DNA of 64,000 nt, taken from the NCBI GenBank assembly GCA_902563095.1, contig CACEWA010000006.1, forward strand, positions 6,713-70,712, in the 5' to 3' direction. The translations under genes were made by a program, and so were the position numbers. Source of the DNA: an uncultured Candidatus Poseidoniales archaeon. Lineage in GTDB: Archaea > Thermoplasmatota > Poseidoniia > Poseidoniales > Poseidoniaceae. Shown piece after piece: positions 1 through 64,000 of this stretch. Position 1 is the stretch's first letter. The number at the start of each line of letters is the position of its first letter. The notes beneath the pieces are model-generated. The model worked only from the letters and a program-made list of their open reading frames with translations, searched no databases and was not told the DNA's origin.

Positions 1-72
1 TTCTTCAAGGCCATGGAATAAAGGTTCACAATTGATGAATGAAACCCTGCCTATGGTTTTCTCCCAAGTCAT
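1..72 (-). CDS. 5' end (24 codons) of a gene running off the left edge. The N-terminus resembles MqnA/MqnD-family (futalosine-pathway menaquinone biosynthesis) proteins.
   Basis: My own minus-strand translation from the ATG at 72..70 gives MTWEKTIGRVSFINCEPLFHGLEE. The G-R-V-x-F-x-N-C-x-P-L-x-x-G-L start is typical of MqnA/MqnD N-termini. The ATG directly abuts the TAA stop (75..73) of the upstream radical SAM gene. Only 24 aa are visible. Confidence 0.4.
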   Translation of the reverse strand, partial: MTWEKTIGRVSFINCEPLFHGLEE

Positions 73-1263
73 TTAATCACCTACCGCCATTTGCAAACTT
101 ATCCGCTTTGGAACTTTAGATGGAATGAATTCAACAAATGATGAATATGTTGTGTTTCTCTGTATGGGTATTGAGCCCGAATTTGAAACAATCTTGGCTA
201 ATTGAGCCTTATCATGATCTAATGGGGCGTTAGAACCTGCAAGATGCATTATGGATTCTTTTTGCACGGTTCCATCAATGTCATCGGCTCCAAATTGCAG
301 AGCCAATTCAGACACTTCATCGCCTAGATTCATTCGATACGCTTTGATGTGAGGGATATTATTCAACATCAATCTAGAAATTGCAATTACTCTAAGGATT
401 TCACTACCTGTAGCTAATTGTGCTTCAGGCAAACGAGAATCGTCTGGTAAAAACGGATATGGTACAAAGCATTGGAAACCATTTGTCTCCGATTGTAAGT
501 CTCTTAATTTTATCATGTGCAAAACTCGATGTTCAATCGATTCAATAGTGCCGTATAACATAGTGCAATTAGTTGGAATTCCTAATTCATGAGCAGTCCT
601 GTGGATCTCCAAGTACTCCGCGGAAGATTCCTTTCCACGACAAATAACTTCACGGACTTCATCATCAAGTATTTCGGCTCCTCCACCAGGCAATGAACCC
701 AAACCAGATTCCTTTAGTAAAGTCAAAGTTTCTTGTATTGAAATTTCAGATAATTTGGCGATGTGTTTGATTTCAACCGCTGTTAGTGCTTTGATGTGGA
801 TATGTGGGAATTCTTTACGTGTTTGTCTAAACAACTCAGTGTAATGCTCTATTCCCCATTCTGGATGTAGACCCCCTACAGAATGTACTTCATCCACATG
901 ATTAGAATAGGTGCGTAAATCTTCGATATACTCGTCGATTTCCAACTGATATGCATCTTCAGCACGCTTACCTCGTCTAAATGCACAGAACTTACAAGCT
1001 AATGTGCAAATATTGGTTTGATTGATATGAACATTGACATTAAAGAAAACCTTGTTGTCAAATCTTGAGCGTTTTACGGTATCTGCAAGATGTCCAAGCG
1101 TATCCAAATCTTTGTAGTGAAACAAGTATTTGCCATCCTCCAAAGAAAGAGGCGTATCTTCAGATAATTTAGTGACAATATGGCTCAAATCTTCAGGCCA
1201 ATTATCCGTCGATAACGATTCGGACAGAGCGTCTTGCCAATTAGGCGCTTCGCCGTCTGCCAT
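73..1263 (-). CDS. Radical SAM enzyme of the MqnE/MqnC/CofH family (aminofutalosine synthase or cyclic dehypoxanthine futalosine synthase type)
   Basis: 396 aa. It has the CxxxCxxC cluster NICTLACKFCAF plus family strings SLPGGGAEILDDEVR, GIPTNCTMLYGTIES and LRDLQSETNGFQCFVPYPF. It is followed immediately by an MqnA/D-like gene start. Confidence 0.8.
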   Translation of the reverse strand: MADGEAPNWQDALSESLSTDNWPEDLSHIVTKLSEDTPLSLEDGKYLFHYKDLDTLGHLADTVKRSRFDNKVFFNVNVHINQTNICTLACKFCAFRRGKRAEDAYQLEIDEYIEDLRTYSNHVDEVHSVGGLHPEWGIEHYTELFRQTRKEFPHIHIKALTAVEIKHIAKLSEISIQETLTLLKESGLGSLPGGGAEILDDEVREVICRGKESSAEYLEIHRTAHELGIPTNCTMLYGTIESIEHRVLHMIKLRDLQSETNGFQCFVPYPFLPDDSRLPEAQLATGSEILRVIAISRLMLNNIPHIKAYRMNLGDEVSELALQFGADDIDGTVQKESIMHLAGSNAPLDHDKAQLAKIVSNSGSIPIQRNTTYSSFVEFIPSKVPKRISLQMAVGD

Positions 1264-1299
1264 GGTTACCCGTCAAACTAGATGTTTTTGAATTAGCGT

Positions 1300-4098
1300 T
1301 TAGACACGCTTGTTAGTTCTAACGCGGAATATACCTGTTGAACGGAGCAATTTACGGAACTCTTCGACCATAAAGACAGTACTTGCCACTAGTACAATTA
1401 CAATCCAGTCATCACGTTCAAGAGGGATTGTAGAAAGCAATTCTCCAATTTCAAACGATGTTAATGGGATTACTATATCCGCGCCTTGAACAACCAACAA
1501 TAGCAATGCCACCGAGAAGAATATTGCAAGATAAATTGCTCGATTTGAAAACAATCCTAACTTGAATACACTGTGTTCATTGCTTCTACAATTCATTACA
1601 TTGAACAGTTGGAATACTATGAAGACGCTAAAGCACATTGTTTGGGCGTATTCTTCCGTGCCGTTTTGAAGTGCAAGGAAGTAAACAATCAATGTTCCTG
1701 CCACCATAACTGCACCTAGGTAGAAAATCAACAGTAGATCAAGCAAATTGGGTAACGATTCATCTACGGGCCGCGGAGGCCTGTTCATCACATTAGCATG
1801 CATACGCTCAACACCCAGGGCTACTGCGGGAGGTCCATCCATTAGGATGTTGATCACAAGTATCTGTGTTGCAGTCAATGGAAGAGGCCAACCAAATACA
1901 ACTCTAGCAAGCAATAACAATGCAACCGCGGCGACATTTGTAGAAACCTGATATCTTACGAAATTCCTAATATTAGTGTAGATTTTTCTTCCTTCTTCAA
2001 CAGCATTAACGATGTTAGCGAAATTATCATCTTGTAACACCATATCTGAAGCGTCTTTAGCTACGTCAGTACCTGCAATACCCATAGAGATTCCAATATT
2101 AGCTCTTGAGAGCGCTGGCGCATCGTTTACACCATCCCCGGTCATTGCAACAACTTCACCTTCATCTTGAAGAGCAGTAACAATGCGCATTTTTTGTTCA
2201 GGTGTAACTCTACTGAAAATTGCAGTACCTGAAACAATATCCCTCATCGCTTCATCGTTTAATTCTTCTAATCGGTCACCACCTACAGAATCAATGTGTG
2301 GTTTGGTGATATTCAAATCTTCACCAATGGCTTGTGCTGTCATCTGTTGATCGCCAGTAATCATTTTGACATCTATACCTGCCTTTTGACATCTTAGAAT
2401 AGCATCATAAACTTCTGAACGAGGAGGATCCATTATACCGACCATTCCTAAGAAAATCAGATTGTTTTCCATAGATTCCATGTCTGTAATATCGTCTTCT
2501 GGCTCTACCTTTCGTGCACACAAAGCAATAACTCTCATGGCTTTGCTAGCCATCAAACGATTGGCTTCGGATGCTTGTTCGAAATCTCCATCTTCAATTG
2601 CAATAATTTTACCGTTAGATACTTTCCAATTAACCAAAGTCCTGAATCCACCGGCTCCACCTTTGCAGAAAATCCAATCTTCGCCTTCATATTCATGAAT
2701 TACAGACATTCTCTTCCTATCTGTATTGAAAAAGAATTCATGTTTTCTAGGATGTCTCTGCGCGAATTTTGCAACTGATCCATTAATCTTGTATCCGAGC
2801 ACTGCGCATGCACTATCTGTAGGATCGCCAATAGCTGACCATTGACCATCGATTTCAGCAATTTGTGAATTGTGGCAGAGAGATAGACATGCTGCAGTCA
2901 ATCTGAATCCTAGGTCTCTCTGTAATTCTGACATCTCTTCGTCATCTAATTCTTTATTCTCAGAAGTCAAAGTCCCTTCAGGGAGAAAACCTTCGCCAGT
3001 GATGCCAAATACCTTGCCAGGTAGCATCAACTGCCTTACAGTCATTTGATTCTTGGTCAATGTTCCGGTTTTGTCTGTACAGATTACTGTTGTAGAACCA
3101 AGTGTTTCCACTGCCTTCATTCTACGAATAATTGCTTTGTGACGCGCCATATTACGCATACCTATTGCTAATGTAGTTACCAGAATAATCGGCAACCCCT
3201 CGGGAACTATTGCGACGAAGATTGCAATTGCAACCAAGAATTGGAATTTGGCTTCTGTCCATAGATCGCCTCCATCTACATATTCTAGAATCAAACCTAT
3301 AGAAACGATTAATGCGGCAACAATCAATGCGATAAATCCAAGGAATTTACCTAATGACTCTAACTTATGCTCCAAGGGTGTTTTAGGAGTCTCGGCTTCA
3401 GCAATATCGCTGGCTATCTTGCCCAGTTCGGTCTTCATCCCCGTTGCTGTAACAATACCAACTGCTCTTCCAGTAGAAATTGTTGTACCCATGTACAGCA
3501 TATTTTTTCTGTCTGCTAGAAGAGTTTCTGGGGGAAGTGAATCTTCATTCACCTTAGCAGGCATAGACTCACCTGTTAATGCAGATTCATCCACTTTACA
3601 TTGCCATGCTTCGCTGACACGTATATCTGCAGGGACATTTAATCCTTCTTCGATTTTAACTATGTCTCCAGGGACCAATTGTGAAGTATTTATCTCCAAT
3701 TCCATGCCATCTCGGCAAACTATACATCTGGATATTGTCATTTGCTTTAGTGCACCCATTTCCTGTTCTGCTTTGTTTTCTTGCCAATATCCGAAAAAGG
3801 CATTCAGAGTTAGTACTATACCTATGAAGATCGCATCACCAGGTTTGTCAGGATGGGTTGCCAAAGCAAGTAAACCTGCTCCGATTAGAAGATAGTTAAG
3901 TGGATCATGGTATTGCGATATGAATCTAATGAATGCAGATACCTTTTCAGGTTCACGAAGTTTGTTTTCACCATACTTATCGAGACGGATTTCTGCTTCT
4001 TTGGCCGATAGACCACCCAAAGGTGTACCAAATTCGGATATTACCTCATCTCCGCTTTTTGTGTGCCATAATGTATCTGACATAACACCGCCAACCAT
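1300..4098 (-). CDS. Cation-transporting P-type ATPase (type II, Ca2+/cation pump-like)
   Basis: 932 aa. It carries the phosphorylation motif ICTDKTGTLT, the TGES actuator motif (LTGESMP), the hinge motif MTGDGVNDAPAL, and about 10 predicted TM segments. Confidence 0.9.
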   Translation of the reverse strand: MVGGVMSDTLWHTKSGDEVISEFGTPLGGLSAKEAEIRLDKYGENKLREPEKVSAFIRFISQYHDPLNYLLIGAGLLALATHPDKPGDAIFIGIVLTLNAFFGYWQENKAEQEMGALKQMTISRCIVCRDGMELEINTSQLVPGDIVKIEEGLNVPADIRVSEAWQCKVDESALTGESMPAKVNEDSLPPETLLADRKNMLYMGTTISTGRAVGIVTATGMKTELGKIASDIAEAETPKTPLEHKLESLGKFLGFIALIVAALIVSIGLILEYVDGGDLWTEAKFQFLVAIAIFVAIVPEGLPIILVTTLAIGMRNMARHKAIIRRMKAVETLGSTTVICTDKTGTLTKNQMTVRQLMLPGKVFGITGEGFLPEGTLTSENKELDDEEMSELQRDLGFRLTAACLSLCHNSQIAEIDGQWSAIGDPTDSACAVLGYKINGSVAKFAQRHPRKHEFFFNTDRKRMSVIHEYEGEDWIFCKGGAGGFRTLVNWKVSNGKIIAIEDGDFEQASEANRLMASKAMRVIALCARKVEPEDDITDMESMENNLIFLGMVGIMDPPRSEVYDAILRCQKAGIDVKMITGDQQMTAQAIGEDLNITKPHIDSVGGDRLEELNDEAMRDIVSGTAIFSRVTPEQKMRIVTALQDEGEVVAMTGDGVNDAPALSRANIGISMGIAGTDVAKDASDMVLQDDNFANIVNAVEEGRKIYTNIRNFVRYQVSTNVAAVALLLLARVVFGWPLPLTATQILVINILMDGPPAVALGVERMHANVMNRPPRPVDESLPNLLDLLLIFYLGAVMVAGTLIVYFLALQNGTEEYAQTMCFSVFIVFQLFNVMNCRSNEHSVFKLGLFSNRAIYLAIFFSVALLLLVVQGADIVIPLTSFEIGELLSTIPLERDDWIVIVLVASTVFMVEEFRKLLRSTGIFRVRTNKRV

Positions 4099-4166
4099 GC
4101 GCTATATTTTCGGGATAATACATATCTTATCATTATACGGGTGGGTTTCCCTTACTTCTTATCCGA

Positions 4167-4181
4167 TTATTTGACAAATAA
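4167..4181. promoter_or_regulatory. Perfect 15-bp palindrome TTATTTG-A-CAAATAA in the divergent ATPase/OPT intergenic region; candidate operator
   Basis: Read directly from the sequence. The 7-1-7 dyad ends 18 nt upstream of the OPT ATG (4200), inside a 101-bp AT-rich divergent promoter region. Confidence 0.3.
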
Positions 4182-4199
4182 GTTGCTGGTCGGAGAGTT

Positions 4200-6293
4200 A
4201 TGAGCGGAGAGGGAGAGCCATGGATTCCAGCTCATATGAATATACAAGAATTGACAGTTAGGGTTATTGTCATAGGTGTCCTTCTTGGAGGAGTGATGAC
4301 CGCTGCTAACGCTTACCTTGGATTGTATGTTGGAATGACGGTTTCTGCTTCAATTCCTGCCGCAGTAATGAGTATGCTTATTCTTCGTGGATTCAAATTC
4401 AAGGACGTTACTATACTGGAAAATAACTCAGTCCAAACAATGGCCAGCGCTGGTGAATCGTTGGCTGCAGGTGTCATATTTACAGTACCAGCGCTACTAG
4501 TATTGGGTATTTGGGATGACATCCAGTGGGTAGACACTTTCCTGATTGCTATTCTTGGAGGATTACTAGGTACAATGTTTACCATAGCGTTACGAAGATT
4601 ATTCATCGTCGAAGAAGCGTTACCATACCCTGAAGGCGTTGCATGTCGTGAAGTATTGGTTGCTGGAGAGAAAGGAGGTTCTGGACTAATTGCTATCATT
4701 TATGCTCTTCTTATTGGGGCTACTTACGGTTGGATGGTTAAAGGGTTCAAAGCCACTCATTCGAAATTAGAAGGAGTAGGAGAAGCACTGGGTACCCGCT
4801 TTTATGCAGGAAGCGAACTATCATTGGCATTACTTTCTGTCGGATATATTGTAGGTCTACGAATTGCATCATTTATTTTCCTAGGAGGTGTAGTAGGATT
4901 CGCTATTCTTGTGCCAATATACGGATTGTTTAACGGATTCCCTGATGGAACAGGTATGTTGAATACAATCGGCGTTTATGATTACAAAGAGGTATGGGGG
5001 ACACAAATTCGCTATGCTGGTGTAGGCGCGATGGTAGTTGGAGGAGTATACACTCTGTGGTCTATGAGGAAGACTATCGCAGAAGGATTATCTAAAGCAT
5101 TCACGAAAGGTGATGAGGATGAAAACCTATTGAGGACTGAAATGGATTTACCATTGGACAAAGTTATGATGTTCTGTGGCGTCTTGGTAGTACTGATTTT
5201 CTTATTCTATTGGTATGCAACTGGAAGTGTCGTTATGGCCTTGGCTGGAGCATTATTCCTTGCAGTAGTATCATTCTTCTTTGCAGCAGTAGCAGGATAT
5301 ATTGCTGGTGTTGTTGGTTCTTCGAATTCACCTGTTTCTGGAATGACAATCGCAACCTTACTTTTCACTATAGGTTTAGTTTGGATAGTAGGCGGGCTGA
5401 TTATGGGTATGGGCCAAACCGAAATGATGGTCGCAACGATGTTTATTGCCGCAATTGTAGCAACTTCTGCAGCAATTGCAGGCGATGTAATGCAGGATCT
5501 GAAAACTGGCCACATGGTTGGTGCAACACCTTGGAGACAGCAAACAGCGGAAATAATCGGAGTGACTGTTGGAGCAATTGTTATTGGTCCTGTTTTATCA
5601 ATTCTACATGACGCTTTCAGAATATCTAATACAGCATGCATGGCTAACCCAAGGCCAGAAGACCCAACATGCCAGGATGCCTTGTTTGCGCCTCAAGCAG
5701 AATTGATTGGAGCAATCGTTCAAGGAGCATTTGGTGGAGAAATCAATCTCCCTATGGTTCTCTTAGGAGCTGTGATCGCAGTAGTACTGATTAGATTAGC
5801 AATGCCTGTAATGAGCGTTGCAATCGGCATATACCTTCCATTATACCTTTCAGTACCAATTATGGCAGGTGGAATTATTTCACACGTCTTACTATCTAGT
5901 GCACGGTTGAGAATAGATGGAACGCTAGAGGGGGAGGCTAGCGAAGAAGCAAACTTTGCGATAAAGGAAGTTCAAGACAAAGGAGTTCTCATCGGTGCAG
6001 GATTCATTGCAGGTGAGTCTCTTATGGGCGTTCTATTAGCAATATTCATTGTTGCAGAAATGGATCCTTCATCATGGTTTGGAGGTATAGGGACCCTATC
6101 TTACAGTCTATCTGTAGTGTTCTTTGCTTGGTTCGTGGGGGTATTCATCATGTTATCAGCCCGCTCACTCCCGAATAAAGGAAATCTAGCTTCAGACCTT
6201 GTATTTATTGCATCTGATGCTTCAAAGAGACTTCGTAATGCTTTCAGTCTACCCGAGCTACCAACATCGAATAATAACGAAAAATCTGATTAA
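4200..6293 (+). CDS. OPT-family oligopeptide transporter
   Basis: 697-aa polytopic membrane protein. The N-terminal string TAANAYLGLYVGMTVSASIPAAVMS and the overall architecture are typical of OPT-superfamily transporters. It is a paralogue of the truncated gene at the right edge. Confidence 0.8.
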   Translation: MSGEGEPWIPAHMNIQELTVRVIVIGVLLGGVMTAANAYLGLYVGMTVSASIPAAVMSMLILRGFKFKDVTILENNSVQTMASAGESLAAGVIFTVPALLVLGIWDDIQWVDTFLIAILGGLLGTMFTIALRRLFIVEEALPYPEGVACREVLVAGEKGGSGLIAIIYALLIGATYGWMVKGFKATHSKLEGVGEALGTRFYAGSELSLALLSVGYIVGLRIASFIFLGGVVGFAILVPIYGLFNGFPDGTGMLNTIGVYDYKEVWGTQIRYAGVGAMVVGGVYTLWSMRKTIAEGLSKAFTKGDEDENLLRTEMDLPLDKVMMFCGVLVVLIFLFYWYATGSVVMALAGALFLAVVSFFFAAVAGYIAGVVGSSNSPVSGMTIATLLFTIGLVWIVGGLIMGMGQTEMMVATMFIAAIVATSAAIAGDVMQDLKTGHMVGATPWRQQTAEIIGVTVGAIVIGPVLSILHDAFRISNTACMANPRPEDPTCQDALFAPQAELIGAIVQGAFGGEINLPMVLLGAVIAVVLIRLAMPVMSVAIGIYLPLYLSVPIMAGGIISHVLLSSARLRIDGTLEGEASEEANFAIKEVQDKGVLIGAGFIAGESLMGVLLAIFIVAEMDPSSWFGGIGTLSYSLSVVFFAWFVGVFIMLSARSLPNKGNLASDLVFIASDASKRLRNAFSLPELPTSNNNEKSD

Positions 6294-6361
6294 TTATCGC
6301 AATAATTTGAACACAAGCATCAAAGGCCATACGCAAAGGCCAATGTTTCGTAGGGGACATT

Positions 6362-7189
6362 ATGCCGGGAATGAGTATCTCTGAAATGGAAGAAATGGCA
6401 CGCAAATGCAGGGTCGAAATTTGTAAGATGACCCATAGGGCTCAAGCAGGCCATCCAGGAGGCTCGCTTTCTGAAATTGATATTCTGTGTGGCTTATACG
6501 GTCATAGACTACGTGTCAAACCAGATGACCCAGACTGGGATGACAGAGATCGATTTATTCTATCCAAAGGACATGCATCACCAGGAATGTATGCTATATT
6601 AGCAGAAATGGGATTCATTTCCCATGAAGACCTCAAATCATACCGAGTCAAGGGCGGAGTTTGCCAAGGTCATGTCGATATGAAATGGTGCCCTGGAGTC
6701 GATTTCTCTGCCGGTAGTTTAGGTATGGGATTATCATTTGGAATGGGTTGTGCTGTTGCCGCAAAACTAGATGGTTCAAACAGAAATGCCTACGTTATGG
6801 TAGGAGATGGAGAGATACAGGAAGGTAGTGTATGGGAGGCAGCAATGGCTGCAACTCATCACGAACTTGGAAACCTGAAATTATTCTTAGATTGCAACGG
6901 AATTCAGAATGATGATTTCTGTGAAGCACAGATGCGCATGTTCGATATTCCAGCTAAATGGAACTCGTTCGGTTGGGCTGTCAAAGTGATAGATGGACAT
7001 GATATGACCTCTATTGTAGAAGCAATTGATTGGATGGATACAATAGATGACAAGCCTGCTGTAGTTATTGCTAAAACTATCAAGGGCAAAGGGGTTTCAT
7101 TTATGGAAAACAATCCAGCATTCCACGGGGCCGCACCATCTGATGAACAATTGGCTCAGGCACTATCAGAATTGGGGGTCGAAGTATGA
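6362..7189 (+). CDS. Transketolase, N-terminal (TPP-binding) subunit
   Basis: 275 aa with GHPGGSLSEIDIL, RDRFILSKGHASPGMYAIL and GDGEIQEGSVWEA. It overlaps the C-terminal subunit gene by 4 nt. Confidence 0.9.
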   Translation: MPGMSISEMEEMARKCRVEICKMTHRAQAGHPGGSLSEIDILCGLYGHRLRVKPDDPDWDDRDRFILSKGHASPGMYAILAEMGFISHEDLKSYRVKGGVCQGHVDMKWCPGVDFSAGSLGMGLSFGMGCAVAAKLDGSNRNAYVMVGDGEIQEGSVWEAAMAATHHELGNLKLFLDCNGIQNDDFCEAQMRMFDIPAKWNSFGWAVKVIDGHDMTSIVEAIDWMDTIDDKPAVVIAKTIKGKGVSFMENNPAFHGAAPSDEQLAQALSELGVEV

Positions 7190-8124
7190 GTAGAATGGCT
7201 GCTACCCGTGATGGATATGGTGATGCACTACTGGCATTAGCCGATAATTCAAAAGTTGTAGTTTTAGAAGCAGATCTAGGTAAATCTACCAAATCTCTTC
7301 ACTTCAGAAAAGCCCACCCTGAGAGAACTGTTTCATGTGGGATTGGGGAACAAAACATGTTGTTAGTTGCTGCAGGTCTAGCTTCTAACGGTTACATTCC
7401 ATTTGCTAGCACATTCGCTATATTTACCGAACGTGCATTCGAACAAATGCGAAATGGAATTGCTAGACCTAATTTGGCTGTGCACCTTTGTGGTTCCCAT
7501 GGAGGGACACACACAGGAACTGATGGTTCTAGTGCTCAATCGATTGAAGACCTAGCAATTTATCGTACTCTACCCAATGTAGTAGTCATGCACCCATGTG
7601 ATGATGTATCTACAAAGGCGTTAACTATGCAATTACCTGGATTAGGCTCACCTTCGTACATGCGAACTGCTCGAAATAAGACGCCAGTGCTTTATGATGG
7701 AAGAGAAAGTGAAGTTGAAATTGGTAAAGGAATTGTATTGAGCGAAGGTAGTGATGTAGCAATAATCGCCTGTGGAGTTTTGGTGCATGAATCATTAGAA
7801 GCAGCCGAAAAACTGAGTGCTGAGGGAATTAGTGCTACTGTAGTTGACATGCATACAATCAAACCTCTAGATACTGATTTAATCGATTCATTGTCACAAA
7901 AATGTGGTGCTATTGTCACTGCAGAAGACCATTCGGTTATCGGTGGCCTAGGTGGTGCTGTAGCAGAACATATAGTGGGTTCAAATCCTGTTCCAATGGA
8001 GAAAATAGGAGTTCAAGATCGTTTTGGAGAATCAGCTGGCGCAGAAGAAATGCTCGAAATGATGGGGCTAAAATCGCATCATATTTGTGACGCTGTCAAG
8101 AAGGTAATCGCGAGGAAGGTTTGA
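7186..8124 (+). CDS. Transketolase, C-terminal (pyrimidine-binding/C-terminal domain) subunit
   Basis: 312 aa with ATRDGYGDAL, VVLEADLGKST and GIGEQNMLLVAAGLA. This is the split tkt arrangement typical of archaea. Confidence 0.9.
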   Translation: MSRMAATRDGYGDALLALADNSKVVVLEADLGKSTKSLHFRKAHPERTVSCGIGEQNMLLVAAGLASNGYIPFASTFAIFTERAFEQMRNGIARPNLAVHLCGSHGGTHTGTDGSSAQSIEDLAIYRTLPNVVVMHPCDDVSTKALTMQLPGLGSPSYMRTARNKTPVLYDGRESEVEIGKGIVLSEGSDVAIIACGVLVHESLEAAEKLSAEGISATVVDMHTIKPLDTDLIDSLSQKCGAIVTAEDHSVIGGLGGAVAEHIVGSNPVPMEKIGVQDRFGESAGAEEMLEMMGLKSHHICDAVKKVIARKV

Positions 8125-8150
8125 AGCACTGTCTATGACGACACCCCTGC

Positions 8151-8810
8151 ATGGAGTTCTTTCTAGACACCGCTGACGTTGACGAAATTCGTGAGATTGC
8201 CTCATGGGGCATTCTTGACGGAGTAACTACAAATCCATCACTGATTAAGAAAAGTGGAAGAGATTTCAAAACTGTTGTAGCAGAAATAGCTGCAATATGT
8301 GATGGACCAATCTCTGCAGAAGTTACCGCACTAGATACTGATGGAATGGTAGAACAGGGTAGGGCACTGAAGGCTGAACTGCCTGAAAATGTAATCATCA
8401 AAATTCCTTGTACGCCTGAAGGACTAGCAGCAACAAAAATTCTTACTGCTGATGGAATTAAGACAAATGTAACTCTGATTTTCTCAGCATCACAGGCCTT
8501 GATGGCTGCTAAAGCGGGCGCTACTTACGTTTCACCCTTTATTGGCAGAATAGATGATACAGGAGCGGACGGAATGGCCCTGATTGCTGAAATTATGGCT
8601 ACCTGGGATAACTATGACGTTAGCACGAAAGTACTTGCAGCATCGATTAGGCACCCAACACATGTTTTAGCATGCATGCAATTAGGTGCTCACACAGTGA
8701 CTATGCCAACAAAAATATTCAGACAATTAATGAGTCATCCTCTTACTGACAAAGGCCTTGCTGGGTTCATGAAAGACTGGGCAGAGGTTGAAGCAGCCGG
8801 TAATGCCTGA
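8151..8810 (+). CDS. Transaldolase / fructose-6-phosphate aldolase family (short TalC/Fsa type)
   Basis: 219 aa with [31 protein letters not shown] and [32 protein letters not shown]. Confidence 0.9.
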
Positions 8811-8856
8811 AGCGAACGCTTGATAATGAGCACCTGCCCACATCGACCCGGAGGCG

Positions 8857-9417
8857 ATGAGCGTGAGTACTCATGATGACAAGGTAAAGCGTCTTCTAGA
8901 TGGTGAAATTGATGAGGCAGAAATTGCCGCAGACCCTGTTCTTTCAAGTCTTGCTGAGAGGATTTTTGGGCTCAATATTGAACCGATAGCGCCAACGAAA
9001 CCGAGCCAACAACCAGTTGGTCCTGAAGTTGAAGTTATTGCAGCAAAAACATCTCATGAACCTATGATTGAGATCATTCCTGGTGCTGCACCTGCGCCTT
9101 CAATGGCGCTACCAGATTTACCAGCCATACCTAAGGATGGTGCCGAAAATAAAAATGGCGGTATGCTTCTGAAGGTTTTCGGACTGACATCACTAATTGT
9201 CGCCGTAGCAAACATATTCGGATTGTTCGGATTCCTAAACTCGCAATGTACTGCTGCAAAGTGTACTGAAGAAGCAACTAGAATTAACTGGGCCGGTATT
9301 CACAATATCGGCAATGAACTCGGTTGGTCTATGCCATTTCCGGAAATGGGAATACCTGATTATGTTGCTGTGACTTGCAGCATACTAGTCTTAATTGTGG
9401 CATTCCTAAGGAAATAA
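8857..9417 (+). CDS. Hypothetical membrane protein (acidic/Pro-rich N-terminal part, two C-terminal TM helices)
   Basis: 186-aa ORF filling the tal-proS gap. It has hydrophobic segments LLKVFGLTSLIVAVANIFGLFGF and YVAVTCSILVLIVAFL. I recognise no family. Confidence 0.5.
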   Translation: MSVSTHDDKVKRLLDGEIDEAEIAADPVLSSLAERIFGLNIEPIAPTKPSQQPVGPEVEVIAAKTSHEPMIEIIPGAAPAPSMALPDLPAIPKDGAENKNGGMLLKVFGLTSLIVAVANIFGLFGFLNSQCTAAKCTEEATRINWAGIHNIGNELGWSMPFPEMGIPDYVAVTCSILVLIVAFLRK

Positions 9418-9456
9418 TGCGGCAATTTGATGAATAGAGCACATGGAGTGTTAATT

Positions 9457-10950
9457 ATGAGTAAGGGCAAAGCCAAGCGTGGAATTCCATCAAAAGTTGA
9501 TGATTTTAATGCTTGGTACCCCTTTATTGTTGAAGCTGCAGAATTGGTTGACAAGAGATACCCGATAAAAGGCATGGATGTATGGCGCCCATATGGATGG
9601 CGTACGATGAAATTGATAGATGCACTAACCCATTCGGAAATGGAAAGGACAGAGCATGAAGAAGTAAATTTCCCATTATTGATTCCAGAGAATTTATTGG
9701 ATAAAGAAAACGCTTTGGTAGCAAGACTAAAGCGCGCTAGAGAAGAGGGTGTAGATCCCGATGACCTACGTGACGACGATGAAGAAGGCGGTTTCAAGAA
9801 GGAAGTGTATTGGGTTAAACACGCTGGTGAAAATGAACTAGACATACCTATGTTTTTGCGGCCGACCAGTGAAACTGCAATGTATACCATGTTCCCTTTG
9901 TGGATTAGGTCTCACAAGGATTTACCCCTCAAGGTTTACCAAATGGTAAACACATTCAGATATGAAACAAAACAAACAAGGTCGTTTATTCGAGTTAGGG
10001 AAATTCACTTTTTCGAGGCACACACAGCACATGCTGATGAAGAGTGTGCCACCAGGCAGATACAGCAAGACCTAGAGATTGTTGATAACTTGATGCACGA
10101 TTTATGCTTACCTGCAATAAAAGCAAGAAGGCCAGTTTGGGATACATTTCCAGGGGCATGGTATACTATTGGCATAGATGCAATTATGCCAAATGGTAGA
10201 ACACTGCAAGTTGCATCATGTCATCATTACAGAGACCAATGGGCTAAGGCATTTGATTTGACTTATGAAAATCTTGATGCTGAACAGCAACACTGTCATC
10301 AAACCACATATGGAATGTCTGAAAGATTGCTAGGTGCAATAGTTGGAATGCATGGTGATGACAATGGCCTAATTATGCCACCTGCAATTGCTCCTTATCA
10401 AGTTGTAATTTGCCCAATGATAAGGAAGAACTCCGAAGTGGATACAATCGCTAAGAGCGAAGAAGTTGCAGCTATTCTAAAATCTGCAGGATTGAGAGTT
10501 AAAGTTGACAAGAGAGATATTCATGCTGGACAGAAATATTTCGATTGGGAGATCAAAGGTGTCCCACTTAGACTCGACATAGGACCAAGAGACATTGAAA
10601 ACAATTCTGCTTTTGCTGCTAGAAGGACTGGTGGAAAAGAACCGCTTCCATTAGCTGATATTGCTAATGAATGTAAGCGGATTTTGTCTGAAATTGCTGA
10701 TGAGTTACGAACACGTGCATCTGCTCATTCTGATAATGTAGTCATTCCACTAAACGATCTAAATAATGTGCAAGATGGTAAAATCTACGAGATGGCATTT
10801 GACGGTACAGACGCTCATGCAGAAACTATAGAGCGTACTACAGGATTATCATTCTTAGGAGATGCTACCGACCCTTACGATGAAGAAAGGCCTTGCTTCA
10901 TGTCAGGTAAAATGACCACTAGAAGAGTTATTTTGGCGAAGACTTACTGA
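9457..10950 (+). CDS. proS: Prolyl-tRNA synthetase (archaeal/eukaryotic type)
   Basis: It carries class II motifs and ProRS strings: FNAWYPFIVEAAELVDKRYPIKG, FLRPTSETAMY, VNTFRYETKQTRSFIRVREIHFFEAHT. I placed the start at the ATG at 9457 (MSKGK...) rather than the TTG at 9427. Confidence 0.9.
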   Translation: MSKGKAKRGIPSKVDDFNAWYPFIVEAAELVDKRYPIKGMDVWRPYGWRTMKLIDALTHSEMERTEHEEVNFPLLIPENLLDKENALVARLKRAREEGVDPDDLRDDDEEGGFKKEVYWVKHAGENELDIPMFLRPTSETAMYTMFPLWIRSHKDLPLKVYQMVNTFRYETKQTRSFIRVREIHFFEAHTAHADEECATRQIQQDLEIVDNLMHDLCLPAIKARRPVWDTFPGAWYTIGIDAIMPNGRTLQVASCHHYRDQWAKAFDLTYENLDAEQQHCHQTTYGMSERLLGAIVGMHGDDNGLIMPPAIAPYQVVICPMIRKNSEVDTIAKSEEVAAILKSAGLRVKVDKRDIHAGQKYFDWEIKGVPLRLDIGPRDIENNSAFAARRTGGKEPLPLADIANECKRILSEIADELRTRASAHSDNVVIPLNDLNNVQDGKIYEMAFDGTDAHAETIERTTGLSFLGDATDPYDEERPCFMSGKMTTRRVILAKTY

Positions 10951-12315
10951 TTACATTTCAAGTCCATCGAAATCCATTTCAGTATCGCGCATCATGCGCT
11001 TCATCTGTTTGTTCATCTTACGATTGCCGCTCATTCCCTTCATCATCTTACGAGAGCGATTCCACTGACCTATGAGTTCTCTAACGTCTTTTTCTTTGAC
11101 CCCAGAACCTCTAGCAATTCTTCGGATTCTGTCAGCCTTGATTTTAGCAGGCTCATCCTTTTCGTAGGTTGTCATCGAATCCATAATCACTTGATATCTA
11201 TCGAGATTAGCCTGCATAGCCTCTTTCTGATTCTTGCCCATAGCACCCATTCCGCCAAACATTCCACTTGGTAAGAATGAGAGTAACTTATCGATTGTTC
11301 CAACCTTGGACATCATCTCCATTTGTGAATACATATCGTTCAATGTGAATCTACCAGACATCATACGCTGAGTAATACGCATGGCTTCTTCTTCATCCAT
11401 GTCTTCGGGAGCTAGATCAATAAGGCCACGAATATCGCCCATTCCAAGAAGTCTAGAGATAAATCGATCAGACTCGAATTTCTCTAAATCTGCAACTTTT
11501 TCTCCAGTTCCAATATACATCACTGGAGCACCTGTAGTAGCAACAGCAGATAGAGCGCCACCACCCCTAGCAGTACCATCGAGTTTGGTAATTACAATGC
11601 CAGTTACACCTGCTAAGTCATGGAAATTTGCTGCAACTGGTCCGGCAGATTGTCCAACCTGTGCATCGATAACCAGGAATCTCTCATTAGCATTAGCAAC
11701 TTCAGAAATTTGTTCTAATTCAACGACTAGATCTTCGTCTAACTTGTGCCTACCCGCTGTATCAATGATTACTAAATCTGCTGCCGCATGTTGTTTTAGT
11801 CCATTTTTTACTATGTCAACAGCATTCTTGTTATCTGGTTCACCATATACTTCAACAGATGAGTCTTCTAATAATTGAGATAGTTGGTTGTAAGCACCTG
11901 GTCTGTGAACGTCAGCTTCGATGACTGCAACTCTTACACCATGACGCCTACGATACCATTCTGCCAATTTTGCAGTGGTAGTTGTTTTACCATTACCATA
12001 CAACCCAACCATAAGAATAGTCGATTGTTGCGGCCTTACTTCTCTAGGAGGTCCGAGTAATCGAACCAATTCAGTGTAGAGGATATTCATTGCATGAGTT
12101 TGCAATGTTACACCCGGGCGAGGCTCCTCATCCCTCATCCTTGCTTCTAATTTTTCAGTGATATCTTTGGTTTGACGAACGTTGAAATCTGCTTCCTGCA
12201 AAGCCCTTCGAAGTGAACGGAGCATCTCCTTTAATTCATCCTCATTCAACTTTCTACGACTCTTTAGAATTCCTAGCGCAGAGAAAATACCTCTGGACAG
12301 ACCTTCAAGTGCCAT
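10951..12315 (-). CDS. srp54: Signal recognition particle protein SRP54
   Basis: 454 aa. The GTPase motifs are GLYGNGKTTTTAKLA, DTAGRH and TKLDGTARGG, and the C-terminal M-domain is Met-rich (MMKGMSGNRKMNKQMKRMM). Confidence 0.95.
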   Translation of the reverse strand: MALEGLSRGIFSALGILKSRRKLNEDELKEMLRSLRRALQEADFNVRQTKDITEKLEARMRDEEPRPGVTLQTHAMNILYTELVRLLGPPREVRPQQSTILMVGLYGNGKTTTTAKLAEWYRRRHGVRVAVIEADVHRPGAYNQLSQLLEDSSVEVYGEPDNKNAVDIVKNGLKQHAAADLVIIDTAGRHKLDEDLVVELEQISEVANANERFLVIDAQVGQSAGPVAANFHDLAGVTGIVITKLDGTARGGGALSAVATTGAPVMYIGTGEKVADLEKFESDRFISRLLGMGDIRGLIDLAPEDMDEEEAMRITQRMMSGRFTLNDMYSQMEMMSKVGTIDKLLSFLPSGMFGGMGAMGKNQKEAMQANLDRYQVIMDSMTTYEKDEPAKIKADRIRRIARGSGVKEKDVRELIGQWNRSRKMMKGMSGNRKMNKQMKRMMRDTEMDFDGLEM

Positions 12316-12357
12316 GCTAATGCCGAAAAGCGCATTTGGTTTGAACCCAACGGATGA

Positions 12358-13521
12358 TTATTCTTCGGGAAATGTCAATTTCAAAATATCATTCTCTAGT
12401 TTTGCCTTCACTTGACTTGCCTTTGCTGGTCTATCAAATGGGACTGGATGTTCACGAGAATTAATACCAACATAAACGACTCCTGCTTCACTTCTAAGCG
12501 AAAGGTCCTCTCTGACGATACCAGGGAGGTGCAACATTACATCATCACCATCTGACCAAGTACCTCGGTGTACTTCTAGACCTAATCCTATTGAAAACGG
12601 ACCTAGGCCATCAGAGATTGTTATTTCGCCATGCAATTCAGAATTTATGCTCCTCAATAAATCGAGACCATGAATATCAGAATCTTTCAGTTCGACTTCA
12701 TGAAGGTGTAAATCTGGCAATTCGCTTCTCAATTGGTCTACATTCTTCCTTTCATTGATGCGACGAGTTTGAATGAAATCGTTATCTAAATTTGGAGTCA
12801 TACGATTGATTACACATCCAGAAACTGGTAAATTAAATTCAGCCAGAGATTCATATGCTCTAAGTGTTTCATTAACACCCATTTTCTCAGGAATCGTAAC
12901 AAGAGTGAATCTAGTTACTTCCGGATTACAAAGAATCCGTCTAACATGCAGTACACGTCGACGGAATTTCTCTAACTCCTCGCGCATTTTCTCACCCTCT
13001 TTAGCTCCGAACATCAAAGCACGTATTCCCCCAGTTAATCGGTGCATTCGAATGATTTTTTCTGCCCATTTTTCAATTATTTCTGGTAACGCTAAAAATC
13101 GTAGAGTGTGACCAGTGGGCGCTGTATCGAAAACAATAACATCCCAATCAGGATTCTCTAAATGTTTCAACAATTCATCGAAAGCCATTGCTTCATCAAG
13201 CCCAGGTAGCACCATTTCTGAAGCGTTCAGTTCAGGGTCTTGACCACCCAACATAGGACCTAGACTCTCAGTAAGTTTAGGAATGTGGTCTGAAATCCGG
13301 GCTTCTGGATCCAATTCCAGGCCCCATAAACCTTCAACACCCTCAACAGGAGTGGGTTCAGGTCCTAACTGAACTCCTAAACTATCAGAAGTACTGTGAG
13401 CAGGATCACTACTTACCAATAGGACCTTCAAGCCCGAGTCTGCTAAACCTACGGCTGTAGAAGTAGATGTAGTTGTTTTTCCAACTCCACCCTTTCCTCC
13501 GAACAAGAGCAGGCGAGCCAT
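12358..13521 (-). CDS. ArsA/Get3-family ATPase with C-terminal HSP20-like (alpha-crystallin-type) domain
   Basis: 387 aa with the deviant Walker A GGKGGVGKTTTS, DTAPTGHTLR and PEKMGVNET. The C-terminal roughly 90 aa (..VMLHLPGIVREDLSLRSEAGVVYVGI..KAKLENDILKLTF) look like the ArsA-associated HSP20-like domain. Confidence 0.85.
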   Translation of the reverse strand: MARLLLFGGKGGVGKTTTSTSTAVGLADSGLKVLLVSSDPAHSTSDSLGVQLGPEPTPVEGVEGLWGLELDPEARISDHIPKLTESLGPMLGGQDPELNASEMVLPGLDEAMAFDELLKHLENPDWDVIVFDTAPTGHTLRFLALPEIIEKWAEKIIRMHRLTGGIRALMFGAKEGEKMREELEKFRRRVLHVRRILCNPEVTRFTLVTIPEKMGVNETLRAYESLAEFNLPVSGCVINRMTPNLDNDFIQTRRINERKNVDQLRSELPDLHLHEVELKDSDIHGLDLLRSINSELHGEITISDGLGPFSIGLGLEVHRGTWSDGDDVMLHLPGIVREDLSLRSEAGVVYVGINSREHPVPFDRPAKASQVKAKLENDILKLTFPEE

Positions 13522-13597
13522 AACAATGCCTCGAGATTGGTATATTCAAGCCTTGGCCTACACAACTCACTTGAATAAGTCATGACAGGCACACATC

Positions 13598-14323
13598 ATG
13601 GCAAGCGAATTGTGGCTATCTCAAGTTGCAATTATTGTGTCATTGGTAGGAATGAGTTTGGGTTGGCGCGGAGTCATGACTCGCTACTCTGGTTTCTATG
13701 ACCTCACCACAGCATGGAGTATGATGTTCTGGGGAATTTTGGTCGGAGGATTGTATGGTAGTTTAGGAGATTTATTCCTCCTTACAGTTTACATCGAAGG
13801 TAATTTCCTGCCGTATAGTAATCTCATCATTTGTTTAGGTTTATCAGTCGCAGTACATTTATTCTTACGAAGAAAAAAAGTTAGGAGAACTGGTTCGCAA
13901 CCAACTACTGGTTGGGCATTAGGTCTTGCTGTTGGGGGAATGATCTCACTATTTCTTATTTTCAGATTACTGCAAGCAAATAAGAATGACATAGGTCTTG
14001 AATTGGTTGCAACAATTATCCTAGTTGCACTTATTTCCCCACGAGCTCATGCTTTGATTTTCTGTAGACACGGCTATGGTATGTTGATGGGTAGACGATG
14101 GAGTATTGTATTGAGGACCTTTTTCTGGACTGCTCTTCTACTTACAGCACTTTACAGTTCATTCTATTTAACAAGAATTTGGATTTTCATTATTCCACCA
14201 GTATTATTGGCTGAAAAAAGAGCTCATGATTGGGTTTGGGCAGCAGTTCCAAGACCTGCTAGAAGGCGATTACGTAGAATTTGGTCAGACGCATCGCGTT
14301 CTAAAACAATTGAAGAAGAGTAA
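13598..14323 (+). CDS. Hypothetical polytopic membrane protein (about 6 TM)
   Basis: 241-aa ORF with multiple hydrophobic helices and a basic C-terminal tail (RPARRRLRRIW). I recognise no family. Confidence 0.5.
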   Translation: MASELWLSQVAIIVSLVGMSLGWRGVMTRYSGFYDLTTAWSMMFWGILVGGLYGSLGDLFLLTVYIEGNFLPYSNLIICLGLSVAVHLFLRRKKVRRTGSQPTTGWALGLAVGGMISLFLIFRLLQANKNDIGLELVATIILVALISPRAHALIFCRHGYGMLMGRRWSIVLRTFFWTALLLTALYSSFYLTRIWIFIIPPVLLAEKRAHDWVWAAVPRPARRRLRRIWSDASRSKTIEEE

Positions 14324-14390
14324 GTACTTGCCAACATGAAGTACTAAGTCTAATTTTAGGATTATTTTTAGTCCTGATTTCACTTTTATT
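14323..14390 (+). terminator. Candidate terminator: 7-bp stem hairpin followed by T-rich tracts
   Basis: AGTACTT (14323-14329) pairs with AAGTACT (14339-14345) around a 9-nt loop. The hairpin starts on the last base of the TAA stop and is followed by TAATTTTAGGATTATTTTTAG...CACTTTTATT. Archaeal termination commonly uses oligo-T. Confidence 0.35.
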
Positions 14391-14434
14391 ACAGGGCAGA
14401 ACCTTCATGGGGGTACCGTTCAGCCTAGAACACA

Positions 14435-15988
14435 ATGGGAACATGTCCCTTCTGTCGCGCTCAAACCTTACCGGGCGATTCCATTTGCTACAGTTGCGGT
14501 AGAGTAATCACAGGCACTTCAGGTATGGACTCTAGAGTAAAGGGCGAATTTATGCGCTCACCAACCCGAAAAGCCAGACAAGGAATGGCTCCAAGGCATG
14601 CAGAAATGACCAAGGCTAGTTCTAAGCGCCGAGGTAGGAAAAAACGTAGCCGTATCAACCAATTGGGATTAGTAGCATTCATCGCTTTCGTATTTTTTAC
14701 TCCAGAGGCTAGGCAATTTGTTCTAGCTAAATGGGCAGAGGTTGAAGAGTATATGATGGAGGCTATTGCTCCATACCAAGTATATCCACTTGAGGCTGAA
14801 TATACGGTTGTTAGAAGCATTGATCTATGGAATAATGGTTCAGGAAATGGGCACTTGGAAGAGTCAATCCCTCTACCAATGGATGTAACAAGCAATGAAG
14901 GCGGAGCTGTGGCTTTAGCATATACTGATGGTACGGAAATTGCTAAATCTGAGGTCCAAACTATAATTGATTTAGAATTACGAATCGATAATGAGATTAT
15001 TTCGATACCCAATGATGGATTGCCGTACCGTAGTAAAGCAAATGCAATTATTACACAAGATGGTAATGAAGTTTGGTGGCCTGGACAAGGTTCAGGTTCA
15101 GATTACTGCCCTCACGGTCCTTGCGTTAGAGTATCAATCGATGTCCCTAGTGGGACTCATGAAACCGTAGACTTCGCGGTTACTCTGCATTCATCAACAC
15201 ATACATGGTGGCATTCTACAAGAATGGATGGTAAAATCGACGGTAAATCAGAAGGAGTGAGCGTACATAGATCGGGAACATTCGATGATATTTCTGAGCG
15301 TGGAATGGGTGCTAGAATTAACGAGTTTTCTGATAATCCTTGGTATGACCGTGGAGGGCAATATGGATGGGCCATAGATGGTAGACAATCGACTGCTCCA
15401 CTAGTACATCAAACAGCAGCGAGTATAGAAGCATCGCTTCCATCGAATCTGAAAGATAATGCCTATGCTTATGCAAGAGCAACATTTGATTGGCTAAATG
15501 ACAATGTACCTTACGATACAACAGCGCCTAATATAGCAAGAAGTGGTGAACAATGTTTGCAAGCAGGACTGGGTGATTGTGATGAGCAATCCAATGCATT
15601 CATGAGTATAATGCGAATTAAGGGAATTCCGACCTGGTATGTATTTGGTGCATTATCAGATTCGCAATTCCAGACGTGGGAAGGCCATGCATGGTCATAC
15701 ATTATGCTACCAATGTCCGATGAATGGTGTGAAAATAACGATGTTGTTTTGGAAACCTGTTATGTCGAAGGCGCAGTGGATGTCGTTAATCGCAAATGGT
15801 TAGTCCACACCCCTACTGCATATATCGATTGGATAGAAGAAGCACCTTGGGATAATGTAGATGGATATTATTCAGGTGGTTCAATTTCAGGGAATGATTT
15901 CAAACGATTGAGATCTTTCTACACAGAAGGATACGAAGTTATGGGTGGAACATGGGACAATAAATGGCTAGGAGAGGATTTCTCATGA
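14435..15988 (+). CDS. Membrane-anchored transglutaminase-like (Cys-protease-fold) protein with N-terminal zinc ribbon
   Basis: 517 aa. Order of elements: CPFC-x10-CYSC zinc ribbon, a basic stretch (KRRGRKKRSR), one TM (LGLVAFIAFVFF), then a large outside domain. The outside domain ends in a transglutaminase core: GLGDCDEQSNAFMSIMRIKGIPTWYVFG ... WEGHAWSYI. Confidence 0.75.
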   Translation: MGTCPFCRAQTLPGDSICYSCGRVITGTSGMDSRVKGEFMRSPTRKARQGMAPRHAEMTKASSKRRGRKKRSRINQLGLVAFIAFVFFTPEARQFVLAKWAEVEEYMMEAIAPYQVYPLEAEYTVVRSIDLWNNGSGNGHLEESIPLPMDVTSNEGGAVALAYTDGTEIAKSEVQTIIDLELRIDNEIISIPNDGLPYRSKANAIITQDGNEVWWPGQGSGSDYCPHGPCVRVSIDVPSGTHETVDFAVTLHSSTHTWWHSTRMDGKIDGKSEGVSVHRSGTFDDISERGMGARINEFSDNPWYDRGGQYGWAIDGRQSTAPLVHQTAASIEASLPSNLKDNAYAYARATFDWLNDNVPYDTTAPNIARSGEQCLQAGLGDCDEQSNAFMSIMRIKGIPTWYVFGALSDSQFQTWEGHAWSYIMLPMSDEWCENNDVVLETCYVEGAVDVVNRKWLVHTPTAYIDWIEEAPWDNVDGYYSGGSISGNDFKRLRSFYTEGYEVMGGTWDNKWLGEDFS

Positions 15989-17400
15989 GGATAATCATAG
16001 GAGGCGGAGGACGCGTAGGTACAGGACTTGCTCGCGCCTTACGTAGCGAAGACAAAGATGTTGTACTCGTAGATAACAATGCTAGGGCTGTAAAAAATTC
16101 TCAAGGAATGGATATTCTAGTCCTTCATGGTGACATTACTCATCGACAAAAATTCATTGAAGCAGGTATTGAAACCGCACAAGTTTATGTCGCTGCTACC
16201 AATTCAGATGAAAGAAATATTCTATCATGTGCGCTAGCAAAACATGTTCACAGTGAACAAACCAACGGCAAAGGGGAACTTATGACGATATGTAGGGTTC
16301 GAAATCCTATGTTCCTTGAAGAACATCAATCCGGTAAACTGTCCAAATGGGCAGGTGTGGACCATGTTGTACATCCAGTTGACGGGGCCATTGAGCGATT
16401 GATGTCTGGATTACGGTCTTCATCTCTAACAGAAGTCATTCCTTTCGAAGCGGATGCTTACATCGTAGAATTGGATGTTACAGCAGATGCTGGTGGAGTT
16501 GTTCACAGAACTTTACGAGAATCTGGAGCTAGAGTGGAAGGTGGTATGCCTCTAATTGTTGGATTGAAAAGAGATGGCGAGCCAGGACGCGTACCTGTTG
16601 CCGACGATCAAATTCTTCCGAAAGATAGAGTGGCCATTGCTACTGCCGGTGAAGCGTCATTCAACAGGATTTTACGAATATTTGGTCATGAACACATTGA
16701 TTTCCCAGACCGGCCTAAAGTTGCTATTTTTGGAGCGGGATTAATCGGTACCAGGCTGGCTAAAGCTTGGCTAGATGCCAACGGAACTGTAACAATTGTC
16801 GAGAGAGATTTAGAAAAGGCAAACACTCTTGCTGGTTCTGATTTGGGTAGCAGAAAAGGAATTGAAATTATTCACGGTGATCACCTCGACAAAGATTTAC
16901 TTTCAGAAATTGAAATATCTTCACATGATATTGCGATTTCTGCTTTAGATAATGACCATGCATCAATTGCTGCTGTATTGTTAGCAAGTGACATGGGAGT
17001 AGAGAGAACAGGTCTAATTTTGTATGATGCAGATCTAGTGAATGTGGTTCGTAGAATGGGTATCACATTCTCAGTGGACAGGAAACGTGTAGCCATTGAT
17101 ACGATTCTAGCAAAAATACATTCTGAACTTCCTGGTCCGTATGCAGTTTTATCCAGTGTGCCCGATGTAATTGGGATTTGTTTGCCAATCAATTCTAATG
17201 TCAAATTCGCCGGAAAAACAATCGCAGACGCTGGACTTCCAGAATGGTGTAAAGTTGCATTTATTCAAAGAAAAAACATACATGAAGATTGGGAGACTAT
17301 GCGTCCATCTTCTTCAAAGACATTGCTCGAAGGAGACCGGTTGACGATATTCTTGCCTCCTGATCGTGTAACTGATTTGGAGAAGAAATTCAAGGTGTGA
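15985..17400 (+). CDS. trkA: TrkA potassium uptake protein (tandem RCK/NAD-binding domains)
   Basis: It has the Rossmann motif MRIIIGGGGRVG and a second one, VAIFGAGLIGTRLA. The ATG at 15985 overlaps the upstream TGA (ATGA). Confidence 0.85.
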   Translation: MRIIIGGGGRVGTGLARALRSEDKDVVLVDNNARAVKNSQGMDILVLHGDITHRQKFIEAGIETAQVYVAATNSDERNILSCALAKHVHSEQTNGKGELMTICRVRNPMFLEEHQSGKLSKWAGVDHVVHPVDGAIERLMSGLRSSSLTEVIPFEADAYIVELDVTADAGGVVHRTLRESGARVEGGMPLIVGLKRDGEPGRVPVADDQILPKDRVAIATAGEASFNRILRIFGHEHIDFPDRPKVAIFGAGLIGTRLAKAWLDANGTVTIVERDLEKANTLAGSDLGSRKGIEIIHGDHLDKDLLSEIEISSHDIAISALDNDHASIAAVLLASDMGVERTGLILYDADLVNVVRRMGITFSVDRKRVAIDTILAKIHSELPGPYAVLSSVPDVIGICLPINSNVKFAGKTIADAGLPEWCKVAFIQRKNIHEDWETMRPSSSKTLLEGDRLTIFLPPDRVTDLEKKFKV

Positions 17401-17407
17401 AACAAAA

Positions 17408-19042
17408 ATGCGCCGAGACGTACTTTCACTAATCGTCGGTTGGACGATGATGGCAATGCTGATTCCATTGTCATTCAGTTTCCTAGTTACATGGTGGTTA
17501 GATGGAATTAATACAGCACTAATTTCGTTCATGCTACCAATTGTTTTTTCAGGATTAATTGGTCTTGCTCTGCTCAGTATTGGTGTTCGTTCGGATACTA
17601 CTGAGCGACTTCGTGACAGGGAAGCATTTGCAGCAGTCGCTTTGGCATGGCCTGTTGCTGTATTGGTTGGAAGTCTGCCATTTTGGCTAGGAGGAGTATT
17701 CCATGGACCATTTACTGATGGTTCACAGATGGCTGATATCGGTAGAGGATTTGTTAATTCATGGTTCGAGTCAATGTCTGGTTTCACAACTACTGGGGCG
17801 ACTGTTATTGAACACTCAATGAGTCCAAATTGCATTCCTGGAACAACTCCAGATTGTATCAATGCTCAGCCTAAAGGGATTCTAATTTGGAGGTCGCTCA
17901 CTCAATGGCTAGGTGGCATGGGAATAATCATGCTAGGACTAATGCTACTGTCGAGAGTTTTAGGCGGAGGAATGGCCTTAGCAAGAGCTGAACTTACAGG
18001 TCCATCATTGTCTAGATTAAGGCCTAAATTACAAGAGACTGCATTGGCTCTGTGGACAATTTACATCGTTCTAACCGCACTAGAGATTTTGCTACTATGG
18101 GGTGTTGGAGGATTAACAATTTTTGATGCATTTAATCATGGTTTGACTACGATGCCTTCAGGAGGATTCTCAACTCACGATGCTTCAATAGCGTACTATG
18201 ATAGTTACGTTGTCGAATCTATAATCATCTGTTTCATGTTCCTTGCAGGTGTCAATTTTACTTTGATATGGCTTGCTTGGGAAAAGCAATGGGACAAAGT
18301 GTTTGCAGATCAAGAAGGTAGAAGTTACGTTCTAGTAATTCTTGCAACAACACTGTTTGTATTTTTAGCATTATTATCACAGGGAAGTGGTTTTGATGAT
18401 GGGTTCTATGACTCATTATTCACCGTTGTATCGATAGGAACCAGTACTGGTTATACGAATAATGATTACATGCTTTGGCCTGTTGTAACGCACATTTTCT
18501 TATTCCTACTGATGATTGTTGGTGCATGTGCTGGTTCAACAAGTGGTGGTCTCAAATTGATGAGAGTTAAACTTGGTTTGAAAATCGCTTGGAGAGAGAT
18601 AGGTAGAATCGCTCAACCGAAGCGTGTAGTTCAAATCAGGATGAATAATGAAGTTGTAGATAATGAAAGACTTGGTTTGATAGTTGGAATGTTATTTGTT
18701 TGGACTGGATTGTTCGCTCTTTCTTGTATTGTACTTGCAGTAACTATGCCAAATTCAGATTTTGAATCAGTTGTTGCAGTTGTAGCTTCTTCATTAGGTA
18801 ACACTGGACCGACTTTAGGAGATTACGGGCCGTCAAATACATGGGCTTCAATGGGGACACCTTCATTGATTATCACATCAATATTAATGTGGTTTGGTCG
18901 TCTTGAATTGATGACTGCTTTACTATTGCTACATCCTAGAACATGGGCAAGAGAAGAAAGAGAAGCACCTGATAGAGCCTCTGTTAAATTGATTAGAGAA
19001 TTGTTCGAAAAGATGGAAGACCGCTCTGAGGACAAGGATTGA
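17408..19042 (+). CDS. trkH: TrkH/KtrB-family potassium transporter membrane subunit
   Basis: 544-aa polytopic protein with repeated pore-loop-like strings (SGFTTTGAT, TMPSGGFST, GTSTGYT, SLGNTGPT). It lies directly downstream of trkA. Confidence 0.85.
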   Translation: MRRDVLSLIVGWTMMAMLIPLSFSFLVTWWLDGINTALISFMLPIVFSGLIGLALLSIGVRSDTTERLRDREAFAAVALAWPVAVLVGSLPFWLGGVFHGPFTDGSQMADIGRGFVNSWFESMSGFTTTGATVIEHSMSPNCIPGTTPDCINAQPKGILIWRSLTQWLGGMGIIMLGLMLLSRVLGGGMALARAELTGPSLSRLRPKLQETALALWTIYIVLTALEILLLWGVGGLTIFDAFNHGLTTMPSGGFSTHDASIAYYDSYVVESIIICFMFLAGVNFTLIWLAWEKQWDKVFADQEGRSYVLVILATTLFVFLALLSQGSGFDDGFYDSLFTVVSIGTSTGYTNNDYMLWPVVTHIFLFLLMIVGACAGSTSGGLKLMRVKLGLKIAWREIGRIAQPKRVVQIRMNNEVVDNERLGLIVGMLFVWTGLFALSCIVLAVTMPNSDFESVVAVVASSLGNTGPTLGDYGPSNTWASMGTPSLIITSILMWFGRLELMTALLLLHPRTWAREEREAPDRASVKLIRELFEKMEDRSEDKD

Positions 19043-20542
19043 TCAGAACAAAGTAGTTTGACCTGTATCTTCCTTTGATTCTTCTTTTTCATCTTGCAAC
19101 TTCGGTGTGGATTGTGTAATTGGTTCATGCACTTGCGCGCTAGACGATTCTAATTCCTTAGCATACTTCTCAAGTAATTCCTTAGTGGTTCGATGGCTTA
19201 CAGAAAGGCCACTAATAGCTGCATGCTCTTCTGGCGATAATCCAAGAGCAAGAGAAATCGAAAAATCTTCACTATTCTCGGATTGCACTGCAACTAATGA
19301 GGGAAGTAACTCTTCTCTAACCGCTCTCTTAGAGCAACCACAAGTTTCAGCAAGACGGTCTACTACTGAACGTTTAACCCAAGCAGAACCTCGGCGTAAA
19401 AATCCAGGGTATGAACAAAAAACACGACCTTCAACTGGCTTAGGCATTGTAACACTAGCAGATAATCCAGAAAGATTTGAGGACCAATACCACGAACGAT
19501 GAGCTGTATTTCTGAAGCGAGATGTTAGAAGGCAATCTGCAAGAGATAATGAGGATGAGCCTCTTCTGACAGCTCCTTGATCGGTGAAAACAACACCATT
19601 GTTCCATGAAACCCAAGCAACCATATCATCCGGACTCTTATCCAATGACCTTGAGGCTTTCATCGCATTTTGTGCAGTTCGGGAGCGATAAAGTAAGTCT
19701 AATCCAGGGAATATTTCAACCGAAGTATCTCTAACACCGGTTTCAATATTTTCTTTCACCATTTCCCTAGTCAAATTAGAATCAATAAGTGAGCACATTA
19801 CCTGCAAATCGCGGACCAATGCTCGAAGGTCTCCAGGATTATTGTTGACTAATTCGTCTATAGCACCAGGATCTGCAGTAAACCCTTCTTCTTTGATTAC
19901 ACGTAAAGCAATTCTTCTCAGGGCCTCGTTCGACGCCCTTTCAAATCTAATAGTTATAAGATGTTTTGAGAATCTATCACGTGCAGTTCTCCATGTTGAC
20001 GAGGTTCTACCCCATAATCCCATTTCATCGTTACAAGCTAAAATCACAGGTTGTCTAGTATCTGCAAGTAAATTCAACAGTTCAGCTTTGCCACCACTAT
20101 CACCTTTCAAAGCCTTTGAATCATCAAAATCCTCACCTGAGACAATTGATGATATTCTATCCGCAGAAATTTCACGCAGACCGCCAGATAAGTGGTCAAC
20201 TTCATCCAACAAAATCAATGTTCGAGGAGGTTTGGTTCCTGGAGTCATGAAAAGCGAACCATGTGTAGATGCATGAGTTGCTGCTTTTCTAATCGCACCC
20301 GCATTTCTAGCATCACTGGCATTCAATTCGATTACTTGCCATTCCATATCGGCAGCCACTGCCCTTGCAACGGTTGTCTTTCCTACACCAGGAGGTCCTA
20401 TCAATAACAACCCTGGTTTGTTAGGTCTACCTTCTTTCCACTGGTCTAACCAAGCACGAATTTTCTTGCGCTGTGCCTCATTCCCTTCTAACTGGCGTTC
20501 GCTCACTGGACGGTGACGTTCAGTCCAATCACTCGCCACCAT
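19043..20542 (-). CDS. rfcL: Replication factor C large subunit
   Basis: 499-aa AAA+ protein with Walker A LLIGPPGVGKTT and Walker B LILLDEVDHL. The N-terminus is WTERHRPVSERQLEGNEA. The acidic C-terminal tail ends in a PIP-box-like GQTTLF. Confidence 0.85.
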   Translation of the reverse strand: MVASDWTERHRPVSERQLEGNEAQRKKIRAWLDQWKEGRPNKPGLLLIGPPGVGKTTVARAVAADMEWQVIELNASDARNAGAIRKAATHASTHGSLFMTPGTKPPRTLILLDEVDHLSGGLREISADRISSIVSGEDFDDSKALKGDSGGKAELLNLLADTRQPVILACNDEMGLWGRTSSTWRTARDRFSKHLITIRFERASNEALRRIALRVIKEEGFTADPGAIDELVNNNPGDLRALVRDLQVMCSLIDSNLTREMVKENIETGVRDTSVEIFPGLDLLYRSRTAQNAMKASRSLDKSPDDMVAWVSWNNGVVFTDQGAVRRGSSSLSLADCLLTSRFRNTAHRSWYWSSNLSGLSASVTMPKPVEGRVFCSYPGFLRRGSAWVKRSVVDRLAETCGCSKRAVREELLPSLVAVQSENSEDFSISLALGLSPEEHAAISGLSVSHRTTKELLEKYAKELESSSAQVHEPITQSTPKLQDEKEESKEDTGQTTLF

Positions 20543-20583
20543 GCATCATTCTTTTGCTAGGCCCCATTTGAACATTGAGTTGT

Positions 20584-22254
20584 TCAAAATGGTAAATCAT
20601 CAATTGAAACCCGAGTTTGTTCACCCGAATCTCTATTCCTAAGTGTGACAGTATTATCTGACAGAGATTCATGATCAACAGTAATGCACCAAGGAACTCC
20701 AATCTCGTCAGCTCTAGCGTATCTCTTGCCAATTGAACCGCTTGCATCATAAACTGAAAATATATTCTTGCGACTACAGAGATCTCTGTGTATTTTTTGA
20801 GCGAGTAAATCCATTCCATCTTTCTCGAATAAGGGAAGAACTGTTACATCAACAGGTGCTATAACTTCAGGCAGGGAAAGATATGCATAATCTTCTCCTG
20901 ATTTTTCGGTTTCTGTGTATGAATGGTCCAGCAAATGCCAGATTATCCTATCAATGCCGAACGCAGGTTCAACAACATGTGGGACAAACCATTCTCCATT
21001 TACATTTTCAGTACGTTGCACCCGCTTGACATGTTCTGGTAAAATTTGCAAATCTGTTCCTTCAATATTTTGTGACAACGGGAAACTAGAATCGGATGGT
21101 AAACCTTCAACGAACTGATTCACCTTACCTGCAAGTGATCTGAAAGCAGGTCCTGCTTTTGCGCCATCGGTAGTCCAACCATCAATTTCTACGACCTTGG
21201 GCTCATCAAAAGTTCTCCAAGCACGGAGCCTTTGTCCTGTTGCTTCTTCATGTGCAGTCAAGTCATAGCAACCCCTGTGTGCAATACCTACACATTCTAT
21301 CCATCCATATGAGCCTAAAATTTCTGCATCCCAGCAATCTTGAGCATAATGGGCCATTTCTGTCGACTCATGTTGTCTAAATCGCAAAAACGAGGGATTT
21401 ATTCCCACAGATAACAGAAAATCCATTGTCCAACCCATAAAATAACCAACAGTAGGATGTCTTATGACTCCATTATCGACTGCTTTTTCTAGAGTCATTA
21501 CAACTTCTCCCCCATCATCTGCAATCAATGTAACCGGATTTTTCCAAAGTGAAAAATCATGGATTGGTGCAATCTCTGGATCTATGAAATACTCCAATTC
21601 TGCCATGTTGAATTCTCGCAAACGTATCATTCCTTGACGAGGGCTAATCTCGTTCCGATAGCCTTTTCCTGTTTGAATGGCTCCAAACGGAAGGCGTTCG
21701 CGGAAATGTCGATATATGGAAGTAAAAGATGTGAACATCCCTTGTGCAGTTTCAGGTCGCAAGAAACCTTGACGGCCAGAAAGACCAGCGCCAATCTTTG
21801 TATTAAACATCAAATTCTGTGCTTCAATTTCACCCCAGTCGCTCGCACCACAAGCAGGGCACTGAGGGTTATGTTCTTCGATTAATTTGGACAACTCGTC
21901 TTTAGAAAGAGTGTCAGCATTCGGATGAATATCTTCGACTAAATGGTCTGCTCTACTTGCTTCACCACACTCGCTACATTCAGTTAAATAATCACTAAAC
22001 TCACCGACATGACCACTTGCTTCGAGGACCGAATATGGAGTGATTGTGGGGCAAGAAATCTCTACTATGTTCCCTAAACTTTGCCAATGATCGATCCAAG
22101 TTTGATTGACACGATTACGTAACCGGCCACCTACTGGCCCGAAATCATACAATCCGGCAGCTCCGCCATGAATTTCAAACGCAGGAAGGATTACTCCTCT
22201 GCGTTTTAGCATACCAGTTAGCCTGCCTAAACGCTCAGTGTTGAACTCCTCCAT
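20584..22254 (-). CDS. glyS: Glycyl-tRNA synthetase (archaeal/eukaryotic alpha2 type)
   Basis: 556 aa with ILPAFEIHGGAAGLYDFGPVG, FLRPETAQGMF, GYRNEISPRQGMIRLREFNMAELEYF and the anticodon-binding C-terminus (GKRYARADEIGVPWCITVD). Confidence 0.9.
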   Translation of the reverse strand: MEEFNTERLGRLTGMLKRRGVILPAFEIHGGAAGLYDFGPVGGRLRNRVNQTWIDHWQSLGNIVEISCPTITPYSVLEASGHVGEFSDYLTECSECGEASRADHLVEDIHPNADTLSKDELSKLIEEHNPQCPACGASDWGEIEAQNLMFNTKIGAGLSGRQGFLRPETAQGMFTSFTSIYRHFRERLPFGAIQTGKGYRNEISPRQGMIRLREFNMAELEYFIDPEIAPIHDFSLWKNPVTLIADDGGEVVMTLEKAVDNGVIRHPTVGYFMGWTMDFLLSVGINPSFLRFRQHESTEMAHYAQDCWDAEILGSYGWIECVGIAHRGCYDLTAHEEATGQRLRAWRTFDEPKVVEIDGWTTDGAKAGPAFRSLAGKVNQFVEGLPSDSSFPLSQNIEGTDLQILPEHVKRVQRTENVNGEWFVPHVVEPAFGIDRIIWHLLDHSYTETEKSGEDYAYLSLPEVIAPVDVTVLPLFEKDGMDLLAQKIHRDLCSRKNIFSVYDASGSIGKRYARADEIGVPWCITVDHESLSDNTVTLRNRDSGEQTRVSIDDLPF

Positions 22255-22269
22255 GCACCTGCGTATTCA

Positions 22270-22378
22270 AAGGGGTACATGAGGCCACCTCTTATTGTGA
22301 AGATGAAAATAGGATTTTACAAATTTCTCAAGTTCCTTCACAATGTCAATTTCACCCCTTCAGTAGGCTTTTTTTTAA
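22270..22378. repeat. Nested inverted repeats followed by a T8 run in the glyS/lhr divergent intergenic region
   Basis: The outer stem pairs AAGGGGT (22270-22276) with ACCCCTT (22354-22360). The inner stem pairs ATTGTGAAG (22294-22302) with CTTCACAAT (22336-22344). A run of eight T follows at about 22370-22377. All read directly from the sequence. Confidence 0.3.
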
Positions 22379-22471
22379 TGCCAACAATTGATGTTATTGT
22401 ACATTAGTTAAAACCAAACATTCAAGACCTCGTTGCGCACGCTCCCAATCACGGATAGTGAGTTGATAATA

Positions 22472-25400
22472 ATGGCAAATATCTCATACCTAGAAAATCC
22501 ACTCGAAAGTGAGGATTTGTATGAGAAATTGTGTCAGCCTGTTCGTAATTGGTTCAAACAAAAATTTCCTGATTTTACAGAACCCCAAAAATTAGCAATT
22601 CCATCCATTATGAACAAGGACCATTTGTTACTTTGTTCTCCTACTGGATCCGGTAAAACTCTTACAGCATTTCTAACAATTATTGACGACTTAGTTCGTC
22701 ATGCCTTGGAAGGTACTCTGGAAGAGAGAGTATATTGCTTGTATATTTCACCAATCAAAGCATTAGCTAATGATATTCAAAAGAATCTAATTGGACCTCT
22801 TGAGGAAATCGAGAAAAATTACCTTCCAGATAGAGCTCAAGGTAAAATTAGAGTTGGACTACGTACCGGTGATACTCCACAATCAGAAAGGCAAAAAATG
22901 CTCAGAAAGCCACCCCACATACTTATCACAACTCCAGAAAGTATGGCGATTGCAATATCATCTCCTCGATTCCAACCAATTGTTTCTAATGTCGAATGGA
23001 TAATTATTGATGAAATGCATTCACTAGTTCCATCAAAACGAGGTGTACATCTTGCACTAACTATTTCCTTACTAGACACAATACTTGAACGTCCAGTTCA
23101 AAGAATTGGTATTTCAGCGACTATGGAACCTCTAGAAACTGTTGCTGAATACCTGGTGGCAAGTGATGATAGGGAAAGCAGGAATGAGAATCAATCTGTT
23201 AAAATTGCAAAAATTAGTGGTGCTAGGGAATTAGACTTGGACATACTTTTGTGTTCACCTAAATTTAGCGAACTTTCTGTAATGAAAGTTCTCGAAATGA
23301 ATGTCGAAATGGTTGCCGACCTAATTAGTGCACATACAACAACTCTAGTATTCGCTAATACGAGGAAAATGACTGAAACATTAGTCCAAAAGTTACGTCC
23401 ATTTTTGGGAGATTTGGTTGCTGGGCACCACGGTTCGATGGACAAGAGAATCAGGTTGGATGTAGAAAGAAAACTCAAATTGGGACACCTTAGGGCTGTA
23501 GTTACGTCTTCATCACTTGAAATGGGAATAGATATCGGTTCTGTAGATCTGGTGATTCAAATAGGCTCTCCTGGCGATATAGCAACTGCCCTACAGAGAA
23601 TCGGGAGGGCGGGGCACCATGTTGGAGGCATTCCACGCGCTCGATTCCTACCAACAAGTGTTGATGATTTAATCGAGTTAGCAGCACTACAATCTGCTAT
23701 TCAAACCGGTGACATGGATTTACTTGATTTTCCACAAAATTGTCTAGATGTACTTGCTCAATTCCTAATTGGTTTAGTCATCATTAATGAAAGAGATATT
23801 GATGAAGCGTTTGAAGTTGTAACTAGTACATGGTCATACAGAAACCTAGGATATGACGATTTTATTGAAGTACTTGATATGCTAGAAGAAGAAAGGCGTG
23901 TTTGGATTGATTGGGAAGATAATATCTATGGAAAACGTGGATATTCTAGAATGATATATTATACAAATATAGGTACAATAGCACCTGATAATTCATATCT
24001 TGTTTTCAATGCGGAAGGCAGTATATTAGGACAGTTATCATCATCCTTCGTCGCTAATTTACGAGGAGGAGATGTAATTTTACTAGGTGGTTCAACATAC
24101 CGAGTCACAAATATTCAAGGCACTAGAGTTAATGTAAATTCAGTCACTGGATACAGACCTACTGTTCCTTCTTGGAGCGGTGAAGCCAGGAGTAGGTCTA
24201 GGGAATTATCAAAAGCATTGCTCGATTTGATTGGGCACAGTGTTAATGCTCTTAGAAGGCAGAATGACCCTAGAGTTATTTTGCGAGATGTATACGGTTT
24301 AGGTGAAGGGGTTTCAAACACAATTGCTCGTCATTTAGAGGAGCACACATTGGACTCTTTCCAAGTACCAGACCCCAATAGATTGATCGTCGAACAAATC
24401 GTTTCTGGAGGTATGCCAACATACCTAATCACATCATGTCGTGGCAGAGGTTTCAATACCGCGCTAGGTTATTTCATGGCTGGTTTAGCCGAACAAGACG
24501 GTATTGCAGTATTGGAGTTGTCTTTTGATGAAAATGGACTATTGATTAAAACTAGTCAAGAAGTTGACCCGGGTAAAATGTATGAATATTTCCAATCTAA
24601 TGACCATATGGAAGTTATTGAGCGTTACATTGTGAACACGCAAATTTTCGCTAAGAGATTTAGAGAAATAGCCGGACGCTCGCTAATTATTCCTAAACGA
24701 ATAGGCGCAGAAGAAGTCAGTCCACAACAATTCCAGCAACGAGCTGATGCATTATTACAACGACATCGTTCAATCGAAGATTCACTGCTGATCAGAGAAG
24801 CCAAAGCCGAAATTATGTTTGGTGACATAGATATTATTTCACTGAATCAATTCTTAGAAGCGAGTAAGGAAAATATAGCAAGGATTGTTCATACTAAAGT
24901 CCCCGTACCATCGAGACTTGGAATGAGTCTTTACATGAGCACATTCGAGGATTTGCTTTCAATGAAAACAAGGGCTTTCCTTGTCAAAGATATTGACCCT
25001 GAAATCCTAAAACGACTCCTAGGAAACCGAAGTCTTGCTACAGAATTGAGCGATGAACAAATCGATGAATATTACTCTAGTAAAGTTCCGAAGCCAACTA
25101 ATTCAACCGAGCTCCTTAATCTAATGAGCAAAGGTGGAGGTTTGGATAGAAAATGGGAGAATCCACTATACGCATCCAAACTAAAGGGAATCGAACACAG
25201 CACAATAGAAGGATGGGTTCGAGAATTGGCCAAACAAGGCAAGATTACAAAATTACGCTCGACAGGAACAGCAGAACTGGATGACAAATGGTTCACGACT
25301 TATATGGCAGAGATTCACGGTACTTTGGGGAGAATTTCTGAAGCTGGCGGTAAAGAAATGGAAGATATTCGTGACCTTTACACCAAAGGTATCAGTTATG

Positions 25401-27757
25401 AAGTTGCGACTGAATTTGACGGCCTAAATGGAACCAAATGGGAAAAGCGCAAAATTACCGATCCTCATGAAGCATTAAGAGTGAAAATTATCGAAATGCT
25501 AGGTAGCGAAGGTCCTGCTAAAGGAGACCAGATCAATTCGCGATTACCATTCCCTCAGGGTCAGATTGATTCTATTTTGCATGAATTAGAAATTCGAAAT
25601 GTTATCTCAGTAGGATTCTATAGACAGACTGATGATGCAGAATATATTCTCAAGGTTGATGAGCATAAAATCACCGGCGGAGAAGAAGATGTTGTTGAAT
25701 ACCGATGGGTACAAAACATGGTTATGAAGAAATCATTCGAACAATATGGTGACGGTTTCACAGCATTCGACCAACACATATTATTCCAAAAGCAGCAAGA
25801 GATGCTATATCGTGTCGATGGTTTCCGATATGCCGATTGGAAAGATTTGCAACTAGATTCAGATGTTGTAATGGGAAGGTTATTGCATAATCGAATAGGA
25901 TATACTACGCGTAAGAATATTCCAATGCTGCTGGGATTGAAACCAGAGCCATGGCTAGGTGAAATGGAAAAGTTGATTCTCGAAAAAATTCCAATAGGTG
26001 AAAACTTGACGCGCCAGGAAATTCTTATGGATTTCCCAAAGGGTGAAGATCACAAATCTCTTCAAAGAGATCTAAAGAATGCAATCAGTAATTTGGAAAG
26101 GCAACTATGTTTGGTAAAACAATTCGAAGATGTGAGCGGTCGTAGAAGAAGATTGTCTTTGTTCCACAGAGTTATCGATGTCTATAAGCCAATGGATTTC
26201 GAAGATTCACTAGTTGAAGTCATCAAGAGAATGGGTCCAGTAAAGGCCTTCACTCTGAGATATTATGTCTCTAGAAGTGTTGAAGAATTAGCAATAGCAC
26301 TTCGAAATTTGGAGAATAAAGGAAGAATTGCAAAGATTATGGCATTGGTTCCAGAACCAGAGGCCTTCTATGTTCTTCCTGAAGAAGTTGCAAAACTGAG
26401 CACTCAAAGTAGAGAAGATAGAACATTACGTATTCTAACTCAATCTGACCCATATGTTTCTCGATTCATATGGGAAGTTCGCTCAGTTTTGGATAGAGGA
26501 TGGTACCTGCCAGTATTCAAAGGAGTTGACCCGATAGGCAAGGTATTGATGTTTAAGATAAACGATTATCTTGAAATCAAAGATATGCATATTCCATATG
26601 CTTACTTGGATGAATTCTGTGAAGCATTTGAAAAATTGTTGGACAACCACTCTGACCAACTAGTTGATGTTGCAGTATTGTCGCAATTTAACGGAATTCC
26701 TGTAACTGATTTAGAAGAGGACTCACGAATCGCTCTTGAAGGAATTGGTTTCAAATTAGCAGGAGAGAGAATGATTCGTGGAGGTATTGTAGATCCACAA
26801 CCGAGAGAGATTGCTGAAAGAGCTCTTTTCCATAGACATCACCTGCATCAAAATTCTCGTTTGGAAAATGAAATTCAGGCTCTTGAAAGTGTACAAGAAG
26901 TACGTGATGACTTTGGATTGCGTGGACGAGCAGAAGTCTATAGAGTCAGTTTGAAGAATATGGCAAGCGCCAACCAGTTACATCAAGGAATTAACCTCAG
27001 AGGACATCAAGTTTGGGCATCATATGACCACTTCTCTACATTACTAGCAATCCGTGGTGAAGAACCTAATGAGGAATTATTGGACATCCTTGAATTCTTC
27101 GAAAATCATAGTGACCCAAATCTGTTCATGGAAAGGCATGCAATGAAACGAGCTGCATTCAGGAAATTGATTCAGCCATTACTTCGTAGTGGCCACATGG
27201 TCCAAGATTACCGCGGTGGGTTCCGTTCGGTAGCACCTCGTAGAGGCTTAGACCCTGTTATTCTGCGGAGGGAATACCTACGCAGACTAGTTTCAGATTA
27301 CCCAGTTATCACACTAAAACAATTCACAAGATTGGCTGGAACTCCATTTAAGCCTGAAGAATTGAAAGCGATTTTAACCGAATTTGAAGAAGATTCAACG
27401 CTGATTAAAGGATTCCTAATTCAAGACTTGCACGAGGTTTGCTGGGGTAAGAAGGACTTACTTGATGAAGCTAAGAACGTCCCTCCTATTCGGGATTTTG
27501 TCATTCCTCCTTCAGACCCAATAGCCCCTTATTTCGCAGATGTGCTAAAACAAAAATTCGGCTTTGGTAGCGCATACCTAGTTTTCAGGAATGCAGAACC
27601 TGTGGCCGCATTCAAAGCAAATACTCGCGACAAAATAATCGATGTTACCGATTACGAAGGCTCAGAAAAGGGCTGGAGGATTGTGAAAGAATTCGCTTGG
27701 GAACATCAAATGCCACTAAAAACCGAACTTCGTATCGGTGGAAAACGAATGAAGTAA
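22472..27757 (+). CDS. lhr: Lhr-family superfamily-2 helicase with an unusually long C-terminal extension (about 1761 aa from the ATG at 22472; the ORF opens at the TTG at 22433)
   Basis: Helicase motifs are CSPTGSGKTLTAF (I), IIIDEMHSL (II), SSSLEMGIDIG and QRIGRAGH (VI). Lhr-type downstream domains run to about residue 900. The frame then stays open for about 860 more codons, which contain two YcaQ/AlkZ-like signature segments. Confidence 0.85.
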   Translation: MANISYLENPLESEDLYEKLCQPVRNWFKQKFPDFTEPQKLAIPSIMNKDHLLLCSPTGSGKTLTAFLTIIDDLVRHALEGTLEERVYCLYISPIKALANDIQKNLIGPLEEIEKNYLPDRAQGKIRVGLRTGDTPQSERQKMLRKPPHILITTPESMAIAISSPRFQPIVSNVEWIIIDEMHSLVPSKRGVHLALTISLLDTILERPVQRIGISATMEPLETVAEYLVASDDRESRNENQSVKIAKISGARELDLDILLCSPKFSELSVMKVLEMNVEMVADLISAHTTTLVFANTRKMTETLVQKLRPFLGDLVAGHHGSMDKRIRLDVERKLKLGHLRAVVTSSSLEMGIDIGSVDLVIQIGSPGDIATALQRIGRAGHHVGGIPRARFLPTSVDDLIELAALQSAIQTGDMDLLDFPQNCLDVLAQFLIGLVIINERDIDEAFEVVTSTWSYRNLGYDDFIEVLDMLEEERRVWIDWEDNIYGKRGYSRMIYYTNIGTIAPDNSYLVFNAEGSILGQLSSSFVANLRGGDVILLGGSTYRVTNIQGTRVNVNSVTGYRPTVPSWSGEARSRSRELSKALLDLIGHSVNALRRQNDPRVILRDVYGLGEGVSNTIARHLEEHTLDSFQVPDPNRLIVEQIVSGGMPTYLITSCRGRGFNTALGYFMAGLAEQDGIAVLELSFDENGLLIKTSQEVDPGKMYEYFQSNDHMEVIERYIVNTQIFAKRFREIAGRSLIIPKRIGAEEVSPQQFQQRADALLQRHRSIEDSLLIREAKAEIMFGDIDIISLNQFLEASKENIARIVHTKVPVPSRLGMSLYMSTFEDLLSMKTRAFLVKDIDPEILKRLLGNRSLATELSDEQIDEYYSSKVPKPTNSTELLNLMSKGGGLDRKWENPLYASKLKGIEHSTIEGWVRELAKQGKITKLRSTGTAELDDKWFTTYMAEIHGTLGRISEAGGKEMEDIRDLYTKGISYEVATEFDGLNGTKWEKRKITDPHEALRVKIIEMLGSEGPAKGDQINSRLPFPQGQIDSILHELEIRNVISVGFYRQTDDAEYILKVDEHKITGGEEDVVEYRWVQNMVMKKSFEQYGDGFTAFDQHILFQKQQEMLYRVDGFRYADWKDLQLDSDVVMGRLLHNRIGYTTRKNIPMLLGLKPEPWLGEMEKLILEKIPIGENLTRQEILMDFPKGEDHKSLQRDLKNAISNLERQLCLVKQFEDVSGRRRRLSLFHRVIDVYKPMDFEDSLVEVIKRMGPVKAFTLRYYVSRSVEELAIALRNLENKGRIAKIMALVPEPEAFYVLPEEVAKLSTQSREDRTLRILTQSDPYVSRFIWEVRSVLDRGWYLPVFKGVDPIGKVLMFKINDYLEIKDMHIPYAYLDEFCEAFEKLLDNHSDQLVDVAVLSQFNGIPVTDLEEDSRIALEGIGFKLAGERMIRGGIVDPQPREIAERALFHRHHLHQNSRLENEIQALESVQEVRDDFGLRGRAEVYRVSLKNMASANQLHQGINLRGHQVWASYDHFSTLLAIRGEEPNEELLDILEFFENHSDPNLFMERHAMKRAAFRKLIQPLLRSGHMVQDYRGGFRSVAPRRGLDPVILRREYLRRLVSDYPVITLKQFTRLAGTPFKPEELKAILTEFEEDSTLIKGFLIQDLHEVCWGKKDLLDEAKNVPPIRDFVIPPSDPIAPYFADVLKQKFGFGSAYLVFRNAEPVAAFKANTRDKIIDVTDYEGSEKGWRIVKEFAWEHQMPLKTELRIGGKRMK

Positions 27758-27799
27758 ATTACATAACGCAGTTTTGTGTGTTTATTGAGACTATATTCA

Positions 27800-30700
27800 A
27801 TGGGCAATTCTAGTGTTAGATTAAATAACAAGTTTCTTTGTCAGATAATTGTGAACCGCAAGGCTATACTCCTTACTGCCCTCATGCTATTGGTTTCTGC
27901 AAGCCCGTTTGTTACAACATCATCAGCAAATGAAGTACAGGACATTGAAGTTCTAGATACTGCAGTTTATCCTGGAAACAATCACACCTACCATTTACTT
28001 TCTGCTTCTTCATGGAGTGATGCTGCATCGGTTGCCAGAAGCTTAGGCGGATTTCTAGTTACCATAGATGATGCAGAGGAAGATCAGTGGATTTTTGATA
28101 CATTTGCAGTAGATAACGACACAACTAGACATCTGTGGATTGGATTGTCTGATTATCAAGACGAGGGAGATTACCGCTGGCATGATGGAACGCCATTCAC
28201 TTACAGAAACTGGGGAGATGGTCAACCTGGTAGCGGTGATGATGAAGATTATGTCCATATTACTGGAACTAATATGGGGTCGATAGAACCTGCATCTTGG
28301 AATGACTTAGAGGATGACCCTCAGTATTTCCCTGTATACGGTGTTGTCGAGATTGGAGATGGTGCTGATTATGCACTTCGATTTGATGGAGATGATGACC
28401 ACATCATTATTGATGAAGACTTCCCAGATTGGGGAAATACCTTAGAAATTGAAGCATGGGTAAATGTTGCTGATACTGATGGAATACAATTTGTCACAAT
28501 GTTCGGTGATTATGGCTGGGGACTTTACCTAAATGATGGCTATCTAGCTTACTCCAACGAATACTCCCTCTCTAGAAACCCAACATCCAATGTTTCGATT
28601 CAAGAAAATATTTGGACACATATCAAGGTGGTTGTAAACACAGAAACTGGCGGTGAATTCTTCATTGACAACTCTTCTGCAGGACTTATTGATGTTAATG
28701 ACTCACAAATTCCTTCAGGCGACTTCGGCTCAAACGATTGTTTCCAATCAGGCGAAGAATGTGATGAACTATTTATTGGAAGAATGGGTGCTGGTTGTGA
28801 TTGCAACTATTTCCGTGGAATGATGGATGATGTTCGCATTGGCAATTCACTGAACGAATCGTTATGGATGTTTACTGAAGGCGAGGGAGAATCTACAGAA
28901 GATTCAGAAGGTTTGATTGGTATAATTCACGGTGCTGCATGGGTAATGCCTGATGGCACTATAATTGCACAGGCCTTTGAATTAGAGAATGGTGAATACT
29001 ATGATGGATTCAATGCAAATGCAGGAGATACACTCCTATTCTTCATGGATATACCTGAAAATACTCAGTTTGCATCGCTAAACATGTACTCATGGGATTT
29101 CGAATTTGAAGAAGAATATGAAGAAATCGAATACGAAATCTATCTCGCAAAAGATCGTATTCCTTCAGCATGGGACCATGATTATGAAGTTGAAACATAC
29201 TATGGATTGTATGTATACGAATACTTCGAGTGGCCTGAAGAAGGCACTTATTGGATCACTATTTCTTCAAACTATGATATCGAAGAACTAGAGGTGAATG
29301 CGTACTGGGAAGAAGCACCAGAACCACCCGAACTCGATGAAATGACCGAACTGAACGACGGCATTGCTGTCACAGGTCAGAGAATTACTCGAGATAGCGG
29401 AAAATCACTTTATTTCTATGTAGAACTTGAAGATGAATTAGCTGAATTACGTGTAAAAACTTGGGGAGGACCTGGTGATTGTGAATTGCACATAGCATTA
29501 GATGCTCTTCCATACACTGATGATTGGGGATGGATAGAAGATGGATGGTTTGAAGAGAGTGGTGGAAGTAATGGTCGCCAAATTGGTGGTCAGCAAACTT
29601 CAGACCATTCATATAATTCTGGAAATGATGAGACCGTGCAGATTTTCGATGCTCAACCAGGCATATATTACATCATGATGACATCTTACACTGGATGTCG
29701 AGATGTAACAATTCAGGCGGACTTCACATATGCACCAAATAACGTGGACCCAGAATCTGCAATTGAATTGACTGACGGCATCTCCTATGGTCCATTAAGT
29801 GGTTTCGAAGGACTTGACCAATTCTTCTACATCGATGTACCAGTTGGAACAGAAAGATTGGAAGTTGATTTGAACAATGGTGATGGAGAAGCTAAATTGA
29901 TGATGCGCCTCGACCAATACCCCACATGGTCCACTTATGACAAGCACTCAAATGCCCCTGGTGCAGGTGACAAACTTGGTTTCAATGATCCAACTCCTGG
30001 ACGTTGGTATATCCTCATAGGCAGTGAGGAATATTACAGTCGAATCGATATTACAGCATCATTTGAAGATAGATATGTTTGGACATATGATGGTGAACCA
30101 ATCCAATTATTCAATGAGGAAGAAATCGGTGGTATGAGTGCACCTGAAGATGAAGAATTGTATTTCTTCATAGACTTAGAAGATTCAGCTGCTATGGATT
30201 TGACTATCAAGACATGGGGCGGAGAAGGCGACCTTGGTTTATCTGCTGAAACTGAAGAAATCGAGTGGGATGATTTCGAAGAACGCCCAATGGGTAGACA
30301 ATTTGGTGAAACTCAATTTGAATCAGATTGGAGCGGTGCAGATGAAGAGATTTACATCTTCTTTGCTAGTGGAAGAATTGACATCACGATTTACGCTAAC
30401 ACTGAGATTGAAGATATTTCAATAGTTGCGAAGTGGGATGAAATCGACGAACCAGGACCTGGACCCGGTCCTGAACCCGGACCCGAACCTCCAATCGGTG
30501 ACGACATACTTTCTTGTGACGAGTATGTTAAGGTGATTTTCGAAGAACTAGATCTGAATGGAGATGGAGATATCTCCAGTGATGAATCGTTCGATGGTGA
30601 TGATAACGAATTCGATGAGATTGATATTAACAAAGATGGTGTAATCGACAAAACTGAAGCAATCGTTGCGATATGCACCTGTGAAAATGAACTATATGTT

Positions 30701-31261
30701 ACACTAGAGCAAATCAACACAGATGATAGAGGCGAATTTTCTATTGAATTCCTGTCGAGTATTGCATGGAAAAATGAATACGATTTCTTCGAAATGGATT
30801 CAAACAATAATATGCGAGTAGACTATGATGAAGTCGAGGAATATGGAGAAAATTGTGTAACAACCTATGACCCATTGGATAGGGATGGAGATGGAACTCC
30901 TAACGACAAAGATGCATTCCCCGATGACCCTAGTGAAGATAAGGATACAGATGGTGATGGAGTCGGTGATAATGCAGACATTATCGCTTCAGTGGATAAT
31001 GATGTTATCTGGGTTTCTGCCAGTATTCTTGGGCTTATCCTAGCTACATTCTTGGGAATCATGTTTGTTAGATCACGTAGAGGACCAGAGTATGCTTGGG
31101 AAGAATATCAGAAAGACAGGATGTCTGAATCCATGCTTGCTGGCATGGTTAATTCAGGAGACATGCCTCCTTCACAGGAATCTGTACCCCCGGCACTAGA
31201 CTTAGGGCCGCCTGTAGAAAATGTTCCTGAAGATATGACTGTGTCAGATCTCTACGACTGA
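27800..31261 (+). CDS. Giant acidic mosaic surface protein, in order: signal peptide, C-type lectin-like domain, LamG/ConA-like domain, PPC-like beta-sandwich repeats, PG/PE linker, EF-hand pair, TSP3-like Ca-binding repeats, TM anchor, cytoplasmic tail
   Basis: Signal-like KAILLTALMLLVSASPFVTTSSA. C-type lectin strings GGFLVTIDDAEEDQWI, HLWIGLSDYQDEGDYRWHDGTPFTYRNW and WNDLEDD. LamG-like LRFDGDDDHIIID...YFRGMMDDVRIGN. Repeated KTWGG(P/E)GD motifs. EF-hand loops DLNGDGDISSDE and DINKDGVIDKTE. TSP3-like DRDGDGTPNDKDAFPDDPSEDKDTDGDGVGDNAD. TM segment VIWVSASILGLILATFLGIMFV followed by RSRR and an about 80-aa tail. Confidence 0.8.
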   Translation: MGNSSVRLNNKFLCQIIVNRKAILLTALMLLVSASPFVTTSSANEVQDIEVLDTAVYPGNNHTYHLLSASSWSDAASVARSLGGFLVTIDDAEEDQWIFDTFAVDNDTTRHLWIGLSDYQDEGDYRWHDGTPFTYRNWGDGQPGSGDDEDYVHITGTNMGSIEPASWNDLEDDPQYFPVYGVVEIGDGADYALRFDGDDDHIIIDEDFPDWGNTLEIEAWVNVADTDGIQFVTMFGDYGWGLYLNDGYLAYSNEYSLSRNPTSNVSIQENIWTHIKVVVNTETGGEFFIDNSSAGLIDVNDSQIPSGDFGSNDCFQSGEECDELFIGRMGAGCDCNYFRGMMDDVRIGNSLNESLWMFTEGEGESTEDSEGLIGIIHGAAWVMPDGTIIAQAFELENGEYYDGFNANAGDTLLFFMDIPENTQFASLNMYSWDFEFEEEYEEIEYEIYLAKDRIPSAWDHDYEVETYYGLYVYEYFEWPEEGTYWITISSNYDIEELEVNAYWEEAPEPPELDEMTELNDGIAVTGQRITRDSGKSLYFYVELEDELAELRVKTWGGPGDCELHIALDALPYTDDWGWIEDGWFEESGGSNGRQIGGQQTSDHSYNSGNDETVQIFDAQPGIYYIMMTSYTGCRDVTIQADFTYAPNNVDPESAIELTDGISYGPLSGFEGLDQFFYIDVPVGTERLEVDLNNGDGEAKLMMRLDQYPTWSTYDKHSNAPGAGDKLGFNDPTPGRWYILIGSEEYYSRIDITASFEDRYVWTYDGEPIQLFNEEEIGGMSAPEDEELYFFIDLEDSAAMDLTIKTWGGEGDLGLSAETEEIEWDDFEERPMGRQFGETQFESDWSGADEEIYIFFASGRIDITIYANTEIEDISIVAKWDEIDEPGPGPGPEPGPEPPIGDDILSCDEYVKVIFEELDLNGDGDISSDESFDGDDNEFDEIDINKDGVIDKTEAIVAICTCENELYVTLEQINTDDRGEFSIEFLSSIAWKNEYDFFEMDSNNNMRVDYDEVEEYGENCVTTYDPLDRDGDGTPNDKDAFPDDPSEDKDTDGDGVGDNADIIASVDNDVIWVSASILGLILATFLGIMFVRSRRGPEYAWEEYQKDRMSESMLAGMVNSGDMPPSQESVPPALDLGPPVENVPEDMTVSDLYD
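30452..30493 (+). repeat. Low-complexity Pro-Gly/Pro-Glu linker coding repeat (PGPGPGPEPGPEPP) inside the surface protein gene
   Basis: The sequence cca gga cct gga ccc ggt cct gaa ccc gga ccc gaa cct cca reads in frame. It separates the PPC-like repeats from the EF-hand region. Confidence 0.6.
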
Positions 31262-32211
31262 GTACGCTTTTTCCCAGGCTTGAGTCCAAGCGGACGCATG
31301 AGCGAAAGAACATGTCTGTGCATTTGTGGCAACATTTCGAATAGAACAAGAGCTAGCAGGAACATTGCACCCAATGATACGAACCTTGCTGCATAAGCGT
31401 GTCCAAATTCAAAGATTGTAAGATTCATCCAACGCCAATCTGGGTATCCCATTTGAAGCCAAATTAACCCTGCATTTCTGAATAGATTTAGTATGTGAAT
31501 TAACGATAAAGCGATGAATAGTGCCCTAACACGCTTTCTCCAATCAATTTCTAGAACGGATATTGCACCGACAAAGATAATCATAGATTGTATCGCTGTA
31601 CAAGCCAATACGAAATTGATGTAAATCGGCTCACCATTTACCAACAATTCCGTGTGAAATGAAAATTCTGACATTTCTTCAGTCAAAAACCAGCGATTTC
31701 CTTCCCAATCATTCCAATTGATTGAAGCGCTATTAACGGGATTGGCATAAGTTTCTCCCAAAGTAACATCTGCTCCGCCGGCAAAGGAAAGTAGAGCTGC
31801 AGATTGCCAAGCTACGAACCAAATTGCCAATATGTTCAGCATTGGAATATGTGCGATCATTAGGTAAGGTAATCCAGCAACAGCGACTGTACCTCTAAAC
31901 CAGCGTAATGCCTTAGCGTTTTTTGGCTCTGTAACTTGCTTTTCCCATAACGCAATGGCACAGGCACCTGGTAGTGTTAGTGCACTCATAACGGTCAGAA
32001 CAACATCATCATGCGCAAGGTAAAATCCAATGTCATTAAAGAAATAAAAACCGGTCATCACCCAACCAAATGGTGCTAAGGATTCAAATTTGCCAGAGCG
32101 ACTTTTCCAGGTGATAAATAGAATCAACAATCCCACCGCACCTAGGACGGTTGCGGTTGACCTGTCGACCAGATAGTCACCTGCCATGCTACGCCAAGAA
32201 TGGTGTTTCAT
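31252..32211 (-). CDS. Polytopic membrane protein, possible exosortase/archaeosortase-family transpeptidase
   Basis: 319 aa with about 7-8 TM. Spaced candidate catalytic-type motifs in family order: Cys in INFVLACTAIQSMIIFVG, Arg in ILNLFRNAGLIWL, His in IFEFGHAYAARF. The assignment rests on pattern memory only. Confidence 0.4.
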   Translation of the reverse strand: MKHHSWRSMAGDYLVDRSTATVLGAVGLLILFITWKSRSGKFESLAPFGWVMTGFYFFNDIGFYLAHDDVVLTVMSALTLPGACAIALWEKQVTEPKNAKALRWFRGTVAVAGLPYLMIAHIPMLNILAIWFVAWQSAALLSFAGGADVTLGETYANPVNSASINWNDWEGNRWFLTEEMSEFSFHTELLVNGEPIYINFVLACTAIQSMIIFVGAISVLEIDWRKRVRALFIALSLIHILNLFRNAGLIWLQMGYPDWRWMNLTIFEFGHAYAARFVSLGAMFLLALVLFEMLPQMHRHVLSLMRPLGLKPGKKRTQS

Positions 32212-32259
32212 CTAATGGCTTCGCCTTAATGCACATAGGTATGATTCTTTTCGAAGAGC

Positions 32260-32859
32260 ATGATGCAAGGACCGATAGCGGAGGTTAACCTTTCCGAGAT
32301 AGACTTGGATTGGAACGGAGCGATTGCATTCCTTGATAGAGACGGTGTCTTAAATTACGGCAGTCCACATTACATTAATTCCCCTGAAGAACTAGAAATT
32401 ATTCCTGGAGCAAAGCAAGCAGTACAGGAGTTACGAAATCTTGGATTTAGGATTGCAATTACTACAAATCAATCTGCAATAATGCGAGGATTATGGGGCG
32501 AGGAAACAATCCATGCCATTCACCAACGATTGCAAGAAGAAATTGGAGTGATTGATGTTATCATGACTTGTCCACACAGAAATAGGGATATGTGTAACTG
32601 TAGAAAACCTCGCCCAGGTATGCTCAACAAGGCATCCGAAATCATACGTGGTAAATCTCACAATAGTGTTGACTGGTGGGGTGAAAAGCCCGAACCAATT
32701 CATCGGCTAGACCTAATGGTTGGAGACAGGGATTCAGACATGGGAGCAGGATGGGCAGTTGGTGCTAGATTGTTCAAAGTGGATGAGAATATTGGAATAC
32801 AGCAAGTGATTGAAAGAATCATCAACAATGACCCTGGTGATGTGTTCAGGCCAGTGTGA
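32260..32859 (+). CDS. HAD-IIIA phosphatase, GmhB (D,D-heptose 1,7-bisphosphate phosphatase) / histidinol-phosphatase-like
   Basis: 199 aa with motif I FLDRDGVLN, TTNQS, the Zn-site-like CPHRNRDMCNCRKPRPGM, and VGDRDSDMGAG. Confidence 0.75.
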   Translation: MMQGPIAEVNLSEIDLDWNGAIAFLDRDGVLNYGSPHYINSPEELEIIPGAKQAVQELRNLGFRIAITTNQSAIMRGLWGEETIHAIHQRLQEEIGVIDVIMTCPHRNRDMCNCRKPRPGMLNKASEIIRGKSHNSVDWWGEKPEPIHRLDLMVGDRDSDMGAGWAVGARLFKVDENIGIQQVIERIINNDPGDVFRPV

Positions 32860-32864
32860 TAGTT

Positions 32865-33977
32865 ATGTGGCTAGGACTAGATGATACGGATTCTTTGGAA
32901 GGTGGCTGCACCACCCTAGTTTTCCATGAATTACTCAATTCACTGCCATGTGATCATGGGGAACCAAGATTAACTCGGCTATGGCCGTTTGCAGCTCAAA
33001 GAACACGCGGTAATGCCTCTCTTTCTGTTGAGATATATGCTGATGATTCAATCGTTGAATGGTTGGATGAATATTGGAAGGAAAATATCCTTCCTTTGAA
33101 AGGAATGAAGTCTGAATCTACCCATTCGCAAAGAAAACAATATCCGTCAGACCCCGGAATGACATTATTCGATGAACAGCCTAGTGAAGACTACTATTGG
33201 AAGGCGGTTCGAGGAGAAGTTGGCTTGCTTGAAGGTGGCATCCAATGGGGAGGCAATGGTAGAATCGGTGCTGCTGCATCATGCGCATGGAGGCCTCAAA
33301 AGGCCACATGGGAAGGGATTGCTTGGCGAAAAGGGATTCGTGAAGTGAGTGATGAAGCTCTCATAATTGTGGAAAAAATGGATGAGACATTTTTGTGTCG
33401 AGATCCAAGAACCAATCGTGGATTAATCGCACCAAGAGGTCCATGCCCAGTCATGTTCGGTGTAAGGGCAACTAGTCGAGAGACCGCAAACAAAGCCACT
33501 CAAATTTTAGTAGAGGGTAGTGCTGAAACTATTGGTAATCGAGTTTTTGCCACTAATCAGGCCTCAGGAGACCATATCGAATCAACAATCAAATTGACAA
33601 TTGAAACAAAGGAGATGTTACAAGGTGGACATGTAATTCTGAATGGGAATTGCCTTGCATTCAATGAATCAGGTGATGTAAACAAGATTGCCCAGTGGCT
33701 AGAACTTGAAGACGAAATCGAGTTTATGGGGTTGCAATTTGAAGGCAATTACCATCTAGAAGCAATCAGAGTCATCTCGTCAAGTTCTTCAAAAAGGCCA
33801 ATGTGCGAATGCGGAACTAGAATGAAATCAATGGGTAAAGGGCAAGGTGTTCGCTGTCCTAAATGTAAAGCTCGAAGTGATGAATTGTGGAGTAATGAAG
33901 AGCGAGTACCTCCCTTCCGAGGATGGGTACAACCGCCTGCCGATAAGCGGCGACATTTGGCTAAGACTCTAACATAA
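32865..33977 (+). CDS. tiaS: tRNA(Ile2) 2-agmatinylcytidine synthetase TiaS
   Basis: It has the N-terminus MWLGLDDTDSLEGGCTT typical of TiaS and a C-terminal zinc ribbon (CECG...CPKC). The ORF opens at the GTG at 32856, overlapping the upstream stop; the ATG at 32865 is the likelier start. Confidence 0.85.
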   Translation: MWLGLDDTDSLEGGCTTLVFHELLNSLPCDHGEPRLTRLWPFAAQRTRGNASLSVEIYADDSIVEWLDEYWKENILPLKGMKSESTHSQRKQYPSDPGMTLFDEQPSEDYYWKAVRGEVGLLEGGIQWGGNGRIGAAASCAWRPQKATWEGIAWRKGIREVSDEALIIVEKMDETFLCRDPRTNRGLIAPRGPCPVMFGVRATSRETANKATQILVEGSAETIGNRVFATNQASGDHIESTIKLTIETKEMLQGGHVILNGNCLAFNESGDVNKIAQWLELEDEIEFMGLQFEGNYHLEAIRVISSSSSKRPMCECGTRMKSMGKGQGVRCPKCKARSDELWSNEERVPPFRGWVQPPADKRRHLAKTLT

Positions 33978-34017
33978 CACCCTAAATCTTGATAGCCGGA
34001 TACTACTGCCACCAAAT

Positions 34018-34251
34018 ATGGTAGATTCAACTGAACTAACTTACATCATTCTTGGATTGACTCTTTTGGGCATGATTTGGTATATGACAAACCGTGGAAG
34101 AGCAAACCTTGCCAAAGCACGTGAAGATGCTGCACCAGCAATCGCTGGTGATGATGTTCTAGATGGAGCAGCCAAAAATCCGGAACAATTCGACGAACCT
34201 GATGATGAGGCTCTCGAAGAAATGGCAAAACTATTGGGCGAAGATGAGTGA
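34018..34251 (+). CDS. Small hypothetical membrane protein (N-terminal TM, acidic tail)
   Basis: 77 aa with TM segment LTYIILGLTLLGMIWYM followed by a D/E-rich tail. Its stop abuts the stop of the convergent gene with 0 nt between them. Confidence 0.4.
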   Translation: MVDSTELTYIILGLTLLGMIWYMTNRGRANLAKAREDAAPAIAGDDVLDGAAKNPEQFDEPDDEALEEMAKLLGEDE

Positions 34252-34821
34252 TTAAACAACAAATCCTTCTTCCTTCAAACGAAGTTTTAACTCATTTTCA
34301 TCCATCCAAAGTATTCGTTTAGAGTCTGACTCTGGACGAGTTAGCAACCATACTTTGTCTGCATTCAACTTGTTTTTCCCTCTGGCAACCAATGGACTTG
34401 AATCCATTGAAGTTCCACCTTTTGAAATTAGCAAAGTTGTCCAAGAGGTATCTGAAATCAACTTGTTTACCGCTTTGATTACATCACTTGGTATTGTACC
34501 AGAGTCTGGGCAATAATCATCTAACACAACCAAAGTAACGCCAGGAAGGATCTTGGCACTCTTTAGTAAAGAGCCGATTGCTTGGTCTACATTTCCCACA
34601 AGATTCATTGCATGGAATCTTGAAGAAGCTGTAAGCGAAATCTCAGAAAAAATTTGTGAAAATCTAACTCCGTCAGGCAACTCAGGTGCAGCCCATAGTA
34701 CTCTTCCTCCATCTTCAATCACCTGTCTTGCGATTTGCAAGCCAAGTGTGGTTCCACCACATGACCCTTCTACAGCCAAATGTATGGATGAATCATCTAG
34801 AGAAGGTTTCCAAATTGTCAT
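34252..34821 (-). CDS. Hypothetical protein, possible degenerate RecA/KaiC-like fold
   Basis: 189 aa. The Walker-A-like position reads EGSCGGTTLGLQIA, with the GK[TS] lysine missing. It has a Walker-B-like LVVLDD. It lies 7 nt downstream of the CBS gene on the same strand. Confidence 0.4.
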   Translation of the reverse strand: MTIWKPSLDDSSIHLAVEGSCGGTTLGLQIARQVIEDGGRVLWAAPELPDGVRFSQIFSEISLTASSRFHAMNLVGNVDQAIGSLLKSAKILPGVTLVVLDDYCPDSGTIPSDVIKAVNKLISDTSWTTLLISKGGTSMDSSPLVARGKNKLNADKVWLLTRPESDSKRILWMDENELKLRLKEEGFVV

Positions 34822-34828
34822 TTTATCA

Positions 34829-35377
34829 CTAATCCAGAGAGATCATGGAAGGTACTTCGGTTTCTTCTTCATCCTCATTGCTCCCTAAGAGTAAGTCAAG
34901 GAGGTCTCCTCCTGAATCATCATCCTCGATTTTTTTATCGGTAATCGCTTTACGCGACCTTGATAGTCTTGCAGCCATCAGTAAATGAGCCTCCAGTTTT
35001 CTGGTCGCCTCTCTATAATCTCTTACTGAAAAATAACCAAGGAATTCACCACCTTCATCGACCACAATTACAGCATCAGGAGATGTCGTGCTCATTATGT
35101 CCAAGCCTTTGGAAAGCGGAGTATTTCCAAGCACTGCAAGAATATTTGTTCTCATTATTTTGTCGACTTTTACTTTGGTTGCATTCAGACCTTCAGCCAT
35201 CTTTGCAAAAATATCTCTTGCTGTAACTACGCCAAGTATGTCCTTACCCTTCTTGACAAGAATTGCATGTTCAGGGTTTCTAGAAAGTTCTTGACAAATA
35301 TCACTTACCTTAGTCTTTGATTCCACAACAATGTGTTCATCAGTAATTGACATATCTGATACTGTTGGCTCTTCCAT
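34829..35377 (-). CDS. CBS-domain pair protein with acidic C-terminal tail
   Basis: 182 aa with two CBS-like repeats (ILGVVTARDIFAKM; FLGYFSVRDYREA) and a D/E-rich C-terminus. Confidence 0.7.
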   Translation of the reverse strand: MEEPTVSDMSITDEHIVVESKTKVSDICQELSRNPEHAILVKKGKDILGVVTARDIFAKMAEGLNATKVKVDKIMRTNILAVLGNTPLSKGLDIMSTTSPDAVIVVDEGGEFLGYFSVRDYREATRKLEAHLLMAARLSRSRKAITDKKIEDDDSGGDLLDLLLGSNEDEEETEVPSMISLD

Positions 35378-35462
35378 GGTTATGCGTAATAGTCGAAAGA
35401 AGATATTGGTTTCCCATCATTTAGATGGTAATCCATATGACCCAATTGCTCCTCACACAACC

Positions 35463-35678
35463 ATGGCCGGAGAATTACGCAAGGGTGAAAGGATACCGAG
35501 AAGACCTCTACCGGAGTTTGCTGAAGCAGGAAATTTGGCTGCTGGACTAAAGCGTGATGGTCTAATTAGTACTGCTCTAGAAGATACTAACGAATACGGA
35601 CCGCATTCAATGATTCTTTTGCTAATGGTTGTCGCAACAGCAACCGGTGGAATTCTGCTAGCATTCCGATACTTGTAA
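35463..35678 (+). CDS. Small tail-anchored membrane protein; weak resemblance to Sec61-beta/archaeal Sec-beta
   Basis: 71 aa from the ATG at 35463 (the ORF opens at 35331 but would then overlap the CBS gene start). The single C-terminal TM is SMILLLMVVATATGGILLAF. The upstream AAGLKR loosely recalls the (S/A)AGL(I/M)R(Y/F) motif of Sec-beta. The start is uncertain. Confidence 0.3.
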   Translation: MAGELRKGERIPRRPLPEFAEAGNLAAGLKRDGLISTALEDTNEYGPHSMILLLMVVATATGGILLAFRYL

Positions 35679-35751
35679 TCAGTCCAAAAATCGTCTTTTT
35701 GTTTGATTAAACAAGGGCAATATACAAACCCTTGACAATCAACCAGCAACT

Positions 35752-36192
35752 ATGACTGAAGGTTCGGTTAATGTCGAAAGCCGAACTTCGTCCCAAGATA
35801 AACGTTGGACGATTATGGCTGCATTGCTTGGAACCAATACTGCAGTACTACTTTTCCAGGGTATTGAACAAGAAGCTAACCCGAAATTTGTAAGAGAAGT
35901 TGCATTGACAGTAATAGCAGCAACTATTCCTTTCCAGGGAATTTATTTCTTAATCTACACTTTCTTGCTTGAAAATAATGGTAAACTAAGCGAGGAAATG
36001 ATGGATAGGTTGAATCTGGCTTCTGCTTTGTGCCAAGTTTTAGCCTATATTTCCTTACTAGGAATAATTGCTCTTTGGTACAGTATGTCTAAAATGGTTG
36101 GAATTGCCTTTACTATTTCATCATTGATTGCCATGATACTTGTTCGTGTCGCAATGAAACAACCCGATGAAAAAATTGAGGCTACTGAATAG
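35752..36192 (+). CDS. Hypothetical membrane protein (4 TM)
   Basis: 146-aa ORF with four hydrophobic helices. Its 3' end overlaps purB by 11 nt (convergent). Confidence 0.45.
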   Translation: MTEGSVNVESRTSSQDKRWTIMAALLGTNTAVLLFQGIEQEANPKFVREVALTVIAATIPFQGIYFLIYTFLLENNGKLSEEMMDRLNLASALCQVLAYISLLGIIALWYSMSKMVGIAFTISSLIAMILVRVAMKQPDEKIEATE

Positions 36193-37531
36193 CACTGCGT
36201 GCTAATATAACAGCCTCATCTACGATCTCACCTGAAACCCCAATGTGGTTTGCAGGGTCGAACATTGCCTCGAGTTCTTCTGCACTAAATGCTGCTGCAA
36301 TCGCAGGTGTTCGAGCACAAATGTCAATCAATTCTTCTCCTTTATCGATTGCTTCAAATGATGCAGATCTAAGAATCTCGTGTGCTTCATCACGTCCGAT
36401 TCCATGACTGACAAGTTCAATCATTACTTTCTCAGCCATGACCAATCCTTTCTGGCTAGCAATATTTGCCAGCATTCTATCGCTGTCAACCCAGAGATTA
36501 GTTAGAACATTAGCAGTCTTTGAAATCACATCCTCGCATAGAGCTGAAGCGTGGGAGAGCGTGAACCTTTCACTACTTGAGTTTGCCAAATCCCTTTCGT
36601 GCCATAACAAGGCGTTTTCATATGTTGGAATAATGAATGCACGGACAATTCGAGCCAAGCCAGAAGCGTTTTCTGACTTGATAGGATTTTTCTTGTGAGC
36701 CATTGTCGAAGAGCCGACTTGTTTCTTCACATCAAATCCTTCTCCTGCCTCTGCAATTTCAGAACGCTGCAAATTGCGAATTTCTTGGAGGATTTTTTCG
36801 CAAGTACATGCTACATTAGAAAGCCAAGAAATATATTCAATGTACCTGTCTCTACCGACAACTTGTGTTGTAGCCAGTGGAACTTCAAGCCCTAAATGAG
36901 TTAATATCAACCTTTGAAGTTCTCTAGCACCTTCGCCTTGGGCCGCACCTGTTCCAACAGCTCCAAGGAATTTACCAACTGCTATGCGTGGTGTCGCTTC
37001 ATCCAATCGAACTAACTGTCTACGCATTTCGTCAAGCCAAACTGCAACTTTCAAACCGAAAGTGATTGGGACTGCTGCTTGACCATGAGTCCTTCCAAGC
37101 ATAACTGTGTCTCTCTCTCTTTCAGCTAAATTTGCTGTTACAGATATCAAATTACACAGTTGCTTACGTAATAGAATAATGGAATCTCTCAATTGTAAGC
37201 CTACAGCTGTATCAACAATATCATTTGATGTTGCTCCTAAATGAATACACCAACCGGCTTCACCAGCAGCCTCAGCCATTGCCTTAGTCAAAGCCATAAT
37301 ATCGTGTCGAGTCTCAGCCTCGATCTCAGATACCCTTTCTTTAGTAACTACAGAAGGTACTGCAATCTCTGCAACCTTAGCGTAGTCCTCAGCGGAAACC
37401 TTGCCCATTTCTTTGTGAGCCCATACCAATGCTCTTTCAACTTCCAATTGACGTTGGTGTCTACCTAATTCGGACCAAATCTCCTTGAATTCTTGACAGC
37501 CATATCGATAGTCGAGAGGACAGAACGCCAT
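36182..37531 (-). CDS. purB: Adenylosuccinate lyase
   Basis: It has the fumarate-lyase signature GSSTMAHKKNP. The N-terminus MAFCPLDYRYG is typical of PurB. I placed the start at the ATG at 37531 rather than the ORF-maximal 37627. Confidence 0.9.
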   Translation of the reverse strand: MAFCPLDYRYGCQEFKEIWSELGRHQRQLEVERALVWAHKEMGKVSAEDYAKVAEIAVPSVVTKERVSEIEAETRHDIMALTKAMAEAAGEAGWCIHLGATSNDIVDTAVGLQLRDSIILLRKQLCNLISVTANLAERERDTVMLGRTHGQAAVPITFGLKVAVWLDEMRRQLVRLDEATPRIAVGKFLGAVGTGAAQGEGARELQRLILTHLGLEVPLATTQVVGRDRYIEYISWLSNVACTCEKILQEIRNLQRSEIAEAGEGFDVKKQVGSSTMAHKKNPIKSENASGLARIVRAFIIPTYENALLWHERDLANSSSERFTLSHASALCEDVISKTANVLTNLWVDSDRMLANIASQKGLVMAEKVMIELVSHGIGRDEAHEILRSASFEAIDKGEELIDICARTPAIAAAFSAEELEAMFDPANHIGVSGEIVDEAVILARSAIQ

Positions 37532-37595
37532 GTTTACCCGCTTAGAGGAGAGGACATGAATATTCCGAGTGGGGAAATATTGCATTTTTGACAAT

Positions 37596-38243
37596 TTAAT
37601 TGAATGAAAGATGGCCTCTAACGCCATCCCAGTGCTTCTCGAAATCTAATTTTAATTCGCCAGACATATGAGGTCCGGCTATTACCAATGTTTCATATTC
37701 TCCACCTTCACCATCGATATTAAATCTATATTTCGTAGCATTCAGAGTTAGTTTTTGCAAAGATTCTTCGTTCAAAACGCACCCTAGCCATTCACCACCA
37801 AGCCCTTCAGTTGAAACGCCAGTAATCATAACCTTGAAACCATTAGCCACAAGATTTGACATATGTGACTCACTTGATTGATGCCACAATGGAGTGAAGG
37901 ACTTGATATTCAATTCTTCAGCCATTCTTTCCAAACGTGTTTTTTGATAATCTGAGCGTAACGCTCCGGAAACAATCCCATCGATATCCAATTCGGAAAG
38001 AGCAAACTTGAGATCTTCAACTTCCTTTTCTGCTTCACCCTGAGTCTTGACAGGTAACCATTCGCAACCACATAGTTCTGCTTGAAATTTAACAAGTTTT
38101 GTACCTGGTATTTGAAACATCCAAGAGTCTTCCCCTTCGACAATCATTGTCACCAAGTGAGTAACTTCCCATCCCTTGCATTGGGCCCACCAAATTGCGG
38201 CACTACTATCCTTGCCGCCACTAGAGAGAACTGCTACCTTCAC
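37596..38243 (-). CDS. dph6: PP-loop ATPase of the MJ0570/Dph6 family (diphthine-ammonia ligase)
   Basis: It has the PP-loop VAVLSSGGKDS, plus SGALRSDYQKTRLE and GEGGEYETLV. I infer a GTG start at 38243 (VKVAVLSSGGKDS). The ATG at 38336 would add 31 aa and overlap psmA. Confidence 0.75.
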   Translation of the reverse strand: MKVAVLSSGGKDSSAAIWWAQCKGWEVTHLVTMIVEGEDSWMFQIPGTKLVKFQAELCGCEWLPVKTQGEAEKEVEDLKFALSELDIDGIVSGALRSDYQKTRLERMAEELNIKSFTPLWHQSSESHMSNLVANGFKVMITGVSTEGLGGEWLGCVLNEESLQKLTLNATKYRFNIDGEGGEYETLVIAGPHMSGELKLDFEKHWDGVRGHLSFN

Positions 38244-38294
38244 ATGTGTCGCATCCCGCCAAGGTTGATAAGACCCCGACCCGGACACCCACCA

Positions 38295-38300
38295 GAGGTG
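38295..38300 (+). promoter_or_regulatory. Shine-Dalgarno-like GAGGTG upstream of the psmA TTG start
   Basis: GAGGTG is followed by a 6-nt spacer and then the TTG at 38307. Translation from there gives MQPSGRGYDHGITTFSPDGRLFQVEYA, matching the canonical archaeal proteasome-alpha N-terminus. Confidence 0.5.
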
Positions 38301-38306
38301 GACACT

Positions 38307-39029
38307 TTGCAGCCGAGCGGAAGAGGATATGACCATGGTATTACCACATTCAGCCCAGACGGAAGATTGTTTCAGGTAGAATACGCTAGAGAAAGCGTGA
38401 AGAGAGGAACTACAACCGCTGGACTGAAATTCAGAGATGGGGTAGTTTTAGTGTGTGACAAGAGAATTGCTAGTCGCCTAATAATCCCTGAATCAATTGA
38501 AAAGATGTTCAAGATTGATGGTCACGTTGGTATTGCTACCAGTGGACTTGTTGCCGATGCACGCCAACTAGTTGCTCGTGCTCGTGTTGAAGCTCAGATA
38601 AACAGAATCACATATGCGGCTACAGTTCCTGTCGATATACTAACAAAGAAAATTTGTGATTTCAAACAATCATTCACCCAGTACGGAGGTTCTAGACCAT
38701 TTGGAACTGCTCTACTAATCGGAGGAGTTGACGATAATGGAATTCATCTATTCGAAACAGACCCATCTGGAGCATACCAGTCTTACCACGCTGGCGCAAT
38801 CGGCAGTGGAAGAAACACTGTTATCGACTACTTTGAGAAGAATTGGAAGGAGAACTTGACTCTTAACGCTGCTATGAAACTCGGTCTAGAAGCTCTAAGG
38901 AATGCTAACGACCAAGAGTTGAATCGTGATGCTGTAGAAGTCTCAGTGATCGATTCAGAAGGTTACAGAATTCTCGACAGAGATGAAGTAAACAAGCAAA
39001 TTGACCGTCTCAAGCCTCTTGAGGAGTGA
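38307..39029 (+). CDS. psmA: Proteasome alpha subunit
   Basis: Strings YDHGITTFSPDGRLFQVEYA, GIATSGLVADAR and SRPFGTALLIGG. The TTG start is inferred from N-terminal conservation plus the SD. The ORF-maximal start at 38082 runs antisense through dph6. Confidence 0.9.
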   Translation: MQPSGRGYDHGITTFSPDGRLFQVEYARESVKRGTTTAGLKFRDGVVLVCDKRIASRLIIPESIEKMFKIDGHVGIATSGLVADARQLVARARVEAQINRITYAATVPVDILTKKICDFKQSFTQYGGSRPFGTALLIGGVDDNGIHLFETDPSGAYQSYHAGAIGSGRNTVIDYFEKNWKENLTLNAAMKLGLEALRNANDQELNRDAVEVSVIDSEGYRILDRDEVNKQIDRLKPLEE

Positions 39030-39037
39030 AACCGATT

Positions 39038-39724
39038 ATGGTTAGCCTAGACTCTGCAGTCTTGGCTCGCTGGGAATATGGTGGAAAGCGGTACGAGATT
39101 CTCGTAGACCCCGACCTTGTCGATGCATTTCGGCAAAATCCATCAAGCGTAAATATGGATGATTTTCTTGCTACTGATGAAGTTTGGCATGATGCAAGAG
39201 GCGGAGATCGACCTACTGAAGAGGCAATTGAGTCAACGTTTGGCACACAAGAAATCGATGAGATTGCAGCAATAATTCTCGAAAAAGGAAATATCCAGTT
39301 GACAACAAATCAAAGGAAAGAAATGGTTGAGCAAAAACGCCAATTGATTATTCAAGAAATTCACTCGACTGCTATTGACCCTAAAGCAAAATCACCTCAT
39401 CCCAAAACTAGGATCGAATTAGCTTTGGAGGAAAGTCGATTTTCTGTGGACCCTTTCAAACGTCTAGATGTTCAGGTTAAAGATGCGATTAATACGCTTA
39501 AATCTTTGATTCCATTATCATTTGAACCGGTTAGAATCGCATTCCGAATTTCTGGTTCTGGTTATGGCAAAACAAGTAAATTTTTACGGCCTTATCTAGA
39601 CAAAGATGAATGGCTTTCTAATGGAGATTGGGCGTGTATTATACAATGCCCCCCCGGTATGGCAGGAAATCTGATTGGAAAGGTAAAAAGCGTTGACAGC
39701 GACTCTGAAGTCAAAGAATTGTGA
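39038..39724 (+). CDS. SBDS-family ribosome maturation protein
   Basis: It starts MVSLDSAVLARWEYGGKRYEILVDPD, typical of archaeal SBDS/Sdo1. About 228 aa. Its position between psmA and rrp4 matches the known archaeal superoperon. Confidence 0.85.
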   Translation: MVSLDSAVLARWEYGGKRYEILVDPDLVDAFRQNPSSVNMDDFLATDEVWHDARGGDRPTEEAIESTFGTQEIDEIAAIILEKGNIQLTTNQRKEMVEQKRQLIIQEIHSTAIDPKAKSPHPKTRIELALEESRFSVDPFKRLDVQVKDAINTLKSLIPLSFEPVRIAFRISGSGYGKTSKFLRPYLDKDEWLSNGDWACIIQCPPGMAGNLIGKVKSVDSDSEVKEL

Positions 39725-39786
39725 CTTGTGAGTCAAGCGTCTGCTTTATCATGGGTTGGCGGGTCGCCCGACACGGAGACAAAGAG

Positions 39787-40473
39787 ATGTCAGGAGCGAA
39801 AGAAGGCGCCGAGCTGCGCCTCGTGACTCCTGGAGAGGCCATCGGGGCTTCATCAGGAGTGCGAGCAGGAACAGGTACCCTAATCATGGGGGACAACATT
39901 ATCGCAACCAAAGTCGGTTGGGTAAATAACAAAAATGGAGTCACTTCAGTAGACCCAATTCATTCAGCATACATGCCTAGGTCTGGCGACCTAGTGATCG
40001 GCATAATCGAGAGTGTTAGAAACAATCTATGGTTTGCCGACGTAAATGGTCCATTCAATGGATTGTTACCAATGTCATTGGCACCGTGGAAAGTTGAATT
40101 CGGTGCTGCACGTCAACAGATGGATATTGGCGACATAATGTTAGCTAGAGTCCAAGAAGTGGACGAAGCACACAATATAGTACTGACAATGAAGGGTGTT
40201 GGACTTCGTAGATTGAAAGAAGGCATCATGTCAGAAATTTCAATGAATCATATTTCACGTCTAAGAGGAGATGAAGATTCAACTCTAAGACAATTAAAGG
40301 AAGTCAGTGATTGTAGAATAATCGTTGCTGAAAACGGAAGAGTTTGGGTTGATGGAGACTCAGACGGAATCTCATTCATGCGCACAGTACTCGAACTAGT
40401 GCGCAACGATGGCCACATGGCCACATTCAATGCTTCATTGGAAGCATTAATCGAGGAAAGGAGGAATGCTTGA
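39787..40473 (+). CDS. rrp4: Exosome RNA-binding subunit Rrp4 (N-terminal, S1 and KH domains)
   Basis: Strings LVTPGEAIG, YMPRSGDLVIGIIESV..WFADVNGP (S1), and a KH-like C-terminus (RIIVAENGRVWVDG). I chose the ATG at 39787 with GGAG 8 nt upstream; the ORF opens at the GTG at 39721. Confidence 0.85.
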   Translation: MSGAKEGAELRLVTPGEAIGASSGVRAGTGTLIMGDNIIATKVGWVNNKNGVTSVDPIHSAYMPRSGDLVIGIIESVRNNLWFADVNGPFNGLLPMSLAPWKVEFGAARQQMDIGDIMLARVQEVDEAHNIVLTMKGVGLRRLKEGIMSEISMNHISRLRGDEDSTLRQLKEVSDCRIIVAENGRVWVDGDSDGISFMRTVLELVRNDGHMATFNASLEALIEERRNA

Positions 40474-41210
40474 TGGGCGGATACGGAGATGTACAACTAT
40501 TACGTGATGATGGACTGCGATTAGATGGTCGCAAAGTCGATGAAATGAGAGAAGTTAAAGTTGAAGCTGGAGTTCTTCCGGCTGCAGATGGTTCTGCTTG
40601 GGTAAAGCACGGACTGAATGTAGCAGTTTGTGCAGTATATGGGCCAATGGAAGCCCATCCTCGTAAGATTCAGAGACAAGACAGAGCAGTTATTGACGTT
40701 CGATACAATATGGCGCCGTTTTCAACAAGTGATAGAATTCGACCAGGTTTCAATCGACGTTCAAGAGAGATTAGCAAAGTTACTGCAGAAGCTCTAGAGA
40801 GTGTAGTTCTAGTTGAAAGATATCCTCGCTCTAAGATTCGCGTGGAAATCGAAATCCTTGCTGCTGAAGCAGGAACACGATGTGTAGGAATTACCGCTGC
40901 TGCTGTTGCATTGGCAGATGCTGGAATTCCAATGCGTGATCTAATCGTCGGAGTTGCAAGCGGTAAAATCGAAGACACTGTAGTACTCGACCTTGACAAG
41001 GCTGAAGATAACTACGGTCAAGCTGACCTTCCGATGGGAATTCTACCTACTACTGGTGAAATCGCTTTCCTACAAATGGATGGTGACCTCTCGGTTGAAG
41101 AATACAACACATGTATGGAATACAACTTGAAGGCAGCCAAAGAAATTCACGAATTGATGGTGGACGCTCTCAAGCGCAGATACATCGAAAAGAATGGAGG
41201 TGAGGCCTGA
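40473..41210 (+). CDS. rrp41: Exosome catalytic subunit Rrp41 (RNase PH fold)
   Basis: Strings LRDDGLRLDGRKVDEMREVKVEAGVL, ADGSAWVKHGLN and RPGFNRRSREISK. The start overlaps the rrp4 stop (TGATG), with GGAGG upstream. Confidence 0.9.
   Translation: MGGYGDVQLLRDDGLRLDGRKVDEMREVKVEAGVLPAADGSAWVKHGLNVAVCAVYGPMEAHPRKIQRQDRAVIDVRYNMAPFSTSDRIRPGFNRRSREISKVTAEALESVVLVERYPRSKIRVEIEILAAEAGTRCVGITAAAVALADAGIPMRDLIVGVASGKIEDTVVLDLDKAEDNYGQADLPMGILPTTGEIAFLQMDGDLSVEEYNTCMEYNLKAAKEIHELMVDALKRRYIEKNGGEA
41196..41205 (+). promoter_or_regulatory. Strong Shine-Dalgarno GGAGGTGAGG upstream of rrp42
   Basis: This site lies inside the 3' end of rrp41, 4 nt upstream of the ATG at 41210. GGAGGTGA is complementary to the conserved 16S rRNA 3' end. 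Confidence 0.55.
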
Positions 41211-41992
41211 TGGTTGAACTAGTTCCAAGTTTGTTAAGACAAGAACTGACATCTTTAGCAGAAAAAGATGAGCGTATAGATGGCAGAGGTCGCTGGGAAT
41301 CACGTGATATCGAGTTGGAGACGAACTGTCTATACAATGCAGAAGGTAGCGCTAAAGTCACTTGGGGAGGAACCATCATTTATGCTGGTGTGAAGTTCGA
41401 AATGAGAACTCCATGGCCAGACCGTCCAACTCAAGGTTCCTTGATGTGTGGGGCTGAACTCCGCCCTGTAGCAGGCCGCAAATATGAACCTGGGCCTCCG
41501 TCACCTCAATCCATAGAATTGGGAAGAGTTGTTGACAGAGGAATTAGAGAATCCGGATGTATTGATATGGATGCACTATGTATTATTCCTGGAGAAAAAG
41601 TTCTAGGAATTATGATCGATATTCACGTACTTTCAGACAAGGGCAATATCTTCGATGCATGTGCTCTTGGAGCAATAGCTGCATTGAGAACCGCAATCGT
41701 ACCAGCAGAACGTTTTGACATAGGTGAAGACTATCCTCTTGCAGTCTCAATGACACCTACTATGTGCTCGTTCACTAGAGTTGGTGGAAGATATGTTCTA
41801 GATGCTAATGAAGAGGAAGAATTAGGTGGAGATGAGAGAATTCACATCACTTTAGGAGATGAAGGCCACCTACATTCACTTCAGAAGGGGTTAAAGGGAA
41901 CTTTCACGCCGGCCGAATTCGACGAGATACTCGGGGTCGCTCAGCAGCGCTGTGCCGAACTCGCAGAACTGGTCAACTCCAAGGAGGAATGA
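41210..41992 (+). CDS. rrp42: Exosome subunit Rrp42 (inactive RNase PH fold)
   Basis: Strings ERIDGRGRWESRDIELE and AEGSAKVTWGGTIIYAGVK. 260 aa. The ATG overlaps the rrp41 TGA by 1 nt. Confidence 0.9.
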   Translation: MVELVPSLLRQELTSLAEKDERIDGRGRWESRDIELETNCLYNAEGSAKVTWGGTIIYAGVKFEMRTPWPDRPTQGSLMCGAELRPVAGRKYEPGPPSPQSIELGRVVDRGIRESGCIDMDALCIIPGEKVLGIMIDIHVLSDKGNIFDACALGAIAALRTAIVPAERFDIGEDYPLAVSMTPTMCSFTRVGGRYVLDANEEEELGGDERIHITLGDEGHLHSLQKGLKGTFTPAEFDEILGVAQQRCAELAELVNSKEE

Positions 41993-41994
41993 AC

Positions 41995-42354
41995 ATGGCA
42001 AAGCGAACACAGAAGGCTGGCGCAACCGGTCGTTTTGGTGCAAGATATGGTGTTAGCGTTCGACGTAATGCTGGCATGGCCATGAAGAAGAAATCTGCGA
42101 GGTACACTTGCCCGACATGCCAGTACCGCACAGTTAGGCGCAAGTCGATTGGTATCTGGCACTGTACTAAGTGTGGCTACACATTTGCTGGCGGCGCTTG
42201 GGAACCTTTCACCCGTGCTTCAGATGCAAATAACAGAATCATTCGCCGCAATGCAGACGGTGCAACCACTGCAGACATGGCGTTCATAGCCCAGCAGGCT
42301 GCGATCGAATACGAGCGCGCAATGAACGCTGGTGAACTAGAAGAAGAGGAGTGA
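41995..42354 (+). CDS. rpl37ae: Ribosomal protein L37Ae (eL43) with a short acidic C-terminal tail
   Basis: Strings MAKRTQKAGATGRFGARYG and the zinc ribbon CPTC...CTKCG. GGAGG lies 7 nt upstream of the ATG at 41995. An alternative ATG at 41989 overlaps the rrp42 stop. Confidence 0.9.
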   Translation: MAKRTQKAGATGRFGARYGVSVRRNAGMAMKKKSARYTCPTCQYRTVRRKSIGIWHCTKCGYTFAGGAWEPFTRASDANNRIIRRNADGATTADMAFIAQQAAIEYERAMNAGELEEEE

Positions 42355-42566
42355 GTCCTTTGTGGTCAGTCCGCCTCTCGGTGGATTCTAATCATGCTAA
42401 ATCATTAGCATCTAGTTTGTCAAGTGAAGAAGACGTAACAGTAAACGGTGATAATTTCAGTTTCATACTTGAAGAAAGTCGTGCTAAAGATGCTCGAGCT
42501 ATGTGGAATACTAGAATGAGATCCCTTATCATTGCGAGAAAGGTAATCGAAGTGATGGATTCTTGA
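42351..42566 (+). CDS. Small protein, probable KEOPS subunit Pcc1-like
   Basis: 71 aa. The pattern A-K-S-L-A-S-S-L..E......V.V.G..F.F.... followed by AKDARAMWNTRMRSLIIARKVIEV resembles the Pcc1/CTAG family (..LRA..NS.LRLI..A.EV). It sits between L37Ae and prefoldin-beta. The GTG start overlaps the upstream TGA. Confidence 0.45.
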   Translation: MSPLWSVRLSVDSNHAKSLASSLSSEEDVTVNGDNFSFILEESRAKDARAMWNTRMRSLIIARKVIEVMDS

Positions 42567-42590
42567 ACCCCAAGCATGTGAGGACTAATC

Positions 42591-42899
42591 ATGGAATCAA
42601 CTCAGCAACTACAAATGGTCGTGGCAGAAGTTCAAGGTGCAAGACAGCAGGTTGCTTCATTAAACGCTCAACTTAGAGAATTAGAGGGAACTATTGCGGC
42701 TGTAAAAAATCAGCCAGAGGACATGTCCCTACACCGCCAAATGGGTTCGATATTAGTAGAAGTTGAAGATAGAGACCAGTTAATTTCCGATTTAGAAACA
42801 ACCCTCGAACAGATGAAAGCCGCTGTAGAAACCATGGGTAAGCGAGAAGCTGAACTGGTAGCTACATATGAAAAGCTGAAGCAATCTTTAGAGGGATGA
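42591..42899 (+). CDS. pfdB: Prefoldin beta subunit
   Basis: 102-aa coiled-coil/beta-hairpin/coiled-coil pattern (QLQMVVAEVQ...LHRQMGSILVEVEDRDQLISDLE...). Confidence 0.8.
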   Translation: MESTQQLQMVVAEVQGARQQVASLNAQLRELEGTIAAVKNQPEDMSLHRQMGSILVEVEDRDQLISDLETTLEQMKAAVETMGKREAELVATYEKLKQSLEG

Positions 42900-43867
42900 A
42901 TTTGCAAGATTTAGCCGACTGGATTGAGAAAGCTGCATCGAACGGTGCAGTCCCTGTTCTCACCGGAAGAAACGGTGACATGGACACAATTGGTTCAGCG
43001 ATTGCTTTAGCATCTTCAAACCCTAACCTATTGGCTTGTGGTTTACATATCGGAAAACTAGCAAAGAGGCTATGTCTAGAGCTAGATGCACCATTCAGAA
43101 AATTAGCAAAAGAGCCATCATGGCCGGCAAAAATGGGTGGTATAATCATAGTCGATGCTGCTTCAGAATCTCAAACCGGCGTATCTTTACCCAAAGATGT
43201 GCCAATATGTGTAATTGATCATCATGATACATGTGATTGGGAATTTGGAGAAAATGACCTCGAGTTTAGAGTTAAAGCACGTGCAACTACACAAATTATT
43301 TTTCAGTACCTAAAGAAGAATGCACCTGACGCACTTACTGATGAAGTACGTAAACTCTTACTTGCTGGACTGATAACTGATACTGGTAGATTCAAACATG
43401 CCGACCAAGCATCTCTCAAATGCGCATCTGAAATCCTTGGTGGTGCCGGATTCGAGTATCAAGAATTTATAGAGCACATCCAAACCGAGGAAATTAATTC
43501 TAGTGAACGTGGAGCTATTTTGAAAGCGCTTTCAAGATGCCAGTCTACTGAATGTGGCAAGTGGAATCTAGTTCACACTTACGCCGGAATACATGAAGGG
43601 AAAGTCGCTGGAATATTGATTCAGGCAGGTGCAGAAATTGCACTTGTATCCAGGTATCGAGATGGTGAAACTAGATTGACTGCTAGAGCCACAAGACTTG
43701 CGACGATCAATGGTGTACACTTGGGAGAGATGATGCAAGAACTTTCGCAAACAATCGGTGGGGAAGGTGGCGGCCATGATGGTGCTGCAGGTTGGACTGG
43801 AAAAAGTGATAGAGTGGCTGCAGAGACTGCATTCATCAATTTATTAGCTAAGACTAGGAGGGACTAG
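42896..43867 (+). CDS. DHH/DHHA1-family phosphoesterase (NrnA/RecJ-like, short form)
   Basis: 323 aa. Motif I is NGDMDTIGSA, the DHH motif is VIDHHDT, and other strings are GLITDTGRFKH and DHHA1 GGGHDGAAG. The ATGA start overlaps the prefoldin stop. Confidence 0.8.
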   Translation: MNLQDLADWIEKAASNGAVPVLTGRNGDMDTIGSAIALASSNPNLLACGLHIGKLAKRLCLELDAPFRKLAKEPSWPAKMGGIIIVDAASESQTGVSLPKDVPICVIDHHDTCDWEFGENDLEFRVKARATTQIIFQYLKKNAPDALTDEVRKLLLAGLITDTGRFKHADQASLKCASEILGGAGFEYQEFIEHIQTEEINSSERGAILKALSRCQSTECGKWNLVHTYAGIHEGKVAGILIQAGAEIALVSRYRDGETRLTARATRLATINGVHLGEMMQELSQTIGGEGGGHDGAAGWTGKSDRVAAETAFINLLAKTRRD

Positions 43868-43869
43868 AA

Positions 43870-44901
43870 TTGAATCCAGAAGAAATCATTCATGCTTATG
43901 AAAATGGTGAAAGGGATTTGCAACCATTACTCGAAAAGATGGGTTGGGAGAGTTGGCTTGGAGTTGCAGAACTTGGTATATTCATGGATAGTGACATAGT
44001 CGCATTCTTAGAAGACAAATTGACACCTGCGGAATCCAAAGTGCTTGATTTGGTCAAGAAAAGAGTCGCTGGAGAATTGGATTTGGATTCTATAGAAGAG
44101 GCCCTTAAAGTTGCAAGAAGCCCCGAAACAAGAGATTTGGCCCTAGAGGGAAGATTGCGAATGGAGAGAGGATTGGTTCATTTTGAAAATGGTCAAACCG
44201 AGGATGCTAGAGATGATTTGACATGGGCTGAAACTAGATTAAAATCTGTAGCAAAAGCCAGTAGAGATCACGACGTTTCATTGCTCAACAAAGCAGCATT
44301 CCACCTTTCCATTGAAGAGCCAATGATGGCATTACATGTACATGGTGAAATTTCTAGAAATGCGGGACATGCAAATGAAACGATTGCAATATCTAGAATT
44401 CAAGCTGCTAGAATTCATCTAGCATTTGGGCACATTTTCGATGCTGCAAGATGTGCATTCAATGCACATGCTCACGCAATGATTGCTAAACAAATAGAAT
44501 TAGCAGTTGAATCAGGAGCCATATTTGTTGAGATTTCATCAGGATTCATAAGCGAGGAAGCCGATAAATTTGCAGACCAAGTTGTAGAATCCAAGCCTCT
44601 TTCTGCAGGCGAGTCCGCTCCAATTCTACAAGTACACCCTGATGACATATATGGGGTACTCGGATGGTGCGTAGAGAACACTCATGAAGGATACTCAGGT
44701 GAAGAGAGACCTGACCTTAGAGCGTTAGTTATGCTAGCAAAGCGTCTCAACCGTGCTGAATTATTTGCTGATTTACTTTCATCTCCCCAAGAAGTAGAAG
44801 ATGCCCTTCTTGCTGCTCTTTGTGCATCATTAAGTGAAGGGGAATCTGCCAAAATATGGACTGATAGAGTTACAGAAATAATGACTCTGAAGGATATCTA
44901 A
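43870..44901 (+). CDS. Hypothetical all-helical (TPR-like?) protein
   Basis: 343-aa ORF with a TTG start 2 nt after the DHH gene stop. It is the last gene of the co-directional run. I recognise no family. Confidence 0.5.
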   Translation: MNPEEIIHAYENGERDLQPLLEKMGWESWLGVAELGIFMDSDIVAFLEDKLTPAESKVLDLVKKRVAGELDLDSIEEALKVARSPETRDLALEGRLRMERGLVHFENGQTEDARDDLTWAETRLKSVAKASRDHDVSLLNKAAFHLSIEEPMMALHVHGEISRNAGHANETIAISRIQAARIHLAFGHIFDAARCAFNAHAHAMIAKQIELAVESGAIFVEISSGFISEEADKFADQVVESKPLSAGESAPILQVHPDDIYGVLGWCVENTHEGYSGEERPDLRALVMLAKRLNRAELFADLLSSPQEVEDALLAALCASLSEGESAKIWTDRVTEIMTLKDI

Positions 44902-45872
44902 AGCATCGATTGTGCTTTGAGCATCCACTCTTCTGCCCAGGATTCTCCCGAAGTAAATAGGGATCGAGCCATGAAAAATGCCTCGGCAGCTTCACCTGCT
45001 TCGATTAGGTCTTGTAATCTCTTCAACTCTAGATTAATTGGCTCGTCTTCAGTCACTTCTTCTTCGACAACAGGTACTACAGAAACTGTATGTGACAAAT
45101 TCTGCATTCTCGATAGGAAGTCGGCACGTGTTTCTAGAGATGGGCCGCTCCAAGGAACCGCTTTTTCACCATCCATAGCACCCTTGAGCCTAGAAAGGAA
45201 AAGGTCGCGAACTGGTTCTGTTGGCCGAATTTGTTGGACGTGGTCATAACATAACCAAGCCTGGTCGATTTCCTCTCGACGTTCGTGCAACCTTCCTAAT
45301 TCCATCCACAATTCATGATTTGCAGGTCTATGAGCAAGCAAGTGATGCACAAGTTCGATGAACATATCTTCATGACCTGCACTCCTAATACGTTCCAATC
45401 TCCTACCATAGATTATGTTCGCACGCTGGTCTGTAAAATCTAGTCCTTTACACCTTGATGCGAAATTGTCTAAACTCTCCGCGTCCAATTTGTCAAACCA
45501 TACCTCTGGCTCCAAGGAATCTGTTAGGAATGCTGCCTCCAATAATTCGAGTCCTACTTCCATGTGGTCTACGCCTTTGAGTTGCCCTAATTGATTTGGG
45601 TCGCGACCTAATACAACAAACAAATCTTCCAAAACAAGTGACAATCCTTCCCCATCTTCCCGCATGTGTTTAATTTCTGCTAAGCAGCGCCAATTACGTT
45701 CATCAGTGAAATCATGCAAAACCGCTTGTTGTGCATTCTGTTCAGCCCATGCTAAGTTCTCGACTTTGCGTTCAGGATCCTTTCTTGCCAATTTAACAAA
45801 TCTATCAGCTTGTGAACGATGCCGACTCCCCAAATTCCTGCGAGGGTGCTGAAGGATGGAAGCACTATCCAT
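44898..45872 (-). CDS. Hypothetical helical-repeat (TPR-like) protein
   Basis: 324 aa with a TPR-like segment ELWMELGRLHERREEIDQAWLCYDHVQQIRP. Its stop codon overlaps the stop of the convergent gene (CTAA). Confidence 0.5.
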   Translation of the reverse strand: MDSASILQHPRRNLGSRHRSQADRFVKLARKDPERKVENLAWAEQNAQQAVLHDFTDERNWRCLAEIKHMREDGEGLSLVLEDLFVVLGRDPNQLGQLKGVDHMEVGLELLEAAFLTDSLEPEVWFDKLDAESLDNFASRCKGLDFTDQRANIIYGRRLERIRSAGHEDMFIELVHHLLAHRPANHELWMELGRLHERREEIDQAWLCYDHVQQIRPTEPVRDLFLSRLKGAMDGEKAVPWSGPSLETRADFLSRMQNLSHTVSVVPVVEEEVTEDEPINLELKRLQDLIEAGEAAEAFFMARSLFTSGESWAEEWMLKAQSML

Positions 45873-45881
45873 TGAATCAAC

Positions 45882-47186
45882 TCACTGAACTGACATGAAA
45901 CCTGAACGGTCATAACCCCAAGGTATAGTTGCATCAATACCAATCTTAGCAGTATTTCCATCATTTAGTCGTGATGGGTCAAGGCTCGAGCCCTTCTGAT
46001 TTGATAGAATAATTGAATCCGAATCTGGCTGCCATCTTGTCATCATAGCCCATTCCACTCTAACCGGGTCTGTAATGTCAATGTCTTCATCGACAATTGT
46101 TACCATTTTCATTGAACGATGACCATCTAAAGCGGCTTGAATGGCACGCTTTCCATCACCTTCATTTTTGACTCTAATCTTGACAACGGCTGCCAACCAA
46201 CCACCTCCCCCTTCAGTCATATGAACATCCAAGCACTCACAAACCTCGCTAACTGCAGATTTGATTGTAGGTGCTCTGGGCAACCCCATCAGGGTCTTGT
46301 GTTCCGCCTCTGCTGGAATCAAAGCATGAAATATCGGGTTTGTTCTGTGTGTAATTCCATCAATTTCTATGACTGGTTCTTGACGAATATCGTCAACTGT
46401 ACCTGTGATGTCGACATAAGGTCCTTCGTCATCATTTTCCGTTGTTATTCTTCCCCACATAGCATATTCTGCATTTGCTGGAACTTGGATGCCGTTAGGC
46501 AATGAAAGTAATTCTAATGGCTTCCCATACACTTTTTCATGTAATGCCGATGCGATTGTTAACTCATCGATATTTGTATCAAATGACATTGCTGCTGCAA
46601 GTAGAACTACTGGATCAGGGGCATTAATTACTGCAATTTTTACCTCCTCCCCCACAGCTCTTGCTTCTCCGGTCATCGTATGAAGATGCCTTGGGACAAT
46701 TCGAGCAACTAAGTGGTTGTCATCCCGCAAAAATTGGCGGTGGAATGACATGTTTCTGATTCCACCATATTCAGCAATAATTACGCTTGATGACATGTAC
46801 CTGCCCCTATCCTCTCTCCAATGATGAGGAATAGGTAAATCGGTCAGTTTTGGACTGGTTTGGGTATTTTCCATAACAGGTCCAGTTTCAACAATTTTCG
46901 GCTCGCTGGGGTTTTCCATCGCCCAGCCCAGTAAATCAATAAATTCCTCCGGCTCAATCGAAAGGGCTGCACAAAGACGGGGCCTTGTCAGCAGGTTTAC
47001 TGCAATTTTATGACCTGGTGCTTCGATAATATTTTCAAACAATAAAAGGTCATGGCCTGTTGATTTCGATTTGTCAAAAACCCCATGCAGCACGCTTGTT
47101 GGTTCTTCTACAGCAGTGGCTGCTCCCAGCAAATCACGGAATGCCATGGCACCGTCCTGTAGGGTTATAACCATGAACATTGGCAC
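45882..47186 (-). CDS. UbiD-family (prFMN-dependent) decarboxylase, short form
   Basis: Up to 434 aa. UbiD-like strings are LLLFENIIEAPGHKIAVNLL, GGIRNMSFHRQ and EGPYVDITG. The start is ambiguous: GTG at 47186, ATG at 47180 or 47174, or ATG at 47147 (MAFRDLLG, typical of UbiD N-termini). Confidence 0.8.
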   Translation of the reverse strand: MPMFMVITLQDGAMAFRDLLGAATAVEEPTSVLHGVFDKSKSTGHDLLLFENIIEAPGHKIAVNLLTRPRLCAALSIEPEEFIDLLGWAMENPSEPKIVETGPVMENTQTSPKLTDLPIPHHWREDRGRYMSSSVIIAEYGGIRNMSFHRQFLRDDNHLVARIVPRHLHTMTGEARAVGEEVKIAVINAPDPVVLLAAAMSFDTNIDELTIASALHEKVYGKPLELLSLPNGIQVPANAEYAMWGRITTENDDEGPYVDITGTVDDIRQEPVIEIDGITHRTNPIFHALIPAEAEHKTLMGLPRAPTIKSAVSEVCECLDVHMTEGGGGWLAAVVKIRVKNEGDGKRAIQAALDGHRSMKMVTIVDEDIDITDPVRVEWAMMTRWQPDSDSIILSNQKGSSLDPSRLNDGNTAKIGIDATIPWGYDRSGFMSVQ

Positions 47187-47286
47187 TAGAATTCGGCTGC
47201 GAGTGCATCATTTGAGCATTGTTTTCCAATCGGCACCATGAAATAGGGGGGGTAGGTCGGCAAGTTGCTTCTCTGGAGTTTTATAC

Positions 47287-47715
47287 ATGGGTCGTGGATT
47301 GTTCGCAGGAACCAAGATGGCAAAGGACCGCCAAAAGTTTAGGTGGTCTGACCGTAGATACAAGAAGCGTATGCTCAAGTCTAGAGCTAAGCACGACCCA
47401 CTAGCAGGTTCAACTCAAGCCAAGGGTATCGTTATCGAAAAAGTCGGTATTGAGGCTAAGCAGCCTAACTCCGGTATTCGTAAGGCAGTCAAGATTTCAC
47501 TAATCAAGAATGGAAACAAGTTGACTGCTTTCGCACCAGGCGACGGTGCTATCAATTTCATCGATGAACACGACGAAGTTATGGTCGAAGGTATCGGTGG
47601 ACGCATGGGTCGTTCTTACGGAGATATTCCTGGAGTACGCTACAAGGTAATCCAAGTGAACGGTGTTTCATTAGATGAAATGGTTCGTGGACGCAAGGAA
47701 AAGCCTGTTCGATGA
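47287..47715 (+). CDS. rps12: Ribosomal protein S12 (uS12)
   Basis: Strings [55 protein letters not shown] and [18 protein letters not shown]. Confidence 0.95.
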
Positions 47716-47721
47716 TTTGGA

Positions 47722-48354
47722 GTGATTGTGATGAGTGACGAAGTCGAAACACAAGAAGAACCTGTCGAAGAAGTAAAGCCAATCGCTGGTATTGGAACAC
47801 TAGTTTTCGGTAAGTATGATGCTGCTGAAGTTGTTTGCCGTGATCCTGGTCTAGCACCATACATCAATCTCTCAACAGTTGGTGTTCCACACACTGGCGG
47901 CCGACACGCTAATGCATGGTTCGGTAAAGCTCGCCTATCTGTCGTAGAACGATTCACTAACAAGTTAATGCGCACTGGCAAGTATACAGGTAAGAAAATG
48001 GGTGCTTTGAAGGCGTTTGAGGCTGCATTAGATTCAATGGCTGCTAAGAGTGGAGAAAACCCATTGCAGGCATTCGTAGATGCAATTTGTCATGCAGCTC
48101 CAATGGAAGAGATTACCCGTATCAAGTTCGGTGCGGTTTCTCAGCCAAAAGCAGTTGACAGTTCACCTTCACGAAGGCTTGATGTCGCTCTAGCAAACCT
48201 AGCCAAGGGCGCACAACAAGGTACATCCAAATCTAAGAGAACACTTACTCAATGTATTATCAATGAACTAACCAAGGCTAGTGCTGGAGATGTAACATCT
48301 TTCGCAGTTTCTAAGAAGGAAGAAGTTCAACGTATTGCGGCTAGTGCAAGATGA
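47722..48354 (+). CDS. rps7: Ribosomal protein S7 (uS7)
   Basis: It follows S12 after 6 nt. Strings LSVVERFTNKLMRTG and EITRIKFGAVSQPKAVDSSPSRR. The start may be the ATG at 47731. Confidence 0.95.
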   Translation: MIVMSDEVETQEEPVEEVKPIAGIGTLVFGKYDAAEVVCRDPGLAPYINLSTVGVPHTGGRHANAWFGKARLSVVERFTNKLMRTGKYTGKKMGALKAFEAALDSMAAKSGENPLQAFVDAICHAAPMEEITRIKFGAVSQPKAVDSSPSRRLDVALANLAKGAQQGTSKSKRTLTQCIINELTKASAGDVTSFAVSKKEEVQRIAASAR

Positions 48355-48444
48355 TGGCATAATCAGCATACAGCAAACTACTTCGCAAATTTTGTGGAGT
48401 TGATTTGATAAACCCCTTCAAGGTGGCGAGAACAGACGAGAGTC

Positions 48445-48451
48445 AGGTGAT
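48445..48451 (+). promoter_or_regulatory. Shine-Dalgarno AGGTGAT upstream of the EF-2 gene
   Basis: AGGTGAT is followed by a 5-nt spacer and then the ATG at 48457. Confidence 0.55.
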
Positions 48452-48456
48452 TCACC

Positions 48457-50664
48457 ATGGGCCGTAAAGAAGACAATATCAAGAAAGCAACAGAAGTTAT
48501 GCACATCCTACCACAGATTCGTAACTTGTGTATCGCCGCTCACATTGACCACGGAAAGACAACACTTTCTGACAACCTAATTGCTGGTGCAGGAATGATG
48601 AGCGAAGATTTAGCCGGTAAGAGCCGTGTTTTAGACTTTGATGAACAAGAGAGTGCTCGTGGAATTACCATTAATGCAGCATCAGCATCTATGGTTCACG
48701 CGGTTGAAGGAACTGATTATCTAATCAATCTAATCGACACACCTGGTCACGTAGACTTCGGTGGTGACGTTACTCGTGCTATGCGTGCTGTTGACGGATG
48801 TTTCATCCTAGCTTGTGCGGTTGAAGGACCAATGCCTCAGACTGAGACTGTTGTAAGGCAGGCTTTGAAAGAGAAAGTTAAGCCAGTTCTATTCATTAAC
48901 AAGGTTGACCGCCTAATCAACGAATTGAAGGTCACACCTGAAGATATGTTGAAGAGATTCGAAGAAACTATCAAGAAAGTTAACAAATTAATTCATTCAT
49001 TTGCTCCTGAAGGTATGGAAAAGAAATGGCAAGTAAGCGTTCTAGATGGAACTGTTGCATTCGGTTCTGCATACCACAATTGGGGAATCACAATTCCTTA
49101 CATGAAAAAGTCAGGAGTCTCAATGACTGAAATTTTCGAGTTCTGTAACAATGAGGACCAGAAGACACTGGCCAAAAAGGCTCCAGTTCATGAAGTTCTT
49201 TTGGACATGGCTGTTACAAAGTTACCAGGCCCAGTTGAAGCACAACCATACCGTATTCCTAACATTTGGAATGGAGACCTAGATTCACCTATTGGTAAAG
49301 CAATGATAGACTGTGACCCTGAAGCAGAACTTTCGATGATGATCACCAAGATTTGGATGGACCCTCACGCTGGTGAAGTTGCAGTAGGAAGACTATATTC
49401 TGGTGCAATCAACCAAGGTGAATCTGTATTCGCAATTGGTGCTGCAAAACCAGAACGTGTTCAACAAGTGAGCATGATGGTTGGAGGCGACAGAATCCCA
49501 GTACCAAAGGTAGTCGCAGGAAATATCGCAGCAATCACTGGTATCCGCTCCGCTGCTGCTGGTGTAACATTGTCTCGTGACAAGGATTTCACACCATTCG
49601 AAGCAATTAGACACTACTCAGATCCTGTAGTTACCGTAGCGGTTGAGCCAAAGAGTATGAAGGACCTTCCAAAGTTCATCGACGCTCTAAGGTCACTTGC
49701 CAAATCTGACGCTTCGCTTCAAGTTATGACCAATCAAGAAACTGGAGAGGCTCTATTAGCAGGAATGGGAGAATTACACCTTGAAATCACAGTTTACAGA
49801 CTGGAAGAAGAACAGAACATCAAGGTAAAGGTTAGTCCACCAATTGTCGTATACAGAGAATCTGTAGAAGGAAACAACAAGGGACGCTCGTTCGAAGGAA
49901 AGTCACCTAACCGTCACAACAGATTCATGATCGAATGTGAACCACTTTCGTCTGAAGTTGTAACCGCTCTAAGAGAAGGACACTTCGGAAGTGGAACTAT
50001 CAGGTCTGGAGATGCTAAGGAACTCGGAAGCAAATTCGGTGAATATGGAATGAACAAAGACCTAATGCGCAAGACTTACGCAATTAATGGAACCAATTTA
50101 CTAGTCAATGACACTAAAGGTATTCAAGGACTTCACGAAACTCGTGAATTGATTATCGAAGCTTTCAATGAAGTATGTAAGAAAGGGCCAGTTGCAGATG
50201 AACCAGTTATGGGAATGATGGTTAGACTAGTCGATGCAAAATTACACGAAGATGCAATCCACCGTGGACCTGCTCAGACTATTCCTGCTGTAAGAAATGC
50301 AATCAAGGGTGCAATGCTACGTGCTCGCACTGTATTGATGGAGCCTATGCAGAGATCCCATGTCAGCGTTCCTAACGACTGGCTTGGTCAAGTCACTCGT
50401 GAAATTACCAACAGAAGAGGTATCATCGAAGATATGCCATCTGAAGGTGAGGCTACAACTGTAATCGGAACACTACCGGTCGCTGAAACATTCGGATTCT
50501 CCAACGATATCCGTGCTGCTTCTCAAGGTCGTGCGGTTTGGAACTCAGAAAATATCGGTTTCGAAATGCTACCTCCTCAATTGTTCGACAAGGTTGTTGG
50601 AGAAATCCGCACACGTAAGGGATTAAAGCCAGAACCAAATCCAGAGTCTTACTACTCTGATTGA
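48457..50664 (+). CDS. fusA: Translation elongation factor 2 (aEF-2)
   Basis: 735 aa. G motifs are AHIDHGKTTLSD, DTPGHVDF and NKVDR. The diphthamide-site region is DAIHRGPAQ. Confidence 0.95.
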   Translation: MGRKEDNIKKATEVMHILPQIRNLCIAAHIDHGKTTLSDNLIAGAGMMSEDLAGKSRVLDFDEQESARGITINAASASMVHAVEGTDYLINLIDTPGHVDFGGDVTRAMRAVDGCFILACAVEGPMPQTETVVRQALKEKVKPVLFINKVDRLINELKVTPEDMLKRFEETIKKVNKLIHSFAPEGMEKKWQVSVLDGTVAFGSAYHNWGITIPYMKKSGVSMTEIFEFCNNEDQKTLAKKAPVHEVLLDMAVTKLPGPVEAQPYRIPNIWNGDLDSPIGKAMIDCDPEAELSMMITKIWMDPHAGEVAVGRLYSGAINQGESVFAIGAAKPERVQQVSMMVGGDRIPVPKVVAGNIAAITGIRSAAAGVTLSRDKDFTPFEAIRHYSDPVVTVAVEPKSMKDLPKFIDALRSLAKSDASLQVMTNQETGEALLAGMGELHLEITVYRLEEEQNIKVKVSPPIVVYRESVEGNNKGRSFEGKSPNRHNRFMIECEPLSSEVVTALREGHFGSGTIRSGDAKELGSKFGEYGMNKDLMRKTYAINGTNLLVNDTKGIQGLHETRELIIEAFNEVCKKGPVADEPVMGMMVRLVDAKLHEDAIHRGPAQTIPAVRNAIKGAMLRARTVLMEPMQRSHVSVPNDWLGQVTREITNRRGIIEDMPSEGEATTVIGTLPVAETFGFSNDIRAASQGRAVWNSENIGFEMLPPQLFDKVVGEIRTRKGLKPEPNPESYYSD

Positions 50665-50697
50665 TCAGTTGATTTGATTGCTCAAAGAGGGTAACCT

Positions 50698-51129
50698 ATG
50701 GGCAGATTGTTGGGTATATTTGCCTCGAATGGTGGTGTCCCCAAACTTCCAGTTGAGTCTGCGCAAATAGATATCAACGGAATAGTTGGTGACGCTTGTA
50801 ACAACAAAAAACACCACGGCGGTCCAATGAAGGCAATTTGTGTTTTAGAGAATGAGCTCTTGGTCAAGTTACAATCCGAAGGTCATCCAATCCATCCCGG
50901 TACAACCGGCGAAAACATACTCGTTGAGGGTTACAATTTGGAGTTCGGGAAAGTGTTTGATGTTGGTGAGGTTCGACTTGAGGTTGTATCTGATGCCACA
51001 CCTTGTTGGAAAATAGCAGACTCATTCACTGAAGGAGATTATAGTCGAATGTCCAATGAAAAATATCCTGGCGACACAAGATGGTATTGCAAGGTTCTGA
51101 ATACCGGTGTAATCAGTATATCCGGTTGA
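50698..51129 (+). CDS. MOSC-domain protein
   Basis: 143 aa with HHGGPMKAICVL, PGTTGENILVEG and ATPCWKI (conserved Cys). Confidence 0.7.
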   Translation: MGRLLGIFASNGGVPKLPVESAQIDINGIVGDACNNKKHHGGPMKAICVLENELLVKLQSEGHPIHPGTTGENILVEGYNLEFGKVFDVGEVRLEVVSDATPCWKIADSFTEGDYSRMSNEKYPGDTRWYCKVLNTGVISISG

Positions 51130-52858
51130 GCTGGTAATCGGTCAACTCTCTTAATGCCCTGAGTGCAGGATTATCAGAAATACGATCTAGACAGTCGTGT
51201 GCTTTACGATGGTAAGATTCAGCCTTTACTTTAGCATATTCGATTGAGCCTAAATCATGCAATGCCTGATGGCCTCTAGCAACTTGCTCCGCAGTAACAT
51301 CCTCACCCTTTCCTAGAACTGCAAGTAAATCATCCTTTGACTGTGAAGGAGGTTGTCTCAGTGCGTGAATTACCATCAAGGTTCTCTTTCCTTGAGCTAC
51401 ATCACTACCACTAGGTTTTCCTAAAGTATCTGAATCAGATAAAACATCGATTAAATCGTCCATCAACTGGAAACACAATCCTAGTGCAAGACCCCAGTCA
51501 TGCATACACTGAATCACATCTTCATCGGCGCCTGCAAGGTGTGAACCAACTTCGGCACAAGTAAGGAACATTGCAGCAGTCTTACCGTGAATCATCTCAA
51601 TGTACTCTTCTTCAGAAACAACTTCACGATTCTCAAATTCGATATCGAGTTGTTGACCCTCACTACACTTGCGGACCATTCTACCTATTCGCTTGACTAA
51701 GAATGGCAATAGTTCTGGCTCAATACCTTCTGCAACAGCCATTGCCTCGAATGCAATCGCTAGCATAGCATCTCCTGCATTAATCGCAGTTGGTAAATCA
51801 TAAGCAATATGCACTGCAGGTCGGCCACGGCGAACATCATCATCATCCATAATGTCATCATGGACTAGAGTGAAATTGTGAATAATTTCTATCGCTGCTC
51901 CAACATCGAGTAAACCTGAATGAGTATCGCCTACGGCTTTAGCAACTAACCATGGTAATGTTGCTCTTAGTCGCTTTCCGCCACCCTCTAAAAGATGCAT
52001 CATAGCACCAGACAATCGAGTTAATTTGCTGTGGGTCAAAGCACGCTCAATTCGACTTTCAACCAATTCTTTGACTTCAGAAATGCTGGTTGACAAATCC
52101 GCTCCAATTGCATTTGGCAACATATGCGAAACATCACCCATGTCATGAATCAAATCATCTGGCTTTACGCAACCTGGCCTCCACCAATCATCATTCATTA
52201 TTCTAGCAGCAATACAGCGGAACCATGGAGCGATCACATTTTCTGGGTCATCTGCCACTAACATTTCTTCCAAATCCTCTTGAGAAACCCATTTGATTTC
52301 ACTAACTTCATTCGGATTCGGGTTTACATCAACATCAGTATGAATTACTAAGCAATGGTCTACCTCTCTCTCGATCCAATCTTCATCTTGGCGTGCTTGA
52401 TATCGCATTTTTGTTACAAATTCAAACTTCTCCAAGGGGACCTGTGAAGGATGAATCCCCAATTCCTGTTCCAACTTCCTAACAGCTGCTCTCTTTACCC
52501 CAAGGGCATCTTTCAATTCCATTTCTTCTTCTGAATGGAGTGGATGTGAACAGCAAGAATTGGCCCATACATTAGGGAATGTTATCTTGTGAGATGCCCT
52601 TCTCTGGAGCAACAAACGACCAGTTGAATCGAAAAGCATGACGCTGAATGCTCGGTGGATTACACCATCACCGTAGTGACTATCAAGCTTAGAAATCGGG
52701 CCGACAACCTCGTCACTTTCCGTAACTTGTATCACGGCTTCAGCCATCAATGACTCTTGTACTGAATCTGAACCTGCCAGTGCATCCGAGGCTTCAGCCT
52801 CCATTTGCATGGTCGGAACATCCTCAATGCCATATCCTGACATACACTCACCGTACAA
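51113..52858 (-). CDS. Fusion protein: type-1 isopentenyl-diphosphate isomerase (Nudix fold) at the N-terminus, trans-polyprenyl (geranylgeranyl) diphosphate synthase at the C-terminus
   Basis: 581 aa. The N-terminal half has HRAFSVMLFDSTGRLLLQRRASHKITFPNVWANSCCSHP and the EREVDH Glu cluster (IDI-1). The C-terminal half has the first Asp-rich motif LVHDDIMDDDDVRRGRP and the second, FQLMDDLIDV. Confidence 0.85.
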   Translation of the reverse strand: MYGECMSGYGIEDVPTMQMEAEASDALAGSDSVQESLMAEAVIQVTESDEVVGPISKLDSHYGDGVIHRAFSVMLFDSTGRLLLQRRASHKITFPNVWANSCCSHPLHSEEEMELKDALGVKRAAVRKLEQELGIHPSQVPLEKFEFVTKMRYQARQDEDWIEREVDHCLVIHTDVDVNPNPNEVSEIKWVSQEDLEEMLVADDPENVIAPWFRCIAARIMNDDWWRPGCVKPDDLIHDMGDVSHMLPNAIGADLSTSISEVKELVESRIERALTHSKLTRLSGAMMHLLEGGGKRLRATLPWLVAKAVGDTHSGLLDVGAAIEIIHNFTLVHDDIMDDDDVRRGRPAVHIAYDLPTAINAGDAMLAIAFEAMAVAEGIEPELLPFLVKRIGRMVRKCSEGQQLDIEFENREVVSEEEYIEMIHGKTAAMFLTCAEVGSHLAGADEDVIQCMHDWGLALGLCFQLMDDLIDVLSDSDTLGKPSGSDVAQGKRTLMVIHALRQPPSQSKDDLLAVLGKGEDVTAEQVARGHQALHDLGSIEYAKVKAESYHRKAHDCLDRISDNPALRALRELTDYQLNRIY

Positions 52859-52878
52859 CCGGTTTCGCGTCCACTACA

Positions 52879-53667
52879 TCAACAGTTCCCTAGAACTATT
52901 CTTGTTCCAATAACCGGAAAACCCTCAATTGCATCACTAACTCTTTGTGGAATTTCACCGTTGACTAAAATCACATCAACTCCTTTGGATGCAATCATCG
53001 CACCCCTCGCAGCCTTCAATCCGATGCCACCTGTGACATCAATGTCGACTGCATGCTCGCCTTCAAATTCCATTTCGGGATTCCATACTTCGATTAGATC
53101 CTCCGGGCCTGCCTTACTCGGAGGCACACGTAGTATCCCGTCAACTTCTCCAATGGCAAAAATTGCCCGTTCAACTCCAGAAAATTCAGTAGCATATCTA
53201 AGCATTAAATCATCACCAGAAAGGATTCCGAAATCCTTCTCATCATCATCAACAACATCACCATAGACGACTGTAACACCATCATGAATTGGTAGATTAC
53301 CAGAAAAATTGGGCCCGGTACCTTTAGCCCATTCATGAGGTGGGAATGATTTCACATCGAGGCCCTTTGCTTGCAAAGCAGTTACTACAATTTGGTTTAG
53401 CTCCAACATGTCATTTCTTACATCCTGAACTGCTTCATCTTGTTCGATTCCTTCAATTCGACCATCTGCTAAGCGATATTTCTTGGCCTTCATGTGGCCA
53501 AATGACCCCGCACCATGTACAATTACCAAATTTTTGCTTGAGTTTTTACAAACCTCTGCAAGTGATTCAATCACACCTTGATTAACAGTACACAACTTGT
53601 CTTTGTGGGTGATTAATCCTCCTCCCCACTTGATGACAACAGTGCCGCCCATGCATATGCCACACAT
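52879..53667 (-). CDS. ipk: Isopentenyl phosphate kinase (amino-acid-kinase fold)
   Basis: Strings VVIKWGGGLITHKD, VIVHGAGSFGH, ILSGDDL and DVTGGI. The start is the ATG at 53667 or 53652. Confidence 0.8.
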   Translation of the reverse strand: MCGICMGGTVVIKWGGGLITHKDKLCTVNQGVIESLAEVCKNSSKNLVIVHGAGSFGHMKAKKYRLADGRIEGIEQDEAVQDVRNDMLELNQIVVTALQAKGLDVKSFPPHEWAKGTGPNFSGNLPIHDGVTVVYGDVVDDDEKDFGILSGDDLMLRYATEFSGVERAIFAIGEVDGILRVPPSKAGPEDLIEVWNPEMEFEGEHAVDIDVTGGIGLKAARGAMIASKGVDVILVNGEIPQRVSDAIEGFPVIGTRIVLGNC

Positions 53668-53720
53668 TTCCTACTAATGTGTGCATTGGATTTACATGGG
53701 AGTCTGGATACGGCACTAAC

Positions 53721-54059
53721 ATGACCGAGTCACCAACAGTGGATGAGTTCATCCGACACATGCAAACTGAATTAGATGCATGTGAAGATATTGTTGACAA
53801 AAAAGAGAGACAAAACCGACAATGGCAAATCGAGTCGTCACTGCTTTTGGCAATTGATTTCGCAAGCAAATTCAAGGAATTAGCAAAACTCGGACAAAAC
53901 CCAATTCAAATTGTTCAGGCATTGGCAACCCAAGACCCTGATTCAGCAAAAATTGCCAAACAGGTTATCTCTATAGCAACTGGATTGTGCCCACATTGTG
54001 GCGCAACTATGGAAGCAGATCTCGATTTCTGTCCTAGTTGCGGAAATTATGTGGAATGA
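53721..54059 (+). CDS. Hypothetical protein with C-terminal zinc ribbon
   Basis: About 112 aa from the ATG at 53721 (the ORF opens at 53679). It is helical and ends in CPHC-x10-CPSC. Its stop abuts the stop of tpt1 with 0 nt between them. Confidence 0.45.
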   Translation: MTESPTVDEFIRHMQTELDACEDIVDKKERQNRQWQIESSLLLAIDFASKFKELAKLGQNPIQIVQALATQDPDSAKIAKQVISIATGLCPHCGATMEADLDFCPSCGNYVE

Positions 54060-54785
54060 TTACTCTTCTTCCCACATTGCAATCATGTCTTGGATTGAAG
54101 GGTCATCTTCTTCAACATGATACAAGTAGTCTGAAGGCATTTCTTCACAAAGGAAAACTGTCTTTCCAGCACGCCAAATAGTGAATCCATCTGCAATTGC
54201 TCTAGTTGTATCAACTTCCAAAATTGCTGGGCGATTAATTCGAACATGTCCTGCTTCCATTGCATTGGAAATTGTCTTTGATAAGTGAACATGCTTTCTA
54301 TCACCTGCTGTTATTCCGTACTCCATGTGAGTTGCGACTGTTTCTGGGTCGCATGGCCAGTACAATGCTTCAGGAATATCATCAGTAGGTAAGTCGAGTT
54401 CTAATTCTATGGAGTGTCCGTATGTAGCCCTGATCATCTCACCTTCAACCTGGTATCGGCCTTTATCATCAGCATTTGCTATTGCTTCGAAATGCCAACC
54501 ACGTAGCCAGTGGAAATGCCTTCTCTTATTCTGGATAGCTTCGGAGAGTTCACGGGAATTGACCCATCCATTTAGGTCCATTTCAACTCCAAACTTTTCA
54601 GGCGCATGACGTAGCACTAATGCCAACATTCTTCCCAAACTGTTTGCTTCACGGTCGGACATGATGAATTTACCTTCTTCATTACAAACCGGACAATTAC
54701 TGCCAGTAAAGTGTCCGTTGTTGATTGAGCAAGAGCGCTTCTTACATTGACGCAACATATCTCGGGCTGACAGCAACCCCTTCAT
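54060..54785 (-). CDS. kptA: RNA 2'-phosphotransferase Tpt1/KptA with N-terminal zinc-ribbon extension
   Basis: Strings LSLGRMLALVLRHAPEKFGVEMDLNGWV, ATYGHSIEL and HVHLS. The N-terminus has CxxxxC-x11-CPVC. I chose the ATG at 54785; the ORF opens at the TTG at 54800. Confidence 0.8.
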   Translation of the reverse strand: MKGLLSARDMLRQCKKRSCSINNGHFTGSNCPVCNEEGKFIMSDREANSLGRMLALVLRHAPEKFGVEMDLNGWVNSRELSEAIQNKRRHFHWLRGWHFEAIANADDKGRYQVEGEMIRATYGHSIELELDLPTDDIPEALYWPCDPETVATHMEYGITAGDRKHVHLSKTISNAMEAGHVRINRPAILEVDTTRAIADGFTIWRAGKTVFLCEEMPSDYLYHVEEDDPSIQDMIAMWEEE

Positions 54786-54852
54786 AATCAGTTCTATCAA
54801 CTGAGATAATTTTCAGGGCAATGATGATGAAAGCAGACCGATTGGACAGTTC

Positions 54853-55992
54853 ATGCGAGCAGTAATTTCAGACTACTTGCGCACGCCTTTCCACAGAGCA
54901 CACAAGGGCGACCTAGCGTCAGTTAGGCCTGAAGACATGTTGGATGCGACTGTTCGAAGTATAATTGAAAGAAATAATATTGATGTAAATGACATTGAAG
55001 ACTTAATGTTAGGATGCGCATATCCTGAAGGAGTTCAAGGATTGAACCTTGGAAGAATCGCCACCTACCTACCTCAACTCCCCCACTCCATTCCTGGAAT
55101 GACAACAAATCGTTTGTGTGGCTCTTCAATGCAAGTTGCTCATACTGCAGCCGGCTCGATAAAAATGGGCTCAGGTGAACTTTTCTTGACAGCAGGTGTT
55201 GAAACTATGTCTTTAGTGAAAAGGGGCGGATGGAATAGAGACCTACACCCAGGAATAGAATCGAAATTCCCAGACGCATATATCTCGATGGGCTTGACTG
55301 CAGAAAACCTTGCTAATGATTATTCAATATCTCGAACAGAGCAAGAAGAATTTGCCCTGCACAGCCACAATAAGGCTCTGAGTGCACAAAGTAATGGTCT
55401 GCTTACTAAGGAAATTGTGGCAGTTAAATCTGAAGAAAAGGTTGTAGAAATCGACGGATGTATAAGAGAAACTTCTGTTGAAAAAATGTCTAAACTACCT
55501 CCAGCATTCATAGAAAGTGGAACTGTTACAGCCGCAACATCCTCACCATTAACAGATGGTGCAGCTTGCAATCTAATTTGCTCGGAAAAGTATGCTCAAG
55601 AGAATAGTATTGCTAGCCTTGCTGAGATTGTCTCCACTGCAGTTGTTGGAGTTCCACCTCACATTATGGGAATTGGGCCAGTTGAATCTTCAAAGAAGGC
55701 CCTAGCCAGAGCTGGCATCTCTATGGATGACGTAGATGTGATTGAGTTGAATGAAGCTTTTAGCGCTCAGTCAATCGCTGTATTAAGAGACTTAGATCTC
55801 GAATCTGATGATAAAAGACTCAATATTGATGGTGGAGCATTAGCAATCGGCCATCCATTAGGTGCTAGTGGAGCACGAATACTCGGCAAGGCCGCGTCTT
55901 TACTGAATAGAATTGATGGCGAATATGCATTAGCATCAATGTGTATAGGGGGAGGAATGGGAATTGCTACAGTTTTGCGTAAGTATGAATGA
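54853..55992 (+). CDS. Thiolase (acetyl-CoA C-acetyl/acyltransferase), bacterial FadA/AtoB-like
   Basis: 379 aa. The active-site Cys lies in NRLCGSSMQ. Other strings are NEAFSAQ, GGALAIGHPLGASGARIL and CIGGGMGIA. Confidence 0.9.
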   Translation: MRAVISDYLRTPFHRAHKGDLASVRPEDMLDATVRSIIERNNIDVNDIEDLMLGCAYPEGVQGLNLGRIATYLPQLPHSIPGMTTNRLCGSSMQVAHTAAGSIKMGSGELFLTAGVETMSLVKRGGWNRDLHPGIESKFPDAYISMGLTAENLANDYSISRTEQEEFALHSHNKALSAQSNGLLTKEIVAVKSEEKVVEIDGCIRETSVEKMSKLPPAFIESGTVTAATSSPLTDGAACNLICSEKYAQENSIASLAEIVSTAVVGVPPHIMGIGPVESSKKALARAGISMDDVDVIELNEAFSAQSIAVLRDLDLESDDKRLNIDGGALAIGHPLGASGARILGKAASLLNRIDGEYALASMCIGGGMGIATVLRKYE

Positions 55993-56027
55993 TAACCTTC
56001 ATCATATATCGCATTTGTACCTAAAAT

Positions 56028-57029
56028 ATGGGTATCCGAAAGGGGCGTAAAGAAGCGTTCGAAAATCTAAGCATTAGCGAAGAAGGAGACTGCCCACGCT
56101 GTGGGGGTGAAAGCCAGCCATCTTCTCTACCGGGTTACCTAAGTTGTGCTAGATGCGGTTATGAATGGAAAGACCCAGACCATGTGGCACAAAAAAGAGG
56201 GCCGCCAGAAACTTATCGCCGTGATGCAGAATTGATTGAAGAGTTCAAACAAGAAATGCAAAGTGGTGATTTGAGCAACGTATTGGGTATTGAAAAGGGA
56301 CTTTCTAGCGAGCAAGAGGCTTCTTTACAACGCTTGGAAGATAAGTGGATGAGTGGCATGAGTGGTCATTTCAATGCTGCTGCTGAAGAAAGGAAACCAC
56401 TAATGATCTCATTTGATGATAATGACAATTTAGTCGACACTACAGTTGGAAGTATAACCATTGTAGCGAATGGATTCGACGGTGGCGAAGAAATACGATT
56501 GGAATATCCTGGCCTCGGCACCGAATTCTATGCTTATGATGAGGCAAGCGAAACTGGATGGCGAAGAGGACGAACTGCAGAAGATACTGCACGCTCAATC
56601 ACAAATGTCATCAACAGATTTTCTAAATTGGTTTATGCCAATCAGGATGGAAGTATGATTTTACTAGAATTACGTGGCGAAGAACTCAATCCTGATTCGC
56701 TGGTAATATTCGTTGATGACCCTGGCGGCACAGATATAGTAGCTGAAAAGTCTGGAGTATCTATGGACCCAAGAGATGTTCGAATGGTTGAAGATTACAA
56801 AGTCGTAGTTGAAATTTGTTTAGCAGATGGAATTATTTCACCTTCTGAAGACCAAATGCTCTGGGCAATGCGTCAACAATTGGGAATCGATGATTATCTG
56901 CACGTTCAGATTGTTCAGCAAATTTTCGGAGACCATGCTCTCAAAGAATGCACAATATGTGGGGAGATGGCCGAACTTTATGCCGACTATGCAGCATGGT
57001 ACTGTCAATCATGTGAAAATTGGTGTTAG
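56028..57029 (+). CDS. Hypothetical acidic protein with a zinc ribbon at each terminus
   Basis: 333 aa with CPRC-x14-CARC near the N-terminus and CTIC-x14-CQSC at the C-terminus. The helical segment ICLADGIISPSEDQMLWAMRQQLGIDD is vaguely TerB-like. It lies 97 nt upstream of, and co-directional with, the actin-like gene. Confidence 0.5.
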   Translation: MGIRKGRKEAFENLSISEEGDCPRCGGESQPSSLPGYLSCARCGYEWKDPDHVAQKRGPPETYRRDAELIEEFKQEMQSGDLSNVLGIEKGLSSEQEASLQRLEDKWMSGMSGHFNAAAEERKPLMISFDDNDNLVDTTVGSITIVANGFDGGEEIRLEYPGLGTEFYAYDEASETGWRRGRTAEDTARSITNVINRFSKLVYANQDGSMILLELRGEELNPDSLVIFVDDPGGTDIVAEKSGVSMDPRDVRMVEDYKVVVEICLADGIISPSEDQMLWAMRQQLGIDDYLHVQIVQQIFGDHALKECTICGEMAELYADYAAWYCQSCENWC

Positions 57030-57036
57030 TACATCG

Positions 57037-57053
57037 AAATATAGATTATATTT
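57037..57053. promoter_or_regulatory. AT-rich palindrome AAATATA-GAT-TATATTT; candidate TATA/promoter element for the actin-like gene
   Basis: Read directly from the sequence. It lies 74-90 nt upstream of the ATG at 57127, just after the upstream gene's stop. Confidence 0.25.
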
Positions 57054-57126
57054 TAGAAGTATCAGTAAAGCGTAACATAGGCATTCTTCATAAGGTGAGA
57101 ACCAATCGCCCAAATAGGCGAGTATT

Positions 57127-58152
57127 ATGGCTGAAGAAGTACTATACATCGGAATTGACCTTGGAACCTTTCGCTCTGTTATGGTGTCCAGCGATAGTCA
57201 CGAAGAAGAAGAACTTACAGTAATTGGGACACCAAAGGACCCAATTGCACGAAATTTCCTGAAGAGAGATGTTCTATTCGGTAATGAAGCATTGAAGAAC
57301 AGATTAGCATTGAATCTATTCAGGCCTCTAGAACTTGGTGTAATTAAGGATACACCTGAAGACCGAGAATTCATTGCACATTTCATTACTCACCTGATTG
57401 GTTTGTCTGATCCTGAAGACTACGATAGAGTAGTTGCAGTTATTGGAGCACCTGCTGAAGCAAGTCACGTCGACAAGACTTCAATCTTCGATGCTGCTGC
57501 AGGCTCTGTGAACGCTGCTATGATCATCTCCGAACCTTTCGCAGTTGCTTATGCGCTAGACATGATTGAGCACACACTAGTAATCGACATTGGTGCAGGA
57601 ACTACTGACCTTTGCCGTGTATACGGTACAATCCCTGGACCAGGAGACCAGATGCACACAGGATATGCTGGTGACTACGTAGATAACCAAATCATCGTTG
57701 AAGTACAAAAGAAGTACAACGGTGCTCAAATCACTAAGGATATGGCTCGCAGATGGAAAGAGCAGTATTCCTTCGTATCAACTTCGACCCCTGATGACCC
57801 GATCATGGTCGACTTCTCAATTGAAGGTAAAGCAATGACTCTTGACATCACAGATTGTATACAATCAGCTTGTGAATCAATCGTTGACCCAATCGTTGAA
57901 AATGTTAAGCAATTGATTGCAGGTTCAAACCCTGAATTCCATGATGAATTCCGCAGGAACATGGTTCTAGCAGGTGGAGGCTCTGCTATCAAAGGACTTG
58001 GAGCACTTATCGAGCGCCGTCTATCTGATATGGGCGAAGTCAATGTCCATGTTGTAGATGACCCAGTCAGATTAGGAGCAATGGGTGGCCTAAGGCTAGC
58101 TATGGAAGTTCCAGAAGATATGTGGAAGAACTTGACTCTAGCATCTCGCTGA
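57127..58152 (+). CDS. Actin-fold filament protein, MamK-like
   Basis: 341 aa. Actin-fold motifs are YIGIDLGTFRS (phosphate 1), LVIDIGAGTTDLCRV (phosphate 2) and MVLAGGGSAIKGLG (adenosine). MamK-like strings are GTIPGPGDQ, WKEQYSFV and DDPVRLGAMGGLRLAMEVPEDMWKNL. Confidence 0.8.
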   Translation: MAEEVLYIGIDLGTFRSVMVSSDSHEEEELTVIGTPKDPIARNFLKRDVLFGNEALKNRLALNLFRPLELGVIKDTPEDREFIAHFITHLIGLSDPEDYDRVVAVIGAPAEASHVDKTSIFDAAAGSVNAAMIISEPFAVAYALDMIEHTLVIDIGAGTTDLCRVYGTIPGPGDQMHTGYAGDYVDNQIIVEVQKKYNGAQITKDMARRWKEQYSFVSTSTPDDPIMVDFSIEGKAMTLDITDCIQSACESIVDPIVENVKQLIAGSNPEFHDEFRRNMVLAGGGSAIKGLGALIERRLSDMGEVNVHVVDDPVRLGAMGGLRLAMEVPEDMWKNLTLASR

Positions 58153-58154
58153 GT

Positions 58155-58727
58155 TCACTCTTCTTCAGTTCCACCTAGAACTAAAGGTGAATCACAGTGA
58201 GGGCATCTGTCCTCTCGAGAAAGTAACATTGGATTTACTGCTAGCACTGCCAAACATGTCGGGCAGGCTGCTAACATTTCGTTTGCAGGTAACTTGTGCC
58301 CTTCATCATAGATTGAATATCCACTGTAGCCCATTTTGTAAACAGGATGGAAATGTATTCTGATGAATCTAATAGAGGAAAATATTGCATATCCTACAAT
58401 TAATGAGAATACGAGGCTAGTTATAGAACCAGAAAGCATCGTTATAACGAAGCTAAATAAGATGAAACAGAAAATTATGGTTAGTGCAGCGATAATCATT
58501 GGAACAAACCAATATGCCCATGCTGCTCTACTGCGATAACCAGCCCATACAGATAAGAAAAACAAACCTGGAATTAATGCCAAATTACCAAATATTTGGT
58601 AAACGAAAAATGTCACTATCAATGAATCAACCACGAAAACGAATGAAGTGCGACTATGAAGGGCGTCAATAGGATTAGAATGCTGAGGCCTCGAGCCTGC
58701 GAGAATCATCTCATCCGCATCTGACAT
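58155..58727 (-). CDS. Hypothetical 4-TM membrane protein with C-terminal zinc ribbon
   Basis: 190 aa with four hydrophobic helices followed by CPTC-x16-CPHC. It is convergent with the actin-like gene across a 2-nt gap. Confidence 0.5.
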   Translation of the reverse strand: MSDADEMILAGSRPQHSNPIDALHSRTSFVFVVDSLIVTFFVYQIFGNLALIPGLFFLSVWAGYRSRAAWAYWFVPMIIAALTIIFCFILFSFVITMLSGSITSLVFSLIVGYAIFSSIRFIRIHFHPVYKMGYSGYSIYDEGHKLPANEMLAACPTCLAVLAVNPMLLSREDRCPHCDSPLVLGGTEEE

Positions 58728-58832
58728 AGATTACACGAATCGATATTTGCAATTGAAACAACCGGTCATCTGTGAATATGAATGTGCATTTTCCAGCGAA
58801 GCCGTATTGAAGCAGGGACTTTTCCCCGTATC

Positions 58833-60014
58833 ATGCGTGACACCGATGTTGAGGTTCGCGGCAGTTCACTCAGTGGACGTCACGTTTTACTCGGAGTAAC
58901 CGGTGGAATCGCTGCAGTTGATACGGTTAGGTTAGCTAGGGAATTGCGACGACATGGTGCTGAAGTTTCAGTCATCATGACACAGTCTGCACAGGAGATA
59001 ATCACTCCAATGGCTGTAAGATGGGCTTCACAGGGAGAAGTAATTACAGATTGGGACGGTGATTTATCTGCTCTATCTGGATTTGATGCTATTCTAGTAA
59101 CTCCTGCTACACGCAATTTGATTGCATCATTCATTCATGGATTGATGAATGGGCCACTGTTGATGGCCCTTTCTGCAGCAAGAGGTAGAGGATGTCCAAT
59201 AATGATGGTCCCCTCAATGCACAATGACCTAGCAAATGACCCAGTTACTGAAGATTTAGTTGTTCAATGTGTAAAACATGGGGTGCAGGTAATATGGGGT
59301 GCCGAAGAAGAAGGCAAAAGAAAAACTGCTAATCATGAAGAAATCGTAGCGAGATTAGGCAATCTAGTCAACAAGAATTCTACTTCAGTAGTAGTCACAT
59401 TAGGTGCAACTCGTAGCGCAATTGATGATGTTAGGTACGTGCAAAATACCTCAAGTGGAAAGACTGGATACAAGATTGCCGACGACCTATATCGTCATGG
59501 TATGGATGTCACATGCGTCAGTGGGGTGACAACTATACAGAAACCAGAATGGCTACCACTCGACATCAAATGTCCAGATCCAGACCTAATGTTGGATGAA
59601 CTAAAGGCGTTAACAAAGGATAGAATCGATGTCTGGGTTCATGCTGCTGCTGTATTAGACTACATTATCCCAGAACCTATTGAAGGTAAGATCGCATCGC
59701 TCCAAGGAGACTTGGATATTCAATTAAAAGAAGGTGCAAAGCATATCAGTGAATTGAAAGATTTGTGTAAGGGAGCAGTTAGAATTGGATTCAAGTTAGA
59801 GAGTGGAATCAAACAGAAAGACCTAGTTCATCGAGCCCACGCTCAAATTCAAACTGCTGGAATGACTGCAACTATAGCTAACAGAATGGAAGATTACGGC
59901 AAAGAAGGGATGCCAAGAGGTTGGTTAGTCGATTCACACGGCGCTCATTTTATTCTAGAAACTGAGAATGACATGTGTAGTGCAATTCGTTCAGTAATCG
60001 AAAACAACAGGTGA
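58833..60014 (+). CDS. coaBC: Bifunctional phosphopantothenoylcysteine decarboxylase / phosphopantothenate-cysteine ligase (CoaBC)
   Basis: The flavoprotein domain has VLLGVTGGIAAVDTVRLARELRRHGAEV. The CoaB domain has VVVTLGATRSAIDDVRYVQNTSSGKTG. The ATG at 58833 is the likely start; the ORF opens at 58782. Confidence 0.85.
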   Translation: MRDTDVEVRGSSLSGRHVLLGVTGGIAAVDTVRLARELRRHGAEVSVIMTQSAQEIITPMAVRWASQGEVITDWDGDLSALSGFDAILVTPATRNLIASFIHGLMNGPLLMALSAARGRGCPIMMVPSMHNDLANDPVTEDLVVQCVKHGVQVIWGAEEEGKRKTANHEEIVARLGNLVNKNSTSVVVTLGATRSAIDDVRYVQNTSSGKTGYKIADDLYRHGMDVTCVSGVTTIQKPEWLPLDIKCPDPDLMLDELKALTKDRIDVWVHAAAVLDYIIPEPIEGKIASLQGDLDIQLKEGAKHISELKDLCKGAVRIGFKLESGIKQKDLVHRAHAQIQTAGMTATIANRMEDYGKEGMPRGWLVDSHGAHFILETENDMCSAIRSVIENNR

Positions 60015-60610
60015 TTTATCTGCGTCGCTTCGTCATTGTTGGAACTAGAGCGATGGCAAAGGGCAAACTTCCCCTGAATGATTTAGCCGGCGGCGCAGGT
60101 CGAATGGACGTCCTAATTAGGGCATTAATGTCCTCGATTCTGACCAGTCATGGAATAAGAAAAGATGTAGAATTCACAATGGTTTTGCTTGGTGGGCCAG
60201 GACCTGCAAGGAGAATAAAATTCGTTTCAAATGAATTGAAAGGAATTCACGCTGAAGAGAGAGCAGTTGCCGGTAAAGTTGCTGCAGTGATCAAAGAGCC
60301 GATTCCACCAAGAGGGCACTGGATTGAGCGAAGCCCGGGAATCTATGACGGAGGAGGAGATTTGGACATGACTTTGGATGATTGGAATTGCCCCATAGTT
60401 AGATTAGAAGCAGATTCTCAAAATCTATATTCTGGTGTACTACCAAGTGATTTTTCAATCGAAGACATCGGTTTCATTCTTGGTGACGATAAAACCCTAG
60501 AGTGCGAGAGAGGCATACCTAGGAGTCTAGGGAAGAACTGGTTACAAGGTCATACTTGCATAGCGATAGTTCACTTCCTACTAGACGAAGGAGTCAATTT
60601 AGAAATTTGA
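60011..60610 (+). CDS. trmY: tRNA (pseudouridine54-N1)-methyltransferase TrmY (SPOUT family)
   Basis: 199 aa with RRFVIVGTRA, LNDLAGGAGRMDVLIRALMSS and FILGDD. The GTG start overlaps the coaBC TGA. Confidence 0.8.
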   Translation: MIYLRRFVIVGTRAMAKGKLPLNDLAGGAGRMDVLIRALMSSILTSHGIRKDVEFTMVLLGGPGPARRIKFVSNELKGIHAEERAVAGKVAAVIKEPIPPRGHWIERSPGIYDGGGDLDMTLDDWNCPIVRLEADSQNLYSGVLPSDFSIEDIGFILGDDKTLECERGIPRSLGKNWLQGHTCIAIVHFLLDEGVNLEI

Positions 60611-60618
60611 ATATTAGA

Positions 60619-61542
60619 CTAAAGCCAGAGGGGGAGGCCATCTGTGCTGTTGTCTAGAGACCATCCTAGCAGTTGCATATCCATTTCAAGAGGGTGGGTT
60701 TGAGGCCAAGATGGCATACAAGTTACACTTGCTACACCTTTGACATCAGAGTCAACATCGCCTCTATCAACTGCATCAACATCGATTCTAGCAGCTCCGA
60801 GTTGGAAGGTAGATGTATCATTAGAGAATGTGATTGCGCTTCGATACCAGCGCATACCCAAGCGAGTTGAAGCAAAATCACCATTCCAGCCACGTGGGAC
60901 ATTTAGATTGAGTAACATTTCACCTGCAGCGAATGATTTTCTAAGTGCTGATATCGGGTCATCCATCCAAGGCTTACTCGATTGATTTGGCCAAGCAGTA
61001 AGGTGAGGTGCATTCACATCAACATGAGGACGGTTGAGATTTACTGGTTCATCAGGTAATACAGCAAGTGCTGCCTCAATCAATTGAATTGTTGCATCTA
61101 TTGCAACTTCCATACCTTCTGGGTCAAATGACGACCATGAAGAAGCGATTGCTGGCATTCCATACATTCCCGCCTCCCTTGCGGCAGCGATTGTTCCACT
61201 GTGGTATGCATCTTGAGAGAGGTTTGGGCCTAGGTTAATTCCGCTAACCACTAGTTTTGGCATTATTCCTGGGACTAATTTTTGTAATCCTCCATCCAAG
61301 GCTGCAATTATACAATCACACGGAGTTCCACCAATCGAAAATTGGTGAACATTTTCTCTTGGATCTTCCCTTTTGGTTACGGTGAGAGGTTTGCCCAATG
61401 ATATTTTCATGCTGACTGCCGAATTGTTTTCACTAGGTGCAAAGACAATACAACCGTGCCCTTTCTCATGAAGAGCAGTCACAAGGTCCTGAAGGCTATC
61501 CGCCTCAATACCATCATCATTCGTCAGTAGAATCCATGCCAT
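60619..61542 (-). CDS. surE: 5'/3'-nucleotidase SurE
   Basis: It starts MAWILLTNDDGIEADS and has VVSGINLGPNL and YHSGTIAAAREA. At 307 aa it is somewhat longer than typical. Its start overlaps the upstream gene by 26 nt. Confidence 0.85.
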   Translation of the reverse strand: MAWILLTNDDGIEADSLQDLVTALHEKGHGCIVFAPSENNSAVSMKISLGKPLTVTKREDPRENVHQFSIGGTPCDCIIAALDGGLQKLVPGIMPKLVVSGINLGPNLSQDAYHSGTIAAAREAGMYGMPAIASSWSSFDPEGMEVAIDATIQLIEAALAVLPDEPVNLNRPHVDVNAPHLTAWPNQSSKPWMDDPISALRKSFAAGEMLLNLNVPRGWNGDFASTRLGMRWYRSAITFSNDTSTFQLGAARIDVDAVDRGDVDSDVKGVASVTCMPSWPQTHPLEMDMQLLGWSLDNSTDGLPLWL

Positions 61543-62446
61543 TTTCAGCGCCTCCTTTAATCACAAACATGATTCCGATAATTAGAATCAAACCTCCAAG
61601 CCAAGTCCACTTTCCTGGAACGTCTTCGTTAAAGAAAAACCATCCAATAAAGGCACCAATAATCGGCTCAAGAGTTACTGCAAATGATATCGTTAGTGGT
61701 GCTAGCCACCTCAGACATGCGTTTAGTCCTGTGTGTCCGACTATACCTGCTAAGAATGCAAGTAATAGGAACCAACCTAGAAGTTCAGATTCAATCCAAC
61801 CAAGTGCAGCGGTCTCTTCACCCATGATTATTGAAACCGGAATTAGCAATAACCCTCCAAGTAATGTTACTGGTACTGCATAGACAAACACAGGCATCCA
61901 TTCCCTGAGTATGCGTCCAGCAACAATGTATCCAACTACTGTAACTGCGCCAGCAAATGCAAGGAAATCACCCCATAGAGTAACTTCACCACCATCCTTC
62001 GCATCAAGCAAAGTGATTGCAGCGCCAATCAAACCAATTATTGCACCTGCTGTCTCCAATCGATGTGGTCTGCGAACCAGAAGTGCTGTTCCAGCAACTA
62101 TGATGATTGGGTGGCTGGTAACAAACAATAGTGAATGGGCGAGTGAGGTGTGATCTAGAGAGGTTACCCAAGTTCCGAAGTGAGCTGCTAAAGCAACACC
62201 TGAGCCAAGTATAATCAGTATTGTTCTGCGTTCTTTCAATCTCTCTCTTGATGAAACATCCATCTGCTTAAATTGCCAAATTGCGAAAGGTAGTAGCATT
62301 AGTACAGTAATTTGTAATCTCCATGATGCCCGTATCAATGGCGGCACTGAATCAACATGTGACAGAATCGCACCTGCTGAGGATACACCTAGAACTCCTG
62401 CAACTAGCAAACCCCACACTAGTGGTGGAGTGCGTGACATAATCAC
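61517..62446 (-). CDS. EamA/DMT-superfamily transporter
   Basis: 309 aa with about 10 TM in two similar halves and Gly/Ala-rich helices typical of EamA repeats. This is a family-level call by architecture only. Confidence 0.65.
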   Translation of the reverse strand: MIMSRTPPLVWGLLVAGVLGVSSAGAILSHVDSVPPLIRASWRLQITVLMLLPFAIWQFKQMDVSSRERLKERRTILIILGSGVALAAHFGTWVTSLDHTSLAHSLLFVTSHPIIIVAGTALLVRRPHRLETAGAIIGLIGAAITLLDAKDGGEVTLWGDFLAFAGAVTVVGYIVAGRILREWMPVFVYAVPVTLLGGLLLIPVSIIMGEETAALGWIESELLGWFLLLAFLAGIVGHTGLNACLRWLAPLTISFAVTLEPIIGAFIGWFFFNEDVPGKWTWLGGLILIIGIMFVIKGGAENGMDSTDE

Positions 62447-64000
62447 GCCTCGACTAATTCTGCATCTTGGGTTTTACCGCCAATTACACCCGCTCTCTTG
62501 AATAGCGCATAAATCGCCCATCCAATTAGTGCATTGAGGGCTACAAATCCTCCAAGTCTAGCCATATGCCATTCAAGGCTTGAACCAAACTCTGGAGACC
62601 AAAGAGAATCAATGAATGAAAGAATACTGCTCTCAGTTCCGAAGAATGCTTCTCCTGTTAGCAGACCTGCTGCAACCATGAATGTACCAAGTAGAATCAA
62701 TGCTCGCTTCTTTTCTGCGACCACAGTACCTTCTTCCTCCTTGATTGCATCAATACGAGGTTGCAACTTCTTGTCTTCCCATCGGTCACGTGCTACACCA
62801 CCAATTAGCATTGGAAGTGTGTGAGGAACGTCAAGATACATTCCCAGACCGAAAGAGGTTCCCATTCCAGTAGCCCACTCTACGAATACACCAAGCATGA
62901 ATCCTAGGAAGAGCAAGGTGAGATCACCTTGACCTTCAGCGAAAATCACTGAGAATGTAGCGAATGCGTTTGCTTGTGGAGCGATTAAATCAATTCTTCC
63001 TTCAGCTAATTCATTTGCTAGGAAAATTGCAACACCTGCACCGATTACAGCACCTGGGACAACTCCCATGATGTTACCCTTGGAAATATGATAAGGACGA
63101 TTTCCGATATACAGGCTGTTCTTGTAATCACCAATTACAGTTCCCGACATTGAAATCGCAGAGCCGAATACTGTGGTTCCTACAAGTCCCAATAGTACTG
63201 CTTCCTGAGTGGTTAGACCTAGTGGGTCCGTGAAGTTCAAGAAAACACCGAACAGCATTAACAATACAATGAACGATGTTCCAGAAACAGGTTCAATTCC
63301 AGTCTCTCCCATTACCCTAACCGCAATTGCTCCAAGAAGGAATGTAGTCATCAAAAGAATCAATGAGAATACAATGCTTGCAATTAATGGGAATTCACCA
63401 AGCATGAATATCACAATCATCGCACCAAATGTTAGAAGCATGAAAATTGGAATATGAGATAATGGCCACTCATACCAGCCCTTACCTTCCATGTACTCCT
63501 TTCCGCTGTCACCCTTGAATGCCTTACCAATATCAACAAAGATGTTTGCGAATGTCTTCCACATCTTTAGAAGACCGAAAATACCACCGCCAACAATTGC
63601 TCCAATTGCAATAAATCGGACTGCTTTAGCGAAAGCAAACATCTGAACTGCTCCGGTTGGACTAGGGTAATCTGACGGATTGACTGCATGAAGTGCTGCA
63701 GGAAGGTCTTGTAGAGGTACACTTGCCCCAATCTGTCCTTCGTATACAGGCAAGTTTGTTGCAACCGCTAGTGGAACCAAGAAGAACCATCCAACAATTG
63801 TTCCAAGATTGACTAGGAACGCCACTCTAGTTTTCATAAACCACCCAATTGCGAACATCGAAGGAGTTAGTGCAACTCCAACATATGTGTACATGAACGG
63901 ATTGAATACTGTATCAGGATTATAGTGAGCAGGTCCTCTTGCAACTCCTTCTACTACTTCTCCAGGCTGGTGAATCTTAGCATGAGAATAAAATGATGCT
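62443..64000 (-). CDS. OPT-family oligopeptide transporter, 5'-truncated by the window edge
   Basis: The track ORF starts at 63894, but my translation of 63895..63999 in the same frame has no stop (..ASFYSHAKIHQPGEVVEGVARGPAHYNPDTVFNPF-MYTYVG..). The gene therefore continues beyond the window. It is polytopic and a paralogue of 4200..6293. Confidence 0.8.
   Translation of the reverse strand, partial: ASFYSHAKIHQPGEVVEGVARGPAHYNPDTVFNPFMYTYVGVALTPSMFAIGWFMKTRVAFLVNLGTIVGWFFLVPLAVATNLPVYEGQIGASVPLQDLPAALHAVNPSDYPSPTGAVQMFAFAKAVRFIAIGAIVGGGIFGLLKMWKTFANIFVDIGKAFKGDSGKEYMEGKGWYEWPLSHIPIFMLLTFGAMIVIFMLGEFPLIASIVFSLILLMTTFLLGAIAVRVMGETGIEPVSGTSFIVLLMLFGVFLNFTDPLGLTTQEAVLLGLVGTTVFGSAISMSGTVIGDYKNSLYIGNRPYHISKGNIMGVVPGAVIGAGVAIFLANELAEGRIDLIAPQANAFATFSVIFAEGQGDLTLLFLGFMLGVFVEWATGMGTSFGLGMYLDVPHTLPMLIGGVARDRWEDKKLQPRIDAIKEEEGTVVAEKKRALILLGTFMVAAGLLTGEAFFGTESSILSFIDSLWSPEFGSSLEWHMARLGGFVALNALIGWAIYALFKRAGVIGGKTQDAELVEA

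Follow-up and report, generated by a model that had tools for sequence, protein, structure and literature searches.

A Poseidoniaceae Lhr2-type helicase with two tandem AlkZ/YcaQ-like modules after its helicase core

In the surface ocean, Poseidoniales rank among the most abundant archaea. In 64,000 nucleotides of DNA from one of them (the window), a first-pass annotation noted an Lhr helicase whose reading frame continues far beyond the helicase core and proposed that the additional sequence holds two copies of an AlkZ/YcaQ-like DNA glycosylase module. The locus raises the question of whether so long a protein is real, what its extension is made of, and whether that part could act on damaged bases. 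The literature on Lhr describes the C-terminal domain (CTD) as bacterial and absent from archaea (e.g. PMC7437997), and the function of the bacterial domain is itself disputed. The mycobacterial CTD serves as a tetramerisation scaffold that crosslink repair requires; it lacks the QxQ motif and its AlkZ-like groove is buried (PMC8053096, PMC9841417), whereas that of E. coli acts as a uracil glycosylase through another residue, D1536 (PMC10953399).

One gene for a long Lhr

The gene, its alternative start and its helicase core lie as follows.

22472..27757, + strand: complete lhr gene, 1761 codons plus stop from the ATG at 22472; product of 1761 aa
22433, + strand: alternative TTG start of lhr, giving an ORF at 22433..27757 of 1774 codons
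22472..25021, + strand: Lhr helicase core, aa 1-850 (RecA1, RecA2, WH1 and Lhr domain 4), assigned with Pfam and NCBIfam

The frame of 1761 to 1774 codons is unbroken, as had been reported, and homologues of lhr use either the TTG or the ATG position. The full Lhr core claimed for the N-terminus is also present: SF2 RecA1 and RecA2 domains carry the Walker A, DExH and motif VI signatures (CSPTGSGKT at aa 55, DEMH at aa 180 and QRIGRAGH at aa 375), and Pfam identifies four core domains, DEAD (aa 36-219, E=9e-30), Helicase_C (aa 279-382, E=8e-19), WH_Lhr (PF19306; aa 409-560, E=2e-26) and DEAD_assoc (PF08494; aa 632-816, E=1e-29). NCBIfam PRK13767 matches end to end over aa 5-850 with 746.5 bits, under its equivalog cut-off of 849, a score that by sequence places the core as a divergent member of Lhr and not as a non-member. 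The archaeon belongs to Poseidoniaceae (Marine Group II, Thermoplasmatota), and we take the gene to encode its Lhr2-type repair helicase.

Could the length of the frame be an artefact, either an assembly chimera or two to three adjacent genes joined by a lost stop or a frameshift? Two megabase contigs do annotate the region as two genes, and some database entries contain the core only or the extension only. However, both of the contigs that split lhr are Pilon-polished long-read assemblies in which one indel breaks the frame, near aa 775 in one and near aa 870 in the other, and the conserved sequence around each break is colinear. More than 20 independent short-read assemblies read through the junction between core and extension, among them P0052, which is 100% identical over aa 1-1000, and GC content is level across the suspected join near 25.1 kb. 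A single ORF of 1797-2048 aa is found in 51 species representatives, and proteins that appear to consist of the last module alone begin within the β-barrel of the module before it, which marks them as truncated gene calls. The artefact reading, to which we give almost no weight, is effectively refuted, and the 1761-aa protein is the product of a real single gene.

Nor is the length unusual in the phylum. The first-pass annotation had supposed that described archaeal Lhr enzymes end at about 900 aa; this does not hold, as long aLhr2 proteins had already been reported (PMC8301817) and a protein of about 1800 aa is the norm in Thermoplasmatota, where this form occurs in at least 92 species representatives. 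The suggested survey of Lhr lengths in related archaea, a genome scan run with a 3-sequence alignment, found the long form to be standard: among complete Lhr ORFs from GTDB species representatives of Thermoplasmatota, 51 of 55 are 1797-2048 aa long and share the same layout. About 30 cluster representatives of the long Lhr measure 1660-1942 aa, and MAGs labelled Methanomassiliicoccales contain the ~1800-aa double-module form. Neighbour clustering at the related loci revealed no universally conserved partner gene; an Ogg glycosylase gene adjoins lhr in one subclade. The acidic/aromatic tail that is conserved at the C-terminus elsewhere in the family is absent from the Marine Group II proteins, and their partner interactions may therefore differ.

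Architecture of the C-terminal extension

After the core, 911 aa remain, which divide into a truncated unit (aa 851-1059) and two complete modules, here called A (aa 1060-1437) and B (aa 1438-1761).

25022..25648, + strand: N-terminal sub-domain of the extension, aa 851-1059; truncated AlkZ-like unit of two winged helices, without a β-barrel
25649..26782, + strand: AlkZ/YcaQ-like module A, aa 1060-1437; three winged helices plus β-barrel, acidic, catalytic motif degenerate
26429..26557, + strand: first 'SDP' peptide, RILTQSDPYV...VLMFK, aa 1320-1362; start of the module A β-barrel
26747..26782, + strand: module A/B junction, G1426-F...G1437; by eye equivalent to the E. coli Lhr C-terminus, G1527-F...L-D1536-W-G1538
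26783..27754, + strand: AlkZ/YcaQ-like module B, aa 1438-1761; second complete unit, basic
27497..27622, + strand: second 'SDP' peptide, FVIPPSDPIA...AAFKAN, aa 1676-1717; start of the module B β-barrel

The two peptides from which a repeat was first suspected are both present, at aa 1320-1362 and aa 1676-1717. The first aligns with 'AVLSPFDPVVW...GYFVLPLL' of YcaQ, and the second is in register with the first and likewise aligns with YcaQ; D1326 and P1327 in the one, and P1680 and D1682 in the other, are conserved in at least 80% of 81 sequences. Columns conserved at that level make up about 11% of module A, and the same of module B.

Homology between the two halves emerged only at the profile level. 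Single-sequence comparisons (blastp, phmmer) gave nothing significant, and module profiles restricted to Marine Group II sequences gave a weak match (E=0.005); it was the addition of diverse relatives to the profiles that made the relationship clear (hhalign E=4e-29 to 5e-27), while reversed-sequence controls reached E≥0.06 for the module comparisons and about 0.65 against the YcaQ family. As judged from these alignments, the likeness of modules A and B, and of their 'SDP' peptides, is far beyond chance. Both modules also display full-length profile homology to bona fide YcaQ-family proteins (hhalign Prob 97.7 and E=2.5e-12 for module A, Prob 96.9 and E=1.7e-10 for module B); the diverse homologues in the YcaQ profile were collected from plasmids by tblastn.

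The structural check against AlkZ, YcaQ and the mycobacterial Lhr CTD supported the same assignment, with both full modules matching in Foldseek. The predicted structure of aa 851-1445 (pLDDT 79) matched 7lhl (E=1.7e-7), 5uuj (E=2.7e-7; target-normalised TM 0.56) and 9zd6 (E=3.8e-5). The prediction for aa 1436-1761, of moderate quality (pLDDT 71, falling below 50 around the R-D-D motif), matched 9zd6 (E=9e-9, TM 0.60), 5uuj (E=1.4e-7) and 7lhl (E=1.5e-6), the next matches having TM<0.2. In these models, A and B each adopt the C-shaped fold of the HTH_42/AlkZ-like superfamily, three winged helices followed by a C-terminal β-barrel.

Foldseek and hhalign together therefore bear out the earlier proposal that a single gene joins an archaeal Lhr core to two tandem complete AlkZ/YcaQ-like modules, but the count of two copies was too low, as the first ~200 aa of the extension hold a third, truncated unit. 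This N-terminal sub-domain resembles module A (hhalign Prob 98.0, E=1.5e-13), module B (Prob 97.2, E=3e-11) and the YcaQ family (E=6e-7; reversed control E=0.36), and falls within the ~636-column Foldseek alignment to 7lhl. The C-terminal domain arose by serial duplication of one AlkZ/YcaQ-like unit, now present as a truncated copy, full A and full B. The 370-450 aa matches to module B only were also considered as stand-alone ancestors, and were rejected since their N-termini fall inside the module A barrel.

Pfam alone gives a more fragmentary picture, and the two HTH_42 matches expected from it materialised only in a relative. Against a gathering threshold of 25.9 bits for the HTH_42/AlkZ-like superfamily (PF06224), module A scored a marginal 27.0 bits in a scan of the extension starting at nt 25100 and 21.5 bits in another cut, and the window's own module B had no Pfam match; relative P0070 has two AlkZ-like stretches (56.9 bits), and orthologous module B sequences were recognised as AlkZ-like in 5 of 12 cases and as WH4_Lhr in 6 of 12. 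The silence of Pfam on module B would suit a generic string of winged helices, of the SelB, RPC62 or MarR kind, with only a superficial likeness to AlkZ. So would the PDB sequence-profile searches, in which neither the extension nor a diverse module B profile retrieved AlkZ, YcaQ or Lhr-CTD and the only matches were MarR-type winged helices; the diverse module B alignment, used as query in a word-indexed search for homologues, yielded nothing beyond Poseidoniales fragments. Against this, the models match AlkZ, YcaQ and Lhr-CTD in Foldseek with TM 0.54-0.60 and E≤1e-4, versus TM<0.2 for generic arrays, and the YcaQ-family profile alignments run end to end, taking in the β-barrel and the SPFDP motif. 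On these predicted structures and profiles the generic reading is already refuted, and we give it almost no weight.

The catalytic strand and the role of each module

Characterised glycosylases of this superfamily carry a (Q/H)-Φ-(Q/D) motif in WH1, with an AZL2 variant, (H/Q)-Φ-(S/T)-(D/E) (PMC9040887). Column mapping on the family alignment found neither form in either module, and this check for QxQ/QxD residues does not support the glycosylase function implied by the first-pass annotation. Two sites correspond to the motif by position.

25787..25789, + strand: Q1106 of module A, at the position of YcaQ Q45; family consensus Gly
26903..26911, + strand: R1478-D1479-D1480 of module B, at the YcaQ catalytic Q45-I46-D47 by hhalign column mapping; family consensus G-G-L-R-S-D

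In module A, a deletion of ~10 alignment columns falls where YcaQ I46-D47 and the following residues would lie, and the motif has been lost. Module B retains only the acidic residue of the YcaQ motif, within a conserved Arg-Ser/Asp-Asp variant whose columns hold R in 73, S in 66 and D in 54 of 81 sequences. The other 27 of the 81 have N, T, E or another residue at the Asp column, a variation that weakens any catalytic reading of module B. The mapping onto the YcaQ active site is a matter of profile alignment, because the model has pLDDT<50 there. The position of E. coli D1536 corresponds, in a by-eye alignment only, to I1435, and family members have A, V or I there; when modules A and B were compared by hhalign with the one E. 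coli Lhr-CTD sequence, the match was too weak to map D1536 and the alignment stopped short of that C-terminal segment. The modules also differ in charge: module A is acidic (pI 5.6 in the window; family median 5.2, n=81), and module B is basic (pI 8.0; family median 9.2, n=81), with R1478, R1486 and K1646 nearly invariant.

The account that we favour, and consider probable, is that of an Lhr2-type helicase in which module A is mainly a scaffold and the basic module B binds DNA or lesions, with no canonical glycosylase motif in either. By analogy with characterised Lhr enzymes, the core would move along single-stranded DNA in the 3'-to-5' direction where forks are damaged or where crosslinks or RNA:DNA hybrids occur. 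Module A, acidic and motif-less, would serve mainly as a scaffold and oligomerisation platform like that of mycobacterial Lhr, while module B would bind duplex or lesion and so place the helicase on damaged DNA. Module B, besides being basic and having R1478, R1486 and K1646 nearly invariant, retains the Asp equivalent to YcaQ D47. This division of labour, a scaffold in A and a DNA binder in B, is the most likely one on the strength of analogy and net charge.

It is possible, though unproven, that module B excises bases with a non-canonical Arg-Ser-Asp site. Were module B, or both modules, an active DNA glycosylase, with Arg-Ser/Asp-Asp replacing Q-Φ-D, interstrand crosslinks would be unhooked, or damaged bases or uracil excised, in cis with the helicase. 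The models show an entire AlkZ/YcaQ fold, and DNA-bound YcaQ/AlkX is the structure that the module B model matches best; the Asp aligned with catalytic D47 is kept in two thirds of the sequences, inside a well-conserved G-G-L-R-S-D-F-E strand of a basic module; the AZL2 variant indicates that an S-D ending is tolerated (PMC9040887); Lhr-CTD from E. coli is a glycosylase despite having no QxQ; and the Ogg gene next to lhr in one subclade suggests a base-excision context. However, the Gln or His used by all characterised HTH_42 glycosylases is replaced here by Arg, or by Leu if the register shifts by one, the Asp is not invariant, the E. coli D1536 equivalent (by eye, at the end of module A) is apparently hydrophobic, and the mycobacterial CTD has no detectable glycosylase activity. 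We therefore regard an active glycosylase as rather unlikely, and the same doubt attaches to the more specific proposal that module B is a helicase-tethered glycosylase with a novel Arg-Ser-Asp catalytic strand and that module A has decayed to a scaffold.

At the other extreme, the extension could be purely structural, an oligomerisation or partner-docking scaffold in which A and B pack as an intramolecular pseudo-dimer replacing the contacts of the bacterial tetramer. In vivo, the mycobacterial CTD has been demonstrated to act in tetramerisation, with its DNA groove buried, both archaeal modules lack the canonical motif, and module A is acidic. An inert scaffold, however, offers no reason for module B to be consistently basic with conserved Arg and Lys, or for its motif strand to be among its best conserved segments, and we consider this explanation improbable. 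The scaffold-plus-DNA-binder reading remains our preferred one.

A whole archaeal phylum-level lineage, Poseidoniales included, has a CTD even larger than the bacterial one, with two full AlkZ-like units and one partial. The dozen archaeal HTH_42 modules counted in Pfam 33 greatly understate how common these are, since most copies score below the Pfam thresholds. Whether the bacterial domain is a scaffold or a glycosylase is in dispute, and in the archaeal family the two paralogous copies have opposite properties, A being acidic and motif-less and B basic and partly motif-retaining, and each can be tested by itself. If module B were a glycosylase, the unwinding of DNA and the subsequent unhooking or excision of lesions would be combined in one polypeptide in Thermoplasmatota, a machine with no described counterpart, and the family would be a natural experiment splitting the scaffold role from the catalytic role.

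Relation to known Lhr and AlkZ/YcaQ proteins

The architecture had been put forward as new, which is true in part. Long aLhr2 proteins with an HTH_42 domain are known, so the present one is not unique: Hajj et al. 2021 reported long aLhr2 with one HTH_42 domain in Methanomassiliicoccales, and Thermoplasmatales aLhr2 with long tails that have no Pfam match (PMC8301817). We found no description of a duplication of the AlkZ-like unit in the literature on Lhr. The proteins of Hajj et al. belong to the same phylum and are the same kind of elongated Lhr2; compared by description, they and the double-module Lhr are very probably one family. That study, however, describes one Pfam domain or none, and not the tandem duplication, the third unit, the motif status or Poseidoniales (PMC8301817).

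The stand-alone proteins AlkZ (5UUJ) and YcaQ/AlkX (9ZD6) appear to have their whole fold reproduced in each of modules A and B, SPFDP-like barrel entry included. In contrast to them, the archaeal modules are in tandem and fused to a helicase, share only 9-15% identity with them, and replace the (Q/H)-Φ-(Q/D) motif by R-(S/D)-D in module B, while in module A it is absent.

The long bacterial Lhr proteins (bLhr-HTH; M. smegmatis, PDB 5V9X for the core and 7LHL for the CTD; E. coli) share the helicase core domains, and their CTD, like the archaeal one, opens with a pair of winged helices, after which comes a unit of three winged helices and a barrel. Sequence similarity between the two CTDs is too low for HMMER; in the predicted model, bacterial Lhr-CTD (7lhl_C) is collinear with aa 851-1445 over 636 columns (Foldseek E=1.7e-7), with WH2-WH6 and the β-barrel all represented and the N-terminal sub-domain (aa 851-1059) in the position of WH2-WH3. 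The QxQ motif is missing from both, and catalytic D1536 of E. coli Lhr is seemingly not conserved in the archaeal family. The bacterial domain, a single AlkZ-like unit, ends after its barrel, which in a by-eye alignment falls exactly at the archaeal module A/B junction. Thus the truncated unit plus module A are collinear with the whole bacterial Lhr-CTD, whereas the archaeal protein goes on with aa 1438-1761: module B, without counterpart in bacterial Lhr, is added past the bacterial end and makes the archaeal CTD about 260-300 aa longer.

A single gene with a divergent Lhr core

An ORF scan of the window finds lhr as one frame without interruption, and in its translation the helicase motifs and the two module peptides quoted by the first-pass annotation lie at the positions given there. 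The Pfam core domains are all within residues 1-850; the remaining 911 residues form an extension, divided here into an N sub-domain (aa 851-1059), module A (aa 1060-1437) and module B (aa 1438-1761).

20584..22254 (-), class II aminoacyl-tRNA synthetase-like gene, 556 aa, HGTP_anticodon and tRNA-synt_2b, divergent from lhr
22433..27757 (+), lhr ORF; ATG at 22472 gives a 1761-residue protein
aa 36-219, DEAD (Pfam)
aa 279-382, Helicase_C (Pfam)
aa 409-560, WH_Lhr (Pfam)
aa 632-816, DEAD_assoc (Pfam)
aa 1320-1362, nt 26429-26557 (+), first quoted peptide
aa 1676-1717, nt 27497-27622 (+), second quoted peptide
27776..31261 (+), lectin/PPC ORF, 1161 aa, C-type lectin, PPC (pre-peptidase C-terminal) and EF-hand matches

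The best NCBIfam model, the Lhr-type PRK13767, covers aa 5-850 end to end with 746 bits, under its equivalog cut-off of 849; the Lhr core is complete but divergent.

That core and extension belong to a single uninterrupted gene, as first proposed, is borne out by more than 20 independent short-read assemblies that read through their junction and by even GC content across the suspected join. Over aa 1-1000 the window protein is identical (100%) to P0052, which comes from a Poseidoniaceae MAG. On two megabase contigs of related Poseidoniales (L001 and L002), separate core and extension genes are annotated. Both contigs are Pilon-polished long-read assemblies in which tblastn finds one frame change each, within colinear conserved sequence and at differing sites (~aa 775 and ~aa 870); a natural gene split was therefore rejected in favour of indel errors or pseudogenes.

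L001:5857-5867, single-base frameshift in lhr
L002:5905-5942, single-base frameshift in lhr

The core-only and extension-only database proteins from such long-read assemblies are artefacts. Proteins of 370-450 aa holding module B only were likewise rejected as separate proteins: their N-termini fall inside the module A barrel, so they are truncated gene calls. Two further proteins join a partial module B (79-95% identity) to other families, FAD-dependent oxidoreductase in P0314 (477 aa, 1.8-kb JGI contig) and NAD kinase in P0322 (345 aa), and wrong ORF calls or chimeras on short contigs are the likeliest explanation of both.

In L001 and L002 the synteny of lhr is kept, with the divergent synthetase-like gene upstream and the lectin/PPC gene downstream. 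The synthetase-like protein has weak zinc-ribbon matches near aa 120-145. The lectin/PPC ORF begins 19 nt past the lhr stop codon; its product is probably secreted or at the surface, with no obvious link to lhr.

AlkZ-like units of the extension

Two HTH_42-type Pfam matches had been expected in the extension. The window protein gives a single marginal AlkZ-like match in module A (PF06224, 27.0 bits against a threshold of 25.9, aa ~1160-1329) and none in its last 390 residues, which include module B, whereas the relative P0070 does show two AlkZ-like stretches. Among 12 orthologous module B sequences, Pfam reports AlkZ-like in five and WH4_Lhr in six. Compared as single sequences, the two halves of the extension show no detectable similarity.

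When 1.8 billion cluster representatives were searched exhaustively with an HMM, 275 relatives came out. About 30 are full-length (1660-1942 aa) and match the extension profile over its full length without a break; these all cover both modules, and their identity to the window protein is ~35% for the core and 16-22% for the extension. In hhalign, modules A and B align end to end over 300 columns (Prob 99.8, E=4e-29; E=5e-27 when repeated with 81 sequences). Against a YcaQ-family alignment (n=11: E. coli YcaQ, the 9zd6 chain and nine homologues carried on plasmids), module A scored Prob 97.7 (E=2.5e-12, 314 columns) and module B Prob 96.9 (E=1.7e-10, 304 columns), each alignment taking in all three winged helices as well as the SPFDP-like motif and the barrel; reversed-sequence controls gave E 0.06-0.66. 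An unexpected match came from the start of the extension: aa 851-1050 align with YcaQ (E=6e-7), with module B (E=3e-11) and most strongly with module A (E=1.5e-13, Prob 98.0), against E=0.36 for the reversed control. This alignment starts in the first winged helix of an AlkZ-like unit and ends in its last, the central part being gapped.

AlphaFold2 models built from family alignments point the same way. The model of residues 851-1445 (pLDDT 79, pTM 0.76) matches the M. smegmatis Lhr C-terminal domain (CTD; 7lhl, E=1.7e-7, ~636 columns), AlkZ (5uuj, E=2.7e-7, AlkZ-normalised TM 0.56) and DNA-bound YcaQ/AlkX (9zd6, E=3.8e-5). That of residues 1436-1761 (pLDDT 71, pTM 0.54) matches 9zd6 (E=9e-9, TM 0.60), 5uuj (E=1.4e-7) and 7lhl (E=1.5e-6), all lower-ranked matches being generic winged-helix proteins with TM<0.2. 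Both predicted modules thus resemble all three reference folds, and the proposed anatomy, an Lhr core and two AlkZ/YcaQ-like modules in one protein, is correct on stronger support than Pfam alone provides. From the structure and profile matches of aa 851-1050, module A and module B, the extension comprises three AlkZ-like units, the first truncated and the next two complete.

Strongly conserved columns make up 11.6% of module A and 10.8% of module B. In charge the two modules contrast strongly: family median pI is 5.4 for the N sub-domain, 5.2 for module A and 9.2 for module B (5.3, 5.6 and 8.0 in the window protein). Most relatives outside Marine Group II (MGII), such as P0064, P0070, P0078 and P0111, end in an acidic/aromatic tail, ~(D/E)(D/E)W(E/D)(L/I)xxWYEKxHGG (alignment A4, columns ~345-376), which may be a partner-docking motif; Poseidoniales sequences, the window protein among them, lack it.

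Catalytic residues and possible roles

HTH_42 glycosylases carry Q-Phi-D (YcaQ-like), (Q/H)-Phi-Q (AlkZ-like) or (H/Q)-Phi-(S/T)-(D/E) (AZL2) motifs (PMC9040887). Neither module fits this definition. In the profile alignment module B places R1478-D1479-D1480 on Q45-I46-D47 of E. coli YcaQ, retaining just the acidic residue, a mapping taken from sequence since the model is unreliable there (pLDDT<50). Its strand consensus in 81 family members is L-G-G-L-R-S-D-F-E (Arg 73/81, Ser 66/81, Asp 54/81, the rest N, T or E), and the R1486 position is R or K in 80/81. Module A has Gly in place of that Gln in 61/81 sequences, and Gln in the window protein; a 10-column alignment gap comes next. The repair glycosylase implied by the first-pass annotation thus gains no support from these residues. 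For D1536, the uracil-glycosylase residue of E. coli Lhr (PMC10953399), profile methods gave no mapping; by eye, the spacing of E. coli 'G-F-SSSPQ-G-L-D-W-G(end)' equals that of archaeal G1426-[FY]-...-L-[AVI]1435-K-G1437, a spacing by which the Asp is matched by a hydrophobic residue and bacterial Lhr ends precisely where module A passes into module B.

This is a conserved, real gene whose Lhr core is joined to two full and one truncated AlkZ-like units lacking the canonical catalytic motif. The helicase would act like other Lhr enzymes, with module A serving chiefly for scaffold and oligomerisation and the basic module B binding duplex or damaged DNA. Module B seems unlikely, though it may be able, to carry out excision chemistry with its R-S-D strand.

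Distribution and comparison with known Lhr proteins

In a homologue search with the extension, every match came from marine Thermoplasmatota (Poseidoniales, MGII). Species-representative genomes of GTDB were scanned with a 742-residue query, modules A and B aligned from relatives outside MGII. Of the 92 loci detected, 80 were retained; almost all span query residues 1-735, and their labels are Thermoplasmata, Methanomassiliicoccales, Methanobacteriota or Ca. Sysuiplasma. ORFs of 1797-2048 aa with PTGSGKT and DExH occur in 51 of the 55 loci whose largest stop-to-stop ORF lay wholly inside the fetched sequence. Given these ORFs and full-query matches, the double-module architecture is ancient and standard in Thermoplasmatota, not peculiar to the window; source names of other cluster representatives concur ('Thermoplasmata archaeon'; IMG 'ATP-dependent Lhr-like helicase'). 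Most archaeal AlkZ-like units fall under Pfam thresholds. With at least 92 species that have two full and one truncated unit each, the ~12 HTH_42 proteins reported for archaea (PMC9040887) are a large underestimate.

In 18 of the 80 Thermoplasmata loci, the long lhr is followed, 150-900 bp downstream, by a convergent Ogg-type 8-oxoguanine DNA glycosylase gene, recalling the mycobacterial lhr-nei2 pairing. The Ogg-type gene occurs in the L056-L084 subgroup of loci and is absent from the window; the Ogg proteins share 40-67% identity among loci.

L061:6333-7046 (-), Ogg-type gene of one such locus, Pfam OGG_N E=4e-14, HhH 'GVGEKVADC'

The C-terminal region of Lhr was said to be absent in archaea (Buckley et al. 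2020, PMC7437997). Hajj et al. 2021 (PMC8301817) reported long aLhr2 proteins of two kinds: those of Methanomassiliicoccales bear an HTH_42 domain, those of Thermoplasmatales a long tail that Pfam does not recognise. This earlier notice of archaeal Lhr2-HTH_42 proteins and the widespread occurrence of the ~1800-aa form reduce the novelty first proposed; of a duplicated module we found no description in literature on Lhr in Thermoplasmatota, Lhr-CTD or tandem HTH_42. The bacterial Lhr-CTD comprises WH2-WH6 and a barrel, resembles AlkZ in WH4-6 and the barrel, lacks QxQ, and has its putative DNA groove buried in the tetramer (PMC8053096); in mycobacteria, crosslink repair needs Lhr tetramerisation and glycosylase activity was not found (PMC9841417). 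The archaeal truncated unit and module A are collinear with this bacterial domain, whereas module B is an add-on of the archaeal protein.

What the first reader, a model, noticed from the sequence alone, without database searches (positions are those of the whole stretch)
27800..31261. 1153-aa mosaic surface protein combining eukaryote-style adhesion modules with a TM anchor and cytoplasmic tail
Reading the translation N to C, I see the following elements. A signal peptide comes first. A C-type lectin-like domain follows, with WIGL and WND signatures in HLWIGLSDYQDEGDYRWHDGTPFTYRNW and WNDLEDD. Next is a LamG/ConA-like domain (LRFDGDDDHIIID ... YFRGMMDDVRIGN). At least three beta-sandwich repeats follow, with pre-peptidase-C-terminal-like signatures: LRVKTWGGPGDCELHIAL, LEVDLNNGDGEAKLMMRL, LTIKTWGGEGDLGLSA. 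Then comes a PGPGPGPEPGPEPP linker. Two canonical 12-residue EF-hand loops, DLNGDGDISSDE and DINKDGVIDKTE, lie at 30551..30658. Thrombospondin-type-3-like Asp repeats (DRDGDGTPNDKDAFPDDPSEDKDTDGDGVGDNAD) follow. The protein ends with one TM helix and an about 80-aa cytoplasmic tail. The protein is extremely acidic. C-type lectin plus EF-hand plus TSP3 modules on one archaeal type-I membrane protein suggest Ca-dependent glycan or particle binding. The cytoplasmic tail could signal or tether.
Basis: partly seen in the sequence, partly recalled or inferred. Interest (0 to 1): 0.6.

Follow-up and report, generated by a model that had tools for sequence, protein, structure and literature searches.

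The report
Conserved calcium-studded surface protein of Poseidoniales
The gene encodes a large, very acidic cell-surface protein that nearly every sampled species of the abundant ocean archaea Poseidoniales (Marine Group II) keeps in the same form and genomic place, so it looks like a core envelope or ligand-binding protein, not a variable mosaic adhesin.

Summary
Pfam or PDB searches confirm a C-type lectin-like domain, a LamG/ConA-like domain, PPC-type beta-sandwiches and EF-hands. One C-terminal membrane helix and extreme acidity (pI 4.05) also hold.

Corrections:
- The likely start is GTG 27851, giving 1136 aa instead of 1153.
- There are four PPC-like sandwiches, not three.
- The EF region is a calmodulin-like four-EF-hand domain with three conserved loops and four invariant cysteines.
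- The TSP3 call holds only at motif level (Pfam E = 0.27).
- The cytoplasmic tail is 63 aa, not about 80.
- The lectin domain has no cysteines and reads QPG where sugar-binding lectins read EPN or QPD.

The "mosaic, hypervariable" idea is refuted. Full-length orthologues (36-99% identity) with one architecture occur in both Poseidoniales families. They almost always lie between an Lhr helicase and a convergent archaeosortase A gene. The protein diverges about as slowly as its housekeeping neighbours, and it is transcribed in marine metatranscriptomes.

Best reading: a Sec-exported type-I surface protein with a Ca2+-rigidified stalk, a distal lectin/LamG head and a conserved, disordered cytoplasmic tail. 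Ligand and partner are unknown. It is not a canonical PGF-CTERM archaeosortase substrate. Moderate interest.

The parts
27820..27827 (+). TATA-like box (TTAAATAA) about 27 nt upstream of the probable GTG start
   Evidence: Read from the sequence. An A/T-rich box lies 24-32 nt upstream of the proximal start codon in most of the 70-odd orthologous loci inspected by eye. The function is inferred.
27851..31261 (+). Probable true coding sequence (1136 aa plus stop). The longer readings from GTG 27776 or ATG 27800 add 17-25 N-terminal codons that are probably promoter DNA.
   Evidence: ORF. The GTG lies at codon 18. Distant orthologues begin at the aligned position. The upstream box is conserved.
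27851..27931 (+). Sec-type signal peptide, MNRK / AILLTALMLLV / SASPFVTTSSA, with predicted cleavage before NE (after residue 44 in ATG-27800 numbering)
   Evidence: Hydropathy. The n-h-c layout and an SSA-type c-region end are kept in most orthologues. No signal-peptide predictor was available, so the cleavage site is inferred.
27947..28357 (+). C-type lectin-like domain (residues 50-186). WIGL and WND are invariant. QPG replaces EPN/QPD. There are no cysteines.
   Evidence: Pfam Lectin_C 44-48 bits. PDB profile and single-sequence hits to the mannose receptor, DC-SIGN, PLA2R and DEC-205. Invariant residues. AF2 is low-confidence for residues 107-193.
28367..28870 (+). LamG / ConA-like jelly-roll (residues 190-357), with an insert carrying four invariant cysteines (C314, C321, C333, C335) and the family's most conserved peptide, RMGAGCDC
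   Evidence: Pfam Laminin_G_3 32.6 bits. Foldseek hits to neurexin LNS, laminin LG4-5 and agrin LG. pLDDT 70-90. Invariant columns.
28913..29314 (+).
   Evidence: hhalign against repeat 4 gives probability 98%, and against repeat 3 gives 90.7%. All-beta with pLDDT 70-85.
29333..29737 (+). PPC-like beta-sandwich 2 (residues 512-646), with a variable low-confidence insert at 574-598
   Evidence: Pfam PPC weak, 18.5 bits. hhalign against repeat 4 gives 98.5%, and against repeat 3 gives 97.1%. AF2 model.
29747..30070 (+). PPC-like beta-sandwich 3 (residues 650-757), the canonical PPC match
   Evidence: Pfam PPC 37.9 bits against a cut-off of 25.9. Foldseek hit to the ColG collagen-binding domains.
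30077..30445 (+). PPC-like beta-sandwich 4 (residues 760-882)
   Evidence: hhalign against repeats 1, 2 and 3 gives 98%, 98.5% and 93%. AF2 model.
30446..30499 (+). Pro/Gly/Glu-rich linker (residues 883-900, PGPGPGPEPGPEPP)
   Evidence: Read from the sequence. pLDDT is below 50.
30506..30856 (+). Extracellular calmodulin-like four-EF-hand domain (residues 903-1019). Loops EF1 (30551..30586), EF2 (30623..30658) and EF4 (30797..30832) are conserved, and EF3 is degenerate. Four cysteines are invariant (906, 959, 961, 1019).
   Evidence: Pfam EF-hand_1 35 bits. PDB hits to GCAP1 and SCaMC-1. Alignment A2. AF2 mean pLDDT 78 for the whole 172-residue model, and about 85-92 over most of the EF helices. 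Foldseek matches calmodulin and troponin C over about 130 columns (probability about 1, E about 2e-3).
30869..30985 (+). Thrombospondin-type-3-like Asp-rich Ca-binding repeats (residues 1024-1062, about 1.5-2 units)
   Evidence: Nearly invariant DxDGDG / DPxE / DxDGDGxGDN columns. Pfam TSP_3 E = 0.27 and thrombospondin-2 E = 0.21 are not significant. The stretch is 65-68% identical to repeats of proteins that score 134-249 bits for TSP_3.
30986..31012 (+). Conserved juxtamembrane motif, [AP]S[VI]xND[ILVM][IVL][WY] (residues 1063-1071). N1067 is invariant in alignment A1.
   Evidence: The meaning is unknown. It is not a PGF motif.
31004..31069 (+). Single transmembrane helix (residues 1069-1090), followed by RSRR
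   Evidence: Kyte-Doolittle maximum 2.37. AF2 helix at 1067-1092. Present in all complete orthologues that were read.
31070..31258 (+). Cytoplasmic tail (63 aa), predicted disordered, with conserved short motifs: W1100, SExML, PPALDLG and C-terminal VSDLYD
   Evidence: pLDDT is about 33. Motif conservation is shown. Most orthologues at 44-50% identity carry a longer tail (103-136 aa) ending ...DGxExIEYPxGSGxxWxR. No Pfam match.
31252..32211 (-). Neighbouring archaeosortase A gene, convergent, with 3' ends overlapping by 10 nt. This is context; a functional link was not shown.
   Evidence: TIGR04125 94.6 bits against a cut-off of 75. C204, R245 and H271 are invariant in 67 sequences. It lies downstream on the opposite strand in 73 of 80 species loci, directly in about 66.

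Best explanation
This is a core, single-pass (type I) cell-surface protein of Poseidoniales.

Shown:
- A conserved ORF with an N-terminal signal-peptide-like segment.
- An ectodomain of about 1025 residues built in this order: C-type lectin-like domain, LamG jelly-roll, four PPC-type beta-sandwiches, Pro/Gly linker, four-EF-hand domain, TSP3-like Asp repeats.
- One membrane helix with basic residues after it, then a conserved but disordered tail.
- The same architecture and genomic position in the species representatives sampled from both families of the order.
- Transcription in the sea.

Inferred mechanism:
- The protein is exported through Sec and cleaved after ...SSA.
- It stands on the membrane as a stalk. 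The membrane-proximal TSP3 repeats and the cysteine-stapled EF-hand domain would be permanently loaded with seawater Ca2+ (about 10 mM). They would therefore act as rigidifying structural elements, not as sensors.
- The four sandwiches act as spacers and hold the lectin/LamG head some tens of nanometres out.
- The head binds a carbohydrate or glycoprotein ligand. That ligand could be the cell's own glycocalyx or envelope glycans, or algal or particle polymers.
- The tail's short conserved motifs dock an unknown cytoplasmic partner, tethering or reporting the surface contact.
For: ORF, composition and hydropathy.

Domain matches above curated cut-offs: Lectin_C, Laminin_G_3, PPC and EF-hand_1. 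PDB sequence matches. Four homologous sandwiches. AF2 gives pLDDT 70-90 for LamG, the sandwiches and the EF domain. Foldseek matches neurexin, laminin and agrin LG domains, the ColG collagen-binding domain, and calmodulin and troponin C.

Conservation: 331 relatives were found, and the best-scoring ones are full-length. Only about 10 clusters at 50% identity are full-length. In the species-representative genomes, 193 stretches encode a relative, and the best 80 are all Poseidoniales contigs. Synteny holds in 73 of 80 loci. The membrane helix, juxtamembrane motif and tail motifs are present in every complete orthologue read.

Invariant residues: cysteines occur only in the predicted ectodomain of the mature protein. 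The EF loop Asp and Glu residues are invariant.

Transcription: metatranscriptome contigs cover the gene at depth 5-14 in run X1, against 7-27 for aEF-2 and 0-3 for the direct neighbours.

Literature: MGII genomes are known in general to carry Ca-dependent adhesion-domain and "thrombospondin" genes (PMC4511931, PMC6461757).
Against: - No ligand, partner or localisation has been measured.
- The lectin domain lacks the canonical disulfides and has QPG in place of EPN/QPD, so classical Ca-dependent sugar binding may be lost.
- AF2 confidence for the second half of the lectin domain is below 50.
- Strong purifying selection and strict single-locus synteny are unusual for environmental adhesins. 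They fit a structural envelope role as well or better.
- Signal-peptide cleavage and topology rest on hydropathy and the positive-inside rule only.
- Contig depth is a poor measure of expression, and the runs were picked using this gene's own sequence.
Confidence: 0.55

Rival explanations
1. The protein is the main structural envelope protein of Poseidoniales: an S-layer-like protomer or a glycocalyx organiser. The sandwiches and the Ca2+ sites would mediate lateral lattice contacts, the lectin/LamG head would bind neighbouring glycans, and the membrane helix would be the anchor. Adhesion to external particles would be secondary or absent.
For: - It is conserved order-wide in the species representatives sampled, with one locus in each of the 80 loci read, and it evolves at a housekeeping-like rate.
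- It sits beside archaeosortase A and a GmhB-like phosphatase. One lineage also has a GmhA-like gene there. These are all envelope or glycan biogenesis functions.
- It is extremely acidic and rich in Ca sites, as haloarchaeal and other euryarchaeal S-layer glycoproteins are (my own knowledge).
- It is transcribed well above its neighbours, within 2-3 fold of aEF-2, in run X1.
Against: - The ectodomain has only six N-glycosylation sequons, all in the head.
- Transcript coverage does not exceed that of aEF-2, whereas S-layer genes are usually among the very highest (weak measure).
- No match to any known S-layer family was found in Pfam, NCBIfam or PDB.
- Whether Poseidoniales have an S-layer at all is not known to me.
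Confidence: 0.22
2. The protein is a dedicated, non-canonical substrate of the adjacent archaeosortase A. The invariant juxtamembrane motif ([AP]S[VI]xND..[WY]) plus the helix and the basic cluster would replace PGF-CTERM. ArtA would cleave there and lipid-anchor the ectodomain, leaving the helix and tail behind.
For: - The artA gene is convergent and overlaps the 3' end by 10 nt.
- It lies downstream on the opposite strand in 73 of 80 species loci.
- In two species the surface gene is inverted in place and then lies 42 nt downstream of artA on the same strand.
- The ArtA Cys, Arg and His residues are invariant, so the enzyme presumably has a substrate.
- The motif-helix-basic layout is conserved.
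- There is a precedent for an ArtA substrate whose sorting signal is not at the C terminus (review PMC6098224).
- No PGF-CTERM ORF is present in the 64-kb window.
Against: - There is no PGF motif and no hit to the PGF-CTERM model.
- A 63-136 aa tail with conserved motifs argues that the C terminus is kept and used.
- The whole neighbourhood (Lhr, HAD, TiaS) is equally syntenic, so adjacency carries little information.
- In one clade, seen in 7 of 80 loci, roughly 1.5 kb separates the two genes. In L083, the one such locus read, that gap holds an Old-Yellow-Enzyme-like gene.
- Whole genomes could not be scanned for true PGF-CTERM proteins.
Confidence: 0.1
3. The protein is a membrane-bound hydrolase or its remnant, such as a peptidase or glycanase. 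The PPC domains would be the usual pre-peptidase C-terminal modules, and the LamG/ConA-like part a glucanase-type catalytic or binding module.
For: - PPC domains typically accompany secreted peptidases, and Laminin_G_3 belongs to the ConA-like lectin/glucanase superfamily (Pfam descriptions).
- MGII are known for extracellular peptidases (PMC6864105).
Against: - No catalytic domain was detected by Pfam, NCBIfam, PDB sequence search or Foldseek.
- Every residue range is accounted for by binding-type or structural modules.
Confidence: 0.04

Closest known systems
Animal multi-CTLD and collectin-type C-type lectin receptors (mannose receptor, DEC-205, PLA2R, DC-SIGN)
   Same: The head domain matches their C-type lectin-like domains in sequence. 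WIGL and WND are kept, with whole-sequence E-values of about 1e-10 to 1e-12 for single-CRD chains. Both are type-I membrane proteins with a short cytoplasmic tail carrying linear motifs.
   Different: There is a single lectin domain with no disulfides, and QPG replaces EPN/QPD. The rest of the architecture (PPC sandwiches, EF-hand domain, TSP3 repeats) is unrelated. Sugar binding was not shown.
Neurexin, laminin and agrin LG (LNS) domain proteins
   Same: A LamG jelly-roll sits in a long, Ca-dependent extracellular protein with a single membrane helix. Foldseek and Pfam Laminin_G_3 both match.
   Different: There is one LG domain only, with a four-cysteine insert specific to this family. No EGF modules are present.
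Clostridial collagenase ColG collagen-binding domains and bacterial pre-peptidase C-terminal (PPC) domains
   Same: Four tandem sandwiches belong to the PPC family, and Foldseek matches the tandem ColG s3a-s3b domains.
   Different: No peptidase is attached. The domains are part of a membrane-anchored stalk, and their binding function is unknown.
Calmodulin and troponin C; SPARC-type extracellular EF-hands
   Same: A four-helix-loop-helix domain with canonical 12-residue loops. Like SPARC (my own knowledge), it lies outside the cell and contains cysteines that could form disulfides.
   Different: It is embedded in an ectodomain. EF3 is degenerate. The EF1-EF2 spacing is short and variable (12-24 residues). 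Foldseek TM-scores are only 0.3-0.36.
Thrombospondin/COMP type-3 repeats and bacterial OmpA-associated TSP3 repeats; the "thrombospondin genes" reported in Poseidoniales (Rinke et al. 2019, PMC6461757)
   Same: The same DxDxDGxxDxxD...DPxE...DxDGDGxGDN Asp-rich motif is present. It is strongly similar to TSP_3-positive proteins from the genome and metagenome library.
   Different: Only about two units are present, below Pfam's threshold. The cysteines of eukaryotic T3 repeats are absent.
Haloferax volcanii S-layer glycoprotein and other ArtA / PGF-CTERM substrates
   Same: A large, acidic euryarchaeal surface protein with an N-terminal signal peptide and a C-terminal hydrophobic helix, encoded next to archaeosortase A.
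   Different: There is no PGF motif and no match to the PGF-CTERM model. A long conserved tail follows the helix. The ectodomains share no sequence similarity.

Membership tests
C-type lectin-like domain (Pfam PF00059) | Sequence match above the curated threshold, including the WIGL and WND motifs | tested here: met
   The match scores 44.2-48.2 bits against a cut-off of 22.6. W113, G115, L116, W167, N168 and D169 are invariant. Matches to solved single-CRD chains have E-values of about 1e-10 to 1e-12.
C-type lectin-like domain (Pfam PF00059) | Two conserved disulfides (four cysteines) that stabilise the double-loop fold | tested here: not met
   There is no cysteine between residues 15 and 313.
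Ca2+-dependent carbohydrate-recognition subtype of C-type lectins | An EPN or QPD triplet plus WND, forming Ca2+ site 2 | tested here: not met
   The triplet reads QPG. Q142 and P143 are invariant and G is the consensus residue. WND is present. Four of the five usual ligand positions could still be filled, so binding is not excluded.
C-type lectin-like domain (Pfam PF00059) | A confidently predicted or solved CTLD fold | tested here: inconclusive
   AF2 pLDDT is below 50 for residues 107-193. No separate model of the domain was made.
LamG / ConA-like lectin-glucanase superfamily (PF13385) | Sequence match above threshold and a jelly-roll fold | tested here: met
   The isolated segment scores 32.6 bits against 27.6. 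The domain is precomputed in many orthologues. pLDDT is 70-90, with Foldseek hits to neurexin, laminin and agrin LG domains.
PPC, bacterial pre-peptidase C-terminal domain (PF04151) | Sequence match above threshold; tandem homologous beta-sandwiches | tested here: met
   The whole protein scores 48 bits, and repeat 3 scores 37.9 bits against 25.9. Five of the six pairwise comparisons among the four repeats give hhalign probabilities of 91-98.5%; repeat 1 against repeat 2 gives only 46%.
PPC, bacterial pre-peptidase C-terminal domain (PF04151) | Association with a secreted peptidase catalytic domain | tested here: not met
   No peptidase or other catalytic domain was found in the protein.
EF-hand (PF00036 / PF13499) | Canonical 12-residue DxDxDG...E loops flanked by helices and arranged in pairs | tested here: met
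   EF-hand_1 scores 35.2 bits against 25.4. Loops 918-929, 942-953 and 1000-1011 have invariant position-1 or position-5 Asp and position-12 Glu. AF2 shows four helix-loop-helix units. Foldseek matches calmodulin and troponin C. Ca2+ binding itself was not measured.
Thrombospondin type 3 repeat (PF02412) | Sequence match above the curated threshold | tested here: not met
   The match scores 11.4 bits against 25, E = 0.27. Thrombospondin-2 gives E = 0.21.
Thrombospondin type 3 repeat (PF02412) | The Asp-rich DxDxDGxxDxxD / DxDGDGxGD motif, shared with bona fide TSP_3 proteins | tested here: met
   The motif columns are invariant. Residues 1021-1060 are 65-68% identical to repeats in P0128 and P0151, which score 249 and 134 bits for TSP_3.
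Archaeosortase A substrate (PGF-CTERM, TIGR04126) | A PGF signature motif at the start of the C-terminal helix | tested here: not met
   The sequence before and in the helix is ASVDNDVIWVSAS. NCBIfam found no PGF-CTERM hit, either on the whole protein or on the isolated C-terminus.
Archaeosortase A substrate (PGF-CTERM, TIGR04126) | The tripartite signal lies at the extreme C terminus, with only a short basic cluster after the helix | tested here: not met
   A tail of 51-136 aa follows the helix in all orthologues read.
Archaeosortase A substrate (PGF-CTERM, TIGR04126) | An archaeosortase A gene in the same genome | tested here: met
   TIGR04125 scores 94.6 bits against 75 in the adjacent gene. 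It is present in 75 of 80 loci. The catalytic-type Cys, Arg and His are invariant.
Archaeosortase A substrate (PGF-CTERM, TIGR04126) | ArtA-dependent C-terminal cleavage and lipid attachment | not testable with these tools
   This needs proteomics or heterologous expression.
Archaeal S-layer glycoprotein | It is the most abundant envelope protein, forms a 2-D lattice and is heavily glycosylated | tested here: inconclusive
   Transcript contig depth is 5-14 against 7-27 for aEF-2. Only six ectodomain sequons are present. Lattice formation cannot be tested here.

The most novel reading that the evidence does not exclude
The family could be the principal envelope-building protein of Poseidoniales and the physiological target of their conserved, catalytically intact archaeosortase A. 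It would be recognised through a new non-PGF juxtamembrane signal ([AP]S[VI]xND..[WY] - helix - basic cluster). The helix and tail fragment would be retained after cleavage and would carry lineage-specific cytoplasmic docking motifs. That would define a new sorting signal and would give the first molecular handle on the cell surface of the most abundant planktonic archaea of the surface ocean.
Probability: 0.1. Interest if true: 0.7.

Novelty: new variant of a known kind. Interest (0 to 1): 0.42.

Why it matters
[quoted passage not shown] What their cell surface is made of, and how they contact particles, algae or viruses, is unknown.

This gene is a rare case of a large surface protein that is conserved with one architecture across both families of the order. 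One published dating puts that split at about 1.1 billion years (PMC10877094). That makes the protein a good candidate for several uses:
- an envelope marker;
- an antigen for cell sorting or enrichment;
- a possible virus receptor;
- an entry point for biochemical work, namely Ca2+ binding, glycan binding and tail partners.

The finding also tempers the usual reading of "adhesion-domain genes" in MGII genomes as niche-specific adhesins. Finally, it raises a testable question: what does the conserved Poseidoniales archaeosortase A act on?

Tried and rejected
- **Full-length fold search.** Foldseek of the full-length AF2 model against PDB gave only generic tandem-sandwich matches (neuropilin, neurexin, SIDT1, Cry toxins). 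None had a shared overall architecture.
- **Tail search.** Searching the 63-aa tail against the 5.8-billion-protein set returned six short fragments only. I found no evidence that the tail occurs on other ectodomains, but the word-index search is weak for this query. Pfam found nothing in either tail type.
- **Sorting signal.** NCBIfam on the juxtamembrane, helix and basic segment gave no sorting-signal model.
- **PGF-CTERM in the window.** A scan of the whole window for PGF-CTERM-like ORF ends and for the tail motifs found none outside this gene.
- **Literature.** No held paper combines Marine Group II with archaeosortase. The Haft et al. 2012 paper was not held. The only paper combining Poseidoniales and gene inversion concerns corA and is unrelated.
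- **ArtA homologues.** The search returned only Poseidoniales sequences among the 120 listed. I therefore could not test whether more distant ArtA genes also sit next to large surface proteins.
- **Rejected: hypervariable or mosaic adhesin.** The architecture and synteny are constant.
- **Rejected: tail-anchored protein.** The protein has an N-terminal signal peptide.
- **Rejected: antisense ORF 30391..30807 as a gene.** It is a Ser-rich mirror image of the acidic coding strand.
- **Rejected: hydrolase.** No catalytic domain was found.

Full report
**1. The observation**

An open reading frame runs from 27776 to 31261 on the + strand. The protein has pI 4.05, with 255 Asp+Glu against 50 Lys+Arg. 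It is the most acidic of the 30 large ORFs I compared in the window; those range from 7 to 18.6% D+E, against 22.1% here.

Only two hydrophobic segments exist. One is near the N terminus (residues 16-41). The other is at residues 1069-1090 and is followed by RSRR. The antisense ORF 30391..30807 is Ser-rich low complexity. It is the mirror image of the acidic coding strand, not a gene.

**2. Where the gene starts**

Codon 18 of the ATG-27800 reading is GTG (27851). It is followed by NRK, a hydrophobic core and SASPFVTTSSA|NE, which is a textbook Sec signal peptide. An A/T-rich TTAAATAA lies at 27820-27827, about 27 nt upstream, where archaeal TATA boxes sit.

More distant orthologues begin exactly at the aligned codon. 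In most of the 70-odd orthologous loci I inspected, an A/T-rich box lies 24-32 nt upstream of that proximal start. The "conserved" N-terminal extension VRLNNKF in close relatives is therefore most simply the promoter read as protein.

I conclude that the gene is probably 27851..31261 (1136 aa) with a leaderless or short-leader mRNA. This is an inference, because no 5'-end data were available. Residue numbers below keep the ATG-27800 numbering.

**3. Domain anatomy**

- **Whole-protein scan.** Pfam on the whole protein gives Lectin_C (residues 69-169, 44 bits, cut-off 22.6) and PPC (48 bits).
- **Isolated segments.** These add Laminin_G_3 (32.6 bits against 27.6) and EF-hand_1 (35.2 against 25.4). 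TSP_3 stays at E = 0.27. Residues 360-510, 755-885 and the tail get no family.
- **Lectin domain.** A profile of the family and the isolated domain sequence both hit solved animal C-type lectin domains: mannose receptor, DC-SIGN, PLA2R and DEC-205. Whole-sequence E-values for single-CRD chains are about 1e-9 to 1e-12.
- **Sandwiches.** The probability is 98% against repeat 4 and 91% against repeat 3. There are therefore four PPC-type repeats.
- **Full-length model.** The AF2 model has mean pLDDT 64.6. LamG, all four sandwiches and the EF region score 70-90. The second half of the lectin domain, the Pro/Gly linker and the tail score below 50. Foldseek with that model returns tandem jelly-roll and sandwich proteins: neuropilin, neurexin LNS, laminin LG4-5, agrin LG, the ColG collagen-binding domains and the SIDT1 ectodomain. 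This fits the domain calls but gives no shared overall architecture.

**4. The EF-hand region is a four-EF-hand domain**

The sub-alignment of residues 899-1070 (A2) shows three loops of the DxDxDG...E type with invariant key positions: 918-929, 942-953 and 1000-1011. A degenerate third unit lies between them, and four cysteines are invariant (906, 959, 961, 1019).

AF2 on this segment gives mean pLDDT 78 and four helix-loop-helix units with the short paired strands typical of EF pairs. Foldseek aligns about 130 columns to calmodulin, troponin C and the SCaMC regulatory domain. Probability is about 1, E is about 2e-3, and TM-scores are 0.3-0.36.

Because the domain lies between a signal peptide and the only membrane helix, it should be extracellular. 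The cysteines are then likely disulfides. That is an inference.

**5. TSP3-like stretch**

Residues 1024-1062 carry nearly invariant DxDGDG, DPxE and DxDGDGxGDN columns. The match to Pfam TSP_3 and to thrombospondin-2 is not significant.

The same stretch is 65-68% identical to repeats in very large library proteins. Two of these that I scanned score 249 and 134 bits for TSP_3. So the motif-level assignment is reasonable, but formal family membership was not met.

**6. Lectin domain caveats**

WIGL and WND are invariant. However, the domain contains no cysteine at all, and the position that reads EPN or QPD in sugar-binding C-type lectins reads QPG. Q142 and P143 are invariant. Classical Ca-dependent sugar binding is therefore not established, although four of the five usual ligand positions remain.

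**7. Distribution**

The 5.8-billion-protein search gave 331 relatives. The best 120 are nearly all full-length orthologues (46-99% identity, 93-100% coverage) plus some fragments. Where sources named them, the names were Euryarchaeota, Poseidoniaceae or Thalassarchaeaceae, with the labels "hypothetical", "lectin-like" or "pre-peptidase C-terminal domain-containing".

The exhaustive search of 50% representatives found only about ten full-length clusters, down to 36-38% identity. Everything else matched single modules.

In one genome per GTDB species, 193 stretches encode a relative. The best 80 are all on Poseidoniales-type contigs, and two of those sit in bins labelled as bacteria. I found no orthologue with a different domain order.

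**8. Synteny**

In the window the order is Lhr-type helicase (+), this gene (+), archaeosortase A (-, 3' ends overlapping by 10 nt), GmhB-like HAD phosphatase (+), TiaS (+). The same order holds in loci whose protein is 36-56% identical.

Among the 80 species loci:
- ArtA lies downstream on the opposite strand in 73, directly in about 66.
- Five loci end too early to tell.
- In two (L048, L072) the surface gene alone is inverted, so ArtA lies 42 nt upstream on the same strand.
- In seven of the 73, roughly 1.5 kb separates the surface gene from ArtA. In L083, the one I read, that gap holds an Old-Yellow-Enzyme-like gene.

Between the two families the surface protein keeps 44-50% identity. ArtA and HAD keep about 50%, TiaS about 45% and Lhr about 75%. 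The protein therefore evolves like a housekeeping gene. This refutes the mosaic or hypervariable idea. It also means that adjacency to ArtA is no better conserved than adjacency to unrelated neighbours.

**9. C-terminal end**

Every complete orthologue read has one helix preceded by [AP]S[VI]xND[ILVM][IVL][WY] and followed by a basic cluster. The tails come in two kinds.
- Close relatives of the window protein have 51-66 aa ending ...PPALDLGP..VPEDMxVSDLYD.
- Most of the more divergent orthologues (44-50% identity) have 103-136 aa ending ...LMGM..DGxExIEYPxGSGxxWxR....

Both kinds share a membrane-proximal Trp and an SExML-like helix. The tail is predicted disordered and has no Pfam match. Conserved short motifs in a disordered tail suggest docking of a cytoplasmic partner. 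This is an inference.

**10. Relation to archaeosortase A**

The neighbour scores 94.6 bits on TIGR04125 (cut-off 75). It keeps invariant C204, R245 and H271 in 67 Poseidoniales sequences. NCBI and JGI name it archaeosortase A.

The surface protein does not look like a canonical substrate. It has no PGF motif and no hit to the PGF-CTERM model, and a long tail follows the helix.

A substrate with a non-terminal signal is known in Haloferax, according to the review PMC6098224. A non-canonical relationship therefore cannot be excluded, and I rate it at about 0.1. I could not scan whole Poseidoniales genomes for true PGF-CTERM proteins. The 64-kb window has none.

**11. Expression**

Sixteen marine metatranscriptome runs were returned; seven of them hold words of the gene. 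In run X1, contigs cover 28.0-31.0 kb at depth 5-14. Depth over Lhr, ArtA, HAD and TiaS is 0-3, and over aEF-2 in the same window it is 7-27.

Contig depth is a poor measure, and the runs were chosen using this gene's sequence. I take only this much from it: the gene is transcribed in the sea, clearly above its neighbours and not above aEF-2.

**12. Interpretation**

Shown: a conserved, transcribed gene for a protein with a signal-peptide-like N terminus, a long modular ectodomain made of binding-type and Ca-binding modules, one membrane helix and a conserved tail.

Inferred:
- Sec export and cleavage.
- N-out, C-in topology, from the positive-inside rule and from cysteines occurring only in the predicted ectodomain of the mature protein.
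- Permanent Ca2+ loading of the EF and TSP3 modules in seawater, so they act as rigid structural elements.
- The four sandwiches act as a spacer.
- The lectin/LamG head acts as the ligand-binding tip.
- The tail acts as a docking site.

The main open question is whether the ligand is external (particles, algal polymers) or the cell's own envelope glycans. An external ligand would make the protein an adhesin, and self glycans would make it a structural envelope protein. The strict conservation leans somewhat towards a core envelope role. The domain types lean towards ligand binding.

**13. Comparison with what is known**

Earlier genome papers noted adhesion-domain, Ca-dependent adhesin and "thrombospondin" genes in MGII in general terms (PMC4511931, PMC6461757). 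I found no description of this family, its architecture, its order-wide conservation or its position next to ArtA.

It is built entirely from known modules, so it is not a new kind of system. The fixed combination is a distinct, uncharacterised variant: a cysteine-free CTLD, LamG, four PPC sandwiches, an extracellular four-EF-hand domain, TSP3 repeats, a helix and a tail carrying conserved motifs.

**14. Verdict**

- Observation: partly confirmed, with corrections.
- Novelty: new variant of a known kind.
- Interest: moderate, 0.42. The interest lies mainly in the protein being a conserved surface handle on an abundant, uncultured archaeal order, and in the open question of its relation to archaeosortase A.

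Noticed in passing
window 27800-27853: The first 17 codons of the ATG-27800 reading probably are not translated. They contain a TATA-like TTAAATAA (27820-27827), and the likely start is GTG 27851. In close relatives this promoter DNA shows up as a "conserved" peptide, VRLNNKF.
   Followed up: yes
window 31252-32211 (-): This is an archaeosortase A gene (TIGR04125, 94.6 bits) with invariant Cys204, Arg245 and His271. It converges on the surface-protein gene and overlaps its 3' end by 10 nt. No PGF-CTERM substrate is encoded in the 64-kb window, so the substrate of the Poseidoniales ArtA is unidentified here.
   Followed up: partly
L048 and L072 (match 6001-9618 and 6001-9426): In two species the surface-protein gene alone is inverted in place between Lhr and ArtA. 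ArtA then lies upstream on the same strand, with a 42-nt gap in L048.
   Followed up: partly
L083 9730-10818 (-); similar gaps in L057, L077, L079, L080, L085, L086: In L083, a 362-aa NADH:flavin oxidoreductase (Old Yellow Enzyme)-like ORF lies between the surface-protein gene and ArtA. I recognised it by eye and did not scan it. The other six loci show a gap of similar size, which I did not read. Adjacency to ArtA is therefore not obligatory.
   Followed up: partly
L006 10844-11428 (+): The most divergent lineage has an extra SIS_2 gene, which I read as GmhA-like. It lies between ArtA and the HAD phosphatase gene whose window orthologue matches GmhB-type models. This hints at a heptose or glycan-precursor pair next to the envelope genes.
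   Followed up: no
L047 and L085: Contigs carrying this archaeal locus sit in MAGs labelled Salipiger bermudensis and Verrucomicrobiales bacterium. They are probably mis-binned contigs in public assemblies.
   Followed up: no
window 30391-30807 (-): A 138-aa antisense ORF inside the gene is Ser-rich low complexity. It is an artefact of reading the reverse complement of GAx-rich acidic codons.
   Followed up: yes
window 22433-27757 (+); L001 2664-7948: The upstream Lhr-type helicase is unusually long (1774 aa; orthologues show a weak AlkZ-like match). In L001 it is called as two genes of 1469 and 292 aa.
   Followed up: no
window 28739-28807 (residues 314-336): The LamG domain carries an insert with four invariant cysteines (C314, C321, C333, C335) around the family's most conserved peptide, RMGAGCDC. 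It could be a disulfide knot or a metal site. AF2 confidence is low there.
   Followed up: no
window 1-64000: Other genes in the window: aEF-2 (48457-50664), SRP54 (10951-12315, -), a Get3/ArsA-like ATPase (12358-13521, -), two OPT oligopeptide transporter genes (4200-6293 and 62443-63894, -), a P-type cation ATPase (1300-4098, -), TrkA/TrkH, a split transketolase, a transglutaminase-like protein and a NUDIX-polyprenyl synthetase fusion (51113-52858, -).
   Followed up: partly

Follow-up and report, generated by a model that had tools for sequence, protein, structure and literature searches.

Does a MamK-like actin gene that lies between two zinc-ribbon genes in an archaeal genome belong to a dedicated filament system, and which of its neighbours would be part of it? 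The sequence-only reading of this locus had proposed a three-gene, membrane-tethered filament module. An ORF check of the window, by which we mean the whole stretch of DNA that was analysed (64 kb), found the three genes with the positions, strands and gaps described there: a 333-aa zinc-ribbon protein, called ZnR333 here (56028..57029, + strand), the 341-aa actin, which follows after a 97-nt gap (57127..58152, + strand), and a 190-aa protein, TM190 (58155..58727, - strand), which is convergent with the actin across a gap of 2 nt. The archaeal origin that had been assumed was borne out by the gene content of the window, which includes proteasome alpha, an exosome Rrp4/41/42 set, EF-2, TiaS, diphthamide synthase, IPK and Tpt1, and by near-identical loci in Poseidoniales MAGs. 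The host belongs to Marine Group II (MGII; Poseidoniales), an uncultured group whose members are among the most abundant archaea of the surface ocean. Archaeal housekeeping genes surround the locus in 83 loci, and the context is that of a core chromosome rather than of a mobile element or plasmid. When all major ORFs were scanned with Pfam, no CDF MamB/M, MamE/O-type protease, LemA/MamQ or TPR MamA was detected in the 64 kb, so that the absence of magnetosome genes, remarked before for the immediate neighbourhood, holds for the whole window.

By profile, by sequence comparison with solved structures and by predicted fold, the actin is a complete actin-fold ATPase that is closest to MamK. Among the NCBIfam models of the actin superfamily, MamK (NF040964) was the best subfamily, with 358.2 bits (E 3.9e-107, profile positions 1-331 of 335) against a curated cutoff of 400 bits, of which the actin falls short; BeeR followed with 214, MreB with 94, salactin with 61 and FtsA with 30 bits. 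The individual MreB models were missed by a wide margin (PRK13927, 94 vs 293; TIGR00904, 83 vs 366; MreBH, 63 vs 515). The top Pfam match was PF06723 MreB_Mbl (92.8 bits), which is the only applicable broad family in Pfam, where MamK has no separate model. Searches against PDB sequences gave E values of 2e-73 for MamK, 2e-43 for BeeR and 7e-15 for MreB, and in the HMMER alignment to PDB 5ljw/5jyg residues 2-336 of the actin aligned with 8-341 of MamK, with two indels of 1-2 residues. At E 2e-73 this match is far beyond chance, and the four strings that had been compared with Magnetospirillum MamK matched as claimed in the same alignment. Identity was 38% to AMB-1 MamK, 43% to Nitrospira MamK and about 27% to MreB; the first two values lie inside the range of 35-95% shared by functional MamK orthologues (PMC10653835). 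Public MAGs label this gene "MreB", and it is thus mislabelled in databases at present.

The AF2 model of the actin (pTM 0.79) agreed with the sequence comparisons, as Foldseek matched it to MamK with E 1e-30 and TM 0.80-0.84, to BeeR with 1e-26 and to MreB with 2e-18 at best. The fold starts at residue 6, without an N- or C-terminal extension, and no TM-grade hydrophobic segment suited to membrane anchoring was found in the sequence, which is acidic (pI 4.62). The phosphate-1 DxG, the equivalents of catalytic E143 and of D161 in DIGAGTTD (E136 and D154 in the actin) and the adenosine GGGS equivalents are all kept, and the ATPase motifs are likewise kept in five other Poseidoniales sequences. 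From the near-colinear homology with MamK and the intact catalytic residues, the protein would be expected to bind and hydrolyze ATP and to polymerise into filaments. If the likeness to MamK reflected only a shared fold, the protein could instead be a non-polymerising ATPase of chaperone- or kinase-like function, and the poor modelling of subdomain IB (pLDDT about 30, residues 32-74) and the score under the MamK cutoff could be cited for this. We regard it as highly improbable, given that the match to MamK is full-length, that the next best matches, BeeR and MreB, also form polymers, that Hsp70/HscA and EutJ matches were marginal (33 bits or less, NCBIfam), and that substrate-binding and lid domains are missing from the actin.

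The position of the actin within the superfamily was examined with a neighbour-joining (NJ) tree of 86 sequences with 100 bootstraps and MreB as outgroup. The MGII actins formed a clade with 100% support, nested in a broad MamK-type radiation that excludes the BeeR clade (79%). The window actin grouped with a Poseidoniales paralogue, P0249 (87%), and, at lower support (60%), with a bacterial fusion clade, and stood apart from the AMB-1-type MamK branch, BeeR and MreB in a tree in which support for the deep nodes is less than 50%. It was therefore not placed inside an ordinary MreB clade, and tree, profiles, PDB matches and Foldseek agree with the earlier assignment to a MamK type rather than to MreB, ParM, FtsA or Hsp70. 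For calibration, the NF040964 scores were 543 bits for AMB-1, 429 for Nitrospira, 412 for Gemmatimonadota, 368 for ANME-2, 367.5 for MGIIb and 330 for the second paralogue, and the 358-bit score of the window actin falls within the continuum that leads from AMB-1 to MGIIb. Because this score is below the 400-bit cutoff and the window has no magnetosome genes, we call the protein MamK-type in a broad sense, not a magnetosome MamK. MamK-type proteins are common in non-magnetotactic bacteria and are also found in ANME-2 archaea, and other MamK-type actins have lineage-specific partners that adjoin or are fused to them. Across the lineages the partner is a zinc-ribbon protein, a coiled-coil protein or a 1,941-aa repeat protein; that of the second Poseidoniales paralogue is a coiled-coil protein. 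The presence of an own neighbouring or fused partner in each lineage suggests a general adaptor-plus-filament design.

We then determined which neighbour follows the window actin. ZnR333 is encoded directly upstream of the actin and co-directionally with it in 83 of 83 loci from Poseidoniaceae and Thalassarchaeaceae, both families of the order, and this held despite changing flanks: the gene 5′ of the pair is the thiolase seen in the window in 17 loci and another gene in 58, and on the 3′ side TM190/CoaBC, transaldolase/transketolase or insertions follow. The tight linkage of the upstream zinc-ribbon gene that had been predicted is thus present, and ZnR333 and the actin are a two-gene cassette that survives rearrangement on both sides. 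Nevertheless, most of the loci are closely related, with actins 91-99% identical in 80 of the 83, and background synteny in Poseidoniales is high, with IPK-ZnR126-Tpt1 kept in 66-71 of 80 loci, which makes the adjacency weaker evidence than the count suggests. This bears on the possibility that the actin acts alone, as a general cytoskeleton for cell shape or scaffolding, and that ZnR333 is an unrelated neighbour retained through inherited synteny. The high background synteny, the housekeeping surroundings, the probably separate promoters described below and the 79-99% identity of the actin across the order, as expected of a core cell-biological function, fit such a role. The pair, however, outlasts rearrangements immediately on both sides, and ZnR333 shares the narrow taxonomic range of the actin, so we consider a solitary actin rather unlikely. 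An MreB-like role in particular is disfavoured by the scores far below the MreB cutoffs, by the absence of MreC, MreD and RodZ from the 64-kb window in the Pfam scans, by the lack of an anchor, and because archaea are without the peptidoglycan machinery that MreB guides.

For the downstream gene the outcome was different, and of the earlier expectation that both zinc-ribbon genes are conserved beside the actin, only the part concerning ZnR333 stood. TM190 has the four hydrophobic TM-length segments and the CPTC-x16-CPHC tail that had been described; the ribbon (58194..58265, - strand) has the spacing C155-x2-C158-x16-C175-x2-C178, and its four Cys are invariant in 41 orthologues. No family match was found in Pfam, NCBIfam or PADLOC. 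TM190 lies next to the actin in 35 loci; in 9 it is displaced from the actin by 1.9-5.3 kb, and in 24, among them all Poseidonia-type loci, no copy occurs within at least 3 kb. From the CoaBC gene, in contrast, it is 30-242 nt away in 38 of 38 loci. The sequence of TM190 also changes much faster (27-95% identity, vs 81-99% for the actin), and the gene, being convergent with the actin, is not co-transcribed. A module of three genes in which TM190 serves as the membrane anchor of the filament or of ZnR333 could still be argued from the conserved cytoplasmic zinc-ribbon tail, a theme shared with ZnR333, and from the position of TM190 directly at the actin 3′ end, 0-12 nt away in Poseidoniaceae as well as in Thalassarchaeaceae, which indicates that the arrangement is probably ancestral. 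With a convergent gene that is displaced or lost in many loci and bound to coaBC, we judge this arrangement to be an unlikely functional unit. Since TM190 follows CoaBC and not the actin, the proposed three-gene module shrinks to the two-gene cassette, and TM190, a conserved neighbour, probably lies outside the cassette, most likely as a bystander with linkage to coaBC. The term "membrane-tethered" goes with it, as what speaks for tethering is the adjacency of TM190 in some lineages.

ZnR333 is the acidic protein with two ribbons of identical spacing that had been described; its pI is 4.40, with 62 D+E vs 31 K+R, and all of its regions are acidic (pI 4.0-5.2). The N-terminal ribbon (56091..56156, + strand; C22-x2-C25-x14-C40-x2-C43) is of the eL43/L37Ae type, was modelled with pLDDT about 80 and gave a weak match to Pfam Zn_ribbon_IS1595, and the profile of the ZnR333 family matched archaeal L37Ae chains over residues 8-58 (E 1.6e-3). 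The C-terminal one (56949..57014, + strand; C308-x2-C311-x14-C326-x2-C329) was modelled as a three-stranded ribbon, and in 22 homologues with 65-89% identity none of the eight Cys varies. Between the ribbons, residues 97-135 (EASLQRLEDKWMSGMSGHFNAAAEERKPLMISFDDNDNL; 56316..56432, + strand) are predicted to be disordered (pLDDT about 46) and are the most conserved segment of the protein, with a mean column identity of 0.86 and 17 of 39 positions invariant, and may be a candidate motif that folds upon binding a partner. An alpha/beta core (residues 136-250) and three helices (251-303) follow (56433..56936, + strand; pLDDT 84-90). In BFVD, a domain present in tail tubular, sheath and major tail proteins of phages is similar to the core (E values as low as 6e-6; rmsd about 4 A over 105-135 columns), and the helices have a weak TerB-like signature (E 0.005, residues 259-289) and include an invariant DGIISPSEDQ. 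The AF2 model as a whole (pLDDT 73) had no PDB fold match at E<1e-3, and no Pfam, NCBIfam or PADLOC family passed its threshold. There were 306 homologues; among the 120 listed, annotated as "hypothetical", all named ones were from Poseidoniales or unclassified Euryarchaeota MAGs. Judged from these searches, ZnR333 is an orphan family restricted to the order Poseidoniales.

Inspection of the non-coding sequence suggested how the two genes may be expressed. A TTCAT promoter-like core (55998..56002, + strand), in the context cTTCATcatatat, lies about 30 nt 5′ of the ZnR333 start codon. TTCAT occurs at -60 to -25 in 12 of 49 genes of the window compared with 4.2 expected (p about 5e-4), and the core here may act as the ZnR333 promoter; its position suggests a leaderless or short-leader transcript. 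Between the two genes, a conserved element, TTCATAAGGTGA (57087..57098, + strand), is located about 40 nt 5′ of the actin start codon. Its TTCATAA is at least 90% conserved across the 83 loci, no other exact copy occurs in the window, and it is probably the promoter core of the actin itself. With ZnR333 and the actin apparently on separate promoters, the pair may not form an operon. A second intergenic element, palindrome-like with the consensus TCTATAGA and reading aaTATAGAt here (57038..57046, unstranded), is found just past the ZnR333 stop codon; its TATAG core is at least 90% conserved in the 83 loci, and the element is not a motif common to the window at large. It may serve as a regulator site or as a TATA-like element.

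This palindrome raises the further possibility of DNA segregation in the manner of ParMRC, with ZnR333 as a DNA-binding adaptor at the palindrome or another site and the actin pushing or pulling. The layout of adaptor gene plus actin gene with a conserved palindrome between them is reminiscent of such systems, zinc ribbons can bind nucleic acid, the N-terminal ribbon of ZnR333 resembles the rRNA-binding eL43, and salactin, an archaeal relative of the actin, has been associated with the partitioning of DNA (PMC10746226). ZnR333 is, however, acidic throughout, which is unfavourable for DNA binding, and the palindrome is a single copy of 8 bp, unenriched in the window, with no iterons and no tandem or centromere-like arrays in 55000-59500. 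In view also of the core-chromosome context and of an actin of the MamK type and not of the ParM/Alp type, we consider this explanation very unlikely.

We therefore favour, with a probability of roughly 0.55, the reading that the cassette encodes an ATP-driven MamK-like filament and its cognate adaptor or regulator, ZnR333. Family, fold, preserved motifs, gene order and confinement to one taxon are what the comparisons show; polymerisation, physical interaction of the two proteins and the adaptor role of ZnR333 are what we infer. The partnership is argued for by the upstream position of ZnR333 in all 83 loci with varying flanks, by the same narrow taxon of both proteins and by the two conserved intergenic elements. 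The occurrence of mamJ beside mamK and the lineage-specific partners of other MamK-type actins offer a parallel for an adaptor; those partners are coiled-coil proteins unrelated to ZnR333 and so give no Rosetta-stone support. In the favoured reading, ZnR333 would either regulate filament assembly or connect the filament with a cargo or a site in the cell, and contact would be made by the conserved unstructured segment of ZnR333 or by its ribbons. If each gene has its own promoter, as is probable, more actin than partner could be made. The cargo would be something other than a magnetosome. More tentatively, the cassette may constitute an archaeal cytomotive positioning machine, in which the MamK-type filament and the zinc-ribbon adaptor act on a cargo, for instance the nucleoid, a storage body or a domain of the membrane; this is possible but doubtful at present. 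If this is true, MGII cells, which also have a second paralogue with a coiled-coil partner, would run two separate MamK-type cytoskeletal systems, and MamK-like positioning of cargo or organelles would be ancient and general, with magnetosome alignment as one specialisation. The actin extends the MamK branch of the superfamily into Thermoplasmatota, adds to the evidence that BeeR and salactin supply for MamK-like filament functions unrelated to magnetosomes, and provides archaeal cell biology with a concrete system open to heterologous expression.

Comparison with known systems places the cassette as follows. The window actin has the length and extension-free domain layout of MamK (PDB 5jyg, 5ljv, 5ljw; NF040964) and keeps the catalytic E143/D161 equivalents and all nucleotide-binding motifs, but occurs in an archaeon, without a magnetosome gene cluster or a homologue of MamJ, MamY or McaA/B. 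The gene order is also similar, as mamJ is directly upstream of mamK and co-directional with it, like ZnR333 and the actin, and MamJ and ZnR333 are both acidic and lineage-specific. Nevertheless, the two are related neither in sequence nor in fold: MamJ is repetitive and largely disordered, whereas ZnR333 is mostly globular with two zinc ribbons. The second-best match, BeeR, a three-stranded tubular actin of Verrucomicrobiota (PDB 8r2n; NF053558), is likewise a MamK relative of non-magnetotactic organisms. The window actin scored 214 bits against its cutoff of 530, and does not have the disordered N-terminal domain of 30-50 residues that is the hallmark of BeeR (PMC11929497). With MreB, it shares the actin fold and the top Pfam family.

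Salactin (Halobacterium; PF25229/NF053533) and volactin (Haloferax; PF25216) are archaeal actin homologues as well, of Methanotecta and not of Thermoplasmatota. In Pfam, the window actin exceeded the salactin gathering threshold (53.8 vs 27.1 bits) and was outscored there by MreB_Mbl; in NCBIfam, it reached 61 bits against the salactin cutoff of 400, about one sixth of its MamK score, and it stayed below threshold for volactin (29.8 vs 35). It is also without a long charged N-terminal tail. The view that archaea have no characterised cytoskeleton of the MamK type needs qualification, because salactin is characterised and its authors place it nearest MamK (PMC10746226). For MGII it agrees with a full-text literature search, which found no report of a MamK-type cytoskeleton for MGII/Poseidoniales, and the cassette appears not to have been described previously. 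The ParM/ParR/parC and crenactin/arcadin systems differ in having no sequence relation to the window genes, which lie among chromosomal housekeeping genes and include an acidic zinc-ribbon partner. They share with the cassette the arrangement of a filament gene beside that of a small partner dedicated to coupling or regulating the filament, and in both of them a short motif of the partner binds the actin.

The locus consists of three open reading frames whose coordinates, strands and spacers agree exactly with those claimed by the sequence-only reading. A 333-aa acidic protein with a zinc ribbon at each end (ZnR333) is encoded at 56028..57029 (+) and is followed, after a 97-nt spacer, by the 341-aa actin homologue at 57127..58152 (+), and a 190-aa protein with four transmembrane segments and a C-terminal zinc ribbon (TM190) is encoded convergently at 58155..58727 (-), 2 nt from the actin gene.

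The assignment of the actin homologue to the MamK type, which had been made from the sequence alone, held in all comparisons that included MamK. In Pfam, which has no MamK model, the best match was the broad MreB_Mbl (93 bits), and with the NCBIfam models the score was highest for MamK (358 bits), followed by BeeR (214), MreB (94), salactin (61), FtsA (30) and Hsp70-type models (<25). PDB sequences ranked as MamK (2e-73), BeeR (2e-43), MreB (7e-15) and actin (~1e-4). The HMMER alignment to PDB 5ljw/5jyg covered residues 2-336 against MamK 8-341 with two small indels (E 2e-73), and the four strings compared with Magnetospirillum MamK in the sequence-only reading align in it as quoted. Foldseek with the AlphaFold model (pTM 0.79) returned MamK at 1e-30 with TM scores of 0.80-0.84, BeeR at 1e-26 and MreB at best at 2e-18. 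The phosphate-1 Asp, the equivalents of MamK E143 and D161, and the GAGTTD and GGGS motifs are all retained. We infer that this protein, whose active site is intact, polymerises and would form an ATP-driven, MamK-like filament; that it is an ATPase which does not polymerise is extremely improbable.

The score of 358 bits is under the NCBIfam MamK cutoff of 400 bits. When other proteins were scored for calibration, MamK of AMB-1 (543), a Nitrospira protein (429) and a Gemmatimonadota protein (412) lay over the cutoff, and a bacterial fusion protein (394), Acidobacteriota (393) and Verrucomicrobiota (371) proteins and the archaeal proteins of ANME-2 (368), Marine Group II (MGII) subgroup MGIIb (368), the window and a second Poseidoniales paralogue (330) lay below it. 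This result shows that MamK scores form a continuum around the 400-bit cutoff in the calibration set, all members of which scored only 190-222 bits with the BeeR model. In addition, the Nitrospira protein, annotated as 'MamK family actin-like protein' (L091 8001-9050), is encoded on a Nitrospira-type contig among Amidase_3, Usp, RtcB and PhaC genes; since it is over the cutoff yet outside a magnetosome cluster, the NCBIfam model is wider than magnetosome MamK. The window actin is 38% identical to AMB-1 MamK and 43% to Nitrospira MamK, which are 41% identical to each other, and complementation of a Magnetospirillum mutant works with MamK orthologues of 35-95% identity (PMC10653835). Because its identity is comparable to that among MamKs and within the complementing range, the window protein is a MamK-type actin in the broad sense. 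Its public annotation, where there is any, is 'rod shape-determining protein MreB', which is a mis-annotation.

A distance-based neighbor-joining tree of 86 actin domains (334 columns, 100 bootstraps) with MreB as outgroup placed the protein in the MamK-type radiation, with weak deep nodes. The MGII clade was supported at 100%, its union with the second paralogue at 87% and the further union with the bacterial fusion clade at 60%. BeeR formed a separate clade (79%), and the deeper nodes inside the MamK-type radiation were without resolution. The actin is 79-95% identical to proteins of Candidatus Poseidoniales, Poseidoniaceae and Thalassarchaeaceae MAGs. A relative is encoded in 250 of the scanned species-representative genomes, the best 80 loci being 91-99% identical, and an exhaustive search covering 1.84 billion representative proteins yielded 1,265 relatives, of which 148 reached E <= 1e-30. 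Two contigs assigned to bacteria, L053 (NZEQ01000006.1, 'Verrucomicrobiales bacterium ARS100') and L070 (CAXRAI010000015.1, 'Salinimicrobium sp.'), carry actins of 91-92% identity and the full synteny from isopentenyl-phosphate kinase, a small zinc-ribbon protein (ZnR126) and Tpt1 to ZnR333 and actin, and almost certainly come from Poseidoniales and were wrongly binned into bacterial MAGs.

The archaeal origin of the window is borne out by this identity to Poseidoniales MAG proteins and by its core gene set. Pfam scans found proteasome alpha, SBDS, exosome Rrp4/Rrp41/Rrp42, EF-2, S7 and SRP54, together with TiaS, diphthamide synthase, Lhr, isopentenyl-phosphate kinase, Tpt1 and CoaBC, and this gene content leaves no doubt that the window is core chromosome of an archaeon. 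No rRNA or tRNA genes were found in it with Rfam and tRNA scans. The statement that magnetosome genes are absent nearby can be extended to the whole 64-kb window, where Pfam scans found none, and for an association with anti-phage defence PADLOC gave only noise (E > 0.003). Several other genes of the window were noted. A 1,774-aa Lhr-type helicase (22433-27757, +) has a long C-terminal region without a Pfam match, and the next gene (27776-31261, +) encodes a 1,161-aa, likely surface protein with C-type lectin and PPC (pre-peptidase C-terminal) domains. The mechanical ORF of proteasome alpha (37596-38336, -) has a TTG start and overlaps the diphthamide synthase gene (38082-39029, +) by ~250 nt; as its proteasome domain starts only at residue 83, the true start is probably further downstream. 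A single 581-aa ORF (51113-52858, -) fuses a NUDIX domain (IDI type 1-like) to a polyprenyl (GGPP-type) synthase and adjoins isopentenyl-phosphate kinase, with which it makes up a compact cluster of isoprenoid-lipid genes.

To determine the linkage of the neighbors, ten window proteins were compared with the loci by tBLASTn. ZnR333 lies immediately upstream of actin and co-directional with it in 80 of 80 genome loci (65-98% identity), and the same order in three Thalassarchaeaceae contigs brings the total to 83/83, which exaggerates the number of independent observations because the sample (83 of at least 250 loci) is dominated by close relatives. For the upstream gene, the co-occurrence that the sequence-only reading proposed to test is found in every locus compared. 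Between the two genes the spacer measures 83-135 nt, most often 97. Upstream of ZnR333, 17 loci have a thiolase of the window type and 58 another gene, and downstream of actin there are, depending on the locus, TM190 and CoaBC, or transaldolase, transketolase and OPT, or 2-5 kb of inserted genes. The ZnR333-actin pair outlasts rearrangements on both flanks. Background synteny in Poseidoniales is high, the block of isopentenyl-phosphate kinase, ZnR126 and Tpt1 being retained in 66-71 of the 80 loci, and it is possible, if rather unlikely, that actin forms a shape or scaffold cytoskeleton by itself, with ZnR333 as a bystander. ZnR126 itself (53679-54059, +) has 126 aa and carries a zinc ribbon of the DUF7575 type at its C-terminus. 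Its gene sits between those of isopentenyl-phosphate kinase and Tpt1, and 68 of 80 loci keep it there; ZnR126 adds a third small zinc-ribbon protein, <5 kb from the ZnR333-actin cassette.

The downstream gene behaved differently. TM190 was adjacent to actin in 35 loci and displaced in 9; a further 24 lacked it over at least 3 kb, and 15 were not assessable. It is divergent to coaBC (phosphopantothenoylcysteine synthetase/decarboxylase, 58782-60014, +) and lies 30-242 nt from it in 38 of the 38 loci holding both, the displaced ones included. Being near coaBC in all of these but variable at actin, TM190 goes with coaBC, and the conserved unit consists of two genes. The pairing suggests that TM190 and coaBC share a promoter region, or that there is a functional connection with CoA metabolism or membrane biogenesis. 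As described from the sequence, TM190 has four hydrophobic segments of transmembrane length and a CxxC-x16-CxxC ribbon, the cysteines of which are invariant in 41 homologues. The three-gene, membrane-tethered filament module proposed by the sequence-only reading is therefore improbable: its observation was real and correctly identified, and its interpretation was right for actin and the upstream partner but probably wrong for the third gene.

Both ends of ZnR333 carry the CxxC-x14-CxxC ribbon, with the spacings originally read from the sequence and with cysteines invariant in 22 homologues. There are 306 detectable homologues, and among the 120 listed all named ones belong to MAGs of Poseidoniales or unclassified Euryarchaeota, with the label 'hypothetical' or, now and then, 'ribosomal protein L37AE/L43A', the latter because of the N-terminal ribbon. 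Pfam, NCBIfam and PADLOC gave no family assignment over threshold. In the AlphaFold model (pLDDT 73), an eL43-like zinc ribbon (residues 20-48) and helices of poor order (62-108) are predicted to precede an alpha/beta core that is modeled with confidence (136-250). After the core come three predicted helices (251-303), which have a weak similarity to TerB and include the invariant DGIISPSEDQ, and then the second zinc ribbon (304-330). No PDB fold matched the model at E < 1e-3. In BFVD, the core resembled a domain found in tail tubular, sheath and major tail proteins of phages (E as low as 6e-6, ~105-135 columns), and this likeness points to a structural or binding domain and not an enzyme. Residues 97-135 are the best conserved stretch (17 of 39 invariant), yet their model has the lowest confidence (pLDDT ~46), a combination typical of segments that fold upon partner binding, for which this stretch is a candidate.

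Within the spacer, two elements are kept in at least 90% of the 83 loci: the TATAG core of the palindrome TCTATAGA (57038-57046), just 3' of the ZnR333 stop codon, and TTCATAA(GGTGAG) (57087-57098), ~40 nt before the actin ATG. Neither recurs as a general motif of the window. TTCAT is found 25-60 nt upstream of 12 of the 49 window genes compared with 4.2 expected (p ~5e-4), often at about -30, and ZnR333 is among these genes, at ~-30. The pentamer may belong to a TATA-like promoter signal of this host, in which many transcripts may be leaderless. The element before actin probably contains the actin promoter, and this conserved element and the enrichment of TTCAT upstream of genes, ZnR333 included, suggest that ZnR333 and actin have a separate promoter each. 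A long-range RNA pairing of 57085-57098 in the spacer with the SPSED-coding stretch of ZnR333 (56838-56851), 93% complementary in the window, was rejected as chance since other loci showed 6-12 of 14 complementary positions without compensation, and a hairpin TCGCC-N6-GGCGA upstream of the actin ATG was not conserved in an alignment by inspection. No iteron or ParC-like repeat arrays were found around the locus. An actin beside a second gene might also be a ParMRC-like DNA segregation system, which is disfavored by the acidity of every region of ZnR333 and by the missing centromere-like array, and we consider it quite improbable.

The best-supported reading, with a probability of roughly 0.55, is that of a MamK-like filament with ZnR333 as its cognate partner, and it rests on the family assignment, the fold, the intact active site, the taxon-wide linkage and the co-restriction of the two proteins. 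ZnR333 would bind the filament directly and either couple it to a cargo or site, as an adaptor, or control its assembly, as a regulator.

We next consider the partners of other MamK-type actins. Outside the clade, the closest relatives are proteins of bacteria, 523-1232 aa long and 45-49% identical (P0244-P0259; L087 8001-10340, L088 10001-12364), in which a conserved N-terminal coiled coil and a long disordered low-complexity linker precede a C-terminal MamK-type actin; genes for Ddl, UvrC and a Por_Secre_tail protein on their contigs indicate a bacterial host, possibly of the FCB group. The second Poseidoniales paralogue (P0249, 335 aa, 45% identical to the window actin) is encoded outside this window (L084-L086, 6001-8381; e.g. 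GCA_965657185.1 CBFHNJ010000012.1) between genes for a 950-aa S8 peptidase before it and a 426-aa coiled-coil protein after it (P0433, a cluster of 675 members). In ANME-2 (L090 6001-12925, JAHYIS010000018.1), the MamK-type gene is followed after 26 nt by that of a 1,941-aa protein with E/K/L-rich repeats (19% Glu, 14.5% Lys, recurring ENFDELxSFFxxLKK) and without a Pfam domain, and on a Gemmatimonadota-type contig (L092 6001-7697) by that of a 178-aa coiled-coil protein. These loci indicate that non-magnetotactic MamK-type actins typically pair with a lineage-specific partner, adjacent or fused, mostly a coiled coil. A Rosetta-stone link of the fusion N-terminal domain and the 426-aa coiled coil to the ZnR333 family was rejected (hhalign probability <=0.2%), and the ZnR333 HMM matched none of the ORFs of loci L084-L092; by these profile comparisons, ZnR333 is unrelated to the partners of these other actins.

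Full-text searches found no literature linking MamK, MreB, actin or cytoskeleton to Marine Group II/Poseidoniales, and the ZnR333-actin pair does not appear in the main text of a survey devoted to lineage-specific archaeal protein families (PMC9258230). The locus holds a cassette in which a MamK-type actin is accompanied by a new partner family, and this cassette is fixed in an archaeal order that is uncultured and abundant worldwide. MamK relatives are known to occur in non-magnetotactic bacteria (PMC11929497), and salactin was placed nearest MamK by its authors (PMC10746226). Unlike BeeR and salactin, the window actin has no terminal extensions. It differs from magnetosome MamK in two defining features, the curated score and the magnetosome context, and the gene order of ZnR333 and actin is the same as that of mamJ and mamK.
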